Assembly: GCA_963701075.1 (NCBI GenBank)
Contig: OY969559.1
Span: 1,184,577 to 1,248,576 of the forward strand
Reading direction: 5' to 3'
Length of the DNA stretch: 64,000 nucleotides
Source: an uncultured Nitrososphaerota archaeon
GTDB lineage: Archaea > Thermoproteota > Nitrososphaeria > Nitrososphaerales > Nitrosopumilaceae
A model generated the notes under the pieces. That model worked only from the letters and a program-made list of their open reading frames with translations. It did no database searches and was not told the origin of the DNA. This document shows positions 1-64,000 of this stretch, in pieces (within the stretch, counting starts at the first letter, position 1; the number at the start of each line of letters is the position of its first letter). The position numbers and the translations under genes were made by a program.

Positions 1-99
1 TATCTCTGACATTTCTTCACCAGACAACAGTATGGTTCCACATGCTGGGCAGAATTTGTAGTTATCAGGAGTTTGTGTTCCACATTGATTACAAAACAT
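1..99 (-). CDS. Partial zinc-ribbon protein (N-terminal 33 aa, MFCNQCGTQTPDNYKFCPACGTIL), gene runs off the window start
   Basis: Reverse-strand translation from ATG at 97-99 gives two CxxC pairs; no stop before window edge. Confidence 0.3.
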   Translation of the reverse strand, partial: MFCNQCGTQTPDNYKFCPACGTILLSGEEMSEI

Positions 100-290
100 C
101 GAACTGATATTCGGTCGTCTTACTGATAAATCTTCTAGAATTAACAATCAGAATAGGTTCACTAAGGTTTAGTTACTATTGGCAAGTATTGTTCGCCACA
201 AGTATTTGATTACAAAGCAGCTGGTTTGTCATGCCCGTTATAGTGTTAATGTGGATCATATTTTTAACTTAATCAGTGCAGTGTCATTAA

Positions 291-1115
291 ATGTGGTTAT
301 TACTAGTAATATCTGCCTTGGCTTCAACCGCATTCCTATCTGAAAATTCAGATAATTTTACATCTGTTATAAAAACCCTAAGCGATGTGTTTGACAAACA
401 GGATAATTTACTAACTGAAATTAATTCTTCATTAAGTTGTCAGAATAGAGAATGTCAAAATGCTAACTCACAGTTAGAAAACATTGACGAATCTCTAAGG
501 ACAATAAATAACACAGTAGCAGCATCTAATTATGTCAATTTTGTATTGATCTCAATTTCAATAGGCATTGCTGGAATAGCAGTTATAAGTGCATGGGGAA
601 CTGCTTATTTTTCAAGAAAACAACTTCAACAAGCAGAAAAAGATCTAAAAATGAGATTTTCCCCACGTGTGATAATTGATGGTCCTAGACCATCACAAGT
701 AGCTTTGAAAGATGGTGGTGTACTAGATTATGACACCTTCTCAAAATCAACAAATCCTTTATGGGATACCGTAGATCAAATAATTTTTAGATTTTATTTT
801 AGAAACATAGGAGGCGATGTGGCAATCAAGATGTCAAATATCAAGATTGTTAAGGAAGAGCCATTTGACAGTTCAGAATTTGAAGATAAACCAGATTTTC
901 CAATGGGACTAATACTAACTCCTAATCAAGAATTCTCGCTACCATTTGCTGTAGATTTGAAAAGATTTGATGTGTTAGAACAGAAAAACCTCTTTGCAGG
1001 ATTATCAATTGCATATGAAGATCTATCTGGAAACAAGAAATACACTGGTGTCATCTACGGAATACGAAGAGGTTCCAATTACGTAATACATTCATGGTTA
1101 TCGACAGATACGTAA
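291..1115 (+). CDS. Hypothetical membrane protein (signal/TM segment near N-terminus and one internal TM)
   Basis: 274-aa ORF, hydrophobic stretches LLLVISALASTAFL and VLISISIGIAGIAVISAW; no recognisable domain. Confidence 0.4.
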   Translation: MWLLLVISALASTAFLSENSDNFTSVIKTLSDVFDKQDNLLTEINSSLSCQNRECQNANSQLENIDESLRTINNTVAASNYVNFVLISISIGIAGIAVISAWGTAYFSRKQLQQAEKDLKMRFSPRVIIDGPRPSQVALKDGGVLDYDTFSKSTNPLWDTVDQIIFRFYFRNIGGDVAIKMSNIKIVKEEPFDSSEFEDKPDFPMGLILTPNQEFSLPFAVDLKRFDVLEQKNLFAGLSIAYEDLSGNKKYTGVIYGIRRGSNYVIHSWLSTDT

Positions 1116-1311
1116 ATATAAAATCAATATCTTGAATTCAACTCTTCTATTTTTCAAAATAAAAAAATGGGGGAAGGGTTTCTCGGGTTTTCACCCTACT
1201 CACCTGATTATTTTACGGCGCGGAAAGCGAGATGTGTCACTGTCGTCTGGGGGAAACACCCTCCAGTCCAAACTAGATCTAGTAATACTATATACAAAAT
1301 AAACTGCTCAA

Positions 1312-1872
1312 CTATTGAGGATAGATAATTCTCTCTTCTGTAACGATACAGTCCATCTTGACATCATGTCCATCATGTGGAATTGCTTTTACTACTTGTT
1401 TAGAGTACGACAAGGCCACTTTTTTTGCGCGCTTGCCATTGAGATACCTGTCATAGTACCCAAATCCATATCCTAATCTATAGCCGTCACTTGTCAGCGC
1501 AATTGCAGGAACCAAGATAACATCAAGTTTCTTTATAATATCGCACCTGTCCTTTGGCTCCATCACAGAAAAGTTGCCCATCTCAAGGTCTGAAAAACTA
1601 GAAATTTTCCTAAAGACCAAGTCATTTTTTTCAACCCTTGGAAGCGAGAGCTCCTTTCCAGCATTTAGTATCTCCTGCATTATATCCTGCGTGTGAACCT
1701 CGCTTCCTATGGAATAGTATACCCCTATGCTTGCAGCATTTCTATAGTACTCTATCTTTCGCAGGTTCTCGCGAATCTTGCCGCTTGATATCTTTATAAA
1801 ATCAAGCGAGGTGCCATCTCGCTGGTCCAAAAGCTGCTTGCGAAGCTGCGCCTTTTCAACGGTTTGTGACAA
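1312..1872 (-). CDS. 5-formyltetrahydrofolate cyclo-ligase (MTHFS family)
   Basis: 186 aa; conserved GYGxGYYDRYL motif and overall length typical of 5-FCL; adjacent to folD. Confidence 0.75.
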   Translation of the reverse strand: MSQTVEKAQLRKQLLDQRDGTSLDFIKISSGKIRENLRKIEYYRNAASIGVYYSIGSEVHTQDIMQEILNAGKELSLPRVEKNDLVFRKISSFSDLEMGNFSVMEPKDRCDIIKKLDVILVPAIALTSDGYRLGYGFGYYDRYLNGKRAKKVALSYSKQVVKAIPHDGHDVKMDCIVTEERIIYPQ

Positions 1873-1880
1873 ATCCTTTA

Positions 1881-2726
1881 CTAATTGAAGTCTGCCGTGA
1901 CAGTGTTTCTTAAAAGCATCGCTCTAGTCATGGGTCCCACGCCTCCAGGAACAGGCGTCGCATATGATGCCTTTTTGATTATACCATCATAGTCTGCGTC
2001 TCCCGCCAACTTGCCGTTTACCCTGCTTGTTCCAATATCTATTACAACTGCACCTTCTCTTATCATGGTACCAGTAAGCGTGAACCTGGATCTATCCCCT
2101 ACTGCAGTAATCACAATATCTGCGGCAAGGCAATGGTCCACAAGATTTCGTGTCTTGGAGTGACAAGTAGTAACTGTAGCGTCCCTTTCAAGCATTAGGT
2201 GATACAGGGGTTTTCCTACCAGATTGCTCCTGTTTATGATGACAACGTTTTTTCCAGACAATTCTATGTTATAATAATCAAACAATTCCATTATCCCTAA
2301 AGGAGTGCACGGCTTCAAAATTGCCCTGCCAGATGCTAAAAGCCCGGCGTTGTATGGTGTGAGGCCATCGACATCTTTTATTGGAGATATCCTGGATGTT
2401 GTTGCAAACTCGTCTAACAGTGCGGGCAGGGGCAGCTGGACCAATATTCCATGAACTGTTTTATCTGAATTTAGCAGGTTAATCAAACTGTCAAGCTCCA
2501 TCTGGGTGAATTCCTGCGGCAGCCTGTGGTCTTTTGTGGCAATGCCAACATCTGCACAGTCTTTTTGCTTGCTTGTAACATATGACGAAGATGCAGGGTC
2601 GTCTCCAATCAGTATGGTTGCAAGGCACGGCTCGATTCCTTCTTTTTTCAGCTCTGACACTGACGCCCTGACTAGGTCCTTGACAGAATTTGCAACTGCA
2701 ATGCCGTCTATTTTTTGGCCTGTCAC
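1881..2726 (-). CDS. folD: Bifunctional methylenetetrahydrofolate dehydrogenase/cyclohydrolase FolD
   Basis: 281 aa; SxxYVxxKxK, GILVQLPLP and NRSNLVGKPL motifs characteristic of FolD. Confidence 0.9.
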   Translation of the reverse strand: MTGQKIDGIAVANSVKDLVRASVSELKKEGIEPCLATILIGDDPASSSYVTSKQKDCADVGIATKDHRLPQEFTQMELDSLINLLNSDKTVHGILVQLPLPALLDEFATTSRISPIKDVDGLTPYNAGLLASGRAILKPCTPLGIMELFDYYNIELSGKNVVIINRSNLVGKPLYHLMLERDATVTTCHSKTRNLVDHCLAADIVITAVGDRSRFTLTGTMIREGAVVIDIGTSRVNGKLAGDADYDGIIKKASYATPVPGGVGPMTRAMLLRNTVTADFN

Positions 2727-3168
2727 GCAGTGTGGATTGCGTTTAGAGTATTTAATCCTTGGAACTAAAATTGGAATATGTGTACATGAAAAAATCTATA
2801 GGTGAATCCAAAATACAACATTTACAAAAAAGCAGAATTACTCTGGAATTAATTCTAACTTGTTCACTCACACAAAGTACAATCCAACACTTGGGAGCAT
2901 TCTAAAAGTAGAGCAACTCCTTGTAAAATCCAGAGTTTGATTCCAAGGCACAATTAACAAAAAACTTAGTTATCATGAGGCCGCAAGTTCTTAACGTCAT
3001 CTTACGTTATCTGGAACAATCTAACAAAGTTCTGCTTGATGAAGACGTTCAATCATCTGTATTCATGCTAGTCCAACTTCAAAGAAAAGCTGGGAACAGG
3101 CAAGATCACTGTAGGTTGTAAACATCTGATTGAATTGGCAAGCACGTCAAGTAAATATATAGTAGAAA

Positions 3169-3193
3169 ACTATAATATTATAGTATATTACTA
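3169..3193. promoter_or_regulatory. AT-rich promoter region with perfect 16-bp palindrome ACTATAATATTATAGT and nested TAGTA-TAT-TACTA palindrome immediately upstream of the wHTH-HEPN gene; candidate operator plus TATA box
   Basis: Read directly: 3169-3184 is its own reverse complement; 3181-3193 second palindrome; 11 bp before the ATG at 3205. Confidence 0.4.
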
Positions 3194-3204
3194 TATTATA
3201 TACA

Positions 3205-4278
3205 ATGGACGAGGCAGCATACAAAATATTAGACATATTATCAAGGAACCTAGGCCAGTCTCTGTCTATACGTGAGATTGCTGGAAAGATAGAGACAACA
3301 TATGGCGGAGCCTATTATGCCAACATAAATGAAAAGATCCACGAGATGACAAAAAAAGGAATAATCGTTCTGTCAAAAGCAGGCAGGTCATCGCTTACAT
3401 CAATTGACTTTAACAACTATCTGATAACAGATTTACTTGCAGAGATGGAACTTGGACGAAAGCAAGACTTTCTTCAAGGAAGACAAGAGATGCAGATTCT
3501 GACAATGGAAATCTGCACACACTTGGACAGTTTTCCTCTAGTCAAATCAATTATCATGATGAATCCAGAAAGAAACGCAAAATTAAACAAGACTGAGCTA
3601 CTAATTTCCATAAAAAGAACCGAGCAAGATAAAGTGGAAGAGACAAAAATGGGCATTCATGCCATTCTGGATGCCCTCCAAAACCTACACAACATAAGGA
3701 TAGATTACATGATACTTGAAGACAAGATGCTTCTTAACCTCCTAAAATCAGATGAAATTAATCCTGCAAGAGAGATGCTGTCTAACAAGATAGTCATTTT
3801 GAACCCGCAGGATTTCTGGATAGAAGTCAAAAAAGCGGGCATGGAAGGAATTAAAACTATTTCAGAAGAAGACGTGACAAATCCGGCAAAAATTACAGCA
3901 GAAGATTTGATATCCAACCTTGCACGATTTGGTTACACAGAATTTGGACCAAAAATAAAGCAAGGAAAATTGATCTGTATAGAGTACATCGTAAGCGCAA
4001 TAATGTTCCAAAATGATGCAAGGAGAATGGATGCTATTCCAATAATACTTGCAAAGAACTCTGGCAGAACAAACTATGATCTACTGCTCTTTTTTGCACG
4101 CAAATATGGTTTTGGTGGGAAAATGTTGGGTATACTGCATGCCCTAAGGAATCTTGTGGCACATGGCATGCCTAAGATTAAAGAACCAATAAGACTGCTT
4201 GAGGCAATGAAGATTAAAGAAGTCAAGGCAAATGAGAAGAGCATAAAGGAAAAGTTGAGACTGTACAATGTCACTTGA
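3205..4278 (+). CDS. Three-part protein: N-terminal winged-helix DNA-binding domain, central region, C-terminal HEPN-like domain (Rx4HG: LRNLVAHG)
   Basis: N-terminus resembles MarR/ArsR wHTH (ILDILSRNLGQSLSIREIAGKIETTYG...KKGIIVL); C-terminal ALRNLVAHG matches the HEPN Rx4-6H signature; 11-nt overlap with downstream NTase gene. Confidence 0.45.
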   Translation: MDEAAYKILDILSRNLGQSLSIREIAGKIETTYGGAYYANINEKIHEMTKKGIIVLSKAGRSSLTSIDFNNYLITDLLAEMELGRKQDFLQGRQEMQILTMEICTHLDSFPLVKSIIMMNPERNAKLNKTELLISIKRTEQDKVEETKMGIHAILDALQNLHNIRIDYMILEDKMLLNLLKSDEINPAREMLSNKIVILNPQDFWIEVKKAGMEGIKTISEEDVTNPAKITAEDLISNLARFGYTEFGPKIKQGKLICIEYIVSAIMFQNDARRMDAIPIILAKNSGRTNYDLLLFFARKYGFGGKMLGILHALRNLVAHGMPKIKEPIRLLEAMKIKEVKANEKSIKEKLRLYNVT

Positions 4279-4777
4279 CAACACAAAACTGCTAGATTTT
4301 CTAGGCGAGATAGACAAAGAGCTCAAGCGCAAGATAGTGGTGGTCGCAGCAGGAGGAACTGCCATGACACTTCTCAAGACAAAATCGTCTACAATAGATG
4401 TAGATTTTACTATTCCAAGCAAGTATTTTGATGATTTCAAACATGCACAAGATATAGTTCAACCTGGGTTCAAAGTGGACCTTTTTCATGATGGTGCTGT
4501 GTTTATCAACATGCTTCCAGAGGATTATCTGAAAAGGAGCAAACTAATCAAGACAAGGCTAAAAAACATAGAACTTAGGACCTTGCATCCTGTTGACATA
4601 ATTGTAACAAAAATTAGCAGGTTAGATGAAAGAGATGAACAAGATATCAAAGCCTGTATTGAGAAATTTACGATAAAAAAGGACGAGATCGTAAAACGGG
4701 CAAAGCAAATGGGATATGCAGGTAATGATGATATGTTTCGAGCTAATACACAAATTGTTTTAAGAAAGTTCTTCTAG
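4268..4777 (+). CDS. Minimal nucleotidyltransferase (MNT-like, Pol-beta fold) partner of the upstream HEPN-motif protein
   Basis: 169 aa; hGG-x13-DVD (VVVAAGGTAMTLLKTKSSTIDVDF) matches the NTase hG[GS]...DhD signature; translationally coupled (overlap) with upstream gene. Confidence 0.45.
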   Translation: MSLDNTKLLDFLGEIDKELKRKIVVVAAGGTAMTLLKTKSSTIDVDFTIPSKYFDDFKHAQDIVQPGFKVDLFHDGAVFINMLPEDYLKRSKLIKTRLKNIELRTLHPVDIIVTKISRLDERDEQDIKACIEKFTIKKDEIVKRAKQMGYAGNDDMFRANTQIVLRKFF

Positions 4778-4820
4778 GTTCCTTGGAAGATTAATTATAT
4801 CCAATTACATAGACTCTTCA

Positions 4821-5363
4821 ATGAATCTACGAGAAGCAGAGGCTGTAATCCGAGAGACACTTGACCAGATAAAAAAACATGAAATAGAGCTGCACCAAGG
4901 ATGTGTGGCATGTCATGTCATATTTTCGCTAACACAAAAGTCTGGCAGATCAGAGCAAGATGCAGCAGACCTCATGGCCGAAGTCCTAACTGGTGACCCA
5001 GAATTAAATTCTGAACTAATAGAGACTGTAGAGCAGATACACATGACAGAGCGGGGAATGGGTGGGGCATTTCCAGCAAGAGAGCGAGAATCAAAGGACA
5101 GTTACCTTGAAGCATACCTTACAAACGTACTCGATGAGCTTGCATCAGACTTGCAGCATGCAACACATGATGTAATACTCAGAAAGTTATTGCTAAGCTA
5201 CATGTCACTATATATCGCACAAACAATTGGGGTAGATTACCACGCGGCAACTGAAGAGCTGTATTATTTACTTCGAAAAGATGATGGCAAAAATTCAAAG
5301 ATTGCGCACATTATAGCAAGATTTGAAGAAAAGCTAAAAAAACAAGAGTCCAACATGCGTTAG
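4821..5363 (+). CDS. Hypothetical protein
   Basis: 180-aa ORF, helical, no recognised motif. Confidence 0.4.
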   Translation: MNLREAEAVIRETLDQIKKHEIELHQGCVACHVIFSLTQKSGRSEQDAADLMAEVLTGDPELNSELIETVEQIHMTERGMGGAFPARERESKDSYLEAYLTNVLDELASDLQHATHDVILRKLLLSYMSLYIAQTIGVDYHAATEELYYLLRKDDGKNSKIAHIIARFEEKLKKQESNMR

Positions 5364-5379
5364 AGTCATTAAGACTTGG

Positions 5380-5715
5380 GTGGCAAGTATATCGTTGAAG
5401 ATTGAATTTGATACAAAAAAATATGTACAAGACTTGGAAAAAAGCAAGTCGTATTTTCATACATTTCTAAACCGAAAAAACATTGCAGCAGGCATTCTCA
5501 GGCTGGCACCTGGGCAAGAAGACACACAGGCTCCACATGACAGTGACGAGGTGTACTATATAGTAAAGGGGGATGGTTTTCTAAACATTGGCGGAAAAGA
5601 TTACAAGATATCAGAGGGAATGTCATATTTTGTGGCAAAAAATATCGAGCACCAATTCCATGGAAATACGCAAGAACTAGTTGTTGTCTATTTTTTTAGC
5701 GGGCCTGACTCTTAG
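5380..5715 (+). CDS. Cupin-domain protein
   Basis: 111 aa; cupin two-motif pattern (G-x5-HxH-like region PHDSDEVYYIVKG ... EHQFHG). Confidence 0.55.
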   Translation: MASISLKIEFDTKKYVQDLEKSKSYFHTFLNRKNIAAGILRLAPGQEDTQAPHDSDEVYYIVKGDGFLNIGGKDYKISEGMSYFVAKNIEHQFHGNTQELVVVYFFSGPDS

Positions 5716-6329
5716 GATGTTATAGTCTTTCTGCCCTTTGTCTTTATCCTGCCTTCTGCATAGAGCCTGACTGCCTTGGGGTATATCTTGTGCTCTTGCT
5801 TGAGTATCCTTTTTGAGAGGCTCTCTTCTGTGTCGTCATCTTTTACCTTGACTATTGCCTGCAAAATTACAGGGCCTGTATCCACTCCCTCGTCAACAAA
5901 GTGCACGGTACACCCTGAATATTTTACGCCATACTCAATTGCCTGCCTTTGGGAATGCAAACCTGGAAACGCGGGCAATATTGCAGGATGAATGTTAAGT
6001 ATTCTTCCACTGTAATGTCTGATAAATTCAGGACTCATTATTCTCATAAACCCTGCAAGGCAGACAAGACCATTTTTTGGAGTTACATTATTTTCCTCAA
6101 GAACTGATACTATCTTTTGGTCGTACTCCCAGCTACTTCCTTTGAATTCTGCACTGTCAACTGTCACCGTCTTGACTCCAAGTTTTTGTGCAACCTTTAA
6201 TCCCTTTGCGTCAGGTTTGTTGGATATCACAACTGCAGGTTTTACTGGAATCTTTTTCTTTTTGACTGCGCGCAAGATTGCCTCCATGTTAGAGCCGCGC
6301 CCTGAAATCAGGATTGCGATATTTATCAT
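5712..6329 (-). CDS. purN: Phosphoribosylglycinamide formyltransferase PurN
   Basis: 205 aa; ISGRGSN N-terminus, NIHPxLLPAFxG and HFVDEGxDTGPII motifs. Confidence 0.85.
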   Translation of the reverse strand: MINIAILISGRGSNMEAILRAVKKKKIPVKPAVVISNKPDAKGLKVAQKLGVKTVTVDSAEFKGSSWEYDQKIVSVLEENNVTPKNGLVCLAGFMRIMSPEFIRHYSGRILNIHPAILPAFPGLHSQRQAIEYGVKYSGCTVHFVDEGVDTGPVILQAIVKVKDDDTEESLSKRILKQEHKIYPKAVRLYAEGRIKTKGRKTITS

Positions 6330-6429
6330 TGTACCTTGATCTTGGTCTTTATGTAAATAAACGTCTTCTCTAGGGGAAGAAAAGATCGAAATTGAATCGC
6401 TTTAGACTAGATGTAACACCTGATCAATC

Positions 6430-7452
6430 TTGCAATTTATATCAGATGTATTTCTTCGAAATCTCAATTTGAGACAAGTCGTAAAGATGACATCTAATGG
6501 TATTTTTGTATCAGGACAAAACGGTGCCAAGATACACCTTGATCCAAAAAAAGGAACAGATGACGGCATCACATTTGTCTCCCATGCACATATAGACCAC
6601 CTTCACAGACAAAGCGGGGGGCTGGTCTTGACATCACAGCAGACAAGCGAGATTGCAAGACTACGGGGGTACTCTATTGAGAACTATACTGAAGAGTATG
6701 AGGATTTTTCACTAATTGATGCAGGTCACATTCTGGGGGCAAAGGGACTCTTGTTTGGCGATGGGATTTTCTATACAGGTGATATTAGCACGCGCGAGCG
6801 CGCATTCATGAAGGGTGCTAGTGTCCCAAAATGCAAGGTACTGATAACAGAGTGCACATTTGGGATGCCAGAGTATGTCTTTCCAAAAGTGGAAGATACC
6901 GTAAAACGCGTAAATGAGATAATATCTGATCTGTACTCTAGAGGAAAGCCAGTTATTCTTTTGGGGTATGAGCTTGGAAAAGCTCAGATTCTCTCGTATC
7001 TTTTCTCACACTGGGCCCCGTACTATCACGATTCTGTAAAAAAAGTAAATGATGTATATAGAAAGTTTGGTGTAGACTTGCCTGATTCTGTGGGGCACTC
7101 TCAGGCAGAAAGCGCAGGACTTTTGGACAAAAAACCATGGCTTATGATTGCGCCAAACATGAGTGGCAAAAATAGTTTCGTACAACACATGAAATCAAGA
7201 TATGGTGCAATAACAATTGGATTTAGCGGATGGGCGCAATCTCCAAGATTTGCATTTGCAAGGCAGCATGACTATTCAATACCTTTGAGTGATCACTGTG
7301 ATTACAATGAGTTAGTGCAACTTGTAAAAAAATGCGCGCCAGAAAAAATCTATACCGTGCATGGATTTGTAGAAGAGTTTGCGTTAGACCTGGTAAAGAT
7401 GGGTTATGATGCCCAGCCTCTCACTGAGAATGCACTAGACGATTATTTTTAA
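6430..7452 (+). CDS. Metallo-beta-lactamase fold / beta-CASP-type nuclease-like hydrolase
   Basis: 340 aa; HAHIDH zinc-binding motif near N-terminus and conserved H/D residues (SDHCDYNEL, VHG) towards C-terminus. Confidence 0.55.
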   Translation: MQFISDVFLRNLNLRQVVKMTSNGIFVSGQNGAKIHLDPKKGTDDGITFVSHAHIDHLHRQSGGLVLTSQQTSEIARLRGYSIENYTEEYEDFSLIDAGHILGAKGLLFGDGIFYTGDISTRERAFMKGASVPKCKVLITECTFGMPEYVFPKVEDTVKRVNEIISDLYSRGKPVILLGYELGKAQILSYLFSHWAPYYHDSVKKVNDVYRKFGVDLPDSVGHSQAESAGLLDKKPWLMIAPNMSGKNSFVQHMKSRYGAITIGFSGWAQSPRFAFARQHDYSIPLSDHCDYNELVQLVKKCAPEKIYTVHGFVEEFALDLVKMGYDAQPLTENALDDYF

Positions 7453-7487
7453 ATGCAAGCCATCTTCTAGTACGGTTTTAAAAAAAA

Positions 7488-8603
7488 TTACTTGTAATTT
7501 GCCATGGCCAACTGATCTATTATCTCTTCTATTGCTTGTGCAAGATTTTTTCCAAGATGCGGCGGAAGTTTCTGAGTCTGGACAAGTATGTTTATTCGGT
7601 CTACATATGACTGCATCACTGCAATCAACTCTTCGGTGTTTTTGATCTCGCTTTCTTTGCCGTCTTTTGATAAAACTGATATGCTTTTTTCAAGTTTTTT
7701 GTTTAGGTTCTGATAATATGATTTTTTGTCTTCCAACTCTTTTTTAGATTCTGCTAATTGATTCATTCTAGCCAGCAGTTTATCGGTAATCTGGCTCAAA
7801 ATCATCTTGTTATTCTCATTTTCAACAGGATCGTTCATTACGTACACCTGTTTTTTTAACCTGGAAATGTCGTCGGTCATATCAGCAAAAAAGCACTCTA
7901 GGATATCTTTTTGAAGATTAGAAAGACGCGACTCTAAAACCAGTTGTTTCTGGTTGCCCACAATCTGGTTTAGGAAAACACGCCGGGCATAATCATGCTT
8001 TATGATTCTCAATATCATTCTTAGAAGAAAGAGATGTGCGCATACGTTGACAATTAGAAATGAAATCTGCAGCATGATGAGATTTTGACTCTGTTGCTTG
8101 CCGTACATGCCAAGATCTGCCGTTAAACTATTGTCGGCAACTATGAATGCCAGGTTTTTTTCCTGCAATTCTGCAGTATCTGCGCTTGTCATGGCGCCTC
8201 CTTTGGAGCCTAGCATGTAAGCAACGTCTGCCCTGTATGCAGCCCACGTGTCTTGGACTTGCTTGAAATCATTTGGAAAGACAGAGGGAACAGCTATTAC
8301 TATCGAATTCTCATAAGATGGTATTGGATACAAAACTTGTGATGGCACAACACCACCATGGGAAAGAGAATCAATGTTTGTGTCAATACTTCTCATGACA
8401 TCTACTGGTAAAGCTTGACTGTGCAATTGTAGATAATCAATAGTTCTTGCATAAAGCAATTCTGCAAGATATCTGTTCTTACCGCTTGTGTTGATGGTAT
8501 TGCCAAGATACGTTGATTGGTTTTGGTAAATTGATAGAACTAGGAAACTACTTACAATTATGGCAATTTGTATTGCAATGATTACTCCTATCTTGTACTT
8601 CAT
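7488..8603 (-). CDS. Membrane sensor protein: periplasmic PilJ/NarX-type (nitrate/nitrite-like) sensing domain between two TM helices, cytoplasmic coiled coil, no output domain
   Basis: 371 aa; TM at residues ~5-25 and ~180-200; GKNRYLAELL motif resembling PilJ/NIT N-terminal sensor domains; C-terminal heptad-rich region. Confidence 0.45.
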   Translation of the reverse strand: MKYKIGVIIAIQIAIIVSSFLVLSIYQNQSTYLGNTINTSGKNRYLAELLYARTIDYLQLHSQALPVDVMRSIDTNIDSLSHGGVVPSQVLYPIPSYENSIVIAVPSVFPNDFKQVQDTWAAYRADVAYMLGSKGGAMTSADTAELQEKNLAFIVADNSLTADLGMYGKQQSQNLIMLQISFLIVNVCAHLFLLRMILRIIKHDYARRVFLNQIVGNQKQLVLESRLSNLQKDILECFFADMTDDISRLKKQVYVMNDPVENENNKMILSQITDKLLARMNQLAESKKELEDKKSYYQNLNKKLEKSISVLSKDGKESEIKNTEELIAVMQSYVDRINILVQTQKLPPHLGKNLAQAIEEIIDQLAMANYK

Positions 8604-8942
8604 GTTATTTTTACACTGTACATACCTTAATCGACATATTAAGATCTCCTCTACAAACCATGTCTAGGATAACACGTGAGCGGTATGTTTTTCTGGAAAA
8701 AAATTAGTTTCTATTGGAATCATGATCTAGACAAAATTTCTTCAAACCATTACGAATGCCTGTAAAAATTAAATTGCTTTTGGTAATTATTATCATATCA
8801 GAAAATCATACTTATATTCCGGGACACTGGTTATCTACTAATGTACAAATCACAAATCAAAATACAAGATATTGAAACTTTAGGTTTTGCTATGTGGAAT
8901 GTGAAAATAAATGATGTTTTCCCAATTTTGGGTGAAACATAA

Positions 8943-9443
8943 ATGGTGTCAGAGACAAACCATAATGGTCAGAAAAAAGAAAATTTCACTTTAAGAATCA
9001 ATGCAGAATTGATGAAGGAAATAAAAGAAAAATCAAGCGAAGAAAACGTCAGTGTCAATCATTTTATCAGCAAGTTACTGGAAACTGCTACGTATTGGAA
9101 TATACATGCACCCAGTGCCGGATGGACACCTATGCCAAGACAGATTCTTCTTGAATTAATAGACCGATACTCTTATGATGAAATAGAAGCACTAGCTCAT
9201 AAACTTGGAAAACAAATAGCGCGAGATATGCTTTTGTTTACAGGCGGCAAGTATGATGTTGACGCTTGGCTCGATTTTCTAAGGATCAGATCAGATATTT
9301 CCGGTTTTCAATTCTCCGAATATCGAGATGGCAACACAATCAAATGTGTTCTTCATCACGCAATGGGAAAAAAGTGGGCCGTTTGGTTTAAGAGCTTTTA
9401 TGAGATTGTACTCAATAGATATGAAGGCAAATGTAGTATTTGA
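8943..9443 (+). CDS. Hypothetical protein with ribbon-helix-helix-like N-terminus
   Basis: 166 aa; FTLRINAELMKEIKEKSSEENVSVNHFISKLLE resembles Arc/MetJ/CopG RHH. Confidence 0.35.
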   Translation: MVSETNHNGQKKENFTLRINAELMKEIKEKSSEENVSVNHFISKLLETATYWNIHAPSAGWTPMPRQILLELIDRYSYDEIEALAHKLGKQIARDMLLFTGGKYDVDAWLDFLRIRSDISGFQFSEYRDGNTIKCVLHHAMGKKWAVWFKSFYEIVLNRYEGKCSI

Positions 9444-9825
9444 TGTCAGTGAGAATACGCTCACAATGGAAATCCGTAAATAATTTCATGAAACAATAAG
9501 TTGTTAATTGTTTGAATTTTTCATTCTATCTTCATAGTTTGATTGCACCCATAGTGAGTCATTTATAGTCAAAGAAACCCACTTTCATCCTATGTGAATC
9601 TGTTAAAGGATCATCTTTAATTTTTTATGCATTGAGGATAATCATGCATTGTTATAAATACAAAAAAAAAAACAAATGGTTGGCAAATCTACGTTACCAA
9701 TAACCAAAAAAGGAAAGCGTAAAGCCGGCACTATAAGAAACGCCTTTGATATATCGTCAATAAATGGTAAAAATGGCAATATTGTAGGAATTGCAAAAAT
9801 CATTGCAGGATTCTGTCGGTGTTAG

Positions 9826-10188
9826 GTGAATAATATGAAAATTCTACTAATAGATGACAATCAAGACATTACAACTATGATGCACAAGTATCTGACTATC
9901 AAAGGACATGACTGTATCGTCTCAAATGATGGAAGAAATGGCCTTACCATAATCGAGGGGCAGGAGTTTGATGTCATTTTGTTAGATTTGGCAATGCCTG
10001 AATTTACCGGCATTGACATTGTAAATGACCTTTACAATTCAGGAAAAATAAAAGAAAAGAAAATAATTTTGTTTACTGCCTCTAGTGTCAAAGATGACGA
10101 AATAAGAAATCTTATAAAAAAAGGAGTACATTCCTGTCTTAAAAAACCCGTGAAATTGGATTTATTGATAAAGTCTATCGGAGGGTAG
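9826..10188 (+). CDS. Single-domain response regulator (CheY-like receiver)
   Basis: 120 aa; LLIDDN...D (phospho-acceptor in VILLDLAMP) ...K pattern of REC domains. Confidence 0.8.
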   Translation: MNNMKILLIDDNQDITTMMHKYLTIKGHDCIVSNDGRNGLTIIEGQEFDVILLDLAMPEFTGIDIVNDLYNSGKIKEKKIILFTASSVKDDEIRNLIKKGVHSCLKKPVKLDLLIKSIGG

Positions 10189-10190
10189 AA

Positions 10191-11201
10191 ATGAATGAAG
10201 ATAAAAATGAGTCAGATTCTTCAATTAACGAGCCTAAAATCAGAGAACTCGAACAAGAGAAAATAATACTGGACGAAACAAACAAAATATTATCAAAAAA
10301 GACAGAGGAGTTATCAAAATCAAAGGAGGATCTTGAAAAGAAACTTCAGGAAGAAACAAAAAAATCAAAAGAACTAGAACAAGAAAAATTTATTCTAGGC
10401 GAAATTTCAGAATCAAACGAGATAAAGGCAGAAAAAAACCACAAGAGAACATTTGTTCTTATTGCTATCATTGCGGTCTGTGCGTCTTCGGCATTTGTTG
10501 GATATTCGTATTATGAGAATCAAGTGTTGATAAATACAACTTCTCATCTGCTTGGAAATTACAATTCTAACTATGTTATCCAGAATCTGCAGGGCTCTGT
10601 TGTCAATACATGGGTATCGTGGAATCTAGTACAAGGTCAGGTATTGCATGTCAACATTGTAAATGATGCCAATCTTCCAGAGGACAAGATAAACGCAATA
10701 AAAGATGCCATATTGTCTAATGGAACGGTAACAGTTGACGATTCCCTAATAAATGAGGGACCTTCAGGAACTTCCTCAATACGCTATAAAGGCTGGGATG
10801 GTGCACTAGCTAATTTAGAAAGTGATCCCGCAGCCAAATTTTACATACCTCAAAACTTTGACATAACAAATGACAGTAATAGTGCAGGAGATATCGTAAT
10901 AACGCTCACAAATGACGAAAATCCCGACGGTCTATCTGGGCTCACGAAATCTATTGCAGATGGAAACCAAGTTCTAAAGAGCCAAATAACAATATATGTT
11001 GCAAGCAAGCTTTCCGATGACCAACTTGGTGCTATTACAAGGCATGAATTTGGACATGCGTTGGGTCTTGCACACTCTACTGATCCTGAAGATTTAATGC
11101 ATGCAGTAATCCAAACAGACTATCCATACATTTCAGGCTGTGACATTGCTGCCATCAAGGGATTGTACGAGGGTGATGAGAGGAGTCAAGTAGCATGTTA
11201 A
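10191..11201 (+). CDS. Membrane-anchored metzincin-like zinc metalloprotease with N-terminal cytoplasmic coiled coil
   Basis: 336 aa; HEFGHALGLAHS = HExxHxxGxxH metzincin signature with downstream Met-turn-like LMH; TM FVLIAIIAVCASSAFVGY; 2-nt gap to upstream RR gene (operon). Confidence 0.6.
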   Translation: MNEDKNESDSSINEPKIRELEQEKIILDETNKILSKKTEELSKSKEDLEKKLQEETKKSKELEQEKFILGEISESNEIKAEKNHKRTFVLIAIIAVCASSAFVGYSYYENQVLINTTSHLLGNYNSNYVIQNLQGSVVNTWVSWNLVQGQVLHVNIVNDANLPEDKINAIKDAILSNGTVTVDDSLINEGPSGTSSIRYKGWDGALANLESDPAAKFYIPQNFDITNDSNSAGDIVITLTNDENPDGLSGLTKSIADGNQVLKSQITIYVASKLSDDQLGAITRHEFGHALGLAHSTDPEDLMHAVIQTDYPYISGCDIAAIKGLYEGDERSQVAC

Positions 11202-11261
11202 TAGATAATATACGTTCTTCAGTTTTTTCTTTGATTTGTTTATTTATCCATAATTGGATGT

Positions 11262-13031
11262 TTGACAGGGTGTGGAATGAGTACTAAATTACAGATTCAA
11301 GGTATTCTGATGGTGCTTGTTGCAACATCAGCCGCATTATTGATAACCATTGTATTTTATACGCAGCAAGAAATCAAACAGGCGACAGATGCCATTAAAG
11401 AAGAAAGATTGATAGTCGCAAATCAGATCGCTAATAGATTAGAATTACGTTTTGGTGACGCAATCAAAATTTTGCAACTTACAAGCAAAAATGATCACCT
11501 CGCGAGCCCTCCATTGGCATCTGCAATTGATAACAAATTACACGGCATACCTGAAAATATTGATACAGACAGAAGAAAAATAATGCATGATGTTTTTGTG
11601 ACCTATGGAGGTTTTCAAAACTTGCTTTTCTTACTTCCAAATGGGGATGTATACATCAACGAACCGTTCTTTTTTCAAAATAATATGACGACATCTAATT
11701 TTGCATTTAGAGATTGGTATAAGGATGTTATATCTTCTAACAGTGTCACTGTAAGTCAGGTTATCATTTCAAAATCAAGCATAAAACCAAATGTGGTAAT
11801 CGCAGTACCTGTTTTTTCTCAAAGCGGATCTTTGGAAGGAATTTTAACGGGATCCCTAAGTCTAGATGCAACACAAGAATATCTAAAGAGTTTGCAATCG
11901 TATACTAATGAGAGAATATTGATACTGGATAACGCACAAACTGTAGCTGCAGATTCGGGAGAAATTCTAAAAGGTCAGAAATTTCCGGCCATCACAACAA
12001 TAACTCAAAATGCCATTGTTGGCGAGAACGGAACAGATACTGATACAGTAAATGGTACAAAGATGTTTGTGGTATATAGTCCAGTGAAAATAGGGCAAAC
12101 TACTTGGGCTGTAATTTCTATGCAACCATATGATGATGCATTTCATTCTGTAAATTCATCAATACAAGAGTCATGGATTTTGGTAATCTTAATTATAGTA
12201 ATAACCTCGATCTCAAGCTATTATCTTTATAATATATTTAGAAGACAAGTCAAACTATCAAAAGAACTTGAAAATGCCAACATCGAGTTACACATTCAAT
12301 CTCAAAAATTACATGATGCCGATACTGCAAAGGAGGAATTTGCCACAATGGTCACTCATGAATTAAAAACTCCATTGGTTACTATAAATGGCTACAGTGA
12401 GATGCTAAAAGAAACTGGCATTTTAGGAACTCTAAATAGCGAACAGGAAGACGTGGTAAATAGAATTTATGCAAGTTCCAAAAAACTTGAGAACTTGATC
12501 GGGGACATACTTGTTGCCCAAAAGTTGGATCTGAATAAAATGCACTACAACAAGGTCGATTTTGATGTTGGAGAATTCATGAATGATTTGGCACAAACAT
12601 ACTCTTCTGTTATAAAGGATAAGCAAATTCAATTTAAAAATACAACAACTGAAAGATTAACAATAAACACCGACAAAGATAGGCTATCTCAAGTCCTTGA
12701 CAATCTGATTCGAAATTCAATAGATTTTGTCCCCGCTATAGGCGGAGAAGTTGAGATTTGCGCAAAAAGTAAGAATGAAAATATCGAATTTTTTGTTAAA
12801 GACAATGGTATAGGCATTCCAAAAGACAAACAAGCCAACCTTTTCAAGAAATTCTACCAGATAGACTCGTCTCTGAAAAGACAGCATGGGGGAACAGGCC
12901 TGGGATTGGTAATATGTAAAGGAATTGTAGAAGGTCTGGGAGGTAAAATATGGCTAGAGAGCGAGGCTGGAAAGGGAACTGTTGTCTATTTTTTGATACC
13001 ACAACATGATGAAGCAAATGATGCCAGTTAA
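11262..13031 (+). CDS. Sensor histidine kinase (extracytoplasmic Cache-like domain, TM, HisKA, HATPase_c)
   Basis: 589 aa; H-box FATMVTHELKTPL; N/G1/G2 boxes (DNLIRNSIDF, VKDNGIGIP, GGTGLGL). Confidence 0.85.
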   Translation: MTGCGMSTKLQIQGILMVLVATSAALLITIVFYTQQEIKQATDAIKEERLIVANQIANRLELRFGDAIKILQLTSKNDHLASPPLASAIDNKLHGIPENIDTDRRKIMHDVFVTYGGFQNLLFLLPNGDVYINEPFFFQNNMTTSNFAFRDWYKDVISSNSVTVSQVIISKSSIKPNVVIAVPVFSQSGSLEGILTGSLSLDATQEYLKSLQSYTNERILILDNAQTVAADSGEILKGQKFPAITTITQNAIVGENGTDTDTVNGTKMFVVYSPVKIGQTTWAVISMQPYDDAFHSVNSSIQESWILVILIIVITSISSYYLYNIFRRQVKLSKELENANIELHIQSQKLHDADTAKEEFATMVTHELKTPLVTINGYSEMLKETGILGTLNSEQEDVVNRIYASSKKLENLIGDILVAQKLDLNKMHYNKVDFDVGEFMNDLAQTYSSVIKDKQIQFKNTTTERLTINTDKDRLSQVLDNLIRNSIDFVPAIGGEVEICAKSKNENIEFFVKDNGIGIPKDKQANLFKKFYQIDSSLKRQHGGTGLGLVICKGIVEGLGGKIWLESEAGKGTVVYFLIPQHDEANDAS

Positions 13032-13059
13032 CAAACAGACTATGAGAAGGCAAACTAAT

Positions 13060-13605
13060 TCAAATTAATTTCTCTTTTTCATTGAAATACTTGCTACGAA
13101 GTGCATTGATTTTTGATTTAATCAAGCGATTCTCAAGTATGGCATTCATCTCTTGGAGGCGAGCTTTTTTTGCTGCAATCTCCTCGAGCAGTTCATGTTT
13201 TAGTCTGAGAACCAGATTATTTGTCTCAGAAATCACTTCGTTGATGTCGTAAGGCTTGTAAATTATGGCCGATGCGTCAAGTCCAAGTAATCTTTTCCGC
13301 GTCTCTTCTGTCAAGTCAGCTGTTATCAACATGACTATGGCATTTGGCTCGATCTCCCTTATTTTTTCTAATGTGTAAAACCCATCATGGTTTTCCATCA
13401 TCACATCAAGAAATACGACATCTGGCAAGAGTTTCTTGTACATCTTGATTGCGTTCAATCCATCGTATCCTTTTCCAATTACAGAAATGCCCTTTATTTG
13501 CAAAAATTCAGAAAGAACAGAGACTGTGTCAATATCATCGTCAATTACTATGGCAGTAATTCCTGGCCTGTCCCTCTTTTCACGTGGTTGTGAAAAAATT
13601 TCCAT
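13060..13605 (-). CDS. Response regulator: receiver domain plus C-terminal coiled coil
   Basis: 181 aa; IVIDDD...FLDVMM...K receiver pattern; heptad-rich tail. Confidence 0.75.
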   Translation of the reverse strand: MEIFSQPREKRDRPGITAIVIDDDIDTVSVLSEFLQIKGISVIGKGYDGLNAIKMYKKLLPDVVFLDVMMENHDGFYTLEKIREIEPNAIVMLITADLTEETRKRLLGLDASAIIYKPYDINEVISETNNLVLRLKHELLEEIAAKKARLQEMNAILENRLIKSKINALRSKYFNEKEKLI

Positions 13606-13838
13606 TTATTGCATGAATTAGCAAATATGTATTTTAGATGATTCTTGTGTAGTTTAAACGAACTATTCTTGCTAGCCTAAGAAAAACCCAAAAAAGACAT
13701 CTGTATCGAGGTTGTATCGTGCGTGATAAGTTCAGGTCTGTAAGGATTAGATCTATGAAAGTCTGACATTAGCAGGAATCAAGGCAGGGTGGATAACAAA
13801 TGGATAACCTTAATTCAAAATGCAAGTAAAAAACAATT

Positions 13839-14084
13839 ATGAGAAATTTTGGAACGGTTACTAAAGACCTCATTGCAAGAGTTGTTATTATTACGGCTAT
13901 CTACTCAATAATTTCCTACTTTGTTATACAAAAGTATCAATTAACACCAGATAAACTGACGACAGGTATTCCATTACTCTTTGTTATGTTTGGGATAGTA
14001 ATACTGATTAGCATTCTGTATTCCCTGAGAATGTATCACATATGGAATGGTAAAAATGAGCCGACAGTTGACAAGAAGAAATAG
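13839..14084 (+). CDS. Small membrane protein (two TM helices)
   Basis: 81-aa ORF with two hydrophobic segments. Confidence 0.3.
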   Translation: MRNFGTVTKDLIARVVIITAIYSIISYFVIQKYQLTPDKLTTGIPLLFVMFGIVILISILYSLRMYHIWNGKNEPTVDKKK

Positions 14085-14195
14085 TCAAATAATGTGCTCT
14101 CTCAAGTCGACAGAACCTAATAAAAATAGCCTCTTCCAAGAGAGCATATAAAGACAGCATAAATTTAAGTAACTAACACCTATTGTAAAGTCAAG

Positions 14196-14402
14196 TTGTC
14201 CAGTATCGAATCGCAGTTTTTAGAATCTAGTGATTTTTCAGAATATGAAGGCGAATGGGTGGCTATACTAGATAAAAAAATTGTCGCTCATGGTAAAACA
14301 TTAGCTGAAGTTTACGATAAAGTAGCAGATGCAAAATTGGTTAGAACACCATTATTTCATCGCATACCAAAGAAAGATGAAGTAGAAGCATTCATCCTCT
14401 AA
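14196..14402 (+). CDS. Small DUF5678-like protein
   Basis: 68 aa; GEWVAILDKKIVAHGKTLAEVYDKV resembles the DUF5678 family that is commonly paired with retropepsin-like proteases. Confidence 0.4.
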   Translation: MSSIESQFLESSDFSEYEGEWVAILDKKIVAHGKTLAEVYDKVADAKLVRTPLFHRIPKKDEVEAFIL

Positions 14403-14449
14403 AGAATATTTTAGGCAAATAATATTAAGTAAATTTCTGAACACTATTC

Positions 14450-14971
14450 ATGGTCGATATTGGACGTGGTACTGATAAACTTCATTTTCACTATAAATCA
14501 TTACCACATTGGGATAAGAATGGAAAATTAATTAATATTAAAAAACCAGCAATTGAAATAACTTTTAGAAAATTTTCAGAGAAAAAAAGTCTAGAGAACC
14601 GAGAATTAAGATTAAACGCATTAGTTGATTCTGGTGCGGATAGGTCTTTTTTACCAAAAGAAGTTACGGATGCATTACGTCTTGATATACAAACTACAGA
14701 TCAGAAAATCTTGACCATTGCAGGAGATACAAATGTATTCGAATCAAAAGTATATGCTGAAATTCAACGGTATGAGAAACTACCTATTCCTATAGGAATT
14801 CTCAATGTATTTGTAATGCCACATAATGTTAAAGAAACTCAAGTACCTCATTTTGTGATTTTAGGGAGAAAAGACTTTTTTGAGAAGTTTGAAGTCACTA
14901 TAAACGAATCTGCTCAATACATTACACTAAAAGATATTCATAAAGAAAGAGCCAAACAGACTAGATTCTAA
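14450..14971 (+). CDS. Retropepsin-like (clan AA) aspartic protease
   Basis: 173 aa; LVDSGADRSFLP contains the D(S/T)GA catalytic motif with flanking hydrophobic context. Confidence 0.6.
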   Translation: MVDIGRGTDKLHFHYKSLPHWDKNGKLINIKKPAIEITFRKFSEKKSLENRELRLNALVDSGADRSFLPKEVTDALRLDIQTTDQKILTIAGDTNVFESKVYAEIQRYEKLPIPIGILNVFVMPHNVKETQVPHFVILGRKDFFEKFEVTINESAQYITLKDIHKERAKQTRF

Positions 14972-15478
14972 ATGAAACCCTTATCAAATTAGCCTCTAAA
15001 ACTTAATTTAACTAACATTATCTGAATCGCAGATGTTGCTTTTTGATCTTGGAATCTCCTTACAAATTATCGGATTTGTGATATTAGTGCTCGTAAGTGG
15101 TAGAAGTCCAACTAGTGCTTTTCTATTACTGGAATCTCATAAAGATGGTATTTCGATATTTTTAGGAAACGAATAGTTCCAGACAAATATATCGATAAAT
15201 TATTTTATTCAGCCATTGTGTGGTTATTTCGGGTTTAATTATGCAGTTTTCTTTTCTAAATTAACACCCGAAACTAACAAAGAGAAGATTTAGATCTTAA
15301 CACCCAAGTTCTGAACAGTGTAATATTTCAAAATACTTATTATCTAAATACCAAATTTCAACTGGGTTCAGGCCTGTGAGAGTTTGAACTCAACATAATC
15401 CGAAATTCGTCAATATCCATATAGGAATTTTAATTCTATGTAGATCATACGTATATACTTGTAAAACAACTTAGGGTA

Positions 15479-15976
15479 TTGGCAACTGAAAAGACAGATG
15501 AGATTTCAACAGTAGAGAACATGACAAAACAAGAAATGGCTAAAATAATAAAAACTGTCAAAAGGGAAGATGAATCTTCAGAAAAAGATACTGTTTCAAT
15601 CTGCGATGTCATGAAAAACAACACAACAGAAATAATCGAAAAATTAGAATCAAAATTTCCAACCTACGCACAACTATACGCTGATCTTTACAAAAAATAT
15701 CTGCACACCATAAGTGACCTTTATAGCACATGTTATCTATCTGAAAAAGAATTTTTTGACAAGTTAGGAATGAACAAGCCCGCAATTCAAGCCTTTGATG
15801 CTTATTGGAAATCCATCACAAACATTGTCCTGTCGCAAATTGATATGGGTACAAATTTTGCAAAAATGTACGTACAATTCAGGCTTGATACGATAGACTC
15901 GTATGATAAAGTAGCTCACCTCATGATGGATAATTGTGCAAGATCTTGGAGTCAGTTTAACTCGTACAATAAATAG
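15479..15976 (+). CDS. Hypothetical protein
   Basis: 165-aa ORF preceded by 500-bp non-coding region. Confidence 0.35.
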   Translation: MATEKTDEISTVENMTKQEMAKIIKTVKREDESSEKDTVSICDVMKNNTTEIIEKLESKFPTYAQLYADLYKKYLHTISDLYSTCYLSEKEFFDKLGMNKPAIQAFDAYWKSITNIVLSQIDMGTNFAKMYVQFRLDTIDSYDKVAHLMMDNCARSWSQFNSYNK

Positions 15977-16185
15977 TCAGACTAAATAATTACTAGAACC
16001 GTTTATTTGTCATATCAGATGCAGCCACCGCAAACTCAGACGATACGATATACGCTATTGCCAAAATATTTAGAGAATACATTGTTTATGCCAATATCTT
16101 AACTTCTGAAGAGTCATACAAGTCGGCGTCATCAAAGCTTGAAAAACTCAACTTTGCCCTCTATGATGTATCTATTTTTGCAGGC

Positions 16186-16560
16186 TTGATAAACAGAGAG
16201 TCTTTCTCAGACAAGGCAAACTACTGGACTGCGGGTCTTTTCATCTCGGCAGCAACAAACAAGGTGATACAAGAGGATGACACAGTAACGTTGGATTTCA
16301 CTCATCTGGATTCACCTGCTGATTGCATCGGATATCGACTCAAACAGGGCAAAATCGTATTGCAAGGCAATGGAGGGGATTATGTTGGCGAGCTAATGTC
16401 GGGAGGCAAGATCACAATACATGGCAATGCAGGATATTATGTGGGATACAACATGTCAGGAGGGCATATCACAGTCAAAGGCAACGCAGGTGGTCACCTT
16501 GGCACATACATGTCAGGTGGAGTCATCGATATAGAATGCCAAATTGGTTCAATCAGCTGA
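16186..16560 (+). CDS. GXGXG-repeat domain protein (glutamate synthase domain 3 / FwdC-like)
   Basis: 124 aa; repeated G-x-G-x-G pattern (GNGGDYVG, HGNAGYYVG, KGNAGGHLG). Confidence 0.55.
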   Translation: MINRESFSDKANYWTAGLFISAATNKVIQEDDTVTLDFTHLDSPADCIGYRLKQGKIVLQGNGGDYVGELMSGGKITIHGNAGYYVGYNMSGGHITVKGNAGGHLGTYMSGGVIDIECQIGSIS

Positions 16561-16934
16561 ATCTTGCAGAGGCAAAATCTATCACAAAGGAACATTGCTA
16601 GGATGATCTGCTTGTTGAAAAAAGGGGTTTTAAGACAAATTGAGAACTAAGGAGTAATCTCTGATTTGCTTGAGGTACTGCCGGGTGTTTTGGAAAGTTT
16701 TCCTCTTCTACTCCTCATGTAAAAGTATGCGATAGCGGCTGCCACAATTGCAACGCCAGCTATGATTGTGTTTGTAGGAATCATCATTGGTTTACGTCAC
16801 TGTCTCTAATAAACCGGCGTAACGCGACCTTTATGGCCACAAATGAGTTTTGACTCAAGTATGAAAACATCTGTGCTATCTTGGAAGCATTTAGTTGCAA
16901 TTGTTTTAAAATAAAAAAGAAAAGCTCCTTTACA

Positions 16935-17376
16935 CTAGTTTCGTGTAGGTGTGCATGCTTGAATCCAATATTGCAGTACGCCTTGGTTTAGTCCAGCAAA
17001 TGTTTTTACATTCTCGTTGAATGTATTGATCGCTTGCTGAGTAGCATCAATTGCAGCTAGTACTACTTTATTTTGTACTTCCTGGACCTTGATGATTTCT
17101 TCAGTTGTGTCGTTTGCTACCTTTATCATAGCTGCTGGAACATTTGTGTTTATGTTCAGCTTTGGTTGCAAATTCATGATTCATGGAAATGGCTGATTCT
17201 GTTGCCTTTTGCCATGCTGCAACATATGACTTTTGAAGATTTGTTATTGATTGATGATACTGTGGTATTGTTTTTTCTACCTCATCAAAAAATCTGTTTG
17301 CGTTGTGCTTGTAAACTGCGTGGATTTCTTTTGATTCTGTATGGAACTCTTTTGGTTCCGGTGCTAATTTACTCAT
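16935..17376 (-). pseudogene. Phasin-like/coiled-coil protein gene read as two overlapping ORFs (17101-17376 and 16935-17177) that join into one reading frame if a 1-nt frameshift near 17175 is corrected
   Basis: Frame A ends ...SMNHEFATK, frame B continues LNINTNVPAAMIKVANDTTEEII; both protein-like. Confidence 0.35.
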
Positions 17377-17410
17377 GTGTTCCTATGGCAGGTCTTGGCT
17401 TATATATCTA

Positions 17411-17445
17411 TTGGTAATAAATGGTAATAATTGGTAATTAAAACC
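17411..17445. repeat. Short tandem repeat (TTGGTAATAA-like unit x3)
   Basis: attggtaataaatggtaataattggtaattaaaaccaataa read directly. Confidence 0.4.
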
Positions 17446-17712
17446 AATAATCGTAAGAATTGAAACCGCAATTGACCAAAACCATGGTTTCCATGATGTC
17501 GCAAAAACAGTGTAAATTTATTCAACTGTGCTTCTATGTTGCGGAAAACTTTCGCAGTGTCCTGTTGTACGCAACACCAAATCTGTGTGCCTCATCTCTT
17601 GCATATTGGAGAACCTTTAGCGCAGAATTATTTTTTGGCAAGACAATCGGGCTTTTTAGGTTTGGATGGTAGATCTCTTCGTTCTCTTTCAGCTAGAGAT
17701 ACAACCGGTATG

Positions 17713-19122
17713 CTAACTCCGGCAGTTTTTAGCGCCCCAAGTGCGGCATTTCAGCTGACCCCTTCCTCCGTCTATGAGTATCAAGTCAGGCATCTTCGAG
17801 TCTTCCTGCCGCAATCTCAGGTATCTCCTTTTTACCACCTCATTTATCATTGCAAAATCATCTCTTCCATGCACTGTCTTGATTCTAAATTTTCTATACT
17901 CTGACTTTGCTGGCTTGCCGTCTACAAGGCACGACATTGAACCCACTGCATAGTCTGCTCCATGATTTGAAATGTCAAAGCATTCTATGGTTCTTGGGAT
18001 GTGCTCTAGTTTTAATTTCTCTTGAAGCTCAACCACGGCAGGGTCTGCGCCCTTTGACAGCAAGAGATCAATATTTTTCATTACTAGTCTTATCATCTCT
18101 TTTCGTTTTCCGGCGGCTGGTACCATTATATTGACCTTGAACCCTGCAGCGCGAGAAAATATCTCTTCGAGAATATCTTTTTCAGCTGGCATCTGGCTTG
18201 TCACTATGAACTTTGGAACAGGATTTGAAGAATAGTATTGTGATAGAAAACTTGAAAATGAATTGTCCCCTACCAAGTCAAATGAAAACGTGTTTCTGTC
18301 TTTTATCACGCCGCGAGTCTGCCTAAAACTCATGACATGTGCAGTCTGGTCCCTTGTCTTGATGCCAAAATATTCCTCGTCTGAGCCATGCACTGACTCC
18401 ATCTTTTGCTTGGTTTGAAGATTCTGAAGCCTCTGAAGTGTTTCGCGAATCTCCTTTGCTCGCTCATACTGTAAACTGGATGAGGCCTCCCTCATCTCTT
18501 CTTCAAGTTTTGCAACAAAATCCTCAAGCTTTCGCTTTCCTTTGAGAATGGATTCAAGCTCCAAGATATGTTCTGGGTATTGCTTTTGTGCGTCCTTGAA
18601 CTGGCATGGTGCCTCGCAGTTGCCTAGGTGATACTCTAGGCACGCCTCTTTTGGAAGCCTTTTGCATATCCTAATCTTGAATGTCTTTCTCAAAAGTCCG
18701 ATTGAGAGCATCTTTGAGCTTCCATGGGTAAATGGTCCGTATACGCGTCCTCCTCCAAGAAACTCTCCAGTCCTTGTCCTTCTTGCCACCATTAGGCGCG
18801 GAAACGCTTCGTTTGTAATCCTGAGATATGTGTACCGCTGCTGGTCTTTTAGCTCTATGTTGTAGGGAGGTCTGTAGCGCTTGATCATGTTGGATTCAAG
18901 CAAGAACGCCTCTTCTTCATTGTCGGTCAGCACAAATTCGATATCTCTTATTTTTTCAACAAGTTTCTGGGTCTTGTAGTTCTGGTTCTTGACAAAATAA
19001 GACCTGACGCGGTTCTTCAAGTTCTTTGCCTTTCCTATATACAGAATGTTGCCCTTGCCATCTTTCATGATATAGATGCCATAGTGAGACGGAATGTTCA
19101 GCGATGAAATATCAAGAGCCAT
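17713..19122 (-). CDS. uvrC: Excinuclease ABC subunit C (UvrC); intact for 469 aa, C-terminal ~60 aa continue in two other frames down to ~17534 (two frameshifts)
   Basis: GIY-YIG N-terminus ([28 protein letters not shown]), UvrBC-interaction and endonuclease domain ([11 protein letters not shown]); downstream frames read [21 protein letters not shown] and EEIYHPNLKSPIVLPKNNSALKVLQYARDEAHRFGVAYNR, matching UvrC consensus. Confidence 0.8.
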
Positions 19123-20797
19123 TTTTCAAGATTCGCTTTAGGTACTGACCTGTGTAGCTTCTTGGGTTTTGAGAAACCTGCTCAGGTGTTCCAGTTGCAA
19201 CAATTGTCCCGCCGCCGTCTCCTCCTTCTGGGCCCAAGTCAATTATCCAGTCTGAATTTTTGATAACATCCATGTTGTGCTCAATGATTATTATGGTATT
19301 TCCAAGCTTTACCAAACGGTTCAAGACTTCAAGTAATCTTTGAACATCTGCAAAATGCAGTCCAGTTGTTGGCTCGTCTAGTATGTAGACCGTTCTTCCC
19401 GTATCGCGCTTTGACAGCTCTGACGCAAGTTTGACACGCTGAGCCTCCCCGCCAGACAATGTAGTAGCCGCCTGGCCTAGCTTGATGTATCCAAGACCCA
19501 CGTCAAAAACTGTCTGAAGCTTTCTCTGGATCGAAGGAATGTTTTTGAAAAATTCTAATGCCTCTTCTACTGTCATTGATAACACATCTGAAATGTTCTT
19601 GTCCTTGTAGTGCACTGCTAGTGTCTCAGAGTTGTATCTTTTCCCCTTGCATTCATCGCATACCACGTAAACGTCTGATAGAAACTGCATCTCTATTTTT
19701 TTGACCCCGTCTCCTTCACATGCAAAACATCTGCCGTCTGCCACATTAAATGAAAACTGTCCAGGGGCATATCCTCGCTCTTTTGATAATTCCGTCTCAG
19801 AGTACAGTTCCCTGATTGGTGTGAATGCGCCGATATACGTGGCAGGATTTGAGCGTGGGGTGCGCCCTATTGGGGACTGGTCTATTCCTATCACTTTGTC
19901 AATCTCGTCCAATCCTGATATTGCCTTGTGCCTTCCTGGCCTGTCGATGGAACCATAGATATCTTTGGCAAGTGCCTTGTAGAGAATATCGTTTACAAGA
20001 GTAGATTTTCCCGAGCCTGACACGCCTGTCACTGTAATCATCATCCCTAGGGGAAACGAGACATCGATACTTTTGAGATTGTTCTCTGCTGCGCCTTTTA
20101 CTATCATCTCTCCTTTTTTTGCATATGTTCTTTTTTCAAATTTTATTGCATCGTGATTTTTAAGATACTGTCCGGTTACAGACTCGACACTTTTTAAAAT
20201 GTCATGTATTGTTCCTTCAAAGACTACGTTTCCACCATGTACTCCCGCGCCAGGTCCCAAGTCGATAATCCAGTCAGAACTTCGCATCACCTCCTCGTCA
20301 TGCTCTACGACAAGTATTGTGTTTCCAAGGTCTCGAAGCTTTGTAAGCGTCTTGATCAATTTTGCATTATCTCTTTGGTGTAGCCCAATTGTTGGCTCAT
20401 CGAGCACATAGAGTACTCCTGTAAGGTTGGAGCCGATCTGAGTTGCAAGCCTGATTCTTTGCGCTTCTCCGCCAGACAGGGTTGAGCTAACCCTATTTAG
20501 CGTAAGATAGTTCAGGCCTACGTTTCTTAGAAACTCAAGCCTGGAAAGAATTTCTTTTAGGATTGACTTTGCAATGTATCTTTCAGTCTCGCTTAGCTGG
20601 AGATTTTTGAAAAACTCGTAACATGAATCAATTGATAAATCACAGACATCCATTATAGACAATGAACTAATCTCAACTGCAAGTGATTCATCCTTTAGCC
20701 TTCTTCCCTTGCATGTGTTGCACGGAGTCTCTCGCATGAACTTGCTTAGCTCCTCTCTTTTTGACTCTGAATCGGTCTCTGCGAAATTTTTCTGCAA
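19112..20797 (-). CDS. uvrA: UvrA, C-terminal ~560 aa (second ABC module); fragment of a frameshifted uvrA
   Basis: [12 protein letters not shown], zinc-finger cysteines, Walker [10 protein letters not shown] and second [12 protein letters not shown] signature. Confidence 0.85.
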
Positions 20798-21731
20798 GAC
20801 TTGGTATTACGCCATGAAAAGTGTTGGTATACTCCCATCTTGAATCAGTTGATTGCGATTCATATGAAAACTTGACAGCTTCACGGCTCCCATACAGGAT
20901 AACCTCGAGTTGCTTTTGTGTCATCTTGTTAATTGGAGTCATTAGATCAAAGCCATATTTTTTTCCGACATCTCGAAGTGTCTGTCTCCTAAATGACGAA
21001 AATCTTCCTGACCATGGAATTATGGCCCCGTCTAGGATGGATTTTGTCTTGTCAGGAATTAGCAGATCAGGCTCAAACTCCATCTTGACGCCTAGCCCGT
21101 GGCATGTCTTGCATGCCCCAAATGGCGAGTTGAAAGAAAACCCTCTTGGTTCAAGCTCGCCTATTGATATTCCGCAAAATGGACATGCATTGTTCTGAGA
21201 ATAGACCTTTTCTTCAGTATCTGCAACCATGACATCGCCTTTTCCTGCCTTGAGCGCAGTCTGGATGGATTCATAGAGCCTGCTTTTTTCTTCCCAGGCT
21301 GCCTTGAGTCTGTCAACGACGATTTCTATATTGTGCCACTTTTGCTTGTCAAGTGTTGGAAACTCGCCTGTAATTTCTATTATTTCTCCGTCTACTCGAA
21401 TTCTGGAATATCCCTGCTTTTTTACCTCTTCGAATATTTTTTCATATGTTCCCTTCTTTCTTCTAACAAGTGGTGCAAGTATCAGTATTTTTTTTCCTTC
21501 TGATTCTTTGAGAATTGATTCACAGATTGATTCTATTGACTGGTTTGATATCTTGCGCGCACATCTTGGACAGTGCGGCGTTCCAATTCTTGCATATAGT
21601 AGTCTGAGATAATCGTAAATCTCTGTTATTGTTCCAACAGTTGACCGCGGGTTTTTGCTTGTAGTTTTTTGCTGAATCGATATTGCAGGAGATAACCCTT
21701 CAATTGAGTCAACATCTGGCTTATTCATCAT
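20688..21731 (-). CDS. uvrA: UvrA, residues ~45-390 (N-terminal fragment); overlaps the downstream fragment by 110 nt in another frame
   Basis: [32 protein letters not shown], CPxC zinc modules; the true N-terminus ([48 protein letters not shown]) is encoded at ~21732-21925 but is cut off by a further 1-nt frameshift. Confidence 0.85.
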
Positions 21732-21925
21732 CTCAAGGAACTGTCTTGCGTAAGCTGATAATGACTCGACATATCTTCTCTGCCCTTCTGCATAAATTGT
21801 ATCAAATGCAAGTGTTGATTTTCCAGAGCCTGAAAGTCCCGTAATTACTACAAGTTTATTTTTTGGAATATCAACATTAATGTTTTTTAAATTGTGCTCT
21901 CTTGCACCACGGATGATTCAGCTTG

Positions 21926-22297
21926 TCATTCATTTCTTAACTGTCTCTGTATTTTGGTTAATTTATCGCGGTATTCAATTGCATTCTCAAAGTCCAGATC
22001 TTCTGCATAACGCTTCATGGTGGCCTCTATTTCAATTGCAAGGGTTTGCAAGTCATGTCTTGACATGTGCTTTGTCTCTTCTAGCACTATGGTTTGAGCA
22101 GGTATTGCCTTTACAATAGTAGCAGGCGTGATTCCCATCTTTTTGTTGTATTCTATTTGCCTATTTCTTCTTCTTTCTGTCTCTGTCATGGCAAGCTTCA
22201 TTGACTGGGTAACCTTGTTGGCATACATTATCACAGAGCCGTCTACATTTCTTGCTGCTCTTCCAAATGTCTGAATCAGACTGGTGATGTTTCTCAA
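21926..22297 (-). CDS. uvrB: UvrB C-terminal fragment (helicase motif VI, UVR domain)
   Basis: [34 protein letters not shown] and [16 protein letters not shown] (UVR domain). Confidence 0.85.
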
Positions 22298-22388
22298 AAA
22301 GCCTTCCTTGTCTGCATCAAGTATGGCAACAAGGGATACTTCGGGGATGTCAAGGCCTTCTCGCAGTAGATTTATGCCTACTAAAACG

Positions 22389-23867
22389 TCAAACTCTCCC
22401 AGTCTTCAGCTGTCTTATTATTTCTGTTCTCTGAAGGTTTTCAATCTCTGAATGAAGATATCGCACTTTGACCTTGTTTTTTGATAGGTATTCTGCCAAG
22501 TCTTCTGCCATTCGTTTTGTTAATGTAGTGACAAGTACACGTTGATTTTTATCAACACGTTTTTTTATTTCTAAAATCAAGTCGTCCATCTGACCTTCAG
22601 TCTTTCGTATCTCCACTGTTGGGTCTACCAAGCCTGTCGGTCTGACTAGCTGCTCTACTATGCGGAAACTTTTCTTGCGTTCATAATCTCCTGGAGTTGC
22701 AGAGACAAAGACAGTGTTTTTTACATATTTTTCAAATTCCTCAAACTTTAGAGGTCTGTTGTCAAAAGCGCTGACAAGCCTGAACCCGTAATCTATGAGT
22801 GATTTTTTACGCGTATGGTCGCCGTTGTACATTCCGTGCAATTGCGGCAGCGTTACATGCGATTCATCAACTACAAGTAAAAAATCATCGCCAAAAAAGT
22901 CAAGCAGGCAAAACGGAGGTTCCCCTTCCAGTCTACCATCAAAATGTCTTGAATAATTCTCGATTCCAGAGCAATAACCAAGCTCCTCTATCATTTCTAA
23001 ATCATATTTTGTTCTCATCTCAAGTCGCTGCCTTTCAAGCTCGTGCAGCTGTGGCAGCCTCTCTTTTAGTTCATTTCTTATTGACTCGACTGCTTTTTTT
23101 CTGACATCTGACGCAACAAGGTAGTGTTTTGCCGGATAAATCTTGATTTGTGATACCTGTTTCTTCTCTTTGAGTGATATAGGGTCACAAATTGATATTT
23201 TTTCAACATCGTCTCCAAACATGGAAATTCTTACAACTGAATCAGAATATGCCGGAATGATGTCAACTGTATCACCCTTTATTCTAAATCTGCCTGGCAA
23301 CAACTCTGTATCATTTCTGTCATATCTTGCATTGACAAGTTTCTTGATCAAAGATCTTCGCCCAATCTCTGCCCCTTTTTCTATCGTGATTGACATGAGC
23401 TCCCACTCGCGAGGCGAGCCAAGAGAGTATATGCATGAGACAGTCGCAACCACTATGGTTGGCTCCCCTGAAAGCAGCATGGCTGTTGCCTCTAGTCTCA
23501 TTTTTTCGATTTTTTCGTTTATTTGCGTGTCTTTTTCTATGTACGTGTCAGTCTGAGGTATGTAGCTTTCCGGCTGGTAGTAATCATAATAGCTGACAAA
23601 ATATCCGACATTGTTTTTTGGAAAAAATTGCTTTAGTTCAGAATAAAGCTGAGCCGCAAGCGTCTTGTTGTGTGATATCACAAGTGTGTTTTTTCCAGTC
23701 CTTTGAATGGCATTGGCAACAGTAAACGTCTTGCCGCTTCCTGTCACTCCAAGCAGCGTCTGGATCTTTTTTCCCCTGATTCCTTCTACTAGCGCTTCTA
23801 TGGCCTGGGGCTGGTCTCCTGTGGGCACAAAGTCTGATACTATCTCAAAGGTAGGATTTTCAAGCAA
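22389..23867 (-). CDS. uvrB: UvrB N-terminal 492 aa; continues into 21926-22297 frame after a 1-nt insertion near 22388
   Basis: Walker [11 protein letters not shown], beta-hairpin region, DESH box; reading through ...IIRQL then [39 protein letters not shown] in the shifted frame. Confidence 0.85.
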
Positions 23868-23963
23868 GATTGCATCTTGTTGTATCTATTCCTAACTAAA
23901 ACTTTGAGTTGCTCGGCTCTTACGTTGCTGGGTGGTTGCATGCATTTTTCAGAGTTACTAATC

Positions 23964-24596
23964 CTACCAAAGCTGATCTTCTGATATGTCAAGGCCATCT
24001 CTTGTCTGTTTTATGCCCATTGTTTTGACTGTGTTTTTAGCAGTAGGAGTATTTCTTTCAAGGATGAGTTTTGCAAGCGCAATTCTTGTCTTTTTGTCCA
24101 GGTGCTGCCCTATCTTGTATTTACCTCGCATTGTTTCTGGCACGACTTTAATGATGGCAACCTCGTCTACCACGTGCATCTCAGGTGCTATCTTTTCATA
24201 CTTGCCTTCGGGCTGGTACTTTTCCATAAGGGAGTTTAGGGCAAATGTCTTCTCGTTTCTGTCTGATACTATACTTCCGCGTCCCTTTATTACGACACTT
24301 ATGTAAAACGTATCTGCCTGCGATGCATCTGTTGGGTGGCTAAAGTATGATGGCAGAAACTCTAGGCTCTGGTCCACTTCAAAGCCAACCTTTGGGTTTC
24401 TTGTAATGTTCTCTAGTTTTTCTCCTTTGATGTGGGAATGCATGTAGATCGAGTCTTTTGCGTAAACAAAATTCATCGGGATTATCTGTGGATATCCATC
24501 TTTGTCTATGCTACAGACTCGACCGGTTTCCTGACTGTTTAGAAATTCTATTATCTTCTTTTTTGATTTTATCTCTAGTCTTCCAAGTAGTTGCAT
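23964..24596 (-). CDS. Pyridoxamine 5-phosphate oxidase-like FMN-binding split-barrel protein
   Basis: 210 aa; PNPOx-like pattern (GYPQIIPMNFVY ... FYISVVIKGRG). Confidence 0.5.
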   Translation of the reverse strand: MQLLGRLEIKSKKKIIEFLNSQETGRVCSIDKDGYPQIIPMNFVYAKDSIYMHSHIKGEKLENITRNPKVGFEVDQSLEFLPSYFSHPTDASQADTFYISVVIKGRGSIVSDRNEKTFALNSLMEKYQPEGKYEKIAPEMHVVDEVAIIKVVPETMRGKYKIGQHLDKKTRIALAKLILERNTPTAKNTVKTMGIKQTRDGLDISEDQLW

Positions 24597-24728
24597 AGAT
24601 CAGTGATTCCACCTTTTGATATTTTTGCGTATGCTTTAAGATTTTGTTAACTCTTCGGTTGTTTACATAACCTAGATTATAACAATATAACCAAGTCTTT
24701 TTCTTGTAGACAAATCCTCATCTGATAA

Positions 24729-25187
24729 TTGTACGCCATAAAATCCATAAAACAGACTTATTCAAATGCTGAACTTGGCACCATGATGGATACATTCAAG
24801 GAGATGGTAAACCATTGTATCAGGATTGGGCTTGAGAACAATGTTTCCACGCTGAAGAAATTCTCGTCAATGTTTTATCATGAGCTTCAAAGCTACCAAA
24901 TCCAGTCAAAATACAAACTTACTGCAATGTCACAGGCCTGCGGAAGGCTCTCACAGATGAAGCAAGAGATCAGGAAGGGGAGGAGCGCAAAGTCTCCTTA
25001 TGTAAGAAGACCATACTTGGTGTCATGTTATGGATTCAAGGTTAACGGAATGTTGTTGTCAATTCCAACAGGAAACAGAAACTACATCAATGTTATACTA
25101 AATGAGCATACCATGAAAAAGCTCGCAGAGGAGGGTGTCAGGCCAAGGTGTTTACAATCACCCCAAACTCATTATCCATTTCAGTGA
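24729..25187 (+). CDS. tnpB: TnpB (OrfB) N-terminal fragment
   Basis: 152 aa; typical TnpB N-terminal region; frame overlaps the next ORF by 40 nt. Confidence 0.6.
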   Translation: MYAIKSIKQTYSNAELGTMMDTFKEMVNHCIRIGLENNVSTLKKFSSMFYHELQSYQIQSKYKLTAMSQACGRLSQMKQEIRKGRSAKSPYVRRPYLVSCYGFKVNGMLLSIPTGNRNYINVILNEHTMKKLAEEGVRPRCLQSPQTHYPFQ

Positions 25188-25894
25188 GAAAAGAAGTAGA
25201 GGAGATTAGATGCAATAACGTAATCGGAATAGACAGAAATTTAAGAAATGTCACCATCTCTACACAGTCAGGACCGGTCATGTACAAGACCGGAAAGTTA
25301 CTGTCAATAAAGGAAAATTCCCAGTTTGTAAGAGCGTCATTTAGAAGACACGACGTGAGAGTCAAAAACAAGTTCTTTGCACCGAGAAGGAACAGGCAGT
25401 CAAGACGGATACAACAGTATCTGCATAAAATATCGAGGGATATTGTGAGTAGAGCAAAAGAGTCAAAGGCAATCATTGCCTTTGAGGATCTAAAAGGAAT
25501 TCGCAAGTTGTATCAAAAGGGGAACGGCCAAGGAAAGAAATTCAGACGAAGATTAAACTCCTGGTCATTTTACGAGTTGCAGAGACAGATTGTATACAAG
25601 GCATCATGGGAGGGAATTCCAGTCAGATTCGTAGATCCAAAACGCACCAGCCAACTCTGTCCAATATGCGGAGATAGAATCCAAGAGGACAAGTTTCACA
25701 GACGAAAATCATGGTGCAGTAATTGTAGGAAATCAATTGACCGCGATGTTGTCGCGGCACTGAACATATCTTACAAGGGGTGGAGTAGGTTTTGCCATCC
25801 TAGAGGGCTTTCAGAGGAAGTGATGAGGGGGAATGTGGAAAACTTTCAGCCACTAATCCTCAGAGTAGATGGAAGCAAGTTGATCTCGGTATGA
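25148..25894 (+). CDS. tnpB: TnpB (OrfB) C-terminal fragment: RuvC-I (VIGIDRN), RuvC-II (IAFEDL), zinc finger (CPICG...CSNC), RuvC-III (DRDVVAALNI)
   Basis: 248 aa; motif order diagnostic of TnpB/Cas12-like RuvC nucleases; frameshift near 25140-25187 splits the gene. Confidence 0.75.
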   Translation: MFTITPNSLSISVRKEVEEIRCNNVIGIDRNLRNVTISTQSGPVMYKTGKLLSIKENSQFVRASFRRHDVRVKNKFFAPRRNRQSRRIQQYLHKISRDIVSRAKESKAIIAFEDLKGIRKLYQKGNGQGKKFRRRLNSWSFYELQRQIVYKASWEGIPVRFVDPKRTSQLCPICGDRIQEDKFHRRKSWCSNCRKSIDRDVVAALNISYKGWSRFCHPRGLSEEVMRGNVENFQPLILRVDGSKLISV

Positions 25895-25969
25895 ATGTTT
25901 TATGCAAACAACCGAAGAATTAACAGAACCTGCTTTAATAGTTAAATTGGGGTATGTATACTGTCAAAT

Positions 25970-26380
25970 ATGAGATCTGGCTGGATTGGATCTACTTTTG
26001 GGATCTTCATAATAATTGGTACATCGGTAGCCGGATTTTCAAGTTTTGTATACCGCCTGTTTGGAGATACAATTCCAACTGTGTTTTGGGTGCATCTCAA
26101 AGAAGTTGGTGCTGCCTTGATCATGTTGGCAGTCTTTGCATTTGTGGTTGCATGGATACTTAGGGCCAAACCTCACAAAAAGCCTCAGCACTATTTTGTC
26201 AAGGTATTTGATCTTTTTGGACAAGAGTTCAAGATTGAAGGTATGAGAACTGAATTTAAGACACACGATGTAGCGTGGAGCTTTATGAAACACTACAAAA
26301 AGTCTTACCCGCTATACAACTTTGCACTAGTCTCTGATCTGCCAAATTCTGACAAGATGACAATTTTTAGGTATCTTTAG
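25970..26380 (+). CDS. Hypothetical membrane protein (two TM helices)
   Basis: 136-aa ORF with hydrophobic segments. Confidence 0.3.
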   Translation: MRSGWIGSTFGIFIIIGTSVAGFSSFVYRLFGDTIPTVFWVHLKEVGAALIMLAVFAFVVAWILRAKPHKKPQHYFVKVFDLFGQEFKIEGMRTEFKTHDVAWSFMKHYKKSYPLYNFALVSDLPNSDKMTIFRYL

Positions 26381-26389
26381 AAAAATAAC

Positions 26390-27475
26390 TTATTTTCTTG
26401 GGTTGTTTTGATCTTTAAAGTATGGCAGTACTGTAGAGCCAAACTTGTCTATTGAGCCAAAGTACCCAGAACCCCAGAACCTGACAATAAAATGGTTAAC
26501 TCCAGCTTTTATGAATCTCTCAAAGACTGGTATGATATCATCTGGAGTGCCGATGCCAATTGATGAGCGCGCTACCTTGTCAGGAATTGTCTGTGCGGCC
26601 TCTCTCATCTTTACTATCCATTCTTGATTTGACATTGAATATTCTGTGAAATATTTCTTAAAGTCAAAACCTGCAACATCTTCGACTCCGTGCACCTTGA
26701 GAACTTCGGGTTTGAACAAACTAACCTTTACGGCATTTTTCATCTTTGCCCATGCTACTTCTGTATCGTCTGCAAAGTAAACGTCAATGTCTACGCCAAA
26801 CTGAAAGTTTGAACCGTCTCTGCCGTTTTCCTTCATTGATTGTTTAATTGACTTGACATGTTCCTCGTAAAGTTCTGGAGTGTATCCTATTGGAATCCAT
26901 CCATCGCCATATTTTCCACACAATGCCAGAGTTCTAGGTGCACCTGCTGCCATGTATATTGGAGGATGTGGTTTTCTAATTGGGGCTGCCTGTAGACATG
27001 CATTGTCAAGCTCATAATATTCTCCTTTGAAACTTACTCGGTGATCAGGCGATGATTCGAAAAGTAATTTGATTACTTGAAGCTGCTCTTCAAATCTTCC
27101 AACTGGCTTGTCCCATTGTATCTTGAACTCTTTGATATTTTGGGCCTCACCTGCACCAATGCCAAGAGTTCCTCTTCCATGTGAGACTCTGTCAAGGGTA
27201 ATACTAGCTAGAGCAATATTTGATGGATGTCGTCTTACTGCATCTGTCACACAAGTTCCAAGCTCAACTTTGTTTGTAATAGAAGCTATGGCAGAAAGCA
27301 TAACCCATGGGTCATTTACAATTGCATGATTCCATTGGGGGACATTACTGTGGTCCATGTACCAAATCGAATCGTACCCTACCTTATCAGCCAAAACGCA
27401 GGCTGTTAAGATTTGATCCTCTGTTAGCCCAAGACGAGCAACATTCAACCCCTGTTGAATTCCAAACTTGATCAT
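26390..27475 (-). CDS. Luciferase-like monooxygenase family oxidoreductase (probably F420-dependent)
   Basis: 361 aa; LLM TIM-barrel pattern (DSIWYMDH, GIGAGEAQN). Confidence 0.65.
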   Translation of the reverse strand: MIKFGIQQGLNVARLGLTEDQILTACVLADKVGYDSIWYMDHSNVPQWNHAIVNDPWVMLSAIASITNKVELGTCVTDAVRRHPSNIALASITLDRVSHGRGTLGIGAGEAQNIKEFKIQWDKPVGRFEEQLQVIKLLFESSPDHRVSFKGEYYELDNACLQAAPIRKPHPPIYMAAGAPRTLALCGKYGDGWIPIGYTPELYEEHVKSIKQSMKENGRDGSNFQFGVDIDVYFADDTEVAWAKMKNAVKVSLFKPEVLKVHGVEDVAGFDFKKYFTEYSMSNQEWIVKMREAAQTIPDKVARSSIGIGTPDDIIPVFERFIKAGVNHFIVRFWGSGYFGSIDKFGSTVLPYFKDQNNPRK

Positions 27476-27605
27476 ATTATACGAAACCCTGTCGCAATTT
27501 GTTCATTTGAAAGCGGTATTTAAGTTTAGTAAGAGACGCGGTAATCGTCGTTTGAAGTGATAAAGCGGCAGTAAAATCTGTCAAGATGTTAATTGTAGTC
27601 AAATC

Positions 27606-28943
27606 TTATAGCTGAACCCTATAGTAATCCCATCTTTCAGGATCAAACTGCCTTACAAACTCGATCTTCTCGTTGCGCTTTTTCCTTTCTTGTATTACGT
27701 CCCTTAGGGCAAAGCTTGAGAGGTATTTGTATCCCTTGGATTGAGCCTGCATTAAAAATAACTGGCGCATCTCTCGTCCGCCCTTTAACCCCCAATACCC
27801 CATCTTCAATGCAATGGGCTCTAAAAATATTGTATCCCCTTTTCCCCAATGTGGATCATTGATATCAGAACGGAGTTTGTAATTTTCTAGTGACGTTCCC
27901 TTTACAAAACCCACTATCGGACCGTTTCCATCTCCAATCCTTAATGTGTTGAGCAACATTTTTGGATCCCGTACAGAATCTGCAAAACCTGTTCGCAGAA
28001 ATTGGAGAGGATATGGCAACTCTTGGAAAATTCCAAAGAGTGTATTGATAAATTCGTCTTTTTGCCGTGTCGTGATAGGGTCAATAGAGGTTACTAGCTG
28101 CACCTTGTCGTAAATCACCGCTGCTTGATTTTGTATTTCATTTTCTCTAAGCCTCATGAATCCTAATACGTTATCCATAAATGACTTGCGCATAGTTCTT
28201 GGCAACGCTTCTAAAATTTGGTTGCACATCTCGGATTCGTTGTTTAGGAGATCTTCAAAAAATGCAACAGCACGGATTGCTATTAAATTGGGGTGCCATG
28301 CCAAAGAGTGTGCATTCTTCTTTGCCATCTCAAGTGCATATGAAAAATCACCCATGGCATAACCGCCAATTCTATCTGATACAGAAAGAAACCACCCAAG
28401 TTTATTGTAATATTCAGTCTTTTGTGGGTTATCCCTTGCACTGTCTGACACAGAATAAAAATGCTCAATTAACAATTCTGCTTTTTCTTTATTCTCTCCC
28501 GTCCAAGGATATGTCGTTCTCAGTATCATTGCTGATACGATGTTGGGATCAATATTGGATTCTTTTAGTAACGACTCTAATGTTTTGTCAGTACTGACAA
28601 AATTGGCCGCATCAGGCTCATGTGGCTTGTCAACTCTTTTCTGAGGGTCATAATCATGAAACAAAGCCGCTACAAAGAGATATTTTGCATCGTCCTTTGT
28701 AATGAGATTCTGTTGGCTCTGCCACTGCGCTGCCAAGAGTGTGACATATGTGACTTCTAATTCGTGGATTATGTTGTGGTACCCATAATAATCAATACCC
28801 AGTCCTTTCTGATGGAACAGGTCTATTGTATAATCAAGTATCTTGGAATAACAAGAGGACTCAAGCCCGCACTGGTTTAAGGTCTCTAGTATTTTATCTC
28901 TGAGATTGCTGGTGCTGTATATCTCTTGCATTGGAACTTTCAC
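27606..28943 (-). CDS. HD-domain-like hypothetical protein
   Basis: 445 aa; H...HD...D arrangement (YHNIIHELEV ... ALFHDYD). Confidence 0.4.
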   Translation of the reverse strand: MKVPMQEIYSTSNLRDKILETLNQCGLESSCYSKILDYTIDLFHQKGLGIDYYGYHNIIHELEVTYVTLLAAQWQSQQNLITKDDAKYLFVAALFHDYDPQKRVDKPHEPDAANFVSTDKTLESLLKESNIDPNIVSAMILRTTYPWTGENKEKAELLIEHFYSVSDSARDNPQKTEYYNKLGWFLSVSDRIGGYAMGDFSYALEMAKKNAHSLAWHPNLIAIRAVAFFEDLLNNESEMCNQILEALPRTMRKSFMDNVLGFMRLRENEIQNQAAVIYDKVQLVTSIDPITTRQKDEFINTLFGIFQELPYPLQFLRTGFADSVRDPKMLLNTLRIGDGNGPIVGFVKGTSLENYKLRSDINDPHWGKGDTIFLEPIALKMGYWGLKGGREMRQLFLMQAQSKGYKYLSSFALRDVIQERKKRNEKIEFVRQFDPERWDYYRVQL

Positions 28944-29009
28944 TTGTATGGTACAGGTACCATAAAAGCTTAATTGGAATTAGAAAAGGAATCAGACGCT
29001 GAAGTTTTC

Positions 29010-29954
29010 TTACATCTTGCCGTTGACGATATCTTGCAAGAGGTGTACGATGTCTTCTTTAGTTACAGGTATTGGATTTGGATCAAGATGACCTTTGTCA
29101 GTCATGATTACATCTGCAGCTTGATCAACAGGCGTCTTGAGAGCAAGTTTGTCAAACTTTAGCTTCTCTATTACCTCCTTGAATTTGTCATAGAATATTG
29201 ATTTGTTAAATCTATGTGCTACTGTAGTGCAAGATGATAACGAGTATCCGTGGGGCACTCCCTCATTTGAAAATGCGTATGATAATGCATGCCCTAATGT
29301 TGTTGATGCATTGCCAAAACCAATTCCAGACAGCATGGAACCAAATGGATAATTCTCAGGCTTGTTGTTCATTATTGCGTCGTACAATATATCAAAAGCA
29401 GACTTGCACATCATTTTTGTAAACTCATTTCCTCTCTTGCTGTCATAGCCCTCTGTTGCTTGAGCGCATGCATCGCATACTGAATTCTTGACTATGGCCT
29501 CTGGTGTTCCATCCATAAAGTAAGAATCTATAACTGCAACATCGGCAAGAAATCTTTCATCTTGCAAGAGTTTCTTTTTTCCTTCGAATTTGAGTACACA
29601 GTATGTTGTCATTTCTGCGCCTGTGCCAAAAGTTGTCGGTATGAGTATCTTTGGTATCTTCATCTCCATGCCTGCATATTTTGCAACATCAAGTGAGACT
29701 CCACCGCCTAAGCCAATTATCACCGAGGGATTTTTTGGTTTGAACTCTGCGATAACTTTGTTTACTGTTTCAATAGAAGGCTCTGGTTCCACCTTATCGT
29801 ATAACATGTAATCTTGAATCTTCATCCTGGCAAGCCATTTCTTTGATACGTCAGGAGGAGCTGTTGTAACAACAAGGGCGTTTTTTGGATATTGTGTATC
29901 TGACAATGCGTCTTTGCCATAGTTGATTATCTTTGGAATTCTTACGGTATTCAT
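29010..29954 (-). CDS. Iron-containing alcohol dehydrogenase / dehydroquinate-synthase-like fold (glycerol-1-phosphate dehydrogenase-like)
   Basis: 314 aa; GLGGGVSLDVAKY glycine-rich NAD(P)-binding motif. Confidence 0.5.
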   Translation of the reverse strand: MNTVRIPKIINYGKDALSDTQYPKNALVVTTAPPDVSKKWLARMKIQDYMLYDKVEPEPSIETVNKVIAEFKPKNPSVIIGLGGGVSLDVAKYAGMEMKIPKILIPTTFGTGAEMTTYCVLKFEGKKKLLQDERFLADVAVIDSYFMDGTPEAIVKNSVCDACAQATEGYDSKRGNEFTKMMCKSAFDILYDAIMNNKPENYPFGSMLSGIGFGNASTTLGHALSYAFSNEGVPHGYSLSSCTTVAHRFNKSIFYDKFKEVIEKLKFDKLALKTPVDQAADVIMTDKGHLDPNPIPVTKEDIVHLLQDIVNGKM

Positions 29955-30057
29955 AGAAAAATAAGATTTGCAATTATTATTATACTATTGCTTGTTCTGG
30001 CATTTTAAAACACAGAACAGAACGTAGGCTTGTATCCAAATAATTGGGAACAAAGGT

Positions 30058-30405
30058 GTGATTTTTATATCTAAAAACCAGAAGGGTGGTAAGAAAATGA
30101 ATCCAAAAAACTCTGATGAAACAATTTCCAAAGTAGAATCCATGATTCGTGTGCTCTCTAAAGCCACGCCACGCGGTGACATCCTAGATCAGAATGATGT
30201 CAAAGCTCTCAATCAAGTAGACTCTGAGGATCAACCCAAGTTGGCTGACAGGCTGGAGGATATGATGGTACTTCTAAAGGATGATCCAGATAACAAGAGA
30301 AAGATACTAGAGATTCATGATACCACCATGGACGAGTTTGGCCATGTTAGACCAATTCATGATGCCATGGATTCGATAAAGGCGTATTTTCTCAACAAAA
30401 AGTAG
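30058..30405 (+). CDS. Hypothetical protein
   Basis: 115-aa ORF. Confidence 0.3.
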   Translation: MIFISKNQKGGKKMNPKNSDETISKVESMIRVLSKATPRGDILDQNDVKALNQVDSEDQPKLADRLEDMMVLLKDDPDNKRKILEIHDTTMDEFGHVRPIHDAMDSIKAYFLNKK

Positions 30406-30406
30406 G

Positions 30407-31444
30407 CTAGAGCCCTATGCTGTTTATTGCAGCACCGGAATTTGCGTCGATGACCAAGACTATCTTTTTTCCTTTGTGGTCATATTTTGCAAACCAGATT
30501 GGAGCATGCAAAAGTTCACCGCTTGATACCTCTTCCTGAGTGTTTATTTGTTGTATCATGTGATACTGAGAGTGTGCCTTCTTTGATTGCAGTTGGTCTG
30601 CTATACCTTTAGCTTGGTTTTTTGCCCCGTCCTCGTTGATATCACCGTTTAGAACTTTGACTGATTTTGGAATCTTTTTGGAATCAAAATCAATCCTTCC
30701 ATCCAGCGCAAATTCATAACCTTGAGGTTGGTACATTGTCAATGCTTTGAGTGCAATTACAGGGCAGTTGTAGTTTGCATCAATTGTGTATGCCCTTTTT
30801 GTATTTGAACCACCTCCCATCATTCCACTGCCACCTAACATACTTCCCATTAGCATGCCATCCATCATGCCTCCGCCGAAGTTTCCGCCTCCTCTCTGCG
30901 AACCAAATCCTCCTCCGCCCATGGCTCCACCCATGACTCCAAACAAAGCAGCTGTTGTAGCTATGCTTCCTACTTCTGCTGCAACATCTATTGCAACAAG
31001 ATTAGTTCGTGCGGTAACTGGAATTATCCAATAAGGAACCATTGTCAAGTTAAGTTCTTCCAACGTTGAAGTTTCCTGCAAATGTCTGTGAAGCAGGCCC
31101 TTGTCCATCATCTTGTGGAGCCTACTTGTAATGTCATCCTTGTCGGTTATGGTAATTGGAAGCATAGTGTGCTTTGCAATGTTTTTCCAACCTGAATTTT
31201 CCAAAGTTACACTACTGCCGCAATATTCGCATGTTATGACCATCTCGCCAAATTTTGGAGCAATTGGTGCGCCACAACTTGGGCATTTGATCTCTTTTAC
31301 CATCTCTTGAGTTTGACTTGTAGTTACCTGAGCAGGTTGGGTTGTTTGAGGTGCTTGAGGTGTTTGAGGCTGTTGCTTTGCACCGCACTTCATGCAAAAA
31401 GTTGCGTCATCTGGAAGTTGTGTGTCGCATTTTGTACAAAACAT
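30407..31444 (-). CDS. Double zinc-ribbon protein with Gln/Pro-rich linker and Gly/Met-rich low-complexity segment
   Basis: 345 aa; FCTKCDTQ...FCMKCG and KCPSCGA...CEYCG; GGAMGGGGFGSQRGGGNFGGGMMDGMLMGS. Confidence 0.45.
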   Translation of the reverse strand: MFCTKCDTQLPDDATFCMKCGAKQQPQTPQAPQTTQPAQVTTSQTQEMVKEIKCPSCGAPIAPKFGEMVITCEYCGSSVTLENSGWKNIAKHTMLPITITDKDDITSRLHKMMDKGLLHRHLQETSTLEELNLTMVPYWIIPVTARTNLVAIDVAAEVGSIATTAALFGVMGGAMGGGGFGSQRGGGNFGGGMMDGMLMGSMLGGSGMMGGGSNTKRAYTIDANYNCPVIALKALTMYQPQGYEFALDGRIDFDSKKIPKSVKVLNGDINEDGAKNQAKGIADQLQSKKAHSQYHMIQQINTQEEVSSGELLHAPIWFAKYDHKGKKIVLVIDANSGAAINSIGL

Positions 31445-31454
31445 AATTTTTCTC

Positions 31455-32546
31455 CTAACTTGTCTTCAGCTGCTTGCCACAGCTGGAACAGAACTTAGAA
31501 TCAGTAGCGATATGTGCACCACATTGTGGACATAGAATTCCTTCCTGTGGTTTTGGTTGCTGTATTTGTTGTTGACTTGAACCGCAGTTTGGGCAGAAAC
31601 TGTTGGAGGTAGGCATCATCATGCTGCATTTGGGACATTGTTTCATTGGCGGCTGGTACATTCCTTGCCCCATCTGACCTGCCATGGCATACCCTATTCC
31701 AGTGCCTGCTCCGAATCCTACTCCCATGCCGGCTCCTAAACCTGCAATTCCTCCTTGATTCTTTGCAGCATCTGTCATTGCCTGCCCTGCTTGGTATTGC
31801 ATGTAATTGACTCCAAGCACTGACATTTCTGACCGTGTGTTGATTGCCTTTTGCACCTCTTCTGGTAGACTGATTGTAATTCCTGATATCTTGTTAATTT
31901 CTATTCCATACTGTCCAAAGTTAGTTGGCGCATTGGCAAGTACAATTTGTTCAATGTTTTGAAGATTGGTGGCAATGTCGGTAATTTTCAAACCATTGTC
32001 TTTCATCTTTCCTATTGCATTGAACACAAGAAGAACCATCTGCTGCTTGAGCCTTGTCTCTATGTCATCTGAGGTCTGGGCTGCAAATGTTCCAACAAAT
32101 TGGTTGATAAAGTTCTCAGGTTGTGATATTTTCCATCTAAATTCTCCAAATATTCTAAGATTCACTATGCCAAAGACAGGATCGACAAATTGGTACGGCT
32201 CTGCTGAACCAAATTTGCCGTCAAGATATCTGTTCTGCAAATAGTAGACTTCTGCTGCCTGCTGCACTCCAGTGAAGAATTTTAAAAGACCGCCAACTAT
32301 TGGCGCATTAAAATCGGTAAGGGCGTATCTGTTTGGCTTATCAAAATAAGTCAAAGCCTTTCCGTCTCTGAAAAAGACGGCAATCTCGTCTTCTCTGATC
32401 ACAATGTTGTCATTTAGTCTGATAAGGCGTGGAACCTTCCACATTATGTTGCCTTCCTTGTATTGTGAATTCCACTCTATTGTGGTAGACCCTGCTATGC
32501 TACTGCCTCCTCCTACACCACTTGGATCTTTTTTATGCCCAAACAT
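31455..32546 (-). CDS. SPFH/Band-7-like (Band_7_1 type) protein with Gly-rich linker and C-terminal double zinc ribbon
   Basis: 363 aa; core resembles the SPFH Band_7_1 family pattern (IAVFFRDGKALTYFDKPNRYALTD...VDPVFGIVNLRIFGEFRWKI); CPKCS...CPNCG and CPQCGA...CSSCG. Confidence 0.5.
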   Translation of the reverse strand: MFGHKKDPSGVGGGSSIAGSTTIEWNSQYKEGNIMWKVPRLIRLNDNIVIREDEIAVFFRDGKALTYFDKPNRYALTDFNAPIVGGLLKFFTGVQQAAEVYYLQNRYLDGKFGSAEPYQFVDPVFGIVNLRIFGEFRWKISQPENFINQFVGTFAAQTSDDIETRLKQQMVLLVFNAIGKMKDNGLKITDIATNLQNIEQIVLANAPTNFGQYGIEINKISGITISLPEEVQKAINTRSEMSVLGVNYMQYQAGQAMTDAAKNQGGIAGLGAGMGVGFGAGTGIGYAMAGQMGQGMYQPPMKQCPKCSMMMPTSNSFCPNCGSSQQQIQQPKPQEGILCPQCGAHIATDSKFCSSCGKQLKTS

Positions 32547-32594
32547 TTACAGTTCACTTTTTACCTTTCTTATTATTATCATTTCTATTGATTC

Positions 32595-33152
32595 CTACTT
32601 TGTCACCAATATGTTTTCAACAGATTCAAGCCTCTGCTTCCAGGCGTGTTTAAAGTCTTCTAGCATGGGGCTAATCTTGGCAGCGATTGCTTGTGCAGTT
32701 GATGTTCCAGAGGTATATTCGGTCAATGATCCTGTAACTGTAGAAGAGATCTGTTCAGCGCTATTGACAAAATTATAATCATATTCGTATAGCTTGTTCA
32801 GCGTATTCTCGTCGATTCTTATGTTAGGAGATATGCCTGCAGAGCCTTGCTGGGAGTGAAGCACCTCTCCTGAAACTTGTTGCATCTGTGAAATGATTGA
32901 TCCAACTGAAGTCAGACTAGTAAAATCGCCCTTGTCAGACATTGCTTTTCTCAATGTCTCCAATTTGCTTTTTGACTCGTCAAGTTTATCAAAAACTTGT
33001 TTTCGCAATAACTCATCTGCTGCCCTGATATCTTCTAGTTTGCGATATTCTTTGAGTGCAGGTATGGCAAGCTGCAGCTTTTTGAAAAAGCCACGGCTTT
33101 GGTCTACTTTTTCTCTTAGGTCTGGATTATTTCCTGACATTATGTTCACCAT
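32595..33152 (-). CDS. Coiled-coil protein (PspA/ESCRT-III-like guess)
   Basis: 185 aa, predominantly helical/heptad; first gene of a three-gene same-strand cluster. Confidence 0.3.
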   Translation of the reverse strand: MVNIMSGNNPDLREKVDQSRGFFKKLQLAIPALKEYRKLEDIRAADELLRKQVFDKLDESKSKLETLRKAMSDKGDFTSLTSVGSIISQMQQVSGEVLHSQQGSAGISPNIRIDENTLNKLYEYDYNFVNSAEQISSTVTGSLTEYTSGTSTAQAIAAKISPMLEDFKHAWKQRLESVENILVTK

Positions 33153-33225
33153 ATGTAATTACATCGCTTAAGGATTGCGTAACTAATGTAATGTTGATAA
33201 TTTCACAAAGGCATGTCATGGGTTT

Positions 33226-34020
33226 CTATACCACGATTATTCCGTTGGTGATGAGCCACTGGATTCCTTTTACAAAGTCGCCATCAGAGATTTGTCCCTC
33301 TGCCCACCAGCCAGCATTGGTTTTAATCCATGATGGAATCGGGGGTGTCCCAGATGTTGTAGTTGAACCACCTGATTGTGTTGGTATTTGTATTATTCCA
33401 TGCTGTATCAGGTATTGTAGACCTTGAATGAATTGGCTGTCTCCTATCTGTCCCTGTGACCACCACTTTGCATTGTTTTTGACCCATGCTGGAATCACTG
33501 TGTTTTGAGTCCCATTGGATGGTGCAGGTGTTGTTGAATTGGTACTTGCAGTTGAACTGGCACTTGTAGAGTTGGTACTTGCAGTTGATCCTCCCCCGAG
33601 ATTAATGGTAAATGTTGCAGTCTCTGGTGGTATCGGCTGGAAAAGTATTCCGTCTACTTCTACAATCACTTGATATGTTGCAGCATCAGGTAATTGACAT
33701 GGAATGGTAACTGATCCCTCTGCTGTATGCAGTACTGGAGTACCGCAGATCTGATTGCTTCCTTCCATCACGGCTACCTTGTAGTCTATGTGTGGTTGAA
33801 CCGCCTGAGTTGATTTATTGATAAAGCTTATCTGAAGATTTGTAGAATTGCCGGGGATTGGATTTGAAGGATCTGTTGCAAAGCCAACATCAATGGTTCC
33901 GCCGCTTGTTGGTTTGATGACTTGATCGGCATAGGCTGGTATTACCATAATTGTAACAATTGCTAAAAATCCAAAATATATCGATAGTTTTCCCTTGGAG
34001 CCAAAACCTGTGCCTCTCAT
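33226..34020 (-). CDS. Secreted protein: signal peptide, Ig-like region, Thr/Ser-rich linker and two C-terminal IPxW(V/I)KxNAxWWxxGQIxDxxF repeats
   Basis: 264 aa; repeats IPAWVKNNAKWWSQGQIGDSQFIQGLQYLIQHGII and IPSWIKTNAGWWAEGQISDGDFVKGIQWLITNGII. Confidence 0.5.
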   Translation of the reverse strand: MRGTGFGSKGKLSIYFGFLAIVTIMVIPAYADQVIKPTSGGTIDVGFATDPSNPIPGNSTNLQISFINKSTQAVQPHIDYKVAVMEGSNQICGTPVLHTAEGSVTIPCQLPDAATYQVIVEVDGILFQPIPPETATFTINLGGGSTASTNSTSASSTASTNSTTPAPSNGTQNTVIPAWVKNNAKWWSQGQIGDSQFIQGLQYLIQHGIIQIPTQSGGSTTTSGTPPIPSWIKTNAGWWAEGQISDGDFVKGIQWLITNGIIVV

Positions 34021-34156
34021 GTGTTACCTTGTTGTAGACTATATATAAAAAAACTGGAACAAGGATCAGCATTCCTTTTAAATTTTGGTGTTAGGCGGTG
34101 GCCCTGAAAAGATTCAAAAATTCAGCAGCTTTTCTTTATTTGTGCATGAACAATAA

Positions 34157-35440
34157 ATGATTATTAGAAATTTTAAGCAGCTTGCAACAACTGGCAACAA
34201 AAAATTAGCATTATCGATAGTTGAGCAGGGAATTTCTAACGCCTTGCCCAATGCCGCCTTGGGAAAGATTGTAAAACAAAACTTTCTCCAGATGGGAAGA
34301 AAAAAGATATCACTTGAGAGATATCGACGGATCTACATAGTTGCTATTGGAAAATCAGCAGATTTGATGACAAGTACCGTGGATTCGTTAACTAGGATTC
34401 ATGGGGGAATGGTGGTTATACCAGACAAGACTTGTTCTTTGATTAGGAAAAAAAAATTCACCTTGATACGATCAGGCCATCCTGTTCCTACAGCAAATAG
34501 TATCATGGCTACCAAAAAAATTATCGCGTTCCTCAAGTTATTGGAGGGAACAGACTTGGTCATATTTCTAATCTCTGGCGGTGCATCTTCACTAGTGTCT
34601 CTCCCTGATGGAATATCATTGCAAGATAAACAACTCGTGACTCATCTCCTGCTAAGATCTGGCGCGAACATACGTGAGATAAACTGTGTAAGAAAACATC
34701 TATCTAAAGTAAAAGGCGGAAGGCTGGTAGAATCGCTTAGGTGCCATGCTGTATCGCTTGTAATGTCAGATGTGGTAGGAGATGATCTGTCTGTGATCGC
34801 ATCTGGAATCACATATTGTGACAAATCTACTTTTTGTGATGCAAAAAAAGTTCTAATAAAATATCATCTCAAAAATCTAGTTCCAAAGCCGGTCTGGGCA
34901 AGAATTATTCTTGGAACAAAAGGGGTCATACCTGAAACTCCAAAAAAACCCAAGATTCCAAATTACATTATTCAATCTAACCGAAACTGTGTTGATCTCA
35001 TGAAAACTCGTGCACAAAAACTCGGATTTGCCACAAAAGCAATCTATTCTATAGAAGGCAATGTGAGTGATGCAGCATCTGAAATTTCAAAACATGTTTC
35101 AAGATCTCAAAACTTTTGTCTTGTCTTTGGAGGCGAGACGACCGTTGCAGTAAAAGGAAAAGGAAAAGGTGGACGAAATCAGGAACTAGTCTTGAATCTG
35201 TTGAAGAAATTAAAAGATCGTGACAAGAAAATGACTATTGTATCTGTAGGGACTGACGGAATAGACGGAAATACTCTTGCTGCAGGCTCTATTGCAGATT
35301 ATTCCATGCCACTAGAGCCTATCGGCAAATATCTAAATGAGAATAATTCGTATCACTACTTTAAGAAATATGGCGGATTGATCTTTACAGGATCGACTCA
35401 CACCAATCTTATGGATATTGGTTTGGTGTTACTGCAATAG
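34157..35440 (+). CDS. Glycerate kinase (MOFRL family)
   Basis: 427 aa; DLVIFLISGGASSL and GTDGIDG motifs typical of MOFRL glycerate 2-kinase. Confidence 0.75.
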   Translation: MIIRNFKQLATTGNKKLALSIVEQGISNALPNAALGKIVKQNFLQMGRKKISLERYRRIYIVAIGKSADLMTSTVDSLTRIHGGMVVIPDKTCSLIRKKKFTLIRSGHPVPTANSIMATKKIIAFLKLLEGTDLVIFLISGGASSLVSLPDGISLQDKQLVTHLLLRSGANIREINCVRKHLSKVKGGRLVESLRCHAVSLVMSDVVGDDLSVIASGITYCDKSTFCDAKKVLIKYHLKNLVPKPVWARIILGTKGVIPETPKKPKIPNYIIQSNRNCVDLMKTRAQKLGFATKAIYSIEGNVSDAASEISKHVSRSQNFCLVFGGETTVAVKGKGKGGRNQELVLNLLKKLKDRDKKMTIVSVGTDGIDGNTLAAGSIADYSMPLEPIGKYLNENNSYHYFKKYGGLIFTGSTHTNLMDIGLVLLQ

Positions 35441-35812
35441 TGGAGATGCCCTGTTTTGCTGTGACTCGATCAGATGATACTTAACCTGTAGCCCTCTCTG
35501 ATCTATTAATTGCTGGATAAATTTAGTTTTAGAAATTATGAATGGATCGCTGACAATTTTATTTTCTGCAAGATGTTCAAACATAGATTTTAGATCAAGC
35601 ATGACATTTACAGTGTCAGCATTTTTTATTATGAATCTGCCAATCCCCCAGAAGATGCCAACATGCAGCGCAATGTATTTTGATTGTTCTGTAGACACTA
35701 TGCCATAGTAATTTTCTGCATGAACTCTGGTCTGTTCTACTTGCGTCTCATTATTTTCAATTATCCATGATATTGTTTTTGTGTTTCCATCAAAATAGTA
35801 AGTGTGATCCAT
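35429..35812 (-). CDS. Hypothetical protein
   Basis: 127-aa ORF. Confidence 0.3.
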   Translation of the reverse strand: MDHTYYFDGNTKTISWIIENNETQVEQTRVHAENYYGIVSTEQSKYIALHVGIFWGIGRFIIKNADTVNVMLDLKSMFEHLAENKIVSDPFIISKTKFIQQLIDQRGLQVKYHLIESQQNRASPLLQ

Positions 35813-35882
35813 ATGTCAATCAAAAAGGCGTTGATTGTCTATATATTTTGAATATACAACTGAATAACAAAAATAAAAATCT

Positions 35883-36095
35883 GTGTTCGTGCTAGAAGCT
35901 AATTCATTCTTCACAAATATGGTCGACGAGTTAGTCGAGTTCTCAGCATATGATCCGGAGCTTGCTGAAGGACTCAAGTGGATCGACAGCGAAGCACAAA
36001 AACGAGGAATCACTTTCTATGAGATGGTCTTTCATGTTCTTCACAGATATGACGTCGATACGCGTGCAAAGGACTGGCTTTCAAAAAGAAATTAA
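35883..36095 (+). CDS. Small hypothetical protein, paralog of 40611-40850
   Basis: 70 aa; shares GI(T/S)FY(E/D)M...VL motif with the 79-aa ORF at 40611. Confidence 0.35.
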   Translation: MFVLEANSFFTNMVDELVEFSAYDPELAEGLKWIDSEAQKRGITFYEMVFHVLHRYDVDTRAKDWLSKRN

Positions 36096-36178
36096 GATCT
36101 AAATTTTAGTAACACTATAGATATCTGAAAATTGATCTTCAGGCAATCTTTAAGATCATCTAGAGCACATTTCTTGAC

Positions 36179-36619
36179 ATGGAAAAGAAATTCAAAAGAG
36201 CACCAAGGAAACTTTTTGACAGGTTTTCATCATATTTTCCGTATTCTACGGTGGACATTGTTATACGAAACAGTGACTCTTTCATCTTGGCAAAAAGGAC
36301 AATTCCTCCATACAAAAACAAATGGAATCTTCCTGGCGGAGTTGTTTTTAAAACAGAAAAGTTGGTTGATGCTGCAAAAAGAGTTACAAAAGAAGAACTT
36401 GGAATAACTGTCACGACTGAAAGGTTTCTTGGAGTTTATGAAAACCCCGTCTTATCAAGGCATGACATATCACATGTTTTTATTGCATCCATTTTAAAAG
36501 GAAAAATAGTGCGTGATTTTCAGAGTAGTGAAGTAAAATTCTTTAAAAATGCTCCGCAAAACATGGTGCCATACCAGAAAAAAATAGTGCGTGATGCGCA
36601 GTTATTTTTTGAAAGTTAA
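36179..36619 (+). CDS. NUDIX hydrolase
   Basis: 146 aa; Nudix box GGVVFKTEKLVDAAKRVTKEELGI (Gx5Ex7REUxEExGU). Confidence 0.75.
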   Translation: MEKKFKRAPRKLFDRFSSYFPYSTVDIVIRNSDSFILAKRTIPPYKNKWNLPGGVVFKTEKLVDAAKRVTKEELGITVTTERFLGVYENPVLSRHDISHVFIASILKGKIVRDFQSSEVKFFKNAPQNMVPYQKKIVRDAQLFFES

Positions 36620-36983
36620 TCTAGGTTACTGCTGAACAAATATCGCCGAACACATCTGGATTGTATTGTCCGGCATACATCTTGATGCTCTTGTCGCGCG
36701 GAATAATTTTGCAAATCACCTGCGGAATGAGAAAATCAGCCATAACGTATACGCCTATGAGCAAACATCCAACTACAATAATAATGCCAAATGGTATCTT
36801 CATATCTTGGCAGTGTAGTGGGCCTGTATAATAATCATTTAGTGGTTTTTCTAACTTGAGCTTTGTTTGTCATTCCTCTCGATCTATCCTGTCTTACACT
36901 CTACCTTGCTTCATAAACACATTCCACCACGTCTATCATAATTGACGAAAGACACGATAGGTGAGTTTCTTCAAGTAAAATGA

Positions 36984-39128
36984 TTATTTCGGTAACACTA
37001 TTGTAAAGACCGTAGGGTTTGGATTTACAGATATTGTTCCACCGTGTTGAGCAATGATATTTTTACAATATGGCAATCCCAAGCCTGTACCACTTTTTTT
37101 AGTGGTAAATAGCGGGTCAAAAATTCTAGGCATGATCTCAGGCGGAATGCTCTCTCCTGAATTTTCTACTTCTATAATCACATCCGTTCCTGTCTCCTTA
37201 CTTCTTACTATTATTTTTCCAGTGTTTCCCATTGCTTCAATGGCATTGGTAAATAGATTCATGAATACAACTTGAATTTTGTGAGGATCACACCTACAAA
37301 CAATGTCCTTCTCTGGTAATTGTATGGATATAGTATCTGGTTTTTTGACCAAGCTTACTGCATCGTTTAAAATTTCATTCAGAGATTTCTTTTCTAATTC
37401 TAGCGTTTCGTCTCTAATGAAATTCATGAGATCTTCTATCTGGGTAAGCATGGAGTCTGAAGCCTTCTTGATCGCCTCACTTTTTGCAATAATGTTTTCA
37501 TTGCCGTCTTTTTTTGCTACCATATTGATAAGTTCTGCATTCATCATCATGACATGAAGGGGATTTCGAAGATTGTGGTTCATTTGGGATATCTTCTCTC
37601 CAATTGACGCAAGCTTGGCAGACTGTTTTTTTTCCTTTCTTAGGTTTTCATTTACTTCCTCTAATCTTCCTACTAGTCTGAGCACCTCTTTGTACTGCTC
37701 TTGTAGCCTCTGGTTATTTGCCTCTAGGGTTTTCCTGACATCGTAAATCTCAGTCATGTCTCTCAGAGAGACAGTTCTTCCTATCACTTTGCCATTATAA
37801 TCATAGATGTTGGTACCGCTAAGCAGTGCTGGAAATACAGTCTTGTCCTTTCTCTTTAACCATATCTCTTTGTTTATTATTTTTCTACTGGTCTTCCACT
37901 CTTTGAATTGTGACGACATTTCAGTCAGACTATTTTCTGCCGTATGATCCAGAATTGGCATTCCTACGGCTTCTTCTCTAGTGTATCCAAGATTTTCTGC
38001 GTAAGCTCTGTTGCAATCTGTAATGATTCCATTGAGATCTATAGTTCGTAAAAGATCCGGTGAATTTTCATACAAGTTTCTGTATTTCAGTCCTAATTCT
38101 GTTTCTATTCTTGAAGCTTTCAGACTCTTTCTGATTAAAAAGAGTATAACGCATATCGTTATTGTAAAAACTATTACTAATTCAATAATTTGCGAGAAGT
38201 AAATAGCGTTGGAATCTGCATAGATCGAGTCTGTAGGGGTGATAACAAAGACAAAATATTGATTTTCACCGTTTATCTCAACAGGATATCCAGTGTTGAT
38301 TCTTTCACCGCCAAAATTGTAGATGGATGATGACGGAGTACCTGAAAACACTGTGCTGTACTGTTTGTTCTGTACATCATTTCTTCCAAAATATGATTGA
38401 ACTTTATCGCTAAAGTAGCTATCACCGATTAGAAATTTTCTTGGAGTTGAAAGATATGTCTGATTCTTGTCAAAGATGTTAGAAAATTGTGATTGTGTGC
38501 TTGACGCATTTGCAAGTTTACTAAAATAAAGATCAGATGGTGTACTTGCGCCTATTATTCCTATTAGATTCTTATCCTTATCAAAAATAGGATATGATAC
38601 AGCTATTCTGAATTTACCATCAATACCATAAAAGCCATTAGAAACCTGTTCTTTCAAAGTGGAATGAACTGTTTTAATATCTTCTCTGTATGCTAGGCTT
38701 TTACCATTAAAGGTCAGATTATTGTAATTAACTCCATCAATTATGATATCATTTTTATCTAGAAGGTACAAAATCGTGTCAGGAAAATCTTGTTCAACAT
38801 TTTGAAATGTGTTCTCTAGCATGCTATGTGTTTGTTCACTTTGAAAATTCTTGACATCAGACAAGTCTGCCGCACTGTCTCCAATTTTTGTTTCAATATC
38901 TTCCAACTGGGAACTAACTGCTAATGCAATTACATGATTATCTATTAATTGCAGATTCGCTTGTTTTTTTAATAAAGACTCTGTAACACTTGCTTGATTT
39001 AATTCCAATATCGTAAATACAACAAAAAATACTGCTATTATTATTACAACAAGAATTATCTCAATGAAATAAGTACGAAGTATTTCAGAATTTATACTAC
39101 TTTTCACAATGTAAAAGGTTATTTCCAT
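36984..39128 (-). CDS. Sensor histidine kinase (N-terminal TM, double Cache-like extracytoplasmic domain, second TM, PAS, HisKA, HATPase_c)
   Basis: 714 aa; H-box MNHNLRNPLH, HATPase motifs (NLFTNAIEAM, VENSGESIP, GTGLGL). Confidence 0.8.
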   Translation of the reverse strand: MEITFYIVKSSINSEILRTYFIEIILVVIIIAVFFVVFTILELNQASVTESLLKKQANLQLIDNHVIALAVSSQLEDIETKIGDSAADLSDVKNFQSEQTHSMLENTFQNVEQDFPDTILYLLDKNDIIIDGVNYNNLTFNGKSLAYREDIKTVHSTLKEQVSNGFYGIDGKFRIAVSYPIFDKDKNLIGIIGASTPSDLYFSKLANASSTQSQFSNIFDKNQTYLSTPRKFLIGDSYFSDKVQSYFGRNDVQNKQYSTVFSGTPSSSIYNFGGERINTGYPVEINGENQYFVFVITPTDSIYADSNAIYFSQIIELVIVFTITICVILFLIRKSLKASRIETELGLKYRNLYENSPDLLRTIDLNGIITDCNRAYAENLGYTREEAVGMPILDHTAENSLTEMSSQFKEWKTSRKIINKEIWLKRKDKTVFPALLSGTNIYDYNGKVIGRTVSLRDMTEIYDVRKTLEANNQRLQEQYKEVLRLVGRLEEVNENLRKEKKQSAKLASIGEKISQMNHNLRNPLHVMMMNAELINMVAKKDGNENIIAKSEAIKKASDSMLTQIEDLMNFIRDETLELEKKSLNEILNDAVSLVKKPDTISIQLPEKDIVCRCDPHKIQVVFMNLFTNAIEAMGNTGKIIVRSKETGTDVIIEVENSGESIPPEIMPRIFDPLFTTKKSGTGLGLPYCKNIIAQHGGTISVNPNPTVFTIVLPK

Positions 39129-39280
39129 AATATTAAGGAGCAGTTTTCTTATTTTAAAAAATTAGATACCATCTTTATCTCAGAGGCGATACACAAGATA
39201 GTAAAAGAAGATGACTCGAGGCGTTAGAGTTGTATTGTAATGGCGCTTTGTGTAGTTTAACTAATCAATTTCCAATCATG

Positions 39281-40453
39281 TCATACTGCCGCTTGTCTTT
39301 TTTCAATAGGTACGTACTCGCAACCTGAGGGCCCACAATATTTTCCTACGTACACTGCCTTTGGTCTGTAAAGCATGGGCTTTGGCTGGGCTTCGGCAAA
39401 TTTTTCTTCAATGATGTGTGCGGTCCATCCAGCAGCTCTGGAAATCGCAAAGATTGGAGTGTTAAGATCCATGGGTATGCCTAGCATGTAGTATGTTGAT
39501 GCACTGTACAGGTCTACATTTGGAAAAATGTCTGACCCCTTTACCTTTTTCATTTCTTCTTCTGTCACGTCCTCTACTTTCTTTGTTATTCTGTACCAGG
39601 GCTGTCCTGTCTTCTCTGACAGTCTGCGAGAAAGTTCTCTCAAGACTTCGGCTCTAGGATCAAATGTCTTATACACTGCATGACCCATTCCCATTATCCT
39701 TTCGCCTTTTGCAAGTTTTTCTTTTATCTTGGACTCTGCTCTATCTTCGGTTTGAATATCTAAAAGCATCTTCATGACTTGAAAGTTTGCTCCTCCGTGA
39801 AGCTCCCCACTGAGTGCCCCTATCGCAGCACCGACTGCGGCATACATGTGAGCCCGAGTTGAGGCCACTTCTCTTGCAGCAAAGGTAGATGCGTTAAAAC
39901 TGTGTTCAGCATGTAAAATCAAACATATATCAAAAATTCTTGCAACCTCTGGATCTGGCTCCTTTCCAGTCAGCATGTAGAGAAAATTTCCTGCATGACC
40001 TAACTTCTTTGAAGGCCTAACAACGTCTTTGTCATTTCTAATTCTATCCCAATATGCTATGATTATTGGAATCTTTGAGATTAGATCTATTGCCCTGTTA
40101 TAATTGGCCTTATGGTCGTCTCCTTTTTCCTTGTCATAGACGGCTAATTCTGATATGCGGGACTGGATGACATCCATCGGGTTGGCTGTCTTGGGAAGAT
40201 TTTTTAGATTTTTCTCAATGTTTTCTGGTATCTCTCTTGTTTCAACCAATTTGCTTGCAAATTCATCTAAAGTCTTATCCGTTGGAAGGTCATCATTGAG
40301 GAGTAGACAGGCCGTTTCCTCAAAATTGGATTTTTTTACCAGGTCTAAAATGTCATATCCTCTATAGATTAGTTTTCCATTGATGCCATCTATTGCACAA
40401 ATTTTTGTATCTGCAACTTCGATATTTCGAAGTCCTATGTTCTTTGTTTCCAC
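39281..40453 (-). CDS. Citrate synthase
   Basis: 390 aa; GHAVYKTFDPRA and catalytic His/Asp context typical of type I citrate synthases. Confidence 0.9.
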   Translation of the reverse strand: METKNIGLRNIEVADTKICAIDGINGKLIYRGYDILDLVKKSNFEETACLLLNDDLPTDKTLDEFASKLVETREIPENIEKNLKNLPKTANPMDVIQSRISELAVYDKEKGDDHKANYNRAIDLISKIPIIIAYWDRIRNDKDVVRPSKKLGHAGNFLYMLTGKEPDPEVARIFDICLILHAEHSFNASTFAAREVASTRAHMYAAVGAAIGALSGELHGGANFQVMKMLLDIQTEDRAESKIKEKLAKGERIMGMGHAVYKTFDPRAEVLRELSRRLSEKTGQPWYRITKKVEDVTEEEMKKVKGSDIFPNVDLYSASTYYMLGIPMDLNTPIFAISRAAGWTAHIIEEKFAEAQPKPMLYRPKAVYVGKYCGPSGCEYVPIEKRQAAV

Positions 40454-40610
40454 TAGCTTTCATTGCGTCAAATGTGTATTAAAAATCTACTATACAATAC
40501 GTCTAGTTTACATAGGAAAATAATTATGACTTGATAAAAATGGCGGAAAATTAAGTACTTGGTCTAATCTCACAACTCTATAGCATATAGCAAAATTTCC
40601 AAAGGACTGC

Positions 40611-40850
40611 ATGAAAATGGTTCAATTAGAAGAGGACTTTATCAAATTAGTTGATAGTTTCGTGGTTGAAACCCGGGATCAGAAAATCTTGGATGAAATA
40701 TCACAACTTGACAGGGAATCAAGACTACTTGGAATCTCATTTTATGACATGTATTGTCTGGTTTTACAAGATGAGACAAAGCACAGAAACTTGGTTTCAG
40801 AATTCAAACATTACACGGGTCTGAAAAAACCATCTACTTTTGTAGCTTGA
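40611..40850 (+). CDS. Small hypothetical protein, paralog of 35883-36095
   Basis: 79 aa. Confidence 0.35.
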   Translation: MKMVQLEEDFIKLVDSFVVETRDQKILDEISQLDRESRLLGISFYDMYCLVLQDETKHRNLVSEFKHYTGLKKPSTFVA

Positions 40851-41226
40851 ATCAATTATTGAAATCGCGTCGTTTTTGATTTAAATCGAGTATTAAAATG
40901 CGTCTATTTTGATTTTCTAAAGGATTTCACAACATTTTCCAGACTGCTTCTTAACATCATCATTCCATCATTGTTATTGGCATAGGGGGGAAAAATCGCA
41001 GATGTCTTAAATCAAATCGAGAGCAGACCTTCAAGCAGATCTGAAAAAAGCGTCGAGCACGATCAGAGAAGCAATTGATGACATGATGGATAGCACTTCA
41101 CCAAGACAAATGGGAAGTAAGTGTAGACAAAGAATTACAAGATTCAGATTGGAAGCGAAATGTAGAATCGTGATCATTATGAAAATCTAATGAAATTTAA
41201 TACCTAATTATTGATTCATAAATAGA

Positions 41227-44082
41227 TTATTCCACATTAATTATACCGATTTTCCACGGATGAACTTGGCAAAAGTAGTAATATGTTCCAGATTCCGAAA
41301 AGACTTGGGTGAATCGTTTCTCAGGAGAAATCAGACTGCTGTCAAAATATGTACCGGTTCTTGAATCTGACGGCTTGCCACTAGTTATAGTATGCTCTAC
41401 TGTATCTTCGTTAATCCATGTGACTGAATCGCCCTTCCTTACTGAAATCATATCAGGCACAAAAAATTGAGGGTTATCTGGTCTACTTGAACCCGCACAT
41501 ATCATAATATCATGACTCAAGGTCGGTCTGGCCACGCCAGCATCGACTTCGCTATTTTCATCTTCTTGATTTTTTTCATCTGACTTCCCAACTCGTATTT
41601 TAAATCTCAAGGGTCGTGAAAGAGCATGCGGGTCATCAATACTCTCCCATGCAAATAACTCAACGTTAAATTCCCCAGTACTTTCCGGAGTCCATTGTAA
41701 GAGGGCTTTGACGGATTGTTTTGGCAATATGGAAGAAGAAACATGTGAAAGATGCATGACTGTTCCAGATTGGTTTGTTATCTGCATTAAAAAGACAAAA
41801 GATTCCTTTTTTTCCTGCATGTTTGTAACCTTTGCCCCAATGAATATTTTTTGTCCTGTTTTGATTTGTTCTAGGATCTTGTTATTTTTATCAATTATAA
41901 TTGGATCGGTCAATGTAAAACGTTGTAGTGGTGGTGTAATTTTTCCGATGAAAGACGTTGCGCTCATCATGATTTCACTTGAGTATGTAAATGGAGTCGG
42001 TAGAGTTCTGTCCACATATAGAACATGAATTTTATCACCGTCCTTTACTTTTAATTTATTTACATCAGAAGACTCAGCGACCAATTTAACCGCCCCCCGA
42101 AATATTCCAGTATCATTCCCTGTTTCTACAACACTTACCATGATTCCATCTTTGTGTGAATCGGACCATACTTTCAAATCAAACTTATCAACTGAATCAG
42201 GATCAAGATTCATGTCTGGATCAATGATCTGAATTTCTGCCACATCCCCTATGGAATAAGATGCCTGAGTCCATCTTACAGTTCCTATATTCCAACGAAT
42301 TATTGCAGATGCCTGAATTTCCATGCCTTTTGCATATTCGTATGTGACAGTTATGGAATCATCATTGGTGCATGGAATAAACCCATCAGTTGGACCAGTA
42401 CCACCAATTTTACCACTTGGATTCAATCCGTTTCCGTCAACTCCTTTCTGATCTTTGATTGATGGATCTCCTGTAAGAACCACATATCCAGTAAAAATCC
42501 CAGTGTTCGTTCCTGTTTCCTCTAATCTATACCGAATTTTGTGATTTTTAGTGGAAATAGAAATTTTGCCTGACCACTCATCTCCTATGATATCTTTAGC
42601 GTTAGGATCTACATTTGCGTCTGGCGCCACTACAGTAATGTGGACTTTGTCTGTCCAAGTGTACACTTTCTGGCTTAGTTGTATGGTTGCGCCAAAATGT
42701 GAGAGATAGAATTTGCATTCAGTAGTTTGTCCTCCGTATTCTGCCATCATCTTATATTCGGCATTTGGTTTACGACTCCAGTCTTTTCCACCGATAAGAA
42801 TAGATTCTTGATAGATGCTATTCCAATCATCTTGTACCGGAATTGTATTTTTATAAACTAATTTTCCATCTGGTCCAAATATCTCCAGATTTATTGGAAT
42901 GTTACTTATCACGTTAGGATTTACAACTGTTGCAATCAACTTACGCCCATAAAGATAAACCATTTTGTCGGTTTGAAGTGTGATGGGAAGCGGTTTAGAT
43001 ACATATACACTACTTCTAGAACTTTTACCGTTATATTCTGCAATTAACTGATAATGAGCGTCCTCTTTCAACTTGTCTCCAGATACGGTCAATTTGGTTA
43101 GTTGCTCTATTCCTTCTACTGGAATTTTTGTTTGATAGACTATACCTCCTTCAGGATTAAGAATTTTCAAAACTACTAGATCCGAAGAAGTTGGTTTTAA
43201 TCTTGTTCGTATGACTAGTGGCCCCCCAAATGTTACTCTAGTCTTGTTTGGTTTTACATCTATGCCATTTGGTAACGAGGCTATGGATTTGTATAATGAA
43301 ATTTCTTTGAGAAATTCCAACATCATATCTGTTGGTGTCTTTTTATCAGATTTTAGCTGGATTACGTTAAGATTCATCTCTTCGAATTTTTTAATCGTCT
43401 GATCGTCAGGGTTTAACAAAACGATGTACCCTTTTGGGGCAAACTCTTTTGCGGTATCTTCGATTGTTTTTCTCACTTGTTGAAAGTTCGGATCTGAAAG
43501 ACTGTAACCGAGAAATAAAGGAGTTTTTGTTTCCAGATATGCAGATAATTGAGTTACTATAGTTTTGTATTTTTCCATGTACTCGTCATAATCATTTTTT
43601 GTCATTACCAGATATTCAGGGCTTTCAACATCGCCATGCATTTTAATGATATTTACAGTTGGTGGTCTTGCCAACATTACAACTTGTATCGGACCTGCTA
43701 GAGATTTAGCTGTGATGCCAACTTCTCTGTATGCTTGTTCTAGTAGAGTATCGAAATTTGTTGTAAATACAATTTTGAAATCAGAAATCTTTGCAAATTC
43801 ACGATGCACTTCTCCCGCCTTTACGATATTTGTTAGTAAAATTCTCTCTATTTCTTGTACCAGTCTCTTCCTACCGAACTTGTTCGCATATGCTTGGGTT
43901 ATTTCCAAATTGTCTGATAACTCCGTAGTACCTAAATCCTTAGCTAGTTCATCACATAGTTCAGACCATGAAGGCATTTTTGTCCCATTGGGAAGGTCTG
44001 CATTTTTTGAGAACCCTGCTCCCACAAAAGGTAGACAATTACCATTCGCCATATCTTCGAGTAGTTCTCTTGGTACTAACAC
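41227..44082 (-). CDS. SIR2_2-type (DHS-like NAD-binding) N-terminal domain fused to beta-rich repeat region and C-terminal cupredoxin domain
   Basis: 951 aa; LPFVGAGFS and KMHGDVESPEYLVMTKNDYDEY (SIR2_2 hallmarks); C-terminus SVTWINEDTVEHTITSG...YYYFCQVHPWKIGIINVE (type-1 copper fold ligand pattern H/C/H). Confidence 0.55.
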   Translation of the reverse strand: MLVPRELLEDMANGNCLPFVGAGFSKNADLPNGTKMPSWSELCDELAKDLGTTELSDNLEITQAYANKFGRKRLVQEIERILLTNIVKAGEVHREFAKISDFKIVFTTNFDTLLEQAYREVGITAKSLAGPIQVVMLARPPTVNIIKMHGDVESPEYLVMTKNDYDEYMEKYKTIVTQLSAYLETKTPLFLGYSLSDPNFQQVRKTIEDTAKEFAPKGYIVLLNPDDQTIKKFEEMNLNVIQLKSDKKTPTDMMLEFLKEISLYKSIASLPNGIDVKPNKTRVTFGGPLVIRTRLKPTSSDLVVLKILNPEGGIVYQTKIPVEGIEQLTKLTVSGDKLKEDAHYQLIAEYNGKSSRSSVYVSKPLPITLQTDKMVYLYGRKLIATVVNPNVISNIPINLEIFGPDGKLVYKNTIPVQDDWNSIYQESILIGGKDWSRKPNAEYKMMAEYGGQTTECKFYLSHFGATIQLSQKVYTWTDKVHITVVAPDANVDPNAKDIIGDEWSGKISISTKNHKIRYRLEETGTNTGIFTGYVVLTGDPSIKDQKGVDGNGLNPSGKIGGTGPTDGFIPCTNDDSITVTYEYAKGMEIQASAIIRWNIGTVRWTQASYSIGDVAEIQIIDPDMNLDPDSVDKFDLKVWSDSHKDGIMVSVVETGNDTGIFRGAVKLVAESSDVNKLKVKDGDKIHVLYVDRTLPTPFTYSSEIMMSATSFIGKITPPLQRFTLTDPIIIDKNNKILEQIKTGQKIFIGAKVTNMQEKKESFVFLMQITNQSGTVMHLSHVSSSILPKQSVKALLQWTPESTGEFNVELFAWESIDDPHALSRPLRFKIRVGKSDEKNQEDENSEVDAGVARPTLSHDIMICAGSSRPDNPQFFVPDMISVRKGDSVTWINEDTVEHTITSGKPSDSRTGTYFDSSLISPEKRFTQVFSESGTYYYFCQVHPWKIGIINVE

Positions 44083-44188
44083 AGATCAGATCATTAAATT
44101 CAAGAGTAAAAAAGAATGTGATTTATTGAGAAAGTGATTCTTATTTTGTTTGGATTCTGTTTTTATATGTGCTCTCTCCAAAGCTGTA

Positions 44189-44218
44189 GTGTAGACAATG
44201 TAGACAAATAATGTCTAC
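44189..44218. repeat. 30-bp copy of GTGTAGACAATGTAGACAAATAATGTCTAC abutting the ATPase stop codon (direct repeat of 45393-45422)
   Basis: 29/30 identical to 45393-45422, same orientation. Confidence 0.8.
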
Positions 44219-45411
44219 TAGGTAAACTTTCGCAGGATATACTTCTTTAACAGAGGAACTGAAAAACGGTAAACACCGCGTTTATAGTTATAAATCAGAC
44301 CTTTATCCTCAAGTCTTTTCATGTATTTTGATAAGGTAGTTCGTTCTATCCTGGCTTTTTTCTTGATAAAATCAAATGGAATGTCCATATCCTTTGCATG
44401 TGCCATGGCAATGATGACCTTTTGTTCTTCATCACTTAACGCATCCATTCGCGGATCAAAAAAGTCGTCGTCAAGCTGTTTTGTAATTGAAGGACTGAAT
44501 CGTTCATAATCATTTAAGAGAATCTTCTTTTTTCCGCTCATATTGATTAGTTCTTTACAGTAAAACTGGATAAAATATGGATATTGGCCAGTCTCAACAA
44601 CAATTCTTTCAATAAGTGGCTTTTCGAATTGGAATTCACTTCTATCTAATGGGGTGACAATTGCGGAAGTTGCTTCCTCCCTGTTTAGGTTTCCCACCTC
44701 CATGGATTTGTACATGCGTTCAGAATATGATCTCACTTCTTTTACATTGAGATGGAGGTTTGGCAGACCACAAAACACTGCAAAATATTTGCAATGTTTC
44801 TTTTGCACTTCGTTTAACACCCCGATAAAATCAGAAAGGACAAACCACTTTTTGTATTCTATATCATACACCGAATGAAATTCATCAAACAGGAAGATGA
44901 CGCCTTTGTAATTGCCATTTTCAAAGACCTTCCAATTCGCTAGCAGGTATTCCTTTAGATGATCTTCAAATGGGATCCCAGAAGTTGTGTTGTAAGACGG
45001 TTCATAATAAAAAACATCTGGAATTCCAACTTCTTTTGGTCTAATATATGACAAAACAGAAGTGAACTTGTCCTTCATCCTCTTAACTCTGGAAAATGTA
45101 CGTATTGCAGTTTTTATATCATATTTTAATGCCTTGGTAAATTCGTCTGGGTCGCAATATTTCTTACTAAACTGTGACCTTTTAACAGGAAGAAAACCGT
45201 GACTTATGCAGGATTTACTAAATTCATCCATGAGTACAGTTTTTCCAGTTCCTCGTAAACCATACACTATCAAATTCTCAATTTGACCTTCCTTTATACG
45301 ATTTAGCATTTGTGCAAATTTTTCCAAATGCTTTTCTCGTCCTGCAAGATAAGGCGGTGGAACTCCTGAACCTGGATTAAATGGATTATTTGGTGTAGAC
45401 AATGTAGACAA
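44218..45411 (-). CDS. Archaeal AAA ATPase (Arch_ATPase-like P-loop) with C-terminal winged-helix (DUF234-like)
   Basis: 397 aa; PPPYLAGREKHLEKF lead-in, Walker A GLRGTGKT, Walker B IFLFDEFH; non-ATG (TTG) start inside the palindrome. Confidence 0.7.
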   Translation of the reverse strand: MSTLSTPNNPFNPGSGVPPPYLAGREKHLEKFAQMLNRIKEGQIENLIVYGLRGTGKTVLMDEFSKSCISHGFLPVKRSQFSKKYCDPDEFTKALKYDIKTAIRTFSRVKRMKDKFTSVLSYIRPKEVGIPDVFYYEPSYNTTSGIPFEDHLKEYLLANWKVFENGNYKGVIFLFDEFHSVYDIEYKKWFVLSDFIGVLNEVQKKHCKYFAVFCGLPNLHLNVKEVRSYSERMYKSMEVGNLNREEATSAIVTPLDRSEFQFEKPLIERIVVETGQYPYFIQFYCKELINMSGKKKILLNDYERFSPSITKQLDDDFFDPRMDALSDEEQKVIIAMAHAKDMDIPFDFIKKKARIERTTLSKYMKRLEDKGLIYNYKRGVYRFSVPLLKKYILRKFT

Positions 45412-45432
45412 ATTATGTCTACATTGTCTACA
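45393..45432. promoter_or_regulatory. Imperfect palindrome GTAGACAATGTAGACA-AATTA-TGTCTACATTGTCTAC spanning the ATPase start codon; candidate operator
   Basis: 16-bp arms exactly inverted around a 5-bp spacer, read directly. Confidence 0.5.
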
Positions 45433-45746
45433 TTATAAAGAATTTCATTGAAAATATTAGATCAGTTTTATGCACCATGATCAAACAATATTTCCGACCC
45501 TTTTGTAACTGCATTATAGATTTTCCAGACTTGTTGGCTAGGTAGGTCATTATTCATTGCTCCAAGATCTTGTCTTCCATCCAGAAGCCGCGAACTTCAC
45601 ACTCCAGGAATGATATGTATGCTGTTCTGATAGCATTAATTTCTTCAGCCATGCTATGAAAATATGGTAGAGAATGTTAAACTTTCATAGCCAAATTCAG
45701 ACGGTACAGTATCTTCACCTTCATTCTAATCCGCATTAATTAGGTT

Positions 45747-47201
45747 CTATATGCTACTAGTTCTGGCCGTATCGTGATCTCTAGCGAAGTTCCTCACATG
45801 CCTTATCTTGATTATGAATTCTTTAAGATTATCACTTGAAAATGGTAGTTCAGATAGAAAACAGGCTTCTGCTAGAGCCATCATTTGATGCGTGAGATAT
45901 ACTAACTGCTGAGTATCCGTTATAACTCCGTCGGAAAATTCAAGTCCATGAGCGTTATAGTGTCTTGTCTTAGAAACATTTACGGTAAAATCATGTTTCT
46001 CTTTTGCTGCATCATTAAAGGCATCCGGGCACATATCCACAAGTTTTTGAAGTCTTTCTGCGAGATTAGGCCAATTACCCATGCTTTTGAATTGCTTTAT
46101 GTAATTGATTTGGTTTTGAGCACCAACGCATTTTGATTTCATATTTTGAATCATTTTTTCATAGTCTTCGTCAGACATTTTCTTATCACTGGGAAATTTC
46201 TTCCTATGATATGCTTCTAGTACTTGCACTACACGTTGGAACTTGATTTCGAGTGTGATGGATCCTTCGTCTAGGAGAGTTGTAAAATAATCTATAAGTA
46301 AATCACGACAAACTATCCAGAATTTTCTCCAAGTTTGTACGTATGACTGAAAGTTTTGAGATAGTAAAGGATAATGAAATAACATATCACGTGATAAAGA
46401 TCTTTCAGGCACGTAATCGTGCAGGCGGATACTTGGAAATACACTGACACTAGTGTTATCCTGATCTGCTGTTTTGGCCCGTATGCTAATAGGATATACG
46501 TTTTTCATCATAGATAACATCAAAAAATGTCTAAAACATGTTTGAATGTCCCAGAAATCCTTTAGCTTATGAGGTGTTTGACTTTTAATCATTAAAGATG
46601 TTGTTTGGGTGATTTTTCTTTCTTCTGAGTATATTGAGAATCCAGTTGATGCACCATGTACGATTTCTAGTTCAAACTCCTCGTCAATCTTTGCCTTTAT
46701 TGAGGGAGGTTGTTGGTATTCTAACTTAATTTTTTTATCAATAGATTCAGAACGATCAGTTTTGAATGAAGATTGTGCTACCCATAGGTGTAGATTTGAC
46801 CAATCTACAGAGACACTCTTGAATTCTATTTCTTCTAGAGTATCAAAATGTTTTCCTACAAACATTGACATGGCCCTAAATTTGCAAGTGACGATTCCAT
46901 TTGATGCAGTATGAAGTCCAGTCTGAGCACAATCAACCAGTGTTATTATACGGTCATCTGTAGTTAATCCTAAAATAATCGGCTTCTCTTCAGGTCCTTC
47001 CTCAAACTTTTTGATTATGGAGAAAACATCTGCATCGGTTGCAGCAAATGAACCAATGGTGGTAAGCGATATGCCGTTATTATCATATTCCATAGTACCA
47101 GAGAGTTTTCTTTCTTTTGATTCGGGCAGAAACCAGATTCCAACGGATTGAAATTTATCATATAGTGATAAAGATTGATTTTCTTCGGTCATGTCCCGCA
47201 T
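45747..47201 (-). CDS. HEPN-motif protein, ApeA-like architecture (large N-terminal domain + C-terminal Rx4H)
   Basis: 484 aa; KTRHYNAHG near C-terminus fits the HEPN Rx4-6H motif; size and domain order as in Apea-type abortive-infection proteins. Confidence 0.35.
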   Translation of the reverse strand: MRDMTEENQSLSLYDKFQSVGIWFLPESKERKLSGTMEYDNNGISLTTIGSFAATDADVFSIIKKFEEGPEEKPIILGLTTDDRIITLVDCAQTGLHTASNGIVTCKFRAMSMFVGKHFDTLEEIEFKSVSVDWSNLHLWVAQSSFKTDRSESIDKKIKLEYQQPPSIKAKIDEEFELEIVHGASTGFSIYSEERKITQTTSLMIKSQTPHKLKDFWDIQTCFRHFLMLSMMKNVYPISIRAKTADQDNTSVSVFPSIRLHDYVPERSLSRDMLFHYPLLSQNFQSYVQTWRKFWIVCRDLLIDYFTTLLDEGSITLEIKFQRVVQVLEAYHRKKFPSDKKMSDEDYEKMIQNMKSKCVGAQNQINYIKQFKSMGNWPNLAERLQKLVDMCPDAFNDAAKEKHDFTVNVSKTRHYNAHGLEFSDGVITDTQQLVYLTHQMMALAEACFLSELPFSSDNLKEFIIKIRHVRNFARDHDTARTSSI

Positions 47202-47410
47202 GAACTGTCTTCACGACTAGGCAGATGTCTCAGTCTTGGATAAAATACAAAGAATGCCATCAATAGAACAAGGCCAATTGTTTGTAATGATATTGCTGTT
47301 TGGAGATATGGTACTGATTTTGTTATTTCAGCTATTGGATAGAATGGGACTGCTGCAAGTGATGATATGATTCCAAATACTAGCATTGCATGCGTATGCT
47401 TTAGTCTCAT
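47189..47410 (-). CDS. Small membrane protein (two TM helices), overlaps flanking genes
   Basis: 73-aa ORF; 4-nt overlap upstream, 13-nt overlap downstream. Confidence 0.3.
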   Translation of the reverse strand: MRLKHTHAMLVFGIISSLAAVPFYPIAEITKSVPYLQTAISLQTIGLVLLMAFFVFYPRLRHLPSREDSSCGT

Positions 47411-48090
47411 GATATACCAAATATAGAAGCAAAATTAACCATATCATCGGCTGCTCCTATTCCGTTCTCGTCTACTTCAATCTCGATTACATTATTGCCT
47501 CCAATGCAAACAAGATTTATCGCCGTATTTTGGATTGTGGTTCTAAGTATACCGCCACATGTATTACTATTGGGTCCATTGCTGGGCAAATTCCATTTTT
47601 CGAAATGCTCACTATTCCAGTATTCGAAGATTTGTTGCCACGCAGATCTTGCATCGCTATAAGTAGCGAATTGGCCAACATCGACTGTGGCTTCTGCACC
47701 CATACCAGGTTTCGTGTAGGATTGTTCAATTGAATTTATGAAACCTAAGCCACCCATAATCCTGGAATTTGTTGGCTGTCCCACAATCTGCCATGCTGAG
47801 CCAATCTCGTTTTGTGTTGGAAGAGATGATGCTAATGGGTTTGTGGGAGGAGTTGCTGCAGGAGCTGATTGCGTGGTTGTTGATGAGATCTGAATGAGGC
47901 CATCGTTGATCATCCATTGTATAGCCTTGATGAATTCTGCGTCTGAGATCTGGCCTTGTCCCCACCAAAGGGCAGTATTTTTCACCCAGCTTGGAATAGA
48001 TGTTTGCTGAGCTATTACGTTAGTAGAATGGCCTAATGTGATTCCTATTGCAAAAGCTAGAACGATAACAAGATAGAGCGCCTTTTTCAA
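47407..48090 (-). CDS. Secreted protein with N-terminal IPSWVKNTALWWGQGQISDAEFIKAIQWMINDGLI repeat and C-terminal globular domain
   Basis: 227 aa; signal peptide MKKALYLVIVLAFAIGITLG. Confidence 0.5.
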   Translation of the reverse strand: MKKALYLVIVLAFAIGITLGHSTNVIAQQTSIPSWVKNTALWWGQGQISDAEFIKAIQWMINDGLIQISSTTTQSAPAATPPTNPLASSLPTQNEIGSAWQIVGQPTNSRIMGGLGFINSIEQSYTKPGMGAEATVDVGQFATYSDARSAWQQIFEYWNSEHFEKWNLPSNGPNSNTCGGILRTTIQNTAINLVCIGGNNVIEIEVDENGIGAADDMVNFASIFGIS

Positions 48091-48194
48091 TGTAGTTAGA
48101 TTTCAGGTTTAAAATATATAAGATTTCATCTGCTGTAGGTATTGTTGTCCTAAACAAACTTCAGCAAGTTGTTTGAGTGGCTCATGTTTGTAAC

Positions 48195-49283
48195 TTATTG
48201 TAATCTAGGATCACTACATACAGGGAAATAAGAAGGATAAGTCTTTTCCAACCAGCTGCCGCAGTCTTGTTTTACGATGTTTATTGCATTGATACAAGTA
48301 GTGGAATTAGAAATTGCGCTATTGATACAATCGTTTAGAATGATTTGAAACTGGCTGTTAATTTTGTCCAATGCTGTTGCGTTAATTGGTGTTTGACTAG
48401 GTGTATTGAGGGGGTAGGTTGGATTTGTAGATTGACCCATGTTTGCTATTTGTTGTAGTCTTGGATCGCTACAAGCCGTAATGCCTGGAGTGGTCTGGCA
48501 TAGGCTTATCATGTTTTTGGCATCTGTAACACAAACTTGAATTGTATTACTATTCTGTGTGGTCAAGCATTCATTGATGAAGGATTCCATTGTTTGACTT
48601 GTAGTATCATTTTGGTTTGCTGGTTCTGTAATCTGTTCATTCATTATCTGAGCTATTCGTGGGTCACTACATGCGGGAACTGCATTTGCACCCAATGAGT
48701 TACAAGTTTGTTGGATTTGCGTCATTTCTGTTTTGCATGTTGACAGATTGCTTGTATCATTAACTAGTGAACATGTATTTATCATCGTTAACGTGGCATT
48801 GTTAAGATTTGATGACGATGATGATATCATGTTTTGTGCATATGAGATTTTACTGTCAACCGTAGCTAAAAACTGGTCAATTCTAGGATCACTACATACT
48901 GACATTGAAGAATATTGAGAATCCTGACATTTGTTTTTTATATCCGTAATACCAGATTTGCACGTTGTTAAATCCCCTACTGATTGGTCTGTCTCACAAA
49001 CGTTAAGCAAATTCACACTGTCGGTATTTAGTCGGCTTGTATCCTGCTGAATCAGACTGTTTGTTGCTTGCTGGCTTTGAAGTTGGGCTGGCAGGACAAT
49101 TGCAATAAGCGCAATACCAAAAATTAGGCTTGCAATACCAATTATGATTTTACCAAATGCGCCCACGAAACGCTCTTCATTATAAATGATATAAGATTTA
49201 TCTTGGTAAACTTGGTATTCATGGCTATGTATATTCTTGATTATCTTATTTATCTTGATGAATGGCAAAGATACTTGGCGCAA
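48195..49283 (-). CDS. Membrane-anchored repeat protein with four approximately 60-aa Cys-containing modules each ending in CSDPR(I/L)
   Basis: 362 aa; VCSDPRIDQ, ACSDPRIAQ, ACSDPRLQQ, VCSDPRLQ; N-terminal TM IIIGIASLIFGIALIAIVL. Confidence 0.45.
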   Translation of the reverse strand: MRQVSLPFIKINKIIKNIHSHEYQVYQDKSYIIYNEERFVGAFGKIIIGIASLIFGIALIAIVLPAQLQSQQATNSLIQQDTSRLNTDSVNLLNVCETDQSVGDLTTCKSGITDIKNKCQDSQYSSMSVCSDPRIDQFLATVDSKISYAQNMISSSSSNLNNATLTMINTCSLVNDTSNLSTCKTEMTQIQQTCNSLGANAVPACSDPRIAQIMNEQITEPANQNDTTSQTMESFINECLTTQNSNTIQVCVTDAKNMISLCQTTPGITACSDPRLQQIANMGQSTNPTYPLNTPSQTPINATALDKINSQFQIILNDCINSAISNSTTCINAINIVKQDCGSWLEKTYPSYFPVCSDPRLQ

Positions 49284-49411
49284 GCAAGATAACTGTAAGA
49301 TACCAGGTCACAATTCCTGAGGATGTAAGGAAACAAATGAAAATAGAAGTTGGTCAGACTTTGGTATTTGTAGAAGATAATGGCAAGATAGTTCTCAAGA
49401 CAGATTTGTAA
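49262..49411 (+). CDS. AbrB/SpoVT (MazE-like) swapped-hairpin small DNA-binding protein, 49 aa (not in ORF track)
   Basis: MAKILGASKITVRYQVTIPEDVRKQMKIEVGQTLVFVEDNGKIVLKTDL matches the looped-hinge-helix pattern of AbrB/MazE antitoxins. Confidence 0.45.
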   Translation: MAKILGASKITVRYQVTIPEDVRKQMKIEVGQTLVFVEDNGKIVLKTDL

Positions 49412-49554
49412 CTCTGGTTACAATATTGAGGCCAAAAATTGACACAAGATTTGTGACTCTGTTCAATCTTCGATATGTTTCATTGATTTTCTATTGCTGT
49501 TCAATTAGGGGTTTGAAGTGTTAAGTTGGGAAGATCATAGATCATTTTTAATCA

Positions 49555-49869
49555 ATGTGTTTTCTAAAAATAAACATGGCTAAGATAGCTTTCATGCCAT
49601 TTCTTGAATGCGTTATGGAAGGGTCATACCGTGAAATTAAGGAAGGATTAGGCGACCTTAGTAATGCTGGATGGAAGAGGTATATGGCTATAGGATCAAC
49701 AGAAATTAGACTAATGACAATGCATGGTATTAGAAAATACACAGTAATTGAAAATGGAGGAATTTTTGAAATCGGATACAATATGGTAAAGTATTCTCCT
49801 GATAATGTTACAAACGAATTTGAAGTTGATGAGAAAAAATGGAGAAAAGACAATCATCCGCTAGAATAA
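49555..49869 (+). CDS. Hypothetical protein (real start probably MAKIAF at 49576)
   Basis: 104-aa ORF, more protein-like than the antisense ORF 49548-49853. Confidence 0.3.
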   Translation: MCFLKINMAKIAFMPFLECVMEGSYREIKEGLGDLSNAGWKRYMAIGSTEIRLMTMHGIRKYTVIENGGIFEIGYNMVKYSPDNVTNEFEVDEKKWRKDNHPLE

Positions 49870-50025
49870 AACATGTTAAACTTGCATACTAAAATTAGAA
49901 ATAATCATTGTCTAGTCAGTGAATAAACCGCTGGTTAGAATAAGGTTTTGTAAAACAAATCAAGCCATCTGGCCTGCGCTATTATCTTGTTAAGATGTGC
50001 CTTAGATAGAAGCAAATGGATGAAT

Positions 50026-50538
50026 TTACGCTTTATTTCCTTGCGGTTCATTCTTTGTTCCGGTTTTGAGTATGCCTCTCTCAATCATTCCCTTTAGCAA
50101 GTCGCCAAATGCCGATTGAGTCGGCATTACCTTCGTTACTATGGAATCAATTATTGACTGTCTTTTTATTCCGACAGGTTCTGCCATCATGTTTTCAAAC
50201 GACATTTTACTGAGAGTTTCAACCTCGGACAGCATTTTTCTAACCATGACAGTAAATCCGGTCAACGCGAAATTTCTAAGATCTTGATAAATCTCAGGAA
50301 GTTCTGAAAATGCCTTTTTGTGTCGTTTGTATGTGCTCATTGAGATGGTAATTGGTACTGGCATGTTGTCTTTCACAAGTATGGAACTGTCTGCATTTGT
50401 CCTGTATCCCAGTACGCCTGAATTGATGTATTTCAGGGCGTTTAGGTTCGTAAAACCAAATGCCTCGCTTGTCCATATTGCATTTTTGACTCTTTGCAGG
50501 AATTCTTCCCTTGTAATTTGAGGATCAGATTTAGTCAT
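50026..50538 (-). CDS. Hypothetical protein
   Basis: 170-aa ORF. Confidence 0.35.
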   Translation of the reverse strand: MTKSDPQITREEFLQRVKNAIWTSEAFGFTNLNALKYINSGVLGYRTNADSSILVKDNMPVPITISMSTYKRHKKAFSELPEIYQDLRNFALTGFTVMVRKMLSEVETLSKMSFENMMAEPVGIKRQSIIDSIVTKVMPTQSAFGDLLKGMIERGILKTGTKNEPQGNKA

Positions 50539-50895
50539 TTTTGTTCCTGCCGCTGAGCTTTTTTAGGGTCAAAATAGTTTTTTCTCATTTGAAATAGACA
50601 TTTTTGATTTGTTCATTGTGATGTGATCTCCTTTGACACGATTTGACACGAATTGGGATTCGTGGCATCGTTTACTTCCTTTTTATTCGTAAAATCGCCT
50701 ATTTTACTAGAGGAATCACCATCCCACGATCCCACGAGAGAATAACGCTCACCTAAAGACTCTAACTCAATCTTTAACCAACTGGCAAATTCTTCTTGTG
50801 TAAAGGCTATGTTGGTAGCTTCTAAATCAGAAAACTTCTTTTCAGTTGGAAAATATTGGTTTTCTTTATTGATATCATCTTTTGTTAAAAATCCG

Positions 50896-52143
50896 CTATT
50901 CAGCTAACCAATTGAGAATCTCTCTTGCCCTGTTTTCACTATAACCACTAGTTTTTACAACCTCTTTTACTTTCACTCCTCTTGCTTCCAGAGCACAGTT
51001 TTCGCTGTACAGTTTTTTTACTAGAGATAAGAGTTGCATTTGCTTTGTAGATGTTTTGTTGATTGTTTGCTTGATAGTTTGTCCTGCTATCTCTAATGCT
51101 TCGATAAAGTCCTCTGGTTTTGCCACAATCCAATATGTGTATTCTTTTTCTGTTGAGCCAAAACTATCAGTAAGAAAATGCTTGGGTTTATTGTCTTGTA
51201 GATATGGCCTGTTCAATCCATGGATAAATGCAATAACACAGGTTAGGTTGAGTATCTTTGCAAGGTCTCTTCTTATTTCCAGGTGTTTAGGAATGATTGA
51301 ATCAAGCTTATCGGCAAATGGAATCAAGATTCCCTCTGTATGCTGGGCCATTTTCTTTAGTTGCTTGAAAAATGTGGTCAATGTTTCGATATTGGACTCC
51401 CATTCGTCATTGGCCTTGATTTTTGAGTAATCTGACAGCGTATATTTGATAATTCGTTCTGTTTGGATATCTGACTCGTCAAGCTCCATCATGAATACTC
51501 TGTTAGCTGTCTCTGAATCAATATCGAATTTTGTCGCAGTGGTTACAAATACCGGATATCCAGTTACAACAAAATCTTTAGGTGTATTTTCCCCTTTTTC
51601 TCCCTTATCCACGCATCCAAACTTTAAGACGCCTTCGGTTAGCAGATGCTTTAGTCTTTGAATTGACAATTGCTTGTCATCATTTACTCTTTCTAGTTGC
51701 TCAAGCTTGATTATCTTTCCATCTACATTATGTTGTGATCTTTTGAAATGTGCTTCTGTGAAATCGGTATAATCAATCAAGTCATTTTTAAAAGGCTGTA
51801 ATACATTGTTTAGCAAATAGGATTTGCCAGTACTGGAGCTGTTTGATATTATTGCACTTAATCTGTATTTCTTTGGCAGGTCTTTTGATACAAAACAGCA
51901 GGTCAGGGTCTTGAGGTTGTTTGATTCTCCAACTATCTTGACTGAATATTTTCGTGCTATCGTGTCAAGCAATTTTGGGTCTTTTGGGTTGATTTTGTTC
52001 GTAAGTTCCTGATTTTGTGGCACGAAACCTCTTTCCGTGGGATCAGTATCTTTTTCGTGGGACGTATTAGACAAATGGCTCTCCACTAGCCTAAAGCCTC
52101 TTTTGCTTTGATCTTCCTCGACCAATGAGGAAGAGAAATGCAA
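50896..52143 (-). CDS. P-loop NTPase, putative SF3/D5-like replicative helicase of the island
   Basis: 415 aa; Walker A-like SSSTGKSY, Walker B VFMMELDE; position next to integrase. Confidence 0.4.
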   Translation of the reverse strand: MHFSSSLVEEDQSKRGFRLVESHLSNTSHEKDTDPTERGFVPQNQELTNKINPKDPKLLDTIARKYSVKIVGESNNLKTLTCCFVSKDLPKKYRLSAIISNSSSTGKSYLLNNVLQPFKNDLIDYTDFTEAHFKRSQHNVDGKIIKLEQLERVNDDKQLSIQRLKHLLTEGVLKFGCVDKGEKGENTPKDFVVTGYPVFVTTATKFDIDSETANRVFMMELDESDIQTERIIKYTLSDYSKIKANDEWESNIETLTTFFKQLKKMAQHTEGILIPFADKLDSIIPKHLEIRRDLAKILNLTCVIAFIHGLNRPYLQDNKPKHFLTDSFGSTEKEYTYWIVAKPEDFIEALEIAGQTIKQTINKTSTKQMQLLSLVKKLYSENCALEARGVKVKEVVKTSGYSENRAREILNWLAE

Positions 52144-52406
52144 GAAGAACAGACCAGATATGTACTGCCGATAGCATATGTGACTCGAAACTCTGGTTCA
52201 GAAGAACAGCATCGTAGGACTGTACTCATTTTTGTGACACTTCCTTTTCTAAAAGAAAATTTAAAATCTCATCAAAAGTCTGATCTTTCTTACCCAGAGC
52301 GGCTAGTTTGTCACGTGTTTTATGTGATAGTGCAATTGTTGTAAAGCTAGACATGACATTATAGTTATCATAATTGCTATAAGAGAAGTAACCTTGTTAG
52401 ATACCT

Positions 52407-53354
52407 ATGGAAATTGTTAAATGCCCAAGGTGTGATTTTAGTGGAGGTTCATTACACTATCGTAGAGGGAGAATGGGAACTAGACTATATCCCTACGTCA
52501 AACATTATGATCCTTCTAAGAAATCAAAAATAAAATGGTGTTATTTGAAAACAGAAAAACTCACACAGATAGAATTTAGAGATAAAAAAATCAATACGCA
52601 GAAGACCGATCTTGCACCTGAAGAGTGGTACAAAATACCATTGTTATCGTCTAATTATAATAGTGTTGAATCATATCGGAATCGAATAGAAAATAAAAAA
52701 GTGCAAGAAGATTTTGTAGAATCCTTAGAAAAAGTAATACTTGTTCTACAGAGGATGAAAGCAAAAATGTCCGAAATTGAAAGAGTAATGAAGCAAAATG
52801 GTGAAGAATATCAAGAATTTCGTTCTACGTTATTAAAGTTTGATACGACATGGAAAGTTCTCAGTTCAATTCATAGTTCCACGCCAGAAATTAGTTTGTT
52901 ACTACTAAAATGTACAGAAGCTTGGATTGAATATATAAGTGGCATATACATTTCACGTGTGAAGAAATGGCATCTCGATAAAAAACAAGCTCTTAAGATC
53001 ATAAAGGGTCAAGTCCGAGAAGTTCACCCTATTTTTGATCCAAAGACAAGAGATGAAGCACTGATGTGTAATTTTCATGGTACGCAATGTCAGAAATGTA
53101 AGTCTTGGAGAACCGATCTGGCCCCTGATGGCATCGAATTCAAGTGTAAATGCTATGTATGTGATGCAAGATTTGAACGTGGAATTATATCAAAATGTGG
53201 ACAGTGTCACATCCCATTTTATGATGCGGTAATTAAGAGAATGAAAGAAACTGCCATTGAGATTCATGAAGATAAAATATTCACACGTTGCATTAAGTGT
53301 AATAATGAAATTTCTTTATCAACAAAACAGCTAGATGTGATTCAGATATGTTAA
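52407..53354 (+). CDS. Multi-zinc-finger protein
   Basis: 315 aa; CPRCD N-terminal and several C-terminal CxxC pairs (CQKCKSW, CKCYVCD, CGQCH, CIKCNN). Confidence 0.35.
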   Translation: MEIVKCPRCDFSGGSLHYRRGRMGTRLYPYVKHYDPSKKSKIKWCYLKTEKLTQIEFRDKKINTQKTDLAPEEWYKIPLLSSNYNSVESYRNRIENKKVQEDFVESLEKVILVLQRMKAKMSEIERVMKQNGEEYQEFRSTLLKFDTTWKVLSSIHSSTPEISLLLLKCTEAWIEYISGIYISRVKKWHLDKKQALKIIKGQVREVHPIFDPKTRDEALMCNFHGTQCQKCKSWRTDLAPDGIEFKCKCYVCDARFERGIISKCGQCHIPFYDAVIKRMKETAIEIHEDKIFTRCIKCNNEISLSTKQLDVIQIC

Positions 53355-53414
53355 TATCAATTCTTTCCGTTCTCTAGATGTTTCTTAGCTTCAGGATCTT
53401 TGCTTAAAAGATAA

Positions 53415-54521
53415 TCAATCAGCTTGTTTCTGCCTTTGGATTTCATCTTCTAGATTCTCCTTTTCTGATAACTTGATTTCCAATTCTCTATTTTGAACAA
53501 GTAACCTTTCGGAGTCATCCACAATCAAATCCTTTATGGCCTTTTGAAACTCGGCAAAACATTGTTCTTCTGTAGGCACAAAATAGGTTCCATCAAGCCC
53601 ATTTTTGTGACCCATAAGCTTCTCGGCAATATTTGAATTGATTTCCTTGTTTGCCTTGAGGATTGTGTTGAATCTCTTCCTAAATCCGTGACAGAGTTGG
53701 ATATTGTATCTCGACCCGTTTTTCTCTCTGGCAAGGCCCGATTTTCTCATTAGTCGCTTGAGAACGTCCACATGACCCCTATACCTCATGGCATGCGCTA
53801 ATGTTGCCCTTGTATCATATTTGTCTCTGAATAGTGGGGATTCCAGAGTGAGCATCTCGCCATCATTACGCCTTTTTTCTAGGTAGGAATCAAGCGCCTT
53901 GGCTGCCTCTGGCGACAAGAATGTTATGTATTCTTCTTTGGTGCTTTCGTAAATGACTACTCGCTTACATCCGTCTGGCATGTTTTTCAGATGTTTTATC
54001 TTCAAGCCTTCCAGTGCGCCCACTCTGACTCCGGTAGAAGCCAAAAATAGGATTATTGCCCTATTTCTGAGATCTGTGGTTACCTTCAACAACAATTGAA
54101 CATGTCTGGTATCGTATGCGCTGTATCCTGATCTTTTGATGGTTTCTGGAAACAATTTTTTGACTTTCTTGAAGTTTAGAACCCTATCATTCATGGAAAA
54201 GAATAGCTGAAGGCTGGTAAGCATGACTGGAAATGAGTTTGGATTGAGATCTTGCGTCTTGAGAAATATGATATAGTCTTCTAGCAACTTTTGGAGCTTC
54301 ATGTCTGGAATACCAGCTAATTTGTCATAATCGCTAATTTCTACAAAATCCATGAATTTTTTCAAAGTGATTCTGTAATTTCTTCGAGTATACTCTGATC
54401 TTATGGCACTCTCAAAGACTCGAAGACTCCGATTATCATTTTTTACTAGTTTTTGCGGCAATTGTTTCTTTTTTGAATTCTCTTGCTTATAGGAACTAAT
54501 TCGAATAGGTGCGTTTTCCAT
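53415..54521 (-). CDS. Tyrosine site-specific recombinase / integrase
   Basis: 368 aa; ASTGVRVGAL (Arg box), LCHGFRKRF (HxxR), LMGHKN...DGTYF (catalytic Tyr region). Confidence 0.8.
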   Translation of the reverse strand: MENAPIRISSYKQENSKKKQLPQKLVKNDNRSLRVFESAIRSEYTRRNYRITLKKFMDFVEISDYDKLAGIPDMKLQKLLEDYIIFLKTQDLNPNSFPVMLTSLQLFFSMNDRVLNFKKVKKLFPETIKRSGYSAYDTRHVQLLLKVTTDLRNRAIILFLASTGVRVGALEGLKIKHLKNMPDGCKRVVIYESTKEEYITFLSPEAAKALDSYLEKRRNDGEMLTLESPLFRDKYDTRATLAHAMRYRGHVDVLKRLMRKSGLAREKNGSRYNIQLCHGFRKRFNTILKANKEINSNIAEKLMGHKNGLDGTYFVPTEEQCFAEFQKAIKDLIVDDSERLLVQNRELEIKLSEKENLEDEIQRQKQAD

Positions 54522-54565
54522 ACCTTTTTTGATTTAAATGAGGGTGGTTCTGACCTGTTAATTCT

Positions 54566-54994
54566 ATGGCAAGAACCAAAGTTGTTTGTATTTCTCACAA
54601 AGAAGATGCTGATGGGATAGGTGCCGCATCGCTAATCAGGCAAGCTTTTGGTGGAGATACCCGGCTTGTTGATTATCCTGGTCTTATGATCGAGCTTGAA
54701 CAATTACGTAATGATGAGTCACTAAAAACGGTATACATATGCGATTTGGGTCTTAGTAAAACAAACCAAGATCAATTCGTTGAACTCCTAAAGGCATTAA
54801 GGAAAAAACGCGTCTCAGTGACATACATTGATCACCATGATCTAGAAGACAACATAAAGAAAAAAATCAAGTCTTTAAAAGTCAAATTGATTCACACAGT
54901 AAATGAATGTACGACAGTTCAAGTCTATAACGCATTCAAGTCAAGGCTAAACGATCACAGACTCTCTAATTGCTGCCTGTTCTGCAGTCACTGA
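54566..54994 (+). CDS. DHH-family phosphoesterase (NrnA-like), N-terminal DHH fragment
   Basis: CISHKEDADGIGAAS and DHHD motifs; ORF ends prematurely. Confidence 0.55.
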   Translation: MARTKVVCISHKEDADGIGAASLIRQAFGGDTRLVDYPGLMIELEQLRNDESLKTVYICDLGLSKTNQDQFVELLKALRKKRVSVTYIDHHDLEDNIKKKIKSLKVKLIHTVNECTTVQVYNAFKSRLNDHRLSNCCLFCSH

Positions 54995-54998
54995 TTAC

Positions 54999-55547
54999 AT
55001 GGAGGATAGGCCTCTGGGCTCTAAGCTGCTTCAAAGGTTTGACAGGCAATTTATCTTACTTGAGGCAACAGTTCTTACCTTTACTATTGTTAGTCATCAA
55101 AAAGATAATGATTATTTGTTATATCTTGTAGATGAGCTAAGCCAATTAAAATATCCGCATGATATTCCAAATACTTTCGAGTTTGCACGCATACAAGCAG
55201 AAAGAATCTCAGGAGTAATTCAAAAGGTAAAAGATAACATGAAGAAAATAAAGAACCTGGCTTACATGGAAGTTACAGATTCTGGTGCAAGCATGGTAGT
55301 TAATTTTGTCTTGGGTATGTCAGGAAAAGATGTTGGGGTGTCATACAAATTCAGAGAAGAAAAAGGGATTTACGCCGTTTCTATTCGTGGTTCAAGATCA
55401 TGCAAATTGCATCTGGGTCGAATCGTCAACCAGTTGGCAACCGAGCTTGGAGGTTCAGGTGGAGGCCATGACAAGGCATGCGGTGCGGTTATACCAAAAG
55501 AAAAAATTTCTCAATTTATAAAAAAATTTAATTCCAAACTTAACTGA
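54999..55547 (+). CDS. DHH-family phosphoesterase (NrnA-like), DHHA1 fragment (GGGH)
   Basis: GGSGGGHDKACGA; frame continues upstream (..SLIAACSAVTDYMEDR) indicating a frameshift splits one ~320-aa gene. Confidence 0.55.
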   Translation: MEDRPLGSKLLQRFDRQFILLEATVLTFTIVSHQKDNDYLLYLVDELSQLKYPHDIPNTFEFARIQAERISGVIQKVKDNMKKIKNLAYMEVTDSGASMVVNFVLGMSGKDVGVSYKFREEKGIYAVSIRGSRSCKLHLGRIVNQLATELGGSGGGHDKACGAVIPKEKISQFIKKFNSKLN

Positions 55548-55995
55548 CTTCGGCTATCAAGTCTATCTCAACAGTAGAGTTTAACGGAAGACTTGCAACT
55601 CCGACTGCAATTCTAGAATGTTTACCATAGTCTCCAAATATTTCAAACAACAGATCTGAGGCAGCGTTGATTATCTTTGGATGTTCAGTAAAGTCTTGCG
55701 TGCTGTTTACAAATCCTGATACTCGTACGATTCTTGAAATCTTGTCAAGTGTTCCAATCTCTGCCTTGAGTTGTGCCAAGACGTTTATGATGCAAAGTCT
55801 GGCTGCTTGTTGTGCAACCTCTATTGATACATTTGTGGGAACCTTACCCTGAAATTCCACTTTGCCATCTTTGACTGGAATCTGACCTGAGACAAATACT
55901 AGATTTCCTGTTCTAACAACAGGAATGTATGAACCTGCAGGTTTGGGTGGTATTGGAAGTGAAATGTTTAGCAAACCGAGTTTTTCTTCAATCAC
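55540..55995 (-). CDS. RidA/YjgF/L-PSP family enamine/imine deaminase
   Basis: 151 aa; family pattern incl. FVSGQIP and C-terminal RIAVGVASLP...VEIDLIAEV. Confidence 0.75.
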   Translation of the reverse strand: MIEEKLGLLNISLPIPPKPAGSYIPVVRTGNLVFVSGQIPVKDGKVEFQGKVPTNVSIEVAQQAARLCIINVLAQLKAEIGTLDKISRIVRVSGFVNSTQDFTEHPKIINAASDLLFEIFGDYGKHSRIAVGVASLPLNSTVEIDLIAEVS

Positions 55996-56086
55996 AATTT
56001 TTTGCTCATTGCTTGAACTTTTAACTTTATCTTGACGCCGATTTACCAGTCTTTATCTTCATATACAATGTAAGCAGAGCCTAACT

Positions 56087-56320
56087 GTGGAAAAGTCACA
56101 TAGCAAGAAAATGCAAAAGGACTTGGATATCATGGAATCAAAACTTAATGCATTCGAGGCCTCATCTGATGACAAATACCAAAAATCTATGATCGGTGTC
56201 CTAAAAGGCATAGTTGAAAATCAAAAACACCTCATAGATGAATTTGAGCACCTGAAAAAAGCAATAGATCTACTCACGCTTCAGATCTTCAAAGTGGAAA
56301 AAAGCTTCAATTCTGGATAG
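56087..56320 (+). CDS. Hypothetical coiled-coil protein
   Basis: 77-aa ORF. Confidence 0.3.
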   Translation: MEKSHSKKMQKDLDIMESKLNAFEASSDDKYQKSMIGVLKGIVENQKHLIDEFEHLKKAIDLLTLQIFKVEKSFNSG

Positions 56321-56414
56321 TAAACTTGGGGCAAGGCGTCTTGCCATGTTTTACGACTCGGAAAGATGACATATTAATAAAAGATTAAATTCAGCACCAT
56401 TTTTTGGACAACAA

Positions 56415-57521
56415 ATGTCACTGTCAACTAATCCTGACGATAAACCAATACCTGCTCGAAAAGACAAGAATCCCCATAACTACAGAAAAGTGGGGTATTC
56501 AATGATAATAATTTCAGTATCTCTGACAATAATCGGATTACTTTCGTGGAATCTTGCCAGCAATTACCATTTCTCAACTAACATAATGGCTTTACAAGAA
56601 GTAGATACCATGACACCAAGTTCAGGCTACAATATTGTTCTTTTTGATACTTCACAACCTGTTGGTGCAAAACTGAAGATGCTGGATCACGCAGATACAT
56701 TTGATGCTGCACAACAACTGCAATCCCAAGACGCAGTACAAAATCCAGGGTCAACAATACAAGTTCTAATCTTTAACGGCTCTAAAGATTATAATCTAAA
56801 CCAAATGGCAGGTGCCGAAGTATTTATCCAGACTCCAAAAACAGGTTACAACGTAGTCCTTGATAGTTACAATTTGGCAGTGGGAGCAAAACTAACGTCA
56901 GGCTCATACGAAGCCACTCTTGCCAACGCTACTGCATATGAACAACTACAAACAAATCAAATACAAGGGCAAGAAGTTAAAATTCTAGTTTTTTCTTCAT
57001 CATTTCCTGATAATCTAAAACTGGTAACAAATTCCAGTACGCCTGTAACAAATTATACGATGGTGCTACCGCCAAGTCCAGTCTCAAGTGCACCGCCAAC
57101 ATCTACAAATCAAACAACTACTGTTGCAAGTTCAGGCAGTTCTAATGCAACAGCCACTCCATCACCGCAAGTATCCTCTAACAAAACTACAGCTGTTCTA
57201 GCAACAAATCAAACTGCTGCTGTTGGAGCAAACAAGACTGCATCTGTTGCAGCAACAAACCAAACTGTAACTGTTGCAACAAACAAGACTGCATCTGTTG
57301 CACTCAATCAAACTATGGCGATATCAAACACGCCAAACGCCACTTCTGTAGTTGCAAACAAAATATCAAGTATACCGTCTAACCAAACTAATGCCACCTC
57401 TTCAAAAACAATTAACGCAACTGCATCTACAAAAGTTGCCATGAACACAACTGTGACTACTGGAGTCTCAAAATCAGTTAACCTAAATGAAACGGTAAGT
57501 CTTAACGTCACAGGAAAATAA
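56415..57521 (+). CDS. Membrane-anchored Ser/Thr/Asn-rich surface protein with tandem N-glycosylation sequon repeats
   Basis: 368 aa; TM IIISVSLTIIGLL; repeated N(Q/K)T(A/V)xV units, visible as imperfect ~27-54-nt tandem repeats at 57170-57330. Confidence 0.45.
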   Translation: MSLSTNPDDKPIPARKDKNPHNYRKVGYSMIIISVSLTIIGLLSWNLASNYHFSTNIMALQEVDTMTPSSGYNIVLFDTSQPVGAKLKMLDHADTFDAAQQLQSQDAVQNPGSTIQVLIFNGSKDYNLNQMAGAEVFIQTPKTGYNVVLDSYNLAVGAKLTSGSYEATLANATAYEQLQTNQIQGQEVKILVFSSSFPDNLKLVTNSSTPVTNYTMVLPPSPVSSAPPTSTNQTTTVASSGSSNATATPSPQVSSNKTTAVLATNQTAAVGANKTASVAATNQTVTVATNKTASVALNQTMAISNTPNATSVVANKISSIPSNQTNATSSKTINATASTKVAMNTTVTTGVSKSVNLNETVSLNVTGK

Positions 57522-57776
57522 AGGCTAGACCAGCTCTTCGTCAATCTCATCTATCGGATCAAGATATTGTTTGCATGAACAGTTTGGTATTAGGCATCTG
57601 CCAGCTTTTAGAAAAGAATGGCTCTCACTTGAAGGCTCATGTATGGCATCAGTGTGGTGACAACGCTTACAGTTCATAACTGAAAGAATTTACACTGTTA
57701 TTTAATATTTGAAAAAATCTCTGAAACCGGAAATAAGATAGAACACTACAAATAGTCATTTTCAATTCTAGAAATT

Positions 57777-59807
57777 GTGGAACCAAACAAGCTAATTCAC
57801 GAATCCAGTCCGTATCTTCTGCAGCATGCCTACAACCCAGTAAAATGGTATCCATGGTGTGATGAAGCCCTAAACAAAGCAAAGGATGAGAACAAGCCCA
57901 TATTTCTCAGCGTAGGTTACAGTGCATGTCATTGGTGCCATGTTATGGCGCACGAGTCTTTTGAAAACCAAGAGATTGCCCAAGTAATGAACGAGAACTT
58001 TGTCAATATCAAAGTAGACAGAGAGGAAAGGCCAGACATTGACGATATTTATCAAAAAGTATGTCAGTTAGTTACGGGCAGTGGTGGTTGGCCTCTTAGC
58101 GTATTTCTTACGCCAAATCAGAGACCATTTTATGTTGGAACGTATTTTCCGCCGCTTGACAATTATGGAAGGCATGGTTTTGGAAGCATCATAAGACAGC
58201 TTGCACAATCTTGGAAGGAAAAGCCCCATGACGTAGAGGCTGCAGCTGATAACTTTGTCAACTCGTTGCAAAAAACCGAGTCTGTCTCAATGCCTTCAAA
58301 ATTGGACAAATCCATACTTGATGAAGCTGCTGTAAACTTGCTTTCACTTGGGGATCCAACCAATGGAGGGTTTGGCGGTGCACCAAAATTTCCAAATGCT
58401 GCAAATCTGTCATTTATGTTGCGGTACTCTAAACTCTCTGGAATCTCAAAGTTTCAGGAATTCACACTGAAAACTCTAACAAAAATGGCAAATGGAGGAA
58501 TATATGATCAAATTAGGGGAGGGTTTCACAGATATTCAACGGACGCTAGGTGGCTTGTCCCGCATTTTGAAAAGATGTTGTATGATAATGCACTACTGCC
58601 AGTTGTATATGCTGAGGCATATCAGGTATCAAAGGACAAAAAGTACCTTGATGTGATAAATCGCACATTGGAATATGTTTTGAAGGAAATGACCTCGCCT
58701 GATGGGGGATTCTATTCTGCACAGGATGCAGACTCGGAAGGTGAAGAAGGAAAATACTATGTTTGGAAAAAAAATGAGATTCGAGAAATACTTGGAAGTG
58801 ACTCTGATCTGTTTTGTCTATATTATGATGTTGTAGATGGAGGAAACTTTGAGGGCCATAACATATTGCATACCAACATAAACCTGTCTTCTGCCGCATT
58901 TCAATTTGGCAAGACTGAATCTGAAGCCAGGGATATACTAGAAAGAAGCAAGGTAAAGCTTTTGGAAGCAAGAATCAAACGCGTGGTGCCTGGTAGAGAC
59001 GAAAAGATTCTCACAAGTTGGAACGGACTTATGATAACGGGATTTCTACGGGGATACAGAGTTACAAGAGACGCTGATTTCTTAAAGGCTGCAGAAAACT
59101 GCATCAAGTTCATAGAAGAAAAAATGGTGAAAAATGGAGAATTGTTACATACTTACAAAGATGGGCAAGCAAAACTTAGAGCGTATCTTGACGATTATGC
59201 ATATTTTGTAAATGCATTGCTTGATTATTTTGAAGCCCGACCTACCAAGAAATACTTGGATCTTGCTACCTACTATGCAGATTACTTACTGGAACACTTT
59301 TGGGATGAAAATGAAAAGAATTTCTTTTTCACTGCAGATAATCATGAAAAGCTAATCATACGCACAAAAAACATCTATGATTTGTCTCTTCCCTCTGGAA
59401 ATTCTGTTGCTGCCGGGGCGTTGTTGAGACTATATCATATCACACATAATGAGAGGTATTTTGATATCTCGCTTAAGATAATGGAATCGCTTTCTACCAT
59501 GGCGGCAGAAAACCCATTTGGTTTTGGTCAACTCTTAAATGTCATTTACATGTATCTTAAAAAACCAACTGAGATAACTATGATAAACTACGCCAACAAG
59601 GAATTGTGTACTTGGCTTGAAAAGAGATTTCTCCCAGAATCAATACTTGTGGGCGTAGATAGCAAAGAAAACCTCAAGGATCTGCAACCATTGCCATTTT
59701 TTGCAGGAAAAGAATTTGTAGAAACAAAGACCCAAGTCTACGTATGCAAGGATTTTACGTGTTCATTACCACTAGAAACAATAGATGAAGTTGAGAATCT
59801 TCTCTAG
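57777..59807 (+). CDS. Thioredoxin-domain protein, DUF255/YyaL (SSP411-like) with six-hairpin glycosidase-like C-terminal domain
   Basis: 676 aa; YNPVKWYPW...[13 protein letters not shown] signature. Confidence 0.8.
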
Positions 59808-60124
59808 ATTTTTTTAATGTTAATCTCTAATCTTTGCCCGACTTGAGGGCTGCCCATTCTCTCATACTTGCGCTTTGGCATGGTTATTGTTATGGTAGTC
59901 TGGGCATAGCTCTTGATTGCAATAGTTGGTTGAGCCTGAAGTATTGCCTCTAGAAATGGAAGAATCTGGTCTTTTAATTCCGGGTCTAATTTTTTATTTA
60001 TGGCCTCTAGCATTAGTTGTTTTTGTGAAACTGGCTCGGTTTGCACATCTTCTGCAAGGGCAAGCTGTACTGTCTGCCCATTGTCAACTAGTTGCTGTAT
60101 CTGGTATTGTATAATTTCAGACAT
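59804..60124 (-). CDS. Hypothetical protein
   Basis: 106-aa ORF, 4-nt overlap with upstream gene end. Confidence 0.3.
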
Positions 60125-60248
60125 GAATTATGGTTCAAAGTGTCAGAATTTATCTGTATGTGATGGTTGAGTCATTTGAAATGTGACCTGTATGTAATGA
60201 CTTGGCCAATGCCTGCGTGTTGGAATAGATTGAGAAATATCTCAAAAT

Positions 60249-61103
60249 TTAACTTTGTAAAAGAACAAACCGCGAATTTTCCGTTATGTTGAATTTATTT
60301 GCAAAGCCGCCGGTTACTTCTAAAACATATTTTGCATTTTGCATTTGGCCCGTGTAAATTGGACATGTGGAATTAGCATGGCAGGGGGACAAGTTTTTTT
60401 CAATGTCTACCACGTTGCCATTGCTGTCAAACCAAATCATATCTAGTGGAAACTGCATATCTATCATCCACATTGAAACTATCTGCGGTTGTGGGAATAC
60501 GAAGATCATTCCCTGATTGTATGGAAGTTGTTGCTGAAATTGTAATCCTTCTGTCATCCTGTCTGGCGTATCTGCAATTTGGACATCAAGTGTCATGTTA
60601 TCTAGTTTGATCTTGCCTTTTGGGAAATTGTCTGTTAGCAGGTTAGAGTCCTGTTCAGTGGTCTGATTTCCAGAAGGTTTGAGATTGATCTCTCCACTGT
60701 TAACCAAGTACTGTATGTCTGCGAGAAACTCGTAGTCAGAAACACTTCCATTAACCCACCAACTGGCAACATTTTTTATCCATGAGGGAATTGGCTGTTG
60801 CAGCTCGACATTATATCCATGAGGAAGCAACGCGATGCCATTTGCATCAAGATATCGTATGCCCAAAACAAATTGTGAATCTGTAAGTTTTCCTTGTACC
60901 CACAAACTTGTATTGTTTTTAATCCAATATGGAACGTATATGGAAATTATGTTGGAAGATTGTGTGTTTGAGGTATTATTGCTAGATTGTGCAAATGCTG
61001 ATTTTGTCACTTGTTGATTCTGCATTAAGGGACTGCCAGTAATTCCAAGTATGGATACTGCAAGTAACATGCCACAAAATAACGCACGTGTTTTTTGGCT
61101 CAA
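60249..61103 (-). CDS. Secreted protein: two WW-type thaumarchaeal repeats fused to a C-terminal DUF192 domain
   Basis: 284 aa; WIKNNTSLWVQGKLTDSQFVLGIRYLDANGIA and IPSWIKNVASWWVNGSVSDYEFLADIQYLVNSGEI; DUF192-like MIFVF...MWMIDMQFPLDMIWFDSNGNVV. Confidence 0.5.
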   Translation of the reverse strand: MSQKTRALFCGMLLAVSILGITGSPLMQNQQVTKSAFAQSSNNTSNTQSSNIISIYVPYWIKNNTSLWVQGKLTDSQFVLGIRYLDANGIALLPHGYNVELQQPIPSWIKNVASWWVNGSVSDYEFLADIQYLVNSGEINLKPSGNQTTEQDSNLLTDNFPKGKIKLDNMTLDVQIADTPDRMTEGLQFQQQLPYNQGMIFVFPQPQIVSMWMIDMQFPLDMIWFDSNGNVVDIEKNLSPCHANSTCPIYTGQMQNAKYVLEVTGGFANKFNITENSRFVLLQS

Positions 61104-61191
61104 ATCTTATTTGCATTTTCTTGTTAGTGTATTAAAAAGTCTAATGATGACTTGGGAAAATGTCATTCTTGCCAAAATATTCTCAGTGTAT

Positions 61192-61473
61192 CTAAGGTGT
61201 TGCATCAAGTATGCTTCGTTTTATCTGGGCTGCTCTTTTTTTAATTATTTGTGTGAATTCCTGCATGTCTTCCAAGGATGGTTTTTGCTGCAGATTGGTG
61301 TACGACTGAATAAATGCCGAGTAAATGGAGCCTAGGATGATGCCAAAAGCAGCTGCTGAAACATCGCCTGCCTCGTCAGCATACGACTTTGCCATCTGTT
61401 TGTATGATGATGCCTCGCTTATGTAATAATCAACTAGGCTATCAATAAAGCTCCTAGTTGAGACAGAAATCAC
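61192..61473 (-). CDS. Hypothetical protein
   Basis: 93-aa ORF. Confidence 0.3.
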   Translation of the reverse strand: MISVSTRSFIDSLVDYYISEASSYKQMAKSYADEAGDVSAAAFGIILGSIYSAFIQSYTNLQQKPSLEDMQEFTQIIKKRAAQIKRSILDATP

Positions 61474-61741
61474 AAACTAGAGTTGAGTCTTATTCTTTAT
61501 AATGTTTAATGCTGGCAAATTAACGTTCAATTTTAGAGAGTTTGCAAATATAATTTGACCTCATTTCTTTTGTAGAAAAATAACAACGGTAATCTGTGCC
61601 GATTGAAATTAACCGCATCAATAGGGAATGTCCCCAGTGTAAAAACTCAACTGTATTTAATACTGGCAAGAGTTACTTTTGTGGGAAATGCCTTAACACC
61701 GTTTCCATATCCTAATCAAGAAGTAGTTTTTTAGGTAAAGT

Positions 61742-62200
61742 ATGATGTGGAAAGTAGAGCGAGAAGGATATTATTATAAAATATATGATCAGAGAAAAAA
61801 CGTAGCTGGCTACTTTGCTCCTGAATACGGTGCTATCTATCCAGAAGAAAAAGCAGACGAAGTAATAGAACAAATGCACAAGCGGCATGAAACCGTCAAA
61901 AGCGGATATCTTATGATTCCAATGGTAAAATTTGGAATCTTTGGAGAAGACAGAGAGATGCATTTTGCATACCTGCTAAAACAACTAGATGACATAAAAA
62001 AACGCATTACGGTGTGGTCTGATTTTATTATAAACAACCACATAAGGCATCACAAGATTACGATATCTCACACAGATCATGACATGCTAAGCATTACCTT
62101 GGATCTGGTATTTCCGTCACCACTAGAACTTGAAAAAAATGCCATACAAAATGAGATTGGGAAAATACTGGACTTGATTCAAGCAGATGGTCTACTGTGA
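61742..62200 (+). CDS. Hypothetical protein
   Basis: 152-aa ORF. Confidence 0.35.
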   Translation: MMWKVEREGYYYKIYDQRKNVAGYFAPEYGAIYPEEKADEVIEQMHKRHETVKSGYLMIPMVKFGIFGEDREMHFAYLLKQLDDIKKRITVWSDFIINNHIRHHKITISHTDHDMLSITLDLVFPSPLELEKNAIQNEIGKILDLIQADGLL

Positions 62201-62704
62201 ACTGCCTGATTTTGCATTGTTAAAAGACTGTAGCGCATTCATCTCGTATTGAAATGAGTCTTGTAGTAGTTGGTCTGATTTTGCTCTAGTTGCATTATCT
62301 CCCGTCTGAATCCATTCTTTTAGGAGGTTGTCACTTTCTAGCTGTGTCTGCGTTGATAGTCTGAAAAGCTGCAATGACGCTACAAAGGGTTCCGGCGGAT
62401 TCAAACCGTCATACGAGGTTAGTATATTTTGCATCTCTGCAATGTGCGCATCTGTTATGTTTAGCATCTGATCCTTTGTTATCTGACCCTTCTCATACAT
62501 TGTAAGATTGGCGTCAAAACCAATGGTTTGATTTTTTAATTCAGACTGGATAAATGCCAAGTTGTCGCCAAATCTTTGTCCTGCCAGATTGGCTTGGTCT
62601 AAATAATAATTGAAAGCAATCACTGCGATTATTATGATAACTCCTATTATGATTGCAATTTGTAAACGTCTTTTGGGATTTGGAGGCTTTGGTATTTTCT
62701 TCAC
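62192..62704 (-). CDS. Membrane-anchored hypothetical protein
   Basis: 170 aa; N-terminal TM IAIIIGVIIIIAVIAFNYY. Confidence 0.35.
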   Translation of the reverse strand: MKKIPKPPNPKRRLQIAIIIGVIIIIAVIAFNYYLDQANLAGQRFGDNLAFIQSELKNQTIGFDANLTMYEKGQITKDQMLNITDAHIAEMQNILTSYDGLNPPEPFVASLQLFRLSTQTQLESDNLLKEWIQTGDNATRAKSDQLLQDSFQYEMNALQSFNNAKSGSSQ

Positions 62705-62761
62705 AAATCGGCTAGATTGTCATGTGAAATAAATCGTTTGCTGCATCCATCTTCAATTTAT

Positions 62762-63049
62762 CTAATCTATGTAATTTCCTTCTGGGTCAGCTTTTAACTC
62801 AATTATCATTACACTACCGCTGATGTAGGAATCATTTCTTGTAGTCCTGACGCGACCTATTTCAAGATGGTATGGCCAAACATCTACAACTACGGTTCCA
62901 ACTTTTACATCGGTTGGCGCATCTGTGAATTGGATATCTTCTTTTTTTATTCCATACTCTACTAGCTTTTTGATACAGTGATCAAGCAATGGCTGGGGAA
63001 GACCGTGATTTATGGCCCAAACGGTCCCTTCATAATCAATTTTTTCCAA
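62762..63049 (-). CDS. Hypothetical protein
   Basis: 95-aa ORF. Confidence 0.3.
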   Translation of the reverse strand: MEKIDYEGTVWAINHGLPQPLLDHCIKKLVEYGIKKEDIQFTDAPTDVKVGTVVVDVWPYHLEIGRVRTTRNDSYISGSVMIIELKADPEGNYID

Positions 63050-63111
63050 CTAATTATCAGCAAGTTTAGCGTTTTTTTAAAGCTATCTGAATCAGAAAAT
63101 GTCCGAAATTC

Positions 63112-63348
63112 CTATCCAGAGGTTGTTACTTTCAAAGTCATAGTGCTCTCAACTCTTGAAATGGTTCGAATCTTGCGAGATACTGTCTGATCAAATTCCT
63201 CCGAAGTTGGAGCTTGCAATTCTGCTATCACATCATATGCGCCAAAAGTCACATGAGCGTTTTTGACTTGAGGTATGAGCTTTAACTCTTCCATAACATA
63301 CTCTTCTGCACCAATATCGCAATTTATCAAGACAAACCCCTGCTCCAT
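63112..63348 (-). CDS. Stand-alone Lrp/AsnC ligand-binding (RAM) domain protein
   Basis: 78 aa; beta-alpha-beta-beta-alpha-beta pattern VLINCDIGAEEYVMEELKLIPQVKNAHVTFGAYDVIAEL. Confidence 0.5.
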   Translation of the reverse strand: MEQGFVLINCDIGAEEYVMEELKLIPQVKNAHVTFGAYDVIAELQAPTSEEFDQTVSRKIRTISRVESTMTLKVTTSG

Positions 63349-63465
63349 ACTTTTCTCAAATATGCAAATTACTTAACTTTGTCTATTCTGCATGCCAGAC
63401 CAAAAATTGAAAAATATAGTTTTTGAAATATTGATAAATTCTCTAAAAAGCAGACCGCCAGACAA

Positions 63466-63828
63466 TCAGTGGCGCAACAGATCTAGTACCTTAAACGGGG
63501 TTGCAGATAAATCAATTTCTTTTTCTGCAGACAAGAGAAGCAGATTATCCCTTACAGGAAAACTCATGATTACAACTTTTTCCCTGTACGACATGGCAAA
63601 AGAAACTCGTCCTAGCACACTGTCAAACCCCTGACGCATCTTGGCTCTTGTAACGATGCCACAGTAGAGTGACTCGTCATCCTTTTTATCTCCTATGGGT
63701 TTGATGCCGCTCTTCATTCCGCCGCCTATTAATTTACCATCTTGGTTAATCATGCCGACAAATCTTATCTTGGCATCAATTTCCATTATTTTCTCACAAA
63801 GTTTGTTAAAATCACTGCGCGCTATCAT
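63466..63828 (-). CDS. Roadblock/LC7-like small protein (tentative)
   Basis: 120 aa; size and alternating pattern compatible with MglB/Roadblock fold. Confidence 0.3.
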   Translation of the reverse strand: MIARSDFNKLCEKIMEIDAKIRFVGMINQDGKLIGGGMKSGIKPIGDKKDDESLYCGIVTRAKMRQGFDSVLGRVSFAMSYREKVVIMSFPVRDNLLLLSAEKEIDLSATPFKVLDLLRH

Positions 63829-64000
63829 TTTGACAGTATTTTACACGGGATTGCTATTAACCTAGTCGATTTTTCAGGTGTTGATGCCTAATGCATTCTC
63901 TCTGTCTGGGTATAACACAGTAAAAACTCGAGATAAAATATTAAAGAAGCCAATGAGGAGATTTTGTCAAAAGATCTAAAAAGCCCACCTTTCAAGCGTA

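Follow-up and report, generated by a model that had tools for sequence, protein, structure and literature searches.

What kind of two-gene system lies behind the tandem palindromes in the genome of this uncultured Nitrosopumilaceae archaeon? In the window, by which we mean the whole stretch of 64,000 nucleotides that was analysed, gene 1 (positions 3205 to 4278, plus strand; 357 aa) runs into gene 2 (4268 to 4777, plus strand; 169 aa), the stop of the former and the start of the latter sharing 11 nt (ATGTCACTTGA, 4268 to 4278, plus strand). An 11-nt overlap recurs in most of the fetched loci and probably couples the translation of the two genes. The original prediction saw in this pair a winged-helix–HEPN toxin with a minimal nucleotidyltransferase (NTase) as its antitoxin. 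Its account of the layout (both genes, the overlap, a perfect 16-bp palindrome upstream, and an hGG-x13-DVD signature in gene 2) is correct in coordinates and sequence, and the idea of a tightly coupled pair resembling a toxin–antitoxin module is supported. AbiE and MenA/MenT are NTase toxin–antitoxin modules, earlier assigned to type IV and now argued to belong to type VII. Our best reading takes the gene pair for an archaeal analogue of AbiE/MenAT that has not been described before. We give a probability of about one half to the proposal of an autonomous, autoregulated cassette of two genes that follows AbiE/MenAT-like logic, in which gene 1 would act as autorepressor and antitoxin-like partner and gene 2, a DUF6036 polymerase-beta-type NTase, as the toxin-like effector.

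The proposed HEPN domain had been read from the string LRNLVAHG at residues 314–321 of gene 1, in which R315-N-L-V-A-H320 (4147 to 4164, plus strand) has the form of an Rx4H motif. Among 25 close homologues R315 and H320 hardly vary, but this conservation is lineage-restricted: orthologues carry H>N (L003, at 89% identity, and L013), R>K (L007), R>Q (L008), or H>Y (L020) replacements, the motif is also lost in L031, and no member below about 51% identity has it. The R-x4-H string is at chance level, arising in 26% of shuffles of gene 1 (4.3% for the stricter R[NDHQ]x3H). In the structure model, R315 ends the helix formed by residues 304–317 and H320 sits in the following loop. A Pfam scan of 48 gene 1 members (E ≤ 0.1) returned no HEPN family among the best 25 of 29 families, only winged-helix-type and scattered chance matches; searches of gene 1 against NCBIfam and PADLOC gave no HEPN match, and no HEPN protein appears among the best 60 fold matches of its C-terminal domain. 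With the motif unconserved and neither a profile nor a fold match, we reject membership in the HEPN superfamily. A textbook-looking Rx4H string is insufficient for calling a HEPN domain.

What does gene 1 contain instead? The structure model (pLDDT 93.7, pTM 0.90) clearly displays the predicted winged helix-turn-helix at residues 1–67 (3205 to 3405, plus strand), with residues 38–50 (YYANINEKIHEMT) forming the recognition helix. This is followed by a domain that the earlier reading had missed: a degenerate NTase-fold alpha/beta domain at residues 94–214 (3484 to 3846, plus strand), in which the family alignment shows neither the GG/GS of hG[GS] nor DxD and only E131 and W205 are conserved. The C-terminal helical bundle (residues 222–357; 3868 to 4275, plus strand; pLDDT 92.2 when modelled alone) is not recognisable as a HEPN fold and carries the majority of the residues that are invariant in the family (G243, Y244, E260, K284, and Y354) along with the near-invariant N238, E246, G248, and R273. 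The best Foldseek matches of gene 1 in the PDB are two-domain adenylyltransferases of the AadA/ANT(3'')(9) type (E 1.6e-3, probability 0.97). The body of gene 1 looks like a degenerate MNT/AadA-like NTase domain joined to a helical bundle, an arrangement that has also been reported for the antitoxin AbiEi.

The gene 1 family comprises 219 representative clusters at 50% identity. Within Nitrosopumilaceae the proteins of the cassette are rather well conserved (53–93% identity). Genomes were scanned with alignment A1, alignment A2 being too divergent. No Pfam, NCBIfam, or PADLOC model exists for the family, no paper on it was found, and PDB sequence searches with the single sequence and with a 48-sequence profile returned nothing meaningful. 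PF25212 (HVO_A0114) was considered as the family and discarded; it matches 15 of the 48 members, in the winged helix only and below threshold. Also rejected was the idea that the gene 1 body arose by duplication and inactivation of gene 2: hhalign gives a probability of 2.6%, aligning 28 columns around the helix before the first strand.

The original view of gene 2 as a minimal NTase holds up well. The protein matches Pfam PF19502 (DUF6036) with an E-value of 3.9e-12 and 46.7 bits, against a gathering threshold of 23.6, as do all 19 gene 2 family members examined with this model. Motifs I and II (4352 to 4405, plus strand) consist of G29-G30, a spacer of 13 residues, and D44-V-D46, which agrees with the hG[GS]-x9-13-DhD signature; the four glycine and aspartate residues are invariant in 20 sequences from five archaeal lineages, as are K39 and T42 in the family alignment, the latter lying two residues ahead of the first aspartate. 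Further invariant columns follow at D110, T114-K115-x-x-R118, and R122-D123-x-x-D126 (4595 to 4645, plus strand). Copies from Nitrosopumilaceae, Nitrososphaera, Thermoplasmata, and Bathyarchaeota all keep hGG, DxD, K115/R118, and R122-D123-x-x-D126. Judged by these motifs, gene 2 is a polymerase-beta-type NTase with an active-looking site. Searches against PDB sequences, with the single sequence and a profile, gave only a spurious match to RNF4, and a full-text literature search found no paper on DUF6036. A hairpin lies across the stop codon of gene 2, with a T-rich tract after it (4770 to 4790, plus strand; seen by consensus scan alone), and may mark the end of the operon.

The perfect 16-bp palindrome, placed exactly 20 nt upstream of the gene 1 ATG, had been put forward as an autoregulatory operator. 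It does belong to a conserved operator, present in all 37 loci, but the 16-mer by itself is not significant (window expectation 0.6 with up to three mismatches) and is the junction of two 17-bp operators. Each of these has the form TATAGT-N5-ACTATA, one at 3158 to 3174 and the other at 3179 to 3195, 21 bp or two helical turns downstream and ending 9 nt ahead of the ATG. The 16-mer, ACTATAATATTATAGT (3169 to 3184; ACTATAAT/ATTATAGT), runs from the right half-site of operator 1 through four spacer nucleotides, ATAT, into operator 2's left half-site. The expectation for TATAGT-N5-ACTATA is 0.13, and none of 100 shuffles contained two copies. All 37 loci, which come from five archaeal lineages, have the arrangement of two such palindromes with N5 or N6 between half-sites and N4 between palindromes, and the array is kept upstream of every homologue examined. 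Over 407 kb scanned, the palindrome is essentially confined to the region upstream of gene 1, in two to five copies spaced 21–22 bp apart. Operator 1 is present in all loci; in the window its left half-site lies within an AT-rich, TATA-like stretch (AAATATATAGT), and in about 15 of the 37 loci the sequence of the first half-site, TTTATAGT, is similar to an archaeal TATA box. This stretch probably has a TATA function.

The four half-sites change in concert, to TATGGT in six loci, to TATAGG in L001, and to TATAGC in L037. In all six TATGGT loci the recognition helix of gene 1 reads G-[ST]-G-D-Y-K-N-I, as opposed to G-G-A-Y-Y-A-N-I in TATAGT loci. We show here, at the level of sequence comparison, that the operator half-sites covary with the recognition helix, and we infer that gene 1 binds this DNA and represses its own operon. 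The cassette offers an unusually clean natural set of winged-helix–operator switches (TATAGT, TATGGT, TATAGG, and TATAGC) that could serve for studying or engineering archaeal repressors.

Which of the two partners is harmful? At least eight loci (L001, L013, L018, L022, L024, L025, L027, and L034) combine a full-length gene 1 with a truncated or absent gene 2, among them the complete genome of Nitrosopumilus ureiphilus (L001) and Nitrosotalea sp. TS (L024), whereas gene 1 is broken in one locus only (L039). Gene 2 decays in roughly one locus in five. Some of the truncations come from metagenome-assembled genomes and may be assembly errors, and L012 is a simple frameshift. Loss of gene 2 beside an intact gene 1 is the opposite of what would be expected for an indispensable antitoxin, and it argues that the NTase may be the harmful partner. 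The predicted polarity, with gene 1 as toxin and gene 2 as antitoxin, is therefore reversed in our proposal, and a protective NTase in the style of HepT/MntA was rejected on the same pattern.

The cassette belongs to ammonia-oxidising and other archaea, and its location varies between all but the closest relatives; the genes that flank it in the window are common to the two closest relatives only. A 180-aa open reading frame at 4821 to 5363 is likewise common to these two relatives only. The 135 neighbouring genes fall into 122 Pfam families; they are mostly ordinary metabolic or housekeeping genes and include ApeA, pAgo, TnpB-like genes, and DDE transposases; no conserved third gene was found among them, and no tRNA or Rfam element near the cassette. 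Searches for the cassette among PLSDB plasmids, INPHARED phages, and IMG/VR contigs gave no match.

We propose the following model. The winged helix of gene 1 would bind two or more 17–18-bp palindromes, which overlap or follow the TATA-like element and extend to about 10 nt from the start codon, so that the operon would be repressed. The remainder of the protein, a catalytically dead NTase-like domain with a helical bundle, would form a complex with the gene 2 product and neutralise it. Gene 2 would be an active minimal NTase that does harm when left unrestrained, the analogy being the nucleotidylation of tRNA acceptor ends. Neutralisation might be steric, or it might involve induced self-modification at the invariant Thr42 beside the catalytic aspartates, as for AbiEii/MenT.

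How do other explanations fare against the same observations? It is conceivable, if rather unlikely, that the pair has a cellular, non-toxic role, with gene 1 a repressor that senses a ligand, a nucleotide or small molecule bound by its adenylyltransferase-like body, and gene 2 an NTase acting on a metabolite, on an antibiotic-like compound, or on a protein, which might be gene 1 itself, modified at the invariant Y244 or Y354. The resemblance of the gene 1 body to AadA/ANT/KNTase antibiotic adenylyltransferases suits such a pair, as do the mostly housekeeping neighbours, the lack of matches among plasmids, phages, and viral contigs, the good conservation among Nitrosopumilaceae, and an operator private to one promoter, as with many local repressors. 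However, the nucleotide-binding motifs are gone from gene 1, the neighbourhood contains no conserved third gene with a functional link, the cassette shifts its location outside the closest relatives, and decay of the enzyme gene in about one fifth of loci with the regulator intact would be unusual if the enzyme were its sole target. Several points also weigh against our own proposal: no homology of either protein to the AbiE families is detectable; the resemblance of T42 and of motifs III and IV was drawn by eye, with different spacing; the neighbours are mostly ordinary metabolic genes; the cassette was not found on plasmids, phages, or viral contigs; 53–93% identity fits a cellular function as well; and some of the truncations may be artefacts of assembly.

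Two further explanations turn on how the gene pair divides its labour. Gene 2 might supply the catalytic site and gene 1 the substrate-binding helical domain of a single two-subunit NTase, as in split enzymes of the HI0073/HI0074 type, with the winged helix tethering the complex to DNA or only autoregulating it. The concentration of conserved gene 1 residues in the helical domain and the tight gene coupling are consistent with this arrangement, but we consider it improbable: many loci keep gene 1 but not gene 2, the conserved K/R and RDxxD motifs of gene 2 lie in a C-terminal helical part that it already possesses, and nothing indicates a substrate. We regard as very improbable the arrangement first proposed, in which gene 1 would combine a winged-helix–HEPN RNase toxin with the regulator of that toxin, and gene 2 would be the MNT-type antitoxin that neutralises it, as in type VII HepT/MntA. 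The RNLVAH string in the window, with its two nearly invariant residues in close homologues, and the minimal NTase nature of gene 2 speak for it; the chance-level frequency of the motif, its position across a helix end and a loop, its loss in six loci (L003, L007, L008, L013, L020, and L031) and all distant members, and the missing HEPN match in the Pfam scan of 48 members speak against it. So does the loss of gene 2 beside an intact gene 1 in at least eight loci: were gene 1 an active toxin, such a loss should kill the host.

What would the AbiE/MenAT-like reading mean if true? It would assign a function to a Pfam domain of unknown function and to an unannotated family, and would extend AbiE/MenAT-type control of NTase toxins to archaea. 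Hardly any study has addressed toxin–antitoxin and abortive-infection systems in ammonia-oxidising archaea, nitrifiers of global importance. As far as we could find, the pairing of DUF6036 with the gene 1 family and its operator is described here for the first time. We tentatively suggest, as something possible rather than probable, that the cassettes form an archaea-wide, undescribed family of NTase toxin–antitoxin or abortive-infection modules, in which AbiE/MenAT logic either evolved independently or diverged past sequence recognition. The antitoxin-repressor would be a winged helix fused to a dead adenylyltransferase copy, the toxin a minimal 170-aa DUF6036 NTase possibly controlled by self-modification of Thr42, and the operator code portable and co-evolving, with three or four recognition-helix residues deciding the identity of the half-site.

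Among known systems, HepT/MntA (type VII) shares with the cassette the pairing of a minimal NTase with a helical-domain protein. It differs in gene order and protein sizes, gene 1 has neither a HEPN fold nor a conserved Rx4-6H, and the decay pattern marks gene 2 as dispensable rather than protective. The overall fold of gene 1 residues ~90–357 is best matched by the AadA/ANT(3'')(9)/KNTase enzymes, in which a helical domain comes after an NTase domain; identity is about 10%, and with the C-terminal domain on its own no adenylyltransferase was matched. Unlike these enzymes, gene 1 has lost the glycine and aspartate motifs needed for catalysis and carries an additional winged helix.

AbiE has its regulator gene first, overlapping genes, promoter inverted repeats, and NTase motifs I–IV (PMC3985639), and AbiEii undergoes antitoxin-induced auto-phosphorylation of T65 (preprint 10.64898/2026.01.19.700257). 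Neither gene product nor its homologues match COG5340/AbiEi or DUF1814/AbiEii in Pfam, NCBIfam, or PADLOC. The dimensions differ as well: gene 1 has 357 aa versus ~196 aa for AbiEi, gene 2 has 169 aa versus an AbiEii whose motif residues alone reach K173-D192, the motif I–II spacer is 13 residues versus 15, and the 17–18-bp palindromes spaced 21–22 bp contrast with 23-bp repeats in AbiE. The hosts are archaea, with a TATA-box promoter context, unlike AbiE. The cassette also has features in common with AbiE/MenAT. A putative regulator/antitoxin gene comes first and an NTase gene overlaps it downstream; the first protein combines an N-terminal winged helix with a body whose fold resembles antibiotic adenylyltransferases; and several inverted repeats stand in the promoter (two in abiE, four in rv2827c), those of the window being conserved and concerted and forming a predicted operator. 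Gene 2 has hGG...DxD, a Lys/Arg motif, a +DxxD motif, and a threonine two residues ahead of the first aspartate. Its T114-K115-x-x-R118 and R122-D123-x-x-D126 resemble motif III (Lys/Arg) and motif IV (+DxxD) of AbiEii/DUF1814 as defined in PMC3985639, and T42 matches the phosphoacceptor position in T65-x-D67-x-D69 of AbiEii, a correspondence drawn by eye across different spacing and short of demonstrated homology. In the cassette as in AbiE/MenAT, the NTase is the partner that decays, and of the systems compared the gene pair most resembles bacterial AbiE rather than a HEPN/MNT pair.

Our comparative evidence gives good support to the view that the cassette is an autoregulated module resembling a toxin-antitoxin system and carrying an operator; we read it, with a probability of roughly one half, as an undescribed archaeal analogue of the bacterial AbiE system; this is the best explanation we can offer. 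Gene 1 (3205-4278, plus strand, 357 aa) overlaps gene 2 (4268-4777, plus strand, 169 aa) by 11 nt. The literal features of the original prediction are all present, including a perfect palindrome, ACTATAATATTATAGT (3169-3184), 20 nt before the ATG, the string LRNLVAHG at residues 314-321 of gene 1, and a nucleotidyltransferase signature in gene 2 composed of G29-G30, 13 residues, and D44-V-D46. Their interpretation as a HEPN toxin with an MNT antitoxin gets both the key element and the polarity wrong.

What kind of protein is gene 1? No sequence match was found in Pfam, NCBIfam, PADLOC, or the PDB, yet its family is sizable: clustering at 90% identity gives 334 clusters, nearly all about 357 aa long, clustering at 50% gives 219 representatives, and matches over the full length persist to about 22% identity. 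A very confident AlphaFold2 model, based on an alignment of 48 diverse homologues (pLDDT 93.7, pTM 0.90), places a winged helix at residues 1-67, then a long helix, then an alpha/beta domain at residues 94-214 and a helical bundle at residues 232-353. Because the family alignment contains neither an hG[GS] nor a DxD motif in the alpha/beta domain, where only E131 and W205 are conserved, this domain is very likely catalytically dead. Most invariant residues (G243, Y244, E260, K284, and Y354) reside in the C-terminal bundle. The sole stretch that hhalign aligned between the two proteins pairs residues 67-94 of gene 1 (IDFNNYLITDLLAEMELGRKQDFLQGRQ; 3403-3486) with residues 1-30 of gene 2 (MSLDNTKLLDFLGEIDKELKRKIVVVAAGG; 4268-4357), in both cases the helix before the first nucleotidyltransferase strand; at a probability of 2.6%, this hints faintly at best that the presumably dead nucleotidyltransferase domain of gene 1 arose long ago as a copy of gene 2.

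The HEPN identity proposed for gene 1 failed every test applied, whether by shuffling, conservation, position in the model, or Pfam. An R-x4-H string arose in 26% of shuffles of the same protein. R315 and H320 are near-invariant among close relatives only, and among homologous loci fetched from other archaeal genomes the motif is replaced in L003 (H to N, at 89% identity), L007 (R to K), L008 (R to Q), L013 (H to N), L020 (H to Y), and L031; it is absent from all members with less than about 51% identity, whose consensus is LLGLLxALxxxKP. In the model, R315 sits at a helix end and H320 in the next loop, and no HEPN-clan model was among the Pfam matches listed for 48 members.

Gene 2 matches the Pfam family DUF6036, a "nucleotidyltransferase of unknown function," with an E-value of 3.9e-12, well over the curated threshold, and the same match was obtained for 19/19 real homologues tested. 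Across an alignment taking in Nitrosopumilaceae, Nitrososphaera, Thermoplasmata, and Bathyarchaeota copies, G29, G30, K39, T42, D44, D46, D110, T114, K115, R118, D123, and D126 are invariant. Given the family match and the invariant catalytic residues, gene 2 looks like an active polymerase-beta-type enzyme. An identical protein is on record from a Nitrosotalea contig, so the window derives from a Nitrosotalea-like ammonia-oxidizing archaeon. No mention of DUF6036 was found in the literature searched. A hairpin with a 9-bp stem (4770-4790), detected in a bacterial-type scan only, lies across the gene 2 stop codon, is followed by TTAATTATAT, and possibly marks the operon end.

Were gene 1 a toxin checked by gene 2, genomes with the former and without the latter should not exist. 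Gene 2 is truncated or missing beside a full-length gene 1 in at least eight loci, contrary to the predicted polarity: remnants of 57 aa (L001, the complete genome of Nitrosopumilus ureiphilus), 61 aa (L013), 97 aa (L022), 66 aa (L025), and 113 aa (L034) are found, Nitrosotalea sp. TS (L024) retains a 108-aa ORF homologous over its first 94 residues, and gene 2 is missing altogether from L018 and L027. In this gene, L012 is frameshifted and L029 has an internal deletion. Gene 1 is broken in one locus only (L039). Such decay would be expected if the harm came from gene 2. The main rival explanation holds that the genes form a non-toxic regulator-enzyme pair; we consider it rather unlikely, and favor the AbiE-like reading.

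The palindrome TATAGT-N5-ACTATA occurs twice upstream of gene 1 (3158-3174 and 3179-3195, 21 bp apart), against an expectation of 0.13 and two copies in 0/100 shuffles. The 16-mer originally singled out (3169-3184) is the junction of these two palindromes, and the predicted operator stands as a larger array, strongly conserved across loci. The arrangement (half-site-N5/6-half-site)-N4-(half-site-N5/6-half-site) precedes gene 1 in 37/37 loci, which include Nitrososphaera, Iainarchaeum, Thermoplasmata, and Bathyarchaeota. The four half-sites switch in concert, to TATGGT (six loci), TATAGG (N. ureiphilus), or TATAGC (one Thermoplasmata locus), and both inner spacers switch jointly between 5 and 6 nt. 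The recognition helix starts with G-[ST]-G-D-Y-K-N-I in 6/6 TATGGT loci versus G-G-A-Y-Y-A-N-I in TATAGT loci, and L011 follows the TATGGT pattern in both respects even though it otherwise sits nearer the TATAGT group. Such covariation provides good comparative evidence for recognition of the half-sites by the winged helix.

Promoters carry two to five operator copies spaced by 21-22 bp, a number that is evidently evolvable; L041 and L042 have three, and L005, a Nitrosopumilaceae MAG, has five tandem 21-bp units (TATAGTAGAAAACTATAATAT) at 3887-3987. Often the first half-site reads TTTATAGT, or else a TTTATAG element lies just upstream; therefore, the array either overlaps a TATA-like element or comes after one, and it extends to within about 10 nt of the ATG. 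Archaeal repressors typically occupy such a position, and the array would be placed as the operator of one. The palindrome is essentially restricted to gene 1 promoters in 407 kb of fetched sequence. Two further matches to the degenerate palindrome pattern, in the window but far from the cassette (27607-27623, TATAGCTGAACCCTATA; 28947-28964, TATGGTACAGGTACCATA), are probably due to chance, since their half-sites differ from the cognate TATAGT. One degenerate half-site (TATAAT, TATTAT, or TATACT) tends to occur in L018, L022, and L027, where gene 2 is mostly or wholly lost, which hints at autoregulation relaxed after loss of the nucleotidyltransferase, in a sample too small to judge.

Together, the two genes behave as an autonomous cassette. 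In nearly all loci, gene 1 is directly followed by a gene 2 homologue, mostly with the 11-nt overlap; the window's flanking genes, including folD, MTHFS, and purN, are common to the two closest relatives only, and 135 neighbor genes at other loci are spread over 122 Pfam families, of which not one is seen more than three times. A few neighbors are defense or mobile genes. In L040, a 482-aa ApeA-type defense gene (ApeA_NTD1 and HEPN_Apea; 8590-10038) lies on the same strand as the DUF6036 gene, 17 nt downstream of it, and may mark a small defense island or a version of the cassette with three genes. In the Nitrosopumilus-like contig of L041 (9389-14802) and L042 (9389-15000), several DDE transposase genes (DDE_3, DDE_Tnp_1) lie 1.5-7 kb downstream, with uvrABC genes on the other side; a pAgo gene and TnpB-like genes occur at other loci. 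Searches of plasmids, phages, and IMG/VR contigs turned up no copy. In the window, folD and the operator are separated by an unusually long spacer of 478 bp, which contains a 48-codon ORF (MRPQVLNVILRYLEQSNKVLLDEDVQSSVFMLVQLQRKAGNRQDHCRL; 2976-3122) and neither a tRNA nor an Rfam match. Just downstream of the cassette, a 180-aa ORF (4821-5363), present among fetched loci in the two closest relatives only (L002, L003), has a weak PADLOC PDC-S01 match (E 0.009) and otherwise no family.

How does the cassette compare with known systems? As in AbiE, the regulator gene comes first and overlaps the nucleotidyltransferase gene, and the promoter holds multiple inverted repeats, of which there are two in abiE and four in rv2827c (PMC7319586). 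Gene 1 combines a winged helix with a body that in fold comes nearest to antibiotic adenylyltransferases, as is stated for AbiEi (Beck et al., PMC7319586). Gene 2 has motifs I and II and carries residues that resemble the Lys/Arg motif and the +DxxD motif of the AbiE nucleotidyltransferase (Dy et al., PMC3985639). When bound by AbiEi, AbiEii is induced to auto-phosphorylate T65, which lies two residues before D67-x-D69 (2026 preprint, 10.64898/2026.01.19.700257); the invariant T42 of gene 2 likewise lies two residues before D44-x-D46. In design, the cassette corresponds to AbiE at each of these points, a resemblance rather than demonstrated homology. The AbiEi, AbiEii, and DUF1814 models matched neither gene, gene 1 is far longer than AbiEi (357 versus about 196 aa), gene 2 at 169 aa is much shorter than AbiEii, whose motif residues alone reach K173-D192, and the direct structural match of gene 1 to AbiEi is weak. 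For these reasons we keep the cassette outside the AbiE and MenAT families and propose that it works like them without being a member of either.

Follow-up and report, generated by a model that had tools for sequence, protein, structure and literature searches.

Bacterial-type nucleotide excision repair (NER) is encoded in Nitrosotalea and the Nitrosopumilaceae by a canonical UvrABC operon, in which uvrB, uvrA and uvrC follow each other in this order with overlapping stop and start codons and whose products measure about 647, 939 and 528 aa in eight relatives. Loss of uvrABC has been reported for some ammonia-oxidising archaeal lineages. We discuss here a uvrB-uvrA-uvrC locus with interrupted reading frames, located in a stretch of 64,000 nucleotides (hereafter the window) from Nitrosotalea, an ammonia-oxidising archaeon. 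The operon is almost certainly intact in this Nitrosotalea population, its five frameshifts being consensus errors of long-read assembly.

The Nitrosopumilaceae possess an AG(4mC)T and G(6mA)TC methylome (M.NspBD3I/II, M.Nca01I/II, M.TarMY3I/II; PMC11033074, PMC8919816, PMC6329791). The motif pair AGCT (m4C) and GATC (m6A) is documented in Nitrosoarchaeum BD3, Nitrosomarinus catalina SPOT01 and thaumarchaeon MY3 (PMC11033074), and 82-91% of AGCT is modified in marine Thaumarchaeota MAGs (PMC8919816). Base modification induces strand-specific errors in nanopore sequences, which may survive polishing (PMC10687267, PMC11610573 and PMC11610603), and a G-to-A bias of nanopore sequencing has been described at methylated motifs (bioRxiv 10.64898/2026.01.14.699587).

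The uvr locus and its five inserted bases

The locus spans positions 23867-17534 on the minus strand, in the order uvrB-uvrA-uvrC. As given, uvrB (21926..23867) is read as pieces of 492 and 123 aa, uvrA (19112..21933) as three pieces and uvrC (17534..19122) as 469 aa followed by two short frames. The overlap of uvrA is 8 nt at the uvrB stop and 11 nt at the uvrC start. Curated equivalog models place these pieces in the UvrB, UvrA and UvrC families: NCBIfam assigns the 492-aa and 123-aa pieces to UvrB (NF003673; 756 bits for the former, cut-off 743), the 347-aa and 561-aa pieces to UvrA (NF001503) and the 469-aa piece to UvrC (TIGR00194, 421 bits, cut-off 285), and a 35-aa piece is recognized by other NCBIfam UvrC models. 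Against TIGR00630, the UvrA pieces score 364 and 898 bits (cut-off 730). Each gene is a single ORF (about 647, 940 and 528 aa) in eight related Nitrosotalea-group loci, and UvrB amino-acid identity is 77-95% among the matches listed (80 loci). An IS/TnpB element is found at 24640-25930, about 0.8 kb upstream of uvrB. A megablast search of the uvr locus against a plasmid collection returned no match.

Alignment to the eight related loci revealed exactly five +1 insertions, whose precise positions were set by near-identical contigs: 22407 in uvrB, 21919 and 20799 in uvrA, and 17752 and 17690 in uvrC. The earlier note had rightly described the locus as complete and broken by frameshifts; the breaks it had put at 17540, 17740, 20690-20800, 21870 and 22388 have to be moved to these positions. 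All five bases are in or adjoin an AGCT, four of them changing AGCT-AA into AGCTGAA and one changing AG-CT into AGTCT. The supernumerary base of uvrB, previously taken for an A, is the G of CAGCT[G]AAGACTG on the minus strand (TT[C]AGCT on the plus strand); it is missing from L081, L082, L107-L111 and eight more distant relatives. The break in the N-terminal part of uvrA had been misplaced and corresponds to AAGCT[G]AATC: at 21919 the minus strand reads AAGCT[G]AATCATC, the base is lacking in 10 near-identical loci, and relatives have AAGCT-AATC or AAGTT-AAT. The second uvrA insertion, at 20799, falls inside AGCT (CCAAG[T]CTTGCAG on the minus strand, CAAG[A]CTTGG on the plus strand) and is lacking in 11 near-identical loci, one of them Logan contig L101. 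In uvrC, the minus strand reads GGTCAGCT[G]AAATGCC at 17752 and CTCTAGCT[G]AAAGAGAA at 17690, both bases being without counterpart in the near-identical loci. Homopolymer indels, suspected earlier as the cause, are not involved: 0/5 sites are homopolymeric and the errors are linked to AGCT, in line with base modification.

Once the five bases are deleted, all three frames are restored exactly, as ORFs identical to intact alleles and free of any further lesion: 646 aa for uvrB without base 22407, 939 aa for uvrA without 21919 and 20799, and 528 aa for uvrC without 17752 and 17690. The corrected UvrB is identical to that of L081, the corrected UvrA to that of the same locus (P0134), with its exact sequence in five datasets, and the corrected UvrC to P0121, a sequence known from four datasets; the latter two are proteins named UvrA and UvrC by NCBI. 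Beyond the insertions, the locus differs from intact alleles by one synonymous change, GATC to AATC at 23139 (plus strand, inside uvrB; Ile ATC to ATT). Relieved of its five spurious bases, the operon matches the gene lengths of the relatives and shows no remaining difference from the canonical UvrABC operon.

Near-identical contigs from other datasets

Contigs 99.95% identical to the window were recovered from at least six other datasets: GCA_049677745.1, GCA_049279315.1, ENA ERZ25039544, ENA ERZ25039501 and, among Logan assemblies, SRR28061178, SRR27973124 and ERR10755947. As they come from other samples, they strictly show that the genes are intact in the population, not in the cells of this particular sample. 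They encode a UvrB of 646/647 aa, a UvrA of 939 aa and a UvrC of 528 aa, except for the 944-aa UvrA of ERZ25039501, where a private AGCT insertion lies near the 3' end of uvrA. None of the five insertions was seen in the near-identical loci, of which 7 to 11 cover each site. A cluster look-up found the broken 469-aa and 492-aa products on one contig only each, of 1,915,938 nt, and an exact-sequence look-up of encoding contigs did not find the broken UvrB and UvrC products. The comparison with sister genomes proposed by the earlier note yields near-identical contigs and eight relatives in which the insertions are absent and the genes intact. The SRR Logan contigs are without AGCT changes and the ERR10755947 and ERR11593882 Logan contigs have some, while two NCBI MAGs have no indel at the motif, their sole difference there being AGCT-to-AGCC. 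Hints of a nanopore assembly are the 'contig_N' names of the sister long contigs and the size of the window's own contig, 1.9 Mb.

Motif-linked discrepancies across the window

Over the 62,908 bases compared with near-identical contigs, the window departs from them at 20 positions, 19 of which are at AGCT or GATC; counted with 1 nt on either side, these motifs make up 3.8% of the sequence (P about 2e-26). They are the same two motifs that are methylated in the Nitrosopumilaceae; in this Nitrosotalea, we infer methylation from the error pattern. The differences of the GATC to AATC type are at 23139, 43935 and 50825.

Damage is not confined to uvr as had been implied, since one-base AGCT insertions break six further genes. 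On the minus strand, just outside uvr, AAAGCT[G]AACAT at 17157 splits a 146-aa gene (16935-17376) into ORFs of 80 and 91 aa. The others are on the plus strand: at 16554, CAAT[C]AGCTGAA shortens a GXGXG-motif protein (16186-16606) from 139 to 124 aa; at 1891, AG[T]CT, common to the window and long contig L089, reduces a FolD-like gene from 289 to 281 aa; at 50901, TT[C]AGCT reduces a 509-aa ORF (486 aa as called in L087) to 415 aa; at 53420, AT[C]AGCT reduces a phage-integrase-family gene from 387 to 368 aa; and at 54961, AG[A]CT divides a 326-aa DHH/DHHA1 protein into ORFs of 142 and 182 aa. This last insertion is common to the three long contigs (the window, L102 and L103) and is absent from L087 (GCA_049279315.1). 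The ORFs of 589-951 aa elsewhere in the window are intact, as reported earlier.

The uvr locus collects five errors mainly because it is unusually rich in AGCT: it contains 32 of the window's 183 sites within 10% of its length, and hits per site (5/32 in uvr versus 11/151 in the rest of the window, p = 0.16) are not significantly different. These rates lend little weight to a specially bad uvr stretch resulting, for example, from a single-read gap fill. An early reading of the damage as local to uvr had come from L002 (86-88% identical), against which the window shows no frameshifting indels at AGCT sites over 25931-35200; it was abandoned since the 99.95% identical contigs display AGCT errors window-wide. 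A global conversion of AGCTAA into AGCTGAA was likewise rejected: AGCTGAA is not enriched (14 in the window versus 13.5 expected by chance) and 24 AGCTAA have been left unconverted, including three within uvr on the coding strand. At any one site, the error occurs with a certain probability.

Recurrence in other long contigs and strand asymmetry

Errors of the same classes, private to each contig, occur in other long contigs at different AGCT/GATC sites, corresponding to window positions 1651, 2092, 16394, 59353, 59682 and 59909 for ERZ25039544, and 5335, 10332-3 and 19157 for ERZ25039501. In L022, a long-read MAG of another Nitrosotalea-group species, uvr is frameshifted twice, by AGCT[G]AA and by T[C]AGCT; the label of this MAG, MFD00031, suggests that it originates from the Microflora Danica project, whose long-read MAGs are nanopore-only and were assembled with Flye and one Medaka round (PMC12313526).

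The insertions are markedly asymmetric. On the plus strand of the window, C insertions affect 8/27 WTAGCT sites versus 0/25 AGCTAW sites (p = 0.004). In the two other long contigs, whose orientation is opposite to the window as deduced from record ranges, the inserted form is again T[C]AGCT when each contig is read on its plus strand. That insertions are oriented by the strand of the contig in which they lie speaks for a software origin and not for a biological one.

Origin of the frameshifts

AGCT and GATC are probably methylated in this organism, judging from the error pattern and from its relatives, and the assembly was most probably obtained by nanopore sequencing. The organism would methylate AGCT (AG4mCT) and GATC (G6mATC), as its Nitrosopumilaceae relatives do, and the modified bases would distort the signal and lead to strand-specific miscalls, presumably at the basecalling or polishing step. 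Such miscalls would comprise an extra base after AGCT and before A (AGCTAA to AGCTGAA), an extra base within the motif (AGCT to AGTCT or AGACT) and substitutions (AGCT to AGTT, GATC to AATC), part of which would outlast polishing. What is expected of modification errors is found here: discrepancies cluster on short motifs that are methylated in the clade, the same classes recur at further motif copies in ERZ25039544, ERZ25039501 and L022, and strand and orientation are asymmetric. Pfam annotations of the called genes reveal no DNA methyltransferase gene in the window. Like the nanopore errors described in PMC10687267, PMC11610573, PMC11610603 and bioRxiv 10.64898/2026.01.14.699587, those of the window recur at a short motif that is methylated in the published cases, are strand-specific, persist through consensus building and polishing with Medaka, do not appear in data that are independent or short-read and include G-to-A at GATC. 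They differ in being mostly one-base insertions at the 4mC-type AGCT, which create frameshifts, whereas the published errors are mostly substitutions. For one-base insertions at 4mC motifs, the demonstration is the empirical one given here.

The earlier note had left the choice between a low-quality stretch and a decaying operon. The former part of that choice stands, the insertions being motif-linked and absent elsewhere. Genuine pseudogenisation would make this a UV-sensitive or mutator lineage, for instance under relaxed selection in dark soil or sediment; three adjacent genes with five frameshifts do look decayed, the IS/TnpB element upstream of uvrB could be seen in the same light, and the uvrABC losses reported in some ammonia-oxidising archaea would match the phenotype that had been proposed. 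Such a loss, however, would leave its trace in independent genomes, with genes missing or degraded, whereas the window genes are perfect apart from motif-linked bases on one contig. No excess of substitutions, deletions or nonsense codons accompanies the lesions, the corrected proteins match intact alleles at 100% identity, the five lesions sit on one 4-nt motif, the same type of lesion breaks unrelated genes and no independent dataset reproduces them. Once a first gene was dead, there would be no selection for four more hits, and five neutral hits versus zero neutral substitutions are not credible; we regard decay as very improbable. No more probable is an in-vivo mutational process at methylated or restricted AGCT, through faulty repair after AGCT-specific restriction cleavage or nicking or through polymerase errors at 4mC, in which case the insertions would be real alleles, NER and several other genes would be knocked out in the clone, and different cells or populations would bear different AGCT frameshifts. 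The extreme motif specificity and the own set of AGCT changes in every long contig would suit it. Yet the insertions follow the arbitrary orientation of the contigs, which biology cannot know and which argues against an in-vivo origin. Changes are present in the long contigs and in the ERR10755947 and ERR11593882 Logan contigs, whereas the SRR Logan contigs have none and no motif indel is seen in the two NCBI MAGs. The process would also require many conserved genes (FolD, DHH phosphoesterase, UvrABC) to be lost together with essentially no ordinary SNPs, in a clonal background, and GATC is affected too, by another class of change (G to A) that fits the known nanopore bias.

Programmed recoding, by +1 ribosomal frameshifting or transcriptional slippage at AGCUGAA, is the least probable of all and can practically be dismissed. 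The heptamer common to four sites superficially resembles a signal, but its registers vary (CAG-CTG-A at three sites, GCT-GAA at 17690), the fifth site has another sequence, the extra base is missing from the homologues of every relative as well as of the same population, and the heptamer, no commoner than chance, also occurs at 18181-18187 in unbroken uvrC where no frame change is needed. Quasi-palindrome correction was considered as well, CAGCTG being created at two sites; the other sites form no palindrome and the insertion does not occur elsewhere in the same population.

Consequences for archaeal genomes

With the frameshifts attributed to consensus errors, the UvrABC system of this Nitrosotalea appears normal and intact and holds no biological novelty. 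The case calls for caution with long-read-only genomes of ammonia-oxidising archaea, which bear motif-linked false frameshifts, about 11 in these 64 kb. The AGCT-rich uvrA, uvrB and uvrC are struck repeatedly, and uvr is broken by the same cause in two Nitrosotalea-group species; automated pseudogene calls, completeness estimates and ecological claims of "loss of UV repair" are therefore at risk. The error pattern may also serve as an indirect read-out, suggesting that the AGCT/GATC methylome of the Nitrosopumilaceae extends to this lineage.

The interrupted uvr operon and its intact alleles

The host of the window is a Nitrosotalea-like ammonia-oxidising archaeon, and the nearest species-level relatives of its UvrB are found in Nitrosotalea MAGs and Ca. 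Nitrosotalea sp. TS (95% amino-acid identity). The genes uvrB (23867-21926), uvrA (21933-19112) and uvrC (19122-17534) form a tight minus-strand operon in which stop and start codons overlap. Each uvr fragment matched UvrB, UvrA or UvrC in NCBIfam, and at eight related loci these proteins are encoded by single ORFs of ~647, ~940 and ~528 aa, respectively. Multiple alignment against the eight loci revealed exactly five extra bases in the uvr genes of the window and no further frame-disturbing change. Four of the insertions turn the AGCT-AA of the relatives into AGCTGAA, the fifth falls within AGCT itself (AAG-CTT to AAGTCTT) and none of the five lies in a homopolymer context. The earlier note had described these genes as complete in content and interrupted, which the NCBIfam matches and the alignment bear out with corrected coordinates.

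Contigs 99.95% identical to the window were retrieved by searching for exact copies of the protein of an intact neighbouring gene and then by additional look-ups. They comprise two NCBI MAGs (GCA_049677745.1 and GCA_049279315.1), two long ENA contigs (ERZ25039544 contig_46686, 1.475 Mb; ERZ25039501 contig_59954, 0.79 Mb) and several Logan read-set assemblies, and share with the window a TnpB-type IS element adjoining the uvr operon. Their UvrB comprises 646/647 aa, their UvrA 939 aa and their UvrC 528 aa, except in ERZ25039501, where a private insertion at an AGCT brings UvrA to 944 aa. Depending on the uvr site, 7 to 11 near-identical loci lack the extra base and none carries it. Once the five bases are removed, the window encodes UvrB, UvrA and UvrC in three ORFs that match those of these contigs exactly. 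The broken 469-aa and 492-aa products were each found on one contig only, 1,915,938 nt in length and presumably the source of the window.

Differences concentrate at AGCT and GATC

The near-identical contigs span 62,908 of the 64,000 bases of the window, over which 20 places differ. Eleven are one-base insertions in or beside AGCT (1891, 16554, 17157, 17690, 17752, 20799, 21919, 22407, 50901, 53420 and 54961), three are AGCT read as AGTT (583, 7312 and 10311), two are two-base scrambles of AGCT (29698-9 and 44734-5), three are GATC read as AATC (23139, 43935 and 50825) and one is an ordinary-looking SNP (55257). AGCT or GATC with 1 nt on either side makes up 3.8% of the window and accommodates 19 of the 20 differences (P ~2e-26). 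The suspicion of low-quality sequence raised in the earlier note was thus well founded, its homopolymer explanation was not: the errors are linked to motifs. The sole homopolymer discrepancy among the main assemblies across ~63 kb is at 9672, where the window and two compared loci (L088 and L091) carry A8 and two others (L089 and L090) A9.

The window shows no enrichment of AGCTGAA (14 observed versus 13.5 expected), and AGCTAA is still present 24 times, so that no blanket conversion of AGCTAA to AGCTGAA has taken place. The uvr locus contains 32 of the 183 AGCT sites of the window and 8 of the 27 most susceptible WTAGCT sites; its hit rate per AGCT site (5/32) does not differ significantly from that of the remaining window (11/151, p = 0.16).

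All six insertions outside uvr damage genes as well. They shorten a FolD-like gene from 289 to 281 aa, a GXGXG-motif protein from 139 to 124 aa, an integrase-family gene from 387 to 368 aa and a 509-aa ORF to 415 aa, and divide a 146-aa gene in two and a 326-aa DHH/DHHA1 protein into 142 and 182 aa. The last of these, AG[A]CT at 54961 (inserted base in brackets), is identical in the window and in the long contigs L102 and L103, and is absent only from GCA_049279315.1, which encodes a single 326-aa DHH/DHHA1 protein of normal architecture. Since the same insertion arose in three independent long contigs, the error appears close to deterministic at some AGCT instances.

The same errors in other assemblies

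Each long contig carries private AGCT/GATC errors of the same classes at other sites. In window coordinates, ERZ25039544 has AGCT[G]AA at 16394 and 59353, AG[A]CT at 59909 and GATC read as GATT at 2092 and 59682, while ERZ25039501 has AGCT[G]AA at 5335 and AAGC[T]TAC at 19157, within uvrA. A MAG of another Nitrosotalea-group species (L022, MFD00031.bin.1.112, 1.27-Mb contig), which serves as GTDB species representative, shows two frameshifts in uvrA and uvrC (L022 positions 13271 and 15617), each AGCT[G]AA or T[C]AGCT; a false signal of broken uvr genes is therefore already present in public reference genomes. The Microflora Danica long-read MAGs were assembled from nanopore reads alone, using Flye and a single Medaka round (PMC12313526).

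The Logan contigs of SRR28061178 and SRR27973124 are free of differences linked to AGCT or GATC. AGCT scrambles occur in Logan contigs of ERR10755947 (window 61449-50 and 62339-41) and ERR11593882 (window 5198-9), which suggests that these ERR runs are long-read data.

Origin of the insertions

On the plus strand of the window, C insertions affect 8 of 27 WTAGCT and 0 of 25 AGCTAW sites (p = 0.004). According to their record ranges, both other long contigs run opposite to the window, yet T[C]AGCT is again the form of their insertions when each is read along its own plus strand. The orientation bias is complete, and its direction goes with contig orientation in three assemblies. Biology cannot track an arbitrary contig orientation but consensus or polishing can, and a software origin is therefore favoured. 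L022 has one insertion per orientation.

This behaviour contradicts a real mutator targeting AGCT. Two further observations contradict it as well: neither the NCBI MAGs nor the SRR Logan contigs contain such indels, and several conserved genes are broken at once against a background otherwise free of SNPs. The decaying nucleotide excision repair operon, the other alternative of the earlier note, is not supported either, given that the lesions are bound to a motif and confined to one contig, in a locus otherwise identical to intact alleles. Programmed frameshifting at the uvr sites is excluded, since the same population lacks the extra base and the frame register differs among the sites.

Base modification offers a candidate cause for such sequencing errors. 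Methylomes of related ammonia oxidisers, such as Nitrosoarchaeum BD3, Nitrosomarinus catalina SPOT01 and thaumarchaeon MY3, consist of exactly AGCT (m4C) and GATC (m6A) (PMC11033074), and 82-91% of AGCT is modified in marine Thaumarchaeota MAGs (PMC8919816). Base modifications provoke nanopore miscalls that recur and withstand polishing (PMC10687267), these errors being strand-specific (PMC11610603, PMC11610573), and a G-to-A bias has been reported at methylated motifs, GATC and a 4mC motif among them (10.64898/2026.01.14.699587). AGCT and GATC would likewise be methylated in the organism of the window, nanopore sequencing would be the source of its errors and these would become fixed at the consensus or polishing step. 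As biology the finding is of low interest; in practice it teaches that false frameshifts arise in AGCT-rich genes when genomes of ammonia-oxidising archaea are built from long reads alone.

Other elements of the window

An IS-like insertion of ~1.3 kb (24640-25930) is absent from L001 and L002, two relatives 86-88% identical. Its TnpB/Cas12f1-like gene is split into ORFs of 152 aa (24729-25187) and 248 aa (25148-25894); this split is present in every near-identical assembly covering it and is therefore probably real, not an AGCT error. An 8.5-kb low-GC stretch (7458-15957, 32-36% GC) encodes a dCache histidine kinase, response regulators, an M10 peptidase and a HicB-like protein. Present in near-identical contigs and absent from L001, the closest other species, where its flanks are adjacent, it has the appearance of an island specific to the strain or species. 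A defence-like island (38568-54521) groups a 951-aa SIR2_2 protein (41227-44082), an AAA_16 ATPase (44218-45411), an ApeA-NTD/HEPN protein (45747-47201), a MazE-like antitoxin and a phage-type integrase (53357-54521). Only one other contig (GCA_049279315.1) yielded the exact ApeA/HEPN protein, and the island may thus vary within the population.

What the first reader, a model, noticed from the sequence alone, without database searches (positions are those of the whole stretch)
44189..45432. A single ATPase gene bracketed by 30-bp direct repeats of a palindromic motif
GTGTAGACAATGTAGACAAATAATGTCTAC (44189-44218) and GTGTAGACAATGTAGACAAATTATGTCTAC (45393-45422) are 29/30 identical and in the same orientation. 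They sit exactly at the stop codon and across the (TTG) start codon of the archaeal AAA ATPase gene. The upstream copy extends into a 37-bp imperfect palindrome with 16-bp arms. The downstream copy also lies ~105 bp upstream of the SIR2-fusion gene start. I see three possible readings. (a) It is an operator for the wHTH carried by the ATPase itself, autoregulating the ATPase and co-regulating the SIR2 gene. (b) It is the att-like duplication of a one-gene cassette insertion. (c) It is a remnant of a tandem duplication. Initiation would have to occur inside the palindrome from a non-ATG codon.
Basis: seen in the sequence. Interest (0 to 1): 0.75.

Follow-up and report, generated by a model that had tools for sequence, protein, structure and literature searches.

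The report
ATPase gene bracketed by own boxes
An uncharacterised DNA-binding ATPase gene of an ammonia-oxidising archaeon is bracketed, right at its start and stop codons, by two copies of a repeated-box DNA site that stays almost unchanged in distant relatives, so the boxes are most likely the protein's own binding sites and a portable self-control unit.

Summary
Each repeat is one copy of a 39-nt composite site: four GTAGACA boxes, two direct and two inverted, at a 9-bp period around a 5-nt spacer.

One copy lies between a TATA-like box and the start codon of a 397-aa AAA_16 ATPase with a C-terminal wHTH. This protein has an Orc1/Cdc6-like fold and comes from a Nitrosotalea MAG. The other copy straddles its stop codon.

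Six lineages (59-100% protein identity), each with different neighbouring genes, carry both sites. Boxes are 93-94% identical, while four-fold sites are 42% and spacers 41-51%. Homology between loci stops at the outer edges of the sites.

More distant relatives carry different boxes that change together with the wHTH recognition helix.

Best reading: the boxes are the ATPase's own binding sites. The upstream site is an autorepression operator. The downstream site is a second, selected site (loop or roadblock, or an iteron-like cis site).

Not supported: an att-like cassette duplication, a tandem-duplication remnant, a hairpin element, or conserved co-regulation of SIR2.

No binding or transcription data exist. 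This is a new variant of a known kind, of moderate to high interest.

The parts
45433..45439 (-). TATA-like box (TTTATAA on the gene strand) directly 5' of the upstream site. The promoter role is inferred.
   Evidence: One search gives the sequence. An equivalent TTATAA / TTAAA / TTTATAT abuts the site in all six lineages. Homology between loci begins here, about 6 nt 5' of the site.
45394..45432 (-). Upstream 39-nt composite site. On the gene strand it reads TGTAGACA-A-TGTAGACA-TAATT-TGTCTACA-T-TGTCTACA, a perfect palindrome. It holds the annotated TTG start (45411-45409) and a second TTG (45402-45400). It is the putative autorepression operator.
   Evidence: (I4). It is conserved in L005, L168, L169, L170 and L176, where ATG follows the last box. 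Boxes 2-4 are 93% identical across lineages.
44218..45411 (-). ATPase gene, 397 aa as annotated. It encodes a P-loop AAA_16 domain, a helical lid and a C-terminal winged helix-turn-helix, with an Orc1/Cdc6-like overall fold.
   Evidence: Pfam AAA_16 scores 43.3 bits against a cut-off of 32.6, with a sub-threshold MarR hit at residues 344-376. The AF2 model has pLDDT 87.3. Best Foldseek matches are 2qby_A, 1w5t, 2qen, 2fna and 2v1u. Walker A and B residues are invariant in 53 homologues.
44190..44228 (-). Downstream 39-nt site across the stop codon. Boxes 2-4 (44190-44219) are intact. Box 1 (44221-44228, coding) is degenerate. The stop TAG (44220-44218) overlaps box 2 and is followed in frame by the TAG inside GTAGACA.
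   Evidence: All six lineages have it 1200-1204 nt from the upstream site. Boxes 2-4 are 94% identical across lineages while the spacer is 41%. In this window it does not fold into a long hairpin (-5.4 kcal/mol, z -1.7).

Best explanation
The two repeats are two copies of one composite binding site. Each is made of GTAGACA boxes at a 9-bp period, two direct and two inverted, around a non-conserved 5-nt spacer. The site is most likely bound by the winged helix-turn-helix of the ATPase encoded between the copies.

Upstream site: it fills the whole space between a TATA-like box and the start codon. Bound protein would therefore cover the transcription start region and shut off its own promoter (negative autoregulation).

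Downstream site: it straddles the stop codon and is conserved just as strongly. It most likely cooperates with the upstream site. Either ATP-dependent oligomers bridge the two sites and loop out the 1.2-kb gene, or bound protein acts as a roadblock at the 3' end.

Together, TATA box, site, gene and site form a self-contained 1.25-kb unit that keeps its own control wherever it lands in integrated elements and defence islands.

Shown: the anatomy, the conservation, the homology boundaries, the fold, and that the box sequence and the recognition helix change together.

Inferred: that the ATPase binds the boxes, where transcription starts, repression, and looping or roadblock.
For: 1. Six lineages (59-100% protein identity), each with different neighbouring genes, carry both sites 1200-1204 nt apart. 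ATG abuts the last upstream box, and the TAG inside GTAGACA serves as the stop or follows it in frame.
2. Selection: four-fold sites are 42% identical on average, as low as 25%. Boxes 2-4 are 93% (upstream) and 94% (downstream) identical. Spacers are 51% and 41%.
3. Changes in the boxes are one-sided, never compensatory. Sequence is selected, not pairing. The downstream copy in the window does not fold.
4. Homology between loci starts at the TATA-like box and ends at the outer edge of the downstream site.
5. Box and protein change together:
   - GTAGACA goes with helix LSKY(M/L).
   - GGAGACA at both ends of L173, and downstream only in L174, goes with (A/V)SRSL.
   - TTGTAGA in L171 goes with LSTY.
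   - AGTTGTCAA in L010 goes with IQTH.
6. Of 12 distinct Nitrososphaeria loci, 11 have boxes at about a 9-bp period within about 110 nt after the stop.
7. 40 of 149 bacterial relatives have CTAAATTTAG boxes within 150 nt upstream of the gene, 14 of them as pairs exactly 18 bp apart. Only 7 such boxes occur in the other 1.03 Mb.
8. The fold is that of Orc1/Cdc6-type AAA+ proteins with a DNA-binding winged helix. An Orc1 paralogue that acts as a transcription regulator is known (Orc1-2, PMC6061795, PMC9738581).
Against: - There is no binding, transcript or start-site data. The start site is placed only by the usual archaeal TATA-to-start distance.
- The link between box sequence and recognition helix rests on about five independent contrasts.
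- L171, L174, L010 and L008 have boxes only downstream. The downstream site may therefore be the primary, ancestral one, and an operator model does not explain that by itself.
- A regulator whose only detectable sites (in 64 kb) flank its own gene must do something else as well, and that function is unknown.
- In this window the ATG is replaced by CCA. The annotated TTG start may lie at or before the predicted transcript start.
- All loci come from MAGs or metagenome contigs.
Confidence: 0.6

Rival explanations
1. The boxes are cis-acting maintenance sites (iteron-like or ORB-like), and the ATPase is the replication initiator or copy-control protein of an integrated plasmid-like element. Autorepression through the inverted boxes would be a by-product, as in iteron plasmids.
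For: - The fold is Orc1/Cdc6-like.
- Sites lie on both sides of the gene, as in P1 incC-repA-incA (own knowledge). RctB also combines a promoter site with handcuffing sites (PMC6090056).
- L010 has a 340-bp direct array (period 100, 3.4 copies) right after the stop. L171 has two triple-box sites.
- The downstream site is the most widely kept feature.
- No other copies occur in the 64-kb window.
- The window gene lies in a putative 13.7-kb element with a tyrosine integrase.
- In L005/L006 the unit sits next to a ParM-like gene and an integrase-like gene.
- For many thaumarchaeal integrated elements no replication protein is known (PMC6563490).
Against: - The protein is not a member of the Orc1/Cdc6 family by sequence (TIGR02928: 24 bits against a cut-off of 181).
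- No AT-rich unwinding element stands out beside the sites.
- Clade members have only 3-4 boxes per site.
- Bacterial relatives lie in accessory regions of plasmids that have their own replicons and in prophages.
- L174 lies among housekeeping genes.
Confidence: 0.2
2. In this genome the downstream site is an operator through which the ATPase controls the neighbouring SIR2 defence gene (second half of the first reader's reading (a)).
For: The site lies 106 nt upstream of the SIR2_2 start, on the same strand. Both genes sit in a defence-rich island with ApeA. A roadblock at the site could limit read-through into SIR2.
Against: - The same downstream site is present where the next gene is unrelated or convergent (L005, L169, L170, L176).
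- No neighbour is conserved across 175 loci.
- SIR2 homologues at 77% (L297) and 55% (L298) identity have no ATPase and no GTAGACA box. L297 holds only 95 nt upstream, and a different ORF ends there.
- Conserved sequence upstream of SIR2 starts about 45 nt before the start codon, well away from the site.
Confidence: 0.1
3. The repeats are the ends of a mobile one-gene cassette. They would be att-like recombination sites, integron-type attC sites, or terminal inverted repeats of a non-autonomous transposon.
For: - The unit occurs next to different genes in each of six lineages, and homology ends exactly at the outer edges of the sites.
- The outermost 17 nt of the unit form inverted repeats.
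- L168 and L005 show the unit intact while a shared neighbour sits on the other side and strand.
- Integrase genes lie nearby in two of these contexts.
Against: - The spacer, the would-be crossover region, is not conserved and differs between the two sites of a locus. Examples: TTATT and AAAAA in L005, AATCA and TAATT in L170.
- There is no target-site duplication.
- There is no GTTRRRY core, and no foldable downstream hairpin in the window.
- The unit has its own TATA-like box, and it encodes no transposase or recombinase domain.
- Copies differ by 12-40% in DNA, so none is a recent transposition.
- No extra copies occur in the 64-kb window.
- No empty site could be examined.
Confidence: 0.05
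4. The repeats are structural hairpins (terminator or RNA stem-loops), or a decaying remnant of a tandem duplication in which the downstream copy was the promoter region of a lost second gene copy.
For: The upstream copy is a perfect 17-bp hairpin. The two copies are in direct orientation, as a duplication would leave them.
Against: - There are no compensatory changes. The one-sided changes break pairing, leaving 10-17 of 17 pairs.
- The downstream copy in the window folds no better than shuffled sequence (z -1.7).
- The boxes are 94% identical while neutral sites are saturated, so the downstream copy is under selection, not decay.
- There is no TATA-like box in front of the downstream copy.
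- Rfam gives no real match.
Confidence: 0.03

Closest known systems
Archaeal Orc1/Cdc6 proteins with ORB boxes, and the non-initiator paralogue Orc1-2 (a transcription regulator)
   Same: Both have the AAA+, lid and C-terminal winged-helix architecture, and the best structural matches are 2qby, 1w5t and 2v1u. Both have short repeated boxes in direct and inverted orientation next to the protein's own gene. Orc1-2 shows that this fold can act as a sequence-specific transcription regulator (PMC6061795, PMC9738581).
   Different: This protein scores far below the Orc1/Cdc6 family threshold. Its boxes bracket the gene itself rather than an AT-rich unwinding region. It occurs in variable accessory contexts and also in bacteria, plasmids and prophages.
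Iteron-type replicons (P1 incC-repA-incA, F ori2-repE-incC, Vibrio RctB)
   Same: The gene is flanked on both sides by repeated binding sites for its own product. Inverted repeats overlap the promoter for autorepression. Distant sites are bridged by the protein (handcuffing). The P1 and F layouts are from my own knowledge; RctB is from PMC6090056.
   Different: Those Rep proteins are winged-helix proteins without a P-loop ATPase domain. Their iteron arrays are longer and sit next to an AT-rich region and host-factor sites. Replication is not shown here, and most sites here have only 3-4 boxes.
Archaeal autoregulated wHTH repressors whose operator overlaps or follows the TATA box (Lrp, MarR and TrmB-type regulators such as LrpA, Lrs14, MDR1; own knowledge)
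   Same: The operator is a palindrome placed between the TATA box and the start of the regulator's own gene, and the reader domain is a winged helix.
   Different: The site has four boxes at a 9-bp period. A second, equally conserved site lies across the stop codon.
PF01637-type 'archaeal ATPases' (PABY2304, 2qen; SSO1545, 2fna) and STAND-type regulators with AAA_16 (MalT-like)
   Same: These give the closest overall geometry (TM 0.53-0.59). MalT-like proteins also bind repeated boxes as ATP-dependent oligomers (own knowledge).
   Different: The PF01637 score is below threshold (20.5 against 33.2). There is no sensor or effector domain. No function or DNA motif is known for 2qen or 2fna.

Membership tests
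Pfam AAA_16 (PF13191) P-loop ATPases | Match to the family profile at or above the gathering score | tested here: met
   43.3 bits against a cut-off of 32.6. The Walker A GLRGTGKT and Walker B DEF motifs are invariant in 53 homologues.
Orc1/Cdc6 replication initiators | Match to the family model at the curated cut-off (TIGR02928 / NF001625) | tested here: not met
   24.2 bits against 181.3, and 17.6 against 501, over the P-loop region only. The PDB profile search gives 2qby_A at E 0.004 over 57 residues.
Orc1/Cdc6 replication initiators | AAA+ domain, lid and C-terminal winged-helix fold | tested here: met
   AF2 model pLDDT 87.3, pTM 0.83. Foldseek top hits are 2qby_A (E 1.6e-10), 1w5t and 2v1u, with TM about 0.5.
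Orc1/Cdc6 replication initiators | Repeated ORB boxes flanking an AT-rich unwinding element next to the gene, and origin activity | tested here: inconclusive
   Repeated boxes are present. No distinct AT-rich element was identified. Origin activity cannot be tested with these tools.
Pfam ATPase_2 (PF01637, 'archaeal ATPase') | Match at or above the gathering score | tested here: not met
   20.5 bits against 33.2. Structurally it is similar to 2qen and 2fna.
Integron gene cassette / attC | Foldable imperfect palindrome with R''/R' core sites (GTTRRRY) at the 3' end of a promoterless ORF | tested here: not met
   No GTTRRRY core in the sites. The downstream copy does not fold. The unit has its own TATA-like box.
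Site-specific recombination (att) duplication | Identical crossover core in the two directly repeated sites | tested here: not met
   Spacers differ between the two sites in all six lineages and are 41-51% identical across lineages.
TIR transposon / MITE | Terminal inverted repeats | tested here: met
   The outer 17 nt of the unit are inverted repeats, but this follows from each site being a palindrome.
TIR transposon / MITE | Target-site duplication, a transposase, and several near-identical copies | tested here: not met
   The flanks show no duplication. No transposase domain was found. There is a single copy in 64 kb. Units differ by 12-40% between loci. Whole genomes were not available.
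Autoregulated archaeal wHTH repressor | Palindromic operator between the TATA box and the start of its own gene | tested here: met
   A TATA-like box abuts the site and the start codon abuts or lies within it in six lineages. The promoter role is inferred from position.
Autoregulated archaeal wHTH repressor | Demonstrated binding and repression | not testable with these tools
   Indirect support only: selection on the boxes, and box sequence changing with the recognition helix.
Known anti-phage systems (PADLOC, NCBIfam defence models) | Match of the ATPase to a defence-system model | tested here: not met
   Only weak partial hits at E 1e-3 or worse (SoFic, CasR, Csa3, AbiEi wHTH parts; PDC-S01 and S27 P-loop). 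DS41_1 scores 17.6 bits against 370.

The most novel reading that the evidence does not exclude
The 1.25-kb unit is a minimal cis/trans maintenance module of thaumarchaeal integrated elements. In this reading a new family of Orc1/Cdc6-fold initiator or copy-control proteins has ORB/iteron-like boxes that bracket its own gene. The same boxes would serve as origin or handcuffing sites and as the autorepression operator. The array in L010 would be an expanded version.
Probability: 0.2. Interest if true: 0.8.

Novelty: new variant of a known kind. Interest (0 to 1): 0.6.

Why it matters
The ATPase belongs to a large, uniform family with no known function. It has 867 clusters at E<=1e-10, almost all stand-alone proteins of about 390 aa, found in archaea, bacteria, plasmids and prophages.

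The bracketing boxes give the first concrete, testable prediction for this family. They specify a DNA motif for each clade, a likely recognition helix, and a self-control architecture in which the binding site supplies the stop codon and abuts the start codon.

If the downstream site turns out to be an origin-like or handcuffing site, it would point to a replication or copy-control module for thaumarchaeal mobile elements, for which none is known. If it is purely regulatory, it is a compact example of a gene that carries its own control with it into defence islands.

Tried and rejected
- **Motif scan of IMG/VR** (TGTAGACANTGTAGACA): 120 stretches matched. None had the palindrome or an ATPase homologue, so these are chance hits.
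- **Profile scans of genome and metagenome collections:** these were swamped by bacterial relatives at 26-34% identity and gave only three Nitrosopumilaceae loci. Closer relatives had to be fetched one by one, which used all 12 look-ups.
- **Shared words between the upstream and downstream flanks across 123 loci:** no enrichment over controls outside the thaumarchaeal clade (16 against 8-11 loci with a shared word of 10 nt or more). Bracketing on both sides is therefore clade-specific.
- **Conserved-neighbour clustering over 175 loci:** no partner gene found.
- **The '433-aa neighbours' of L170, L171 and L173:** unrelated to each other.
- **Exact look-up of the SIR2 protein from its ATG start:** not on record.
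- **Empty-site test:** not achieved. L297 stops 95 nt upstream of SIR2, just short of where the site would be.
- **Rfam:** only sub-threshold noise.
- **Literature searches** for the family, PF01637 or COG1672: nothing on function or flanking repeats.
- **The 5.9-kb 'Bacteriophage sp.' record with a homologue:** an unannotated high-GC fragment, uninformative.
- **Sigma-70 promoter and terminator scan:** not used, because the organism is an archaeon.
Full report
**Observation**

The 16-mer GTAGACAATGTAGACA occurs exactly three times in the 64-kb window, all at this locus. TGTAGACA occurs 10 times against 1.9 expected, six of them here.

All genes of the neighbourhood are on the minus strand:
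- ApeA/HEPN, 45747-47201
- the ATPase, 44218-45411
- a 951-aa SIR2_2 fusion, 41227-44082
- citrate synthase, 39281-40453

The window matches a Nitrosotalea sp. MAG, GCA_049279315.1. NCBI calls the same 397-aa ATPase with the TTG start.

**Anatomy of the site**

Read on the gene strand, the upstream copy is TGTAGACA-A-TGTAGACA-TAATT-TGTCTACA-T-TGTCTACA (45432 down to 45394). That is four 8-nt boxes at a 9-bp period, two direct and two inverted, around a 5-nt spacer. It is a perfect 17+5+17 palindrome (I4).

A TATA-like TTTATAA (45439-45433) touches its 5' edge.

The downstream copy (44228 down to 44190) keeps boxes 2-4. Its box 1, which is coding, is degenerate. The stop codon overlaps box 2 and is followed in frame by the TAG inside GTAGACA.

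**The protein**

- Pfam places it in AAA_16 (43.3 bits). Hits to nSTAND1, nSTAND6, ATPase_2, BrxC/D and TniB are sub-threshold. A MarR-like wHTH hit covers residues 344-376.
- PADLOC and NCBIfam give nothing above threshold. Orc1/Cdc6 models score 24 bits against a cut-off of 181.
- An AF2 model built on 53 homologues is confident (pLDDT 87.3, pTM 0.83). Its best PDB matches are Orc1/Cdc6 bound to origin DNA (2qby_A, 2v1u), A. pernix ORC2 (1w5t), and the uncharacterised archaeal ATPases 2qen and 2fna.
- So the fold is Orc1/Cdc6-like (AAA+ domain, lid, winged helix), but family membership is not met.
- A conserved but low-confidence loop (residues about 115-147, SYLKPK..FYYEPSY) sits between strands 2 and 3 of the ATPase core.

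**Family and genomic context**

- The family has 867 clusters at 50% identity with E<=1e-10, almost all stand-alone proteins of about 390 aa.
- It occurs in bacteria, in accessory regions of 98 PLSDB plasmids and on 41 IMG/VR contigs.
- No neighbouring gene is conserved across 175 loci.

**Comparative evidence**

I fetched contigs for homologues at 59-82% identity. Five further lineages (L005-7, L168, L169, L170, L176), each with different neighbouring genes, carry the same site twice:
- once directly before an ATG;
- once across the stop codon, where the TAG of GTAGACA is the stop.

The two sites are 1200-1204 nt apart in every lineage. Pairwise BLASTN shows that homology starts about 6 nt 5' of the upstream site, at the TATA-like box. 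It ends at the outer edge of the downstream site.

| Measure across lineages | Mean identity |
|---|---|
| Four-fold degenerate sites (saturated; as low as 25%) | 0.42 |
| Boxes 2-4, upstream site | 0.93 |
| Boxes 2-4, downstream site | 0.94 |
| Spacer, upstream site | 0.51 |
| Spacer, downstream site | 0.41 |

Changes within the boxes are one-sided and break pairing. None is compensatory. The downstream copy in the window folds no better than shuffled sequence. Selection therefore acts on box sequence in both sites, not on a hairpin and not on a crossover core.

**Box and recognition helix change together**

| Locus or clade | Box | Where | Recognition helix |
|---|---|---|---|
| Window, L005, L168, L169, L170, L176 | GTAGACA | both ends | ..LSKY(M/L).. 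|
| L173, L174 (56-57% identity) | GGAGACA | both ends in L173; downstream only in L174 | (A/V)SRSL |
| L171 | TCTACAAAATCTACGAAAATTGTAGA, twice | downstream | LSTY |
| L008 | AAGTCTACA, two full copies plus a third partial | about 110 nt after the stop | LSSH |
| L010 | AGTTGTCAA doublets in a 340-bp array (period 100, 3.4 copies) | directly after the stop | IQTH, with a different wing |

Of 12 distinct Nitrososphaeria loci, 11 have boxes at about a 9-bp period just after the stop.

In bacteria, 40 of 149 loci have a CTAAATTTAG box within 150 nt upstream, 14 of them as pairs exactly 18 bp apart. Only 7 such boxes occur in the remaining 1.03 Mb. Outside the thaumarchaeal clade, bracketing on both sides is not enriched.

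(a) A site for the ATPase's own wHTH is the reading that fits all of the above. Co-regulation of SIR2 is not conserved:
- The downstream site is present where the next gene is unrelated or convergent.
- SIR2 homologues at 77% and 55% identity have neither the ATPase nor the motif in the DNA available.
- Sequence conserved upstream of SIR2 starts only about 45 nt before its start.

(b) An att-like duplication would need identical cores, but the spacers differ within every locus. There is no target-site duplication and no attC core, and the unit carries its own TATA-like box.

(c) A duplication remnant would have decayed to the level of the four-fold sites.

The start inside the palindrome is peculiar to this lineage. 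Relatives have ATG right after box 4, where the window has CCA. With the usual archaeal TATA-to-start distance (established knowledge, about 26 nt from the TATA centre), transcription would begin in box 3. In that case the second TTG (45402) may be the real start. This is inference.

**Context in the window**

A tyrosine integrase lies at 53415-54521. It is 43% identical to the integrase next to the SIR2 homologue in L298. A 14-nt direct repeat, TTTTTGATTTAAAT, lies at 40873 and 54526. This suggests, weakly, a 13.7-kb integrated element carrying a MazE-like gene, ApeA, the ATPase and SIR2.

In L005/L006 the unit lies next to a ParM-like gene and an integrase-like gene. The MazE region is also shared with the window at 83% nucleotide identity.

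**Mechanism**

Most likely (about 0.6): the boxes are the protein's own binding sites.
- The upstream site occupies the whole interval between TATA box and start codon and would block promoter use, giving autorepression.
- The downstream site, equally selected, would either be bridged to the upstream site by ATP-dependent oligomers or act as a roadblock at the 3' end.
- The result is a portable, self-limited expression unit.

Main rival (about 0.2): the boxes are iteron- or ORB-like cis sites of an initiator or copy-control protein. This fits the fold, the downstream-first pattern, the L010 array and the mobile-element context. It fits poorly with the bacterial plasmid and prophage contexts.

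Binding, the transcription start, repression, looping and replication are all untested.

**Comparison with known systems, and verdict**

It works like an autoregulated archaeal wHTH repressor, and like iteron-type Rep systems in having sites on both sides of the gene. It looks like Orc1/Cdc6 and Orc1-2. It is a member only of AAA_16.

I found no description of this family's function or of the bracketing sites.

I rate it a new variant of a known kind, interest 0.6.

Caveats: all loci come from MAGs or metagenomes, the link between box and recognition helix rests on few contrasts, and no empty site could be examined.

Noticed in passing
window 53415-54521 (integrase, minus strand); 40873-40886 and 54526-54539 (14-nt direct repeat); 54566-55547: A tyrosine integrase (Phage_integrase, E 9e-11) sits next to a DHH gene called as two ORFs (DHH 54566-54994, DHHA1 54999-55547). 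A 14-nt direct repeat, TTTTTGATTTAAAT, lies beside the integrase and beside citrate synthase. This may mark a 13.7-kb integrated element carrying a MazE-like gene, ApeA, the ATPase and SIR2. The repeat is short and AT-rich, so it could be chance.
   Followed up: partly
window 41227-44082 (minus strand): This is a 951-aa protein with an N-terminal SIR2_2 domain (ThsA / Dsr2-like hits). Its C-terminal part hits S-layer-like (SlaA-like, Kustd1514) and cupredoxin/plastocyanin models, an unusual architecture. Homologues are found in Nitrososphaeria. In L298 the homologue also lies near an integrase that is 43% identical to the window's.
   Followed up: partly
window 41121-41130: A single box, GTGTAGACAA, lies about 100 nt beyond the SIR2 stop codon. 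It is identical to the first 10 nt of the 30-mer. About 0.1-0.2 such matches are expected by chance in 64 kb. The 77% SIR2 homologue locus has no such box. Unexplained; possibly a relic of a further site.
   Followed up: partly
window 45391-45393 and 45400-45411: The ATG that starts the gene in five related lineages is CCA here. Only two in-frame TTG codons inside the operator remain as starts. The gene is otherwise under purifying selection (80% amino-acid identity against 59% at four-fold sites, compared with L005). Expression of this copy may be weak, or may start at TTG 45402.
   Followed up: partly
L010 5170-5509: This is an iteron-like array directly after the stop codon of a 38%-identical paralogue in a Nitrosopumilaceae MAG. 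It has a 100-bp period, 3.4 copies and 92% matches, and each unit carries two AGTTGTCAAAGTTGTCAAA doublets, all in the same orientation.
   Followed up: partly
L014, L025, L111 and others, 22-55 nt upstream of the gene: Bacterial relatives (27-31% identity) from several phyla share a palindromic box, CTAAATTTAG, often as a pair exactly 18 bp apart just upstream of the ribosome-binding site. 40 of 149 loci have it, against 7 boxes in the other 1.03 Mb. L053 has a different motif (CCGATAAA) on both sides of the gene. L020 has a box right after the stop codon.
   Followed up: partly
L005 3627-3660; L005 5079-5121 and L168 36-78: Two other repeated palindromes lie near the ATPase unit in related loci. 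TTGTAAAGTTTACAAG occurs twice between the ParM-like operon and the ATPase, and may be a centromere-like site. TTACGCCNTTTGGCGTAA repeats lie near a 114-aa gene. That gene sits on opposite sides and strands of the ATPase unit in L005 and L168.
   Followed up: no
window 49190-49410 (= L001 2002-2222) and L005 10653-10874: A MazE/AbrB-type antitoxin region is 83% identical in DNA between the window's island and the otherwise different L005 element. The two islands therefore share at least two small modules, this one and the ATPase unit.
   Followed up: no
window 45747-47201 (minus strand): This is a full-length ApeA-type HEPN gene (ApeA_NTD1 E 1e-45, HEPN_Apea E 9e-21; PADLOC PDC-S58). It lies 315 nt upstream of the ATPase unit, so the neighbourhood is a defence island.
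   Followed up: no
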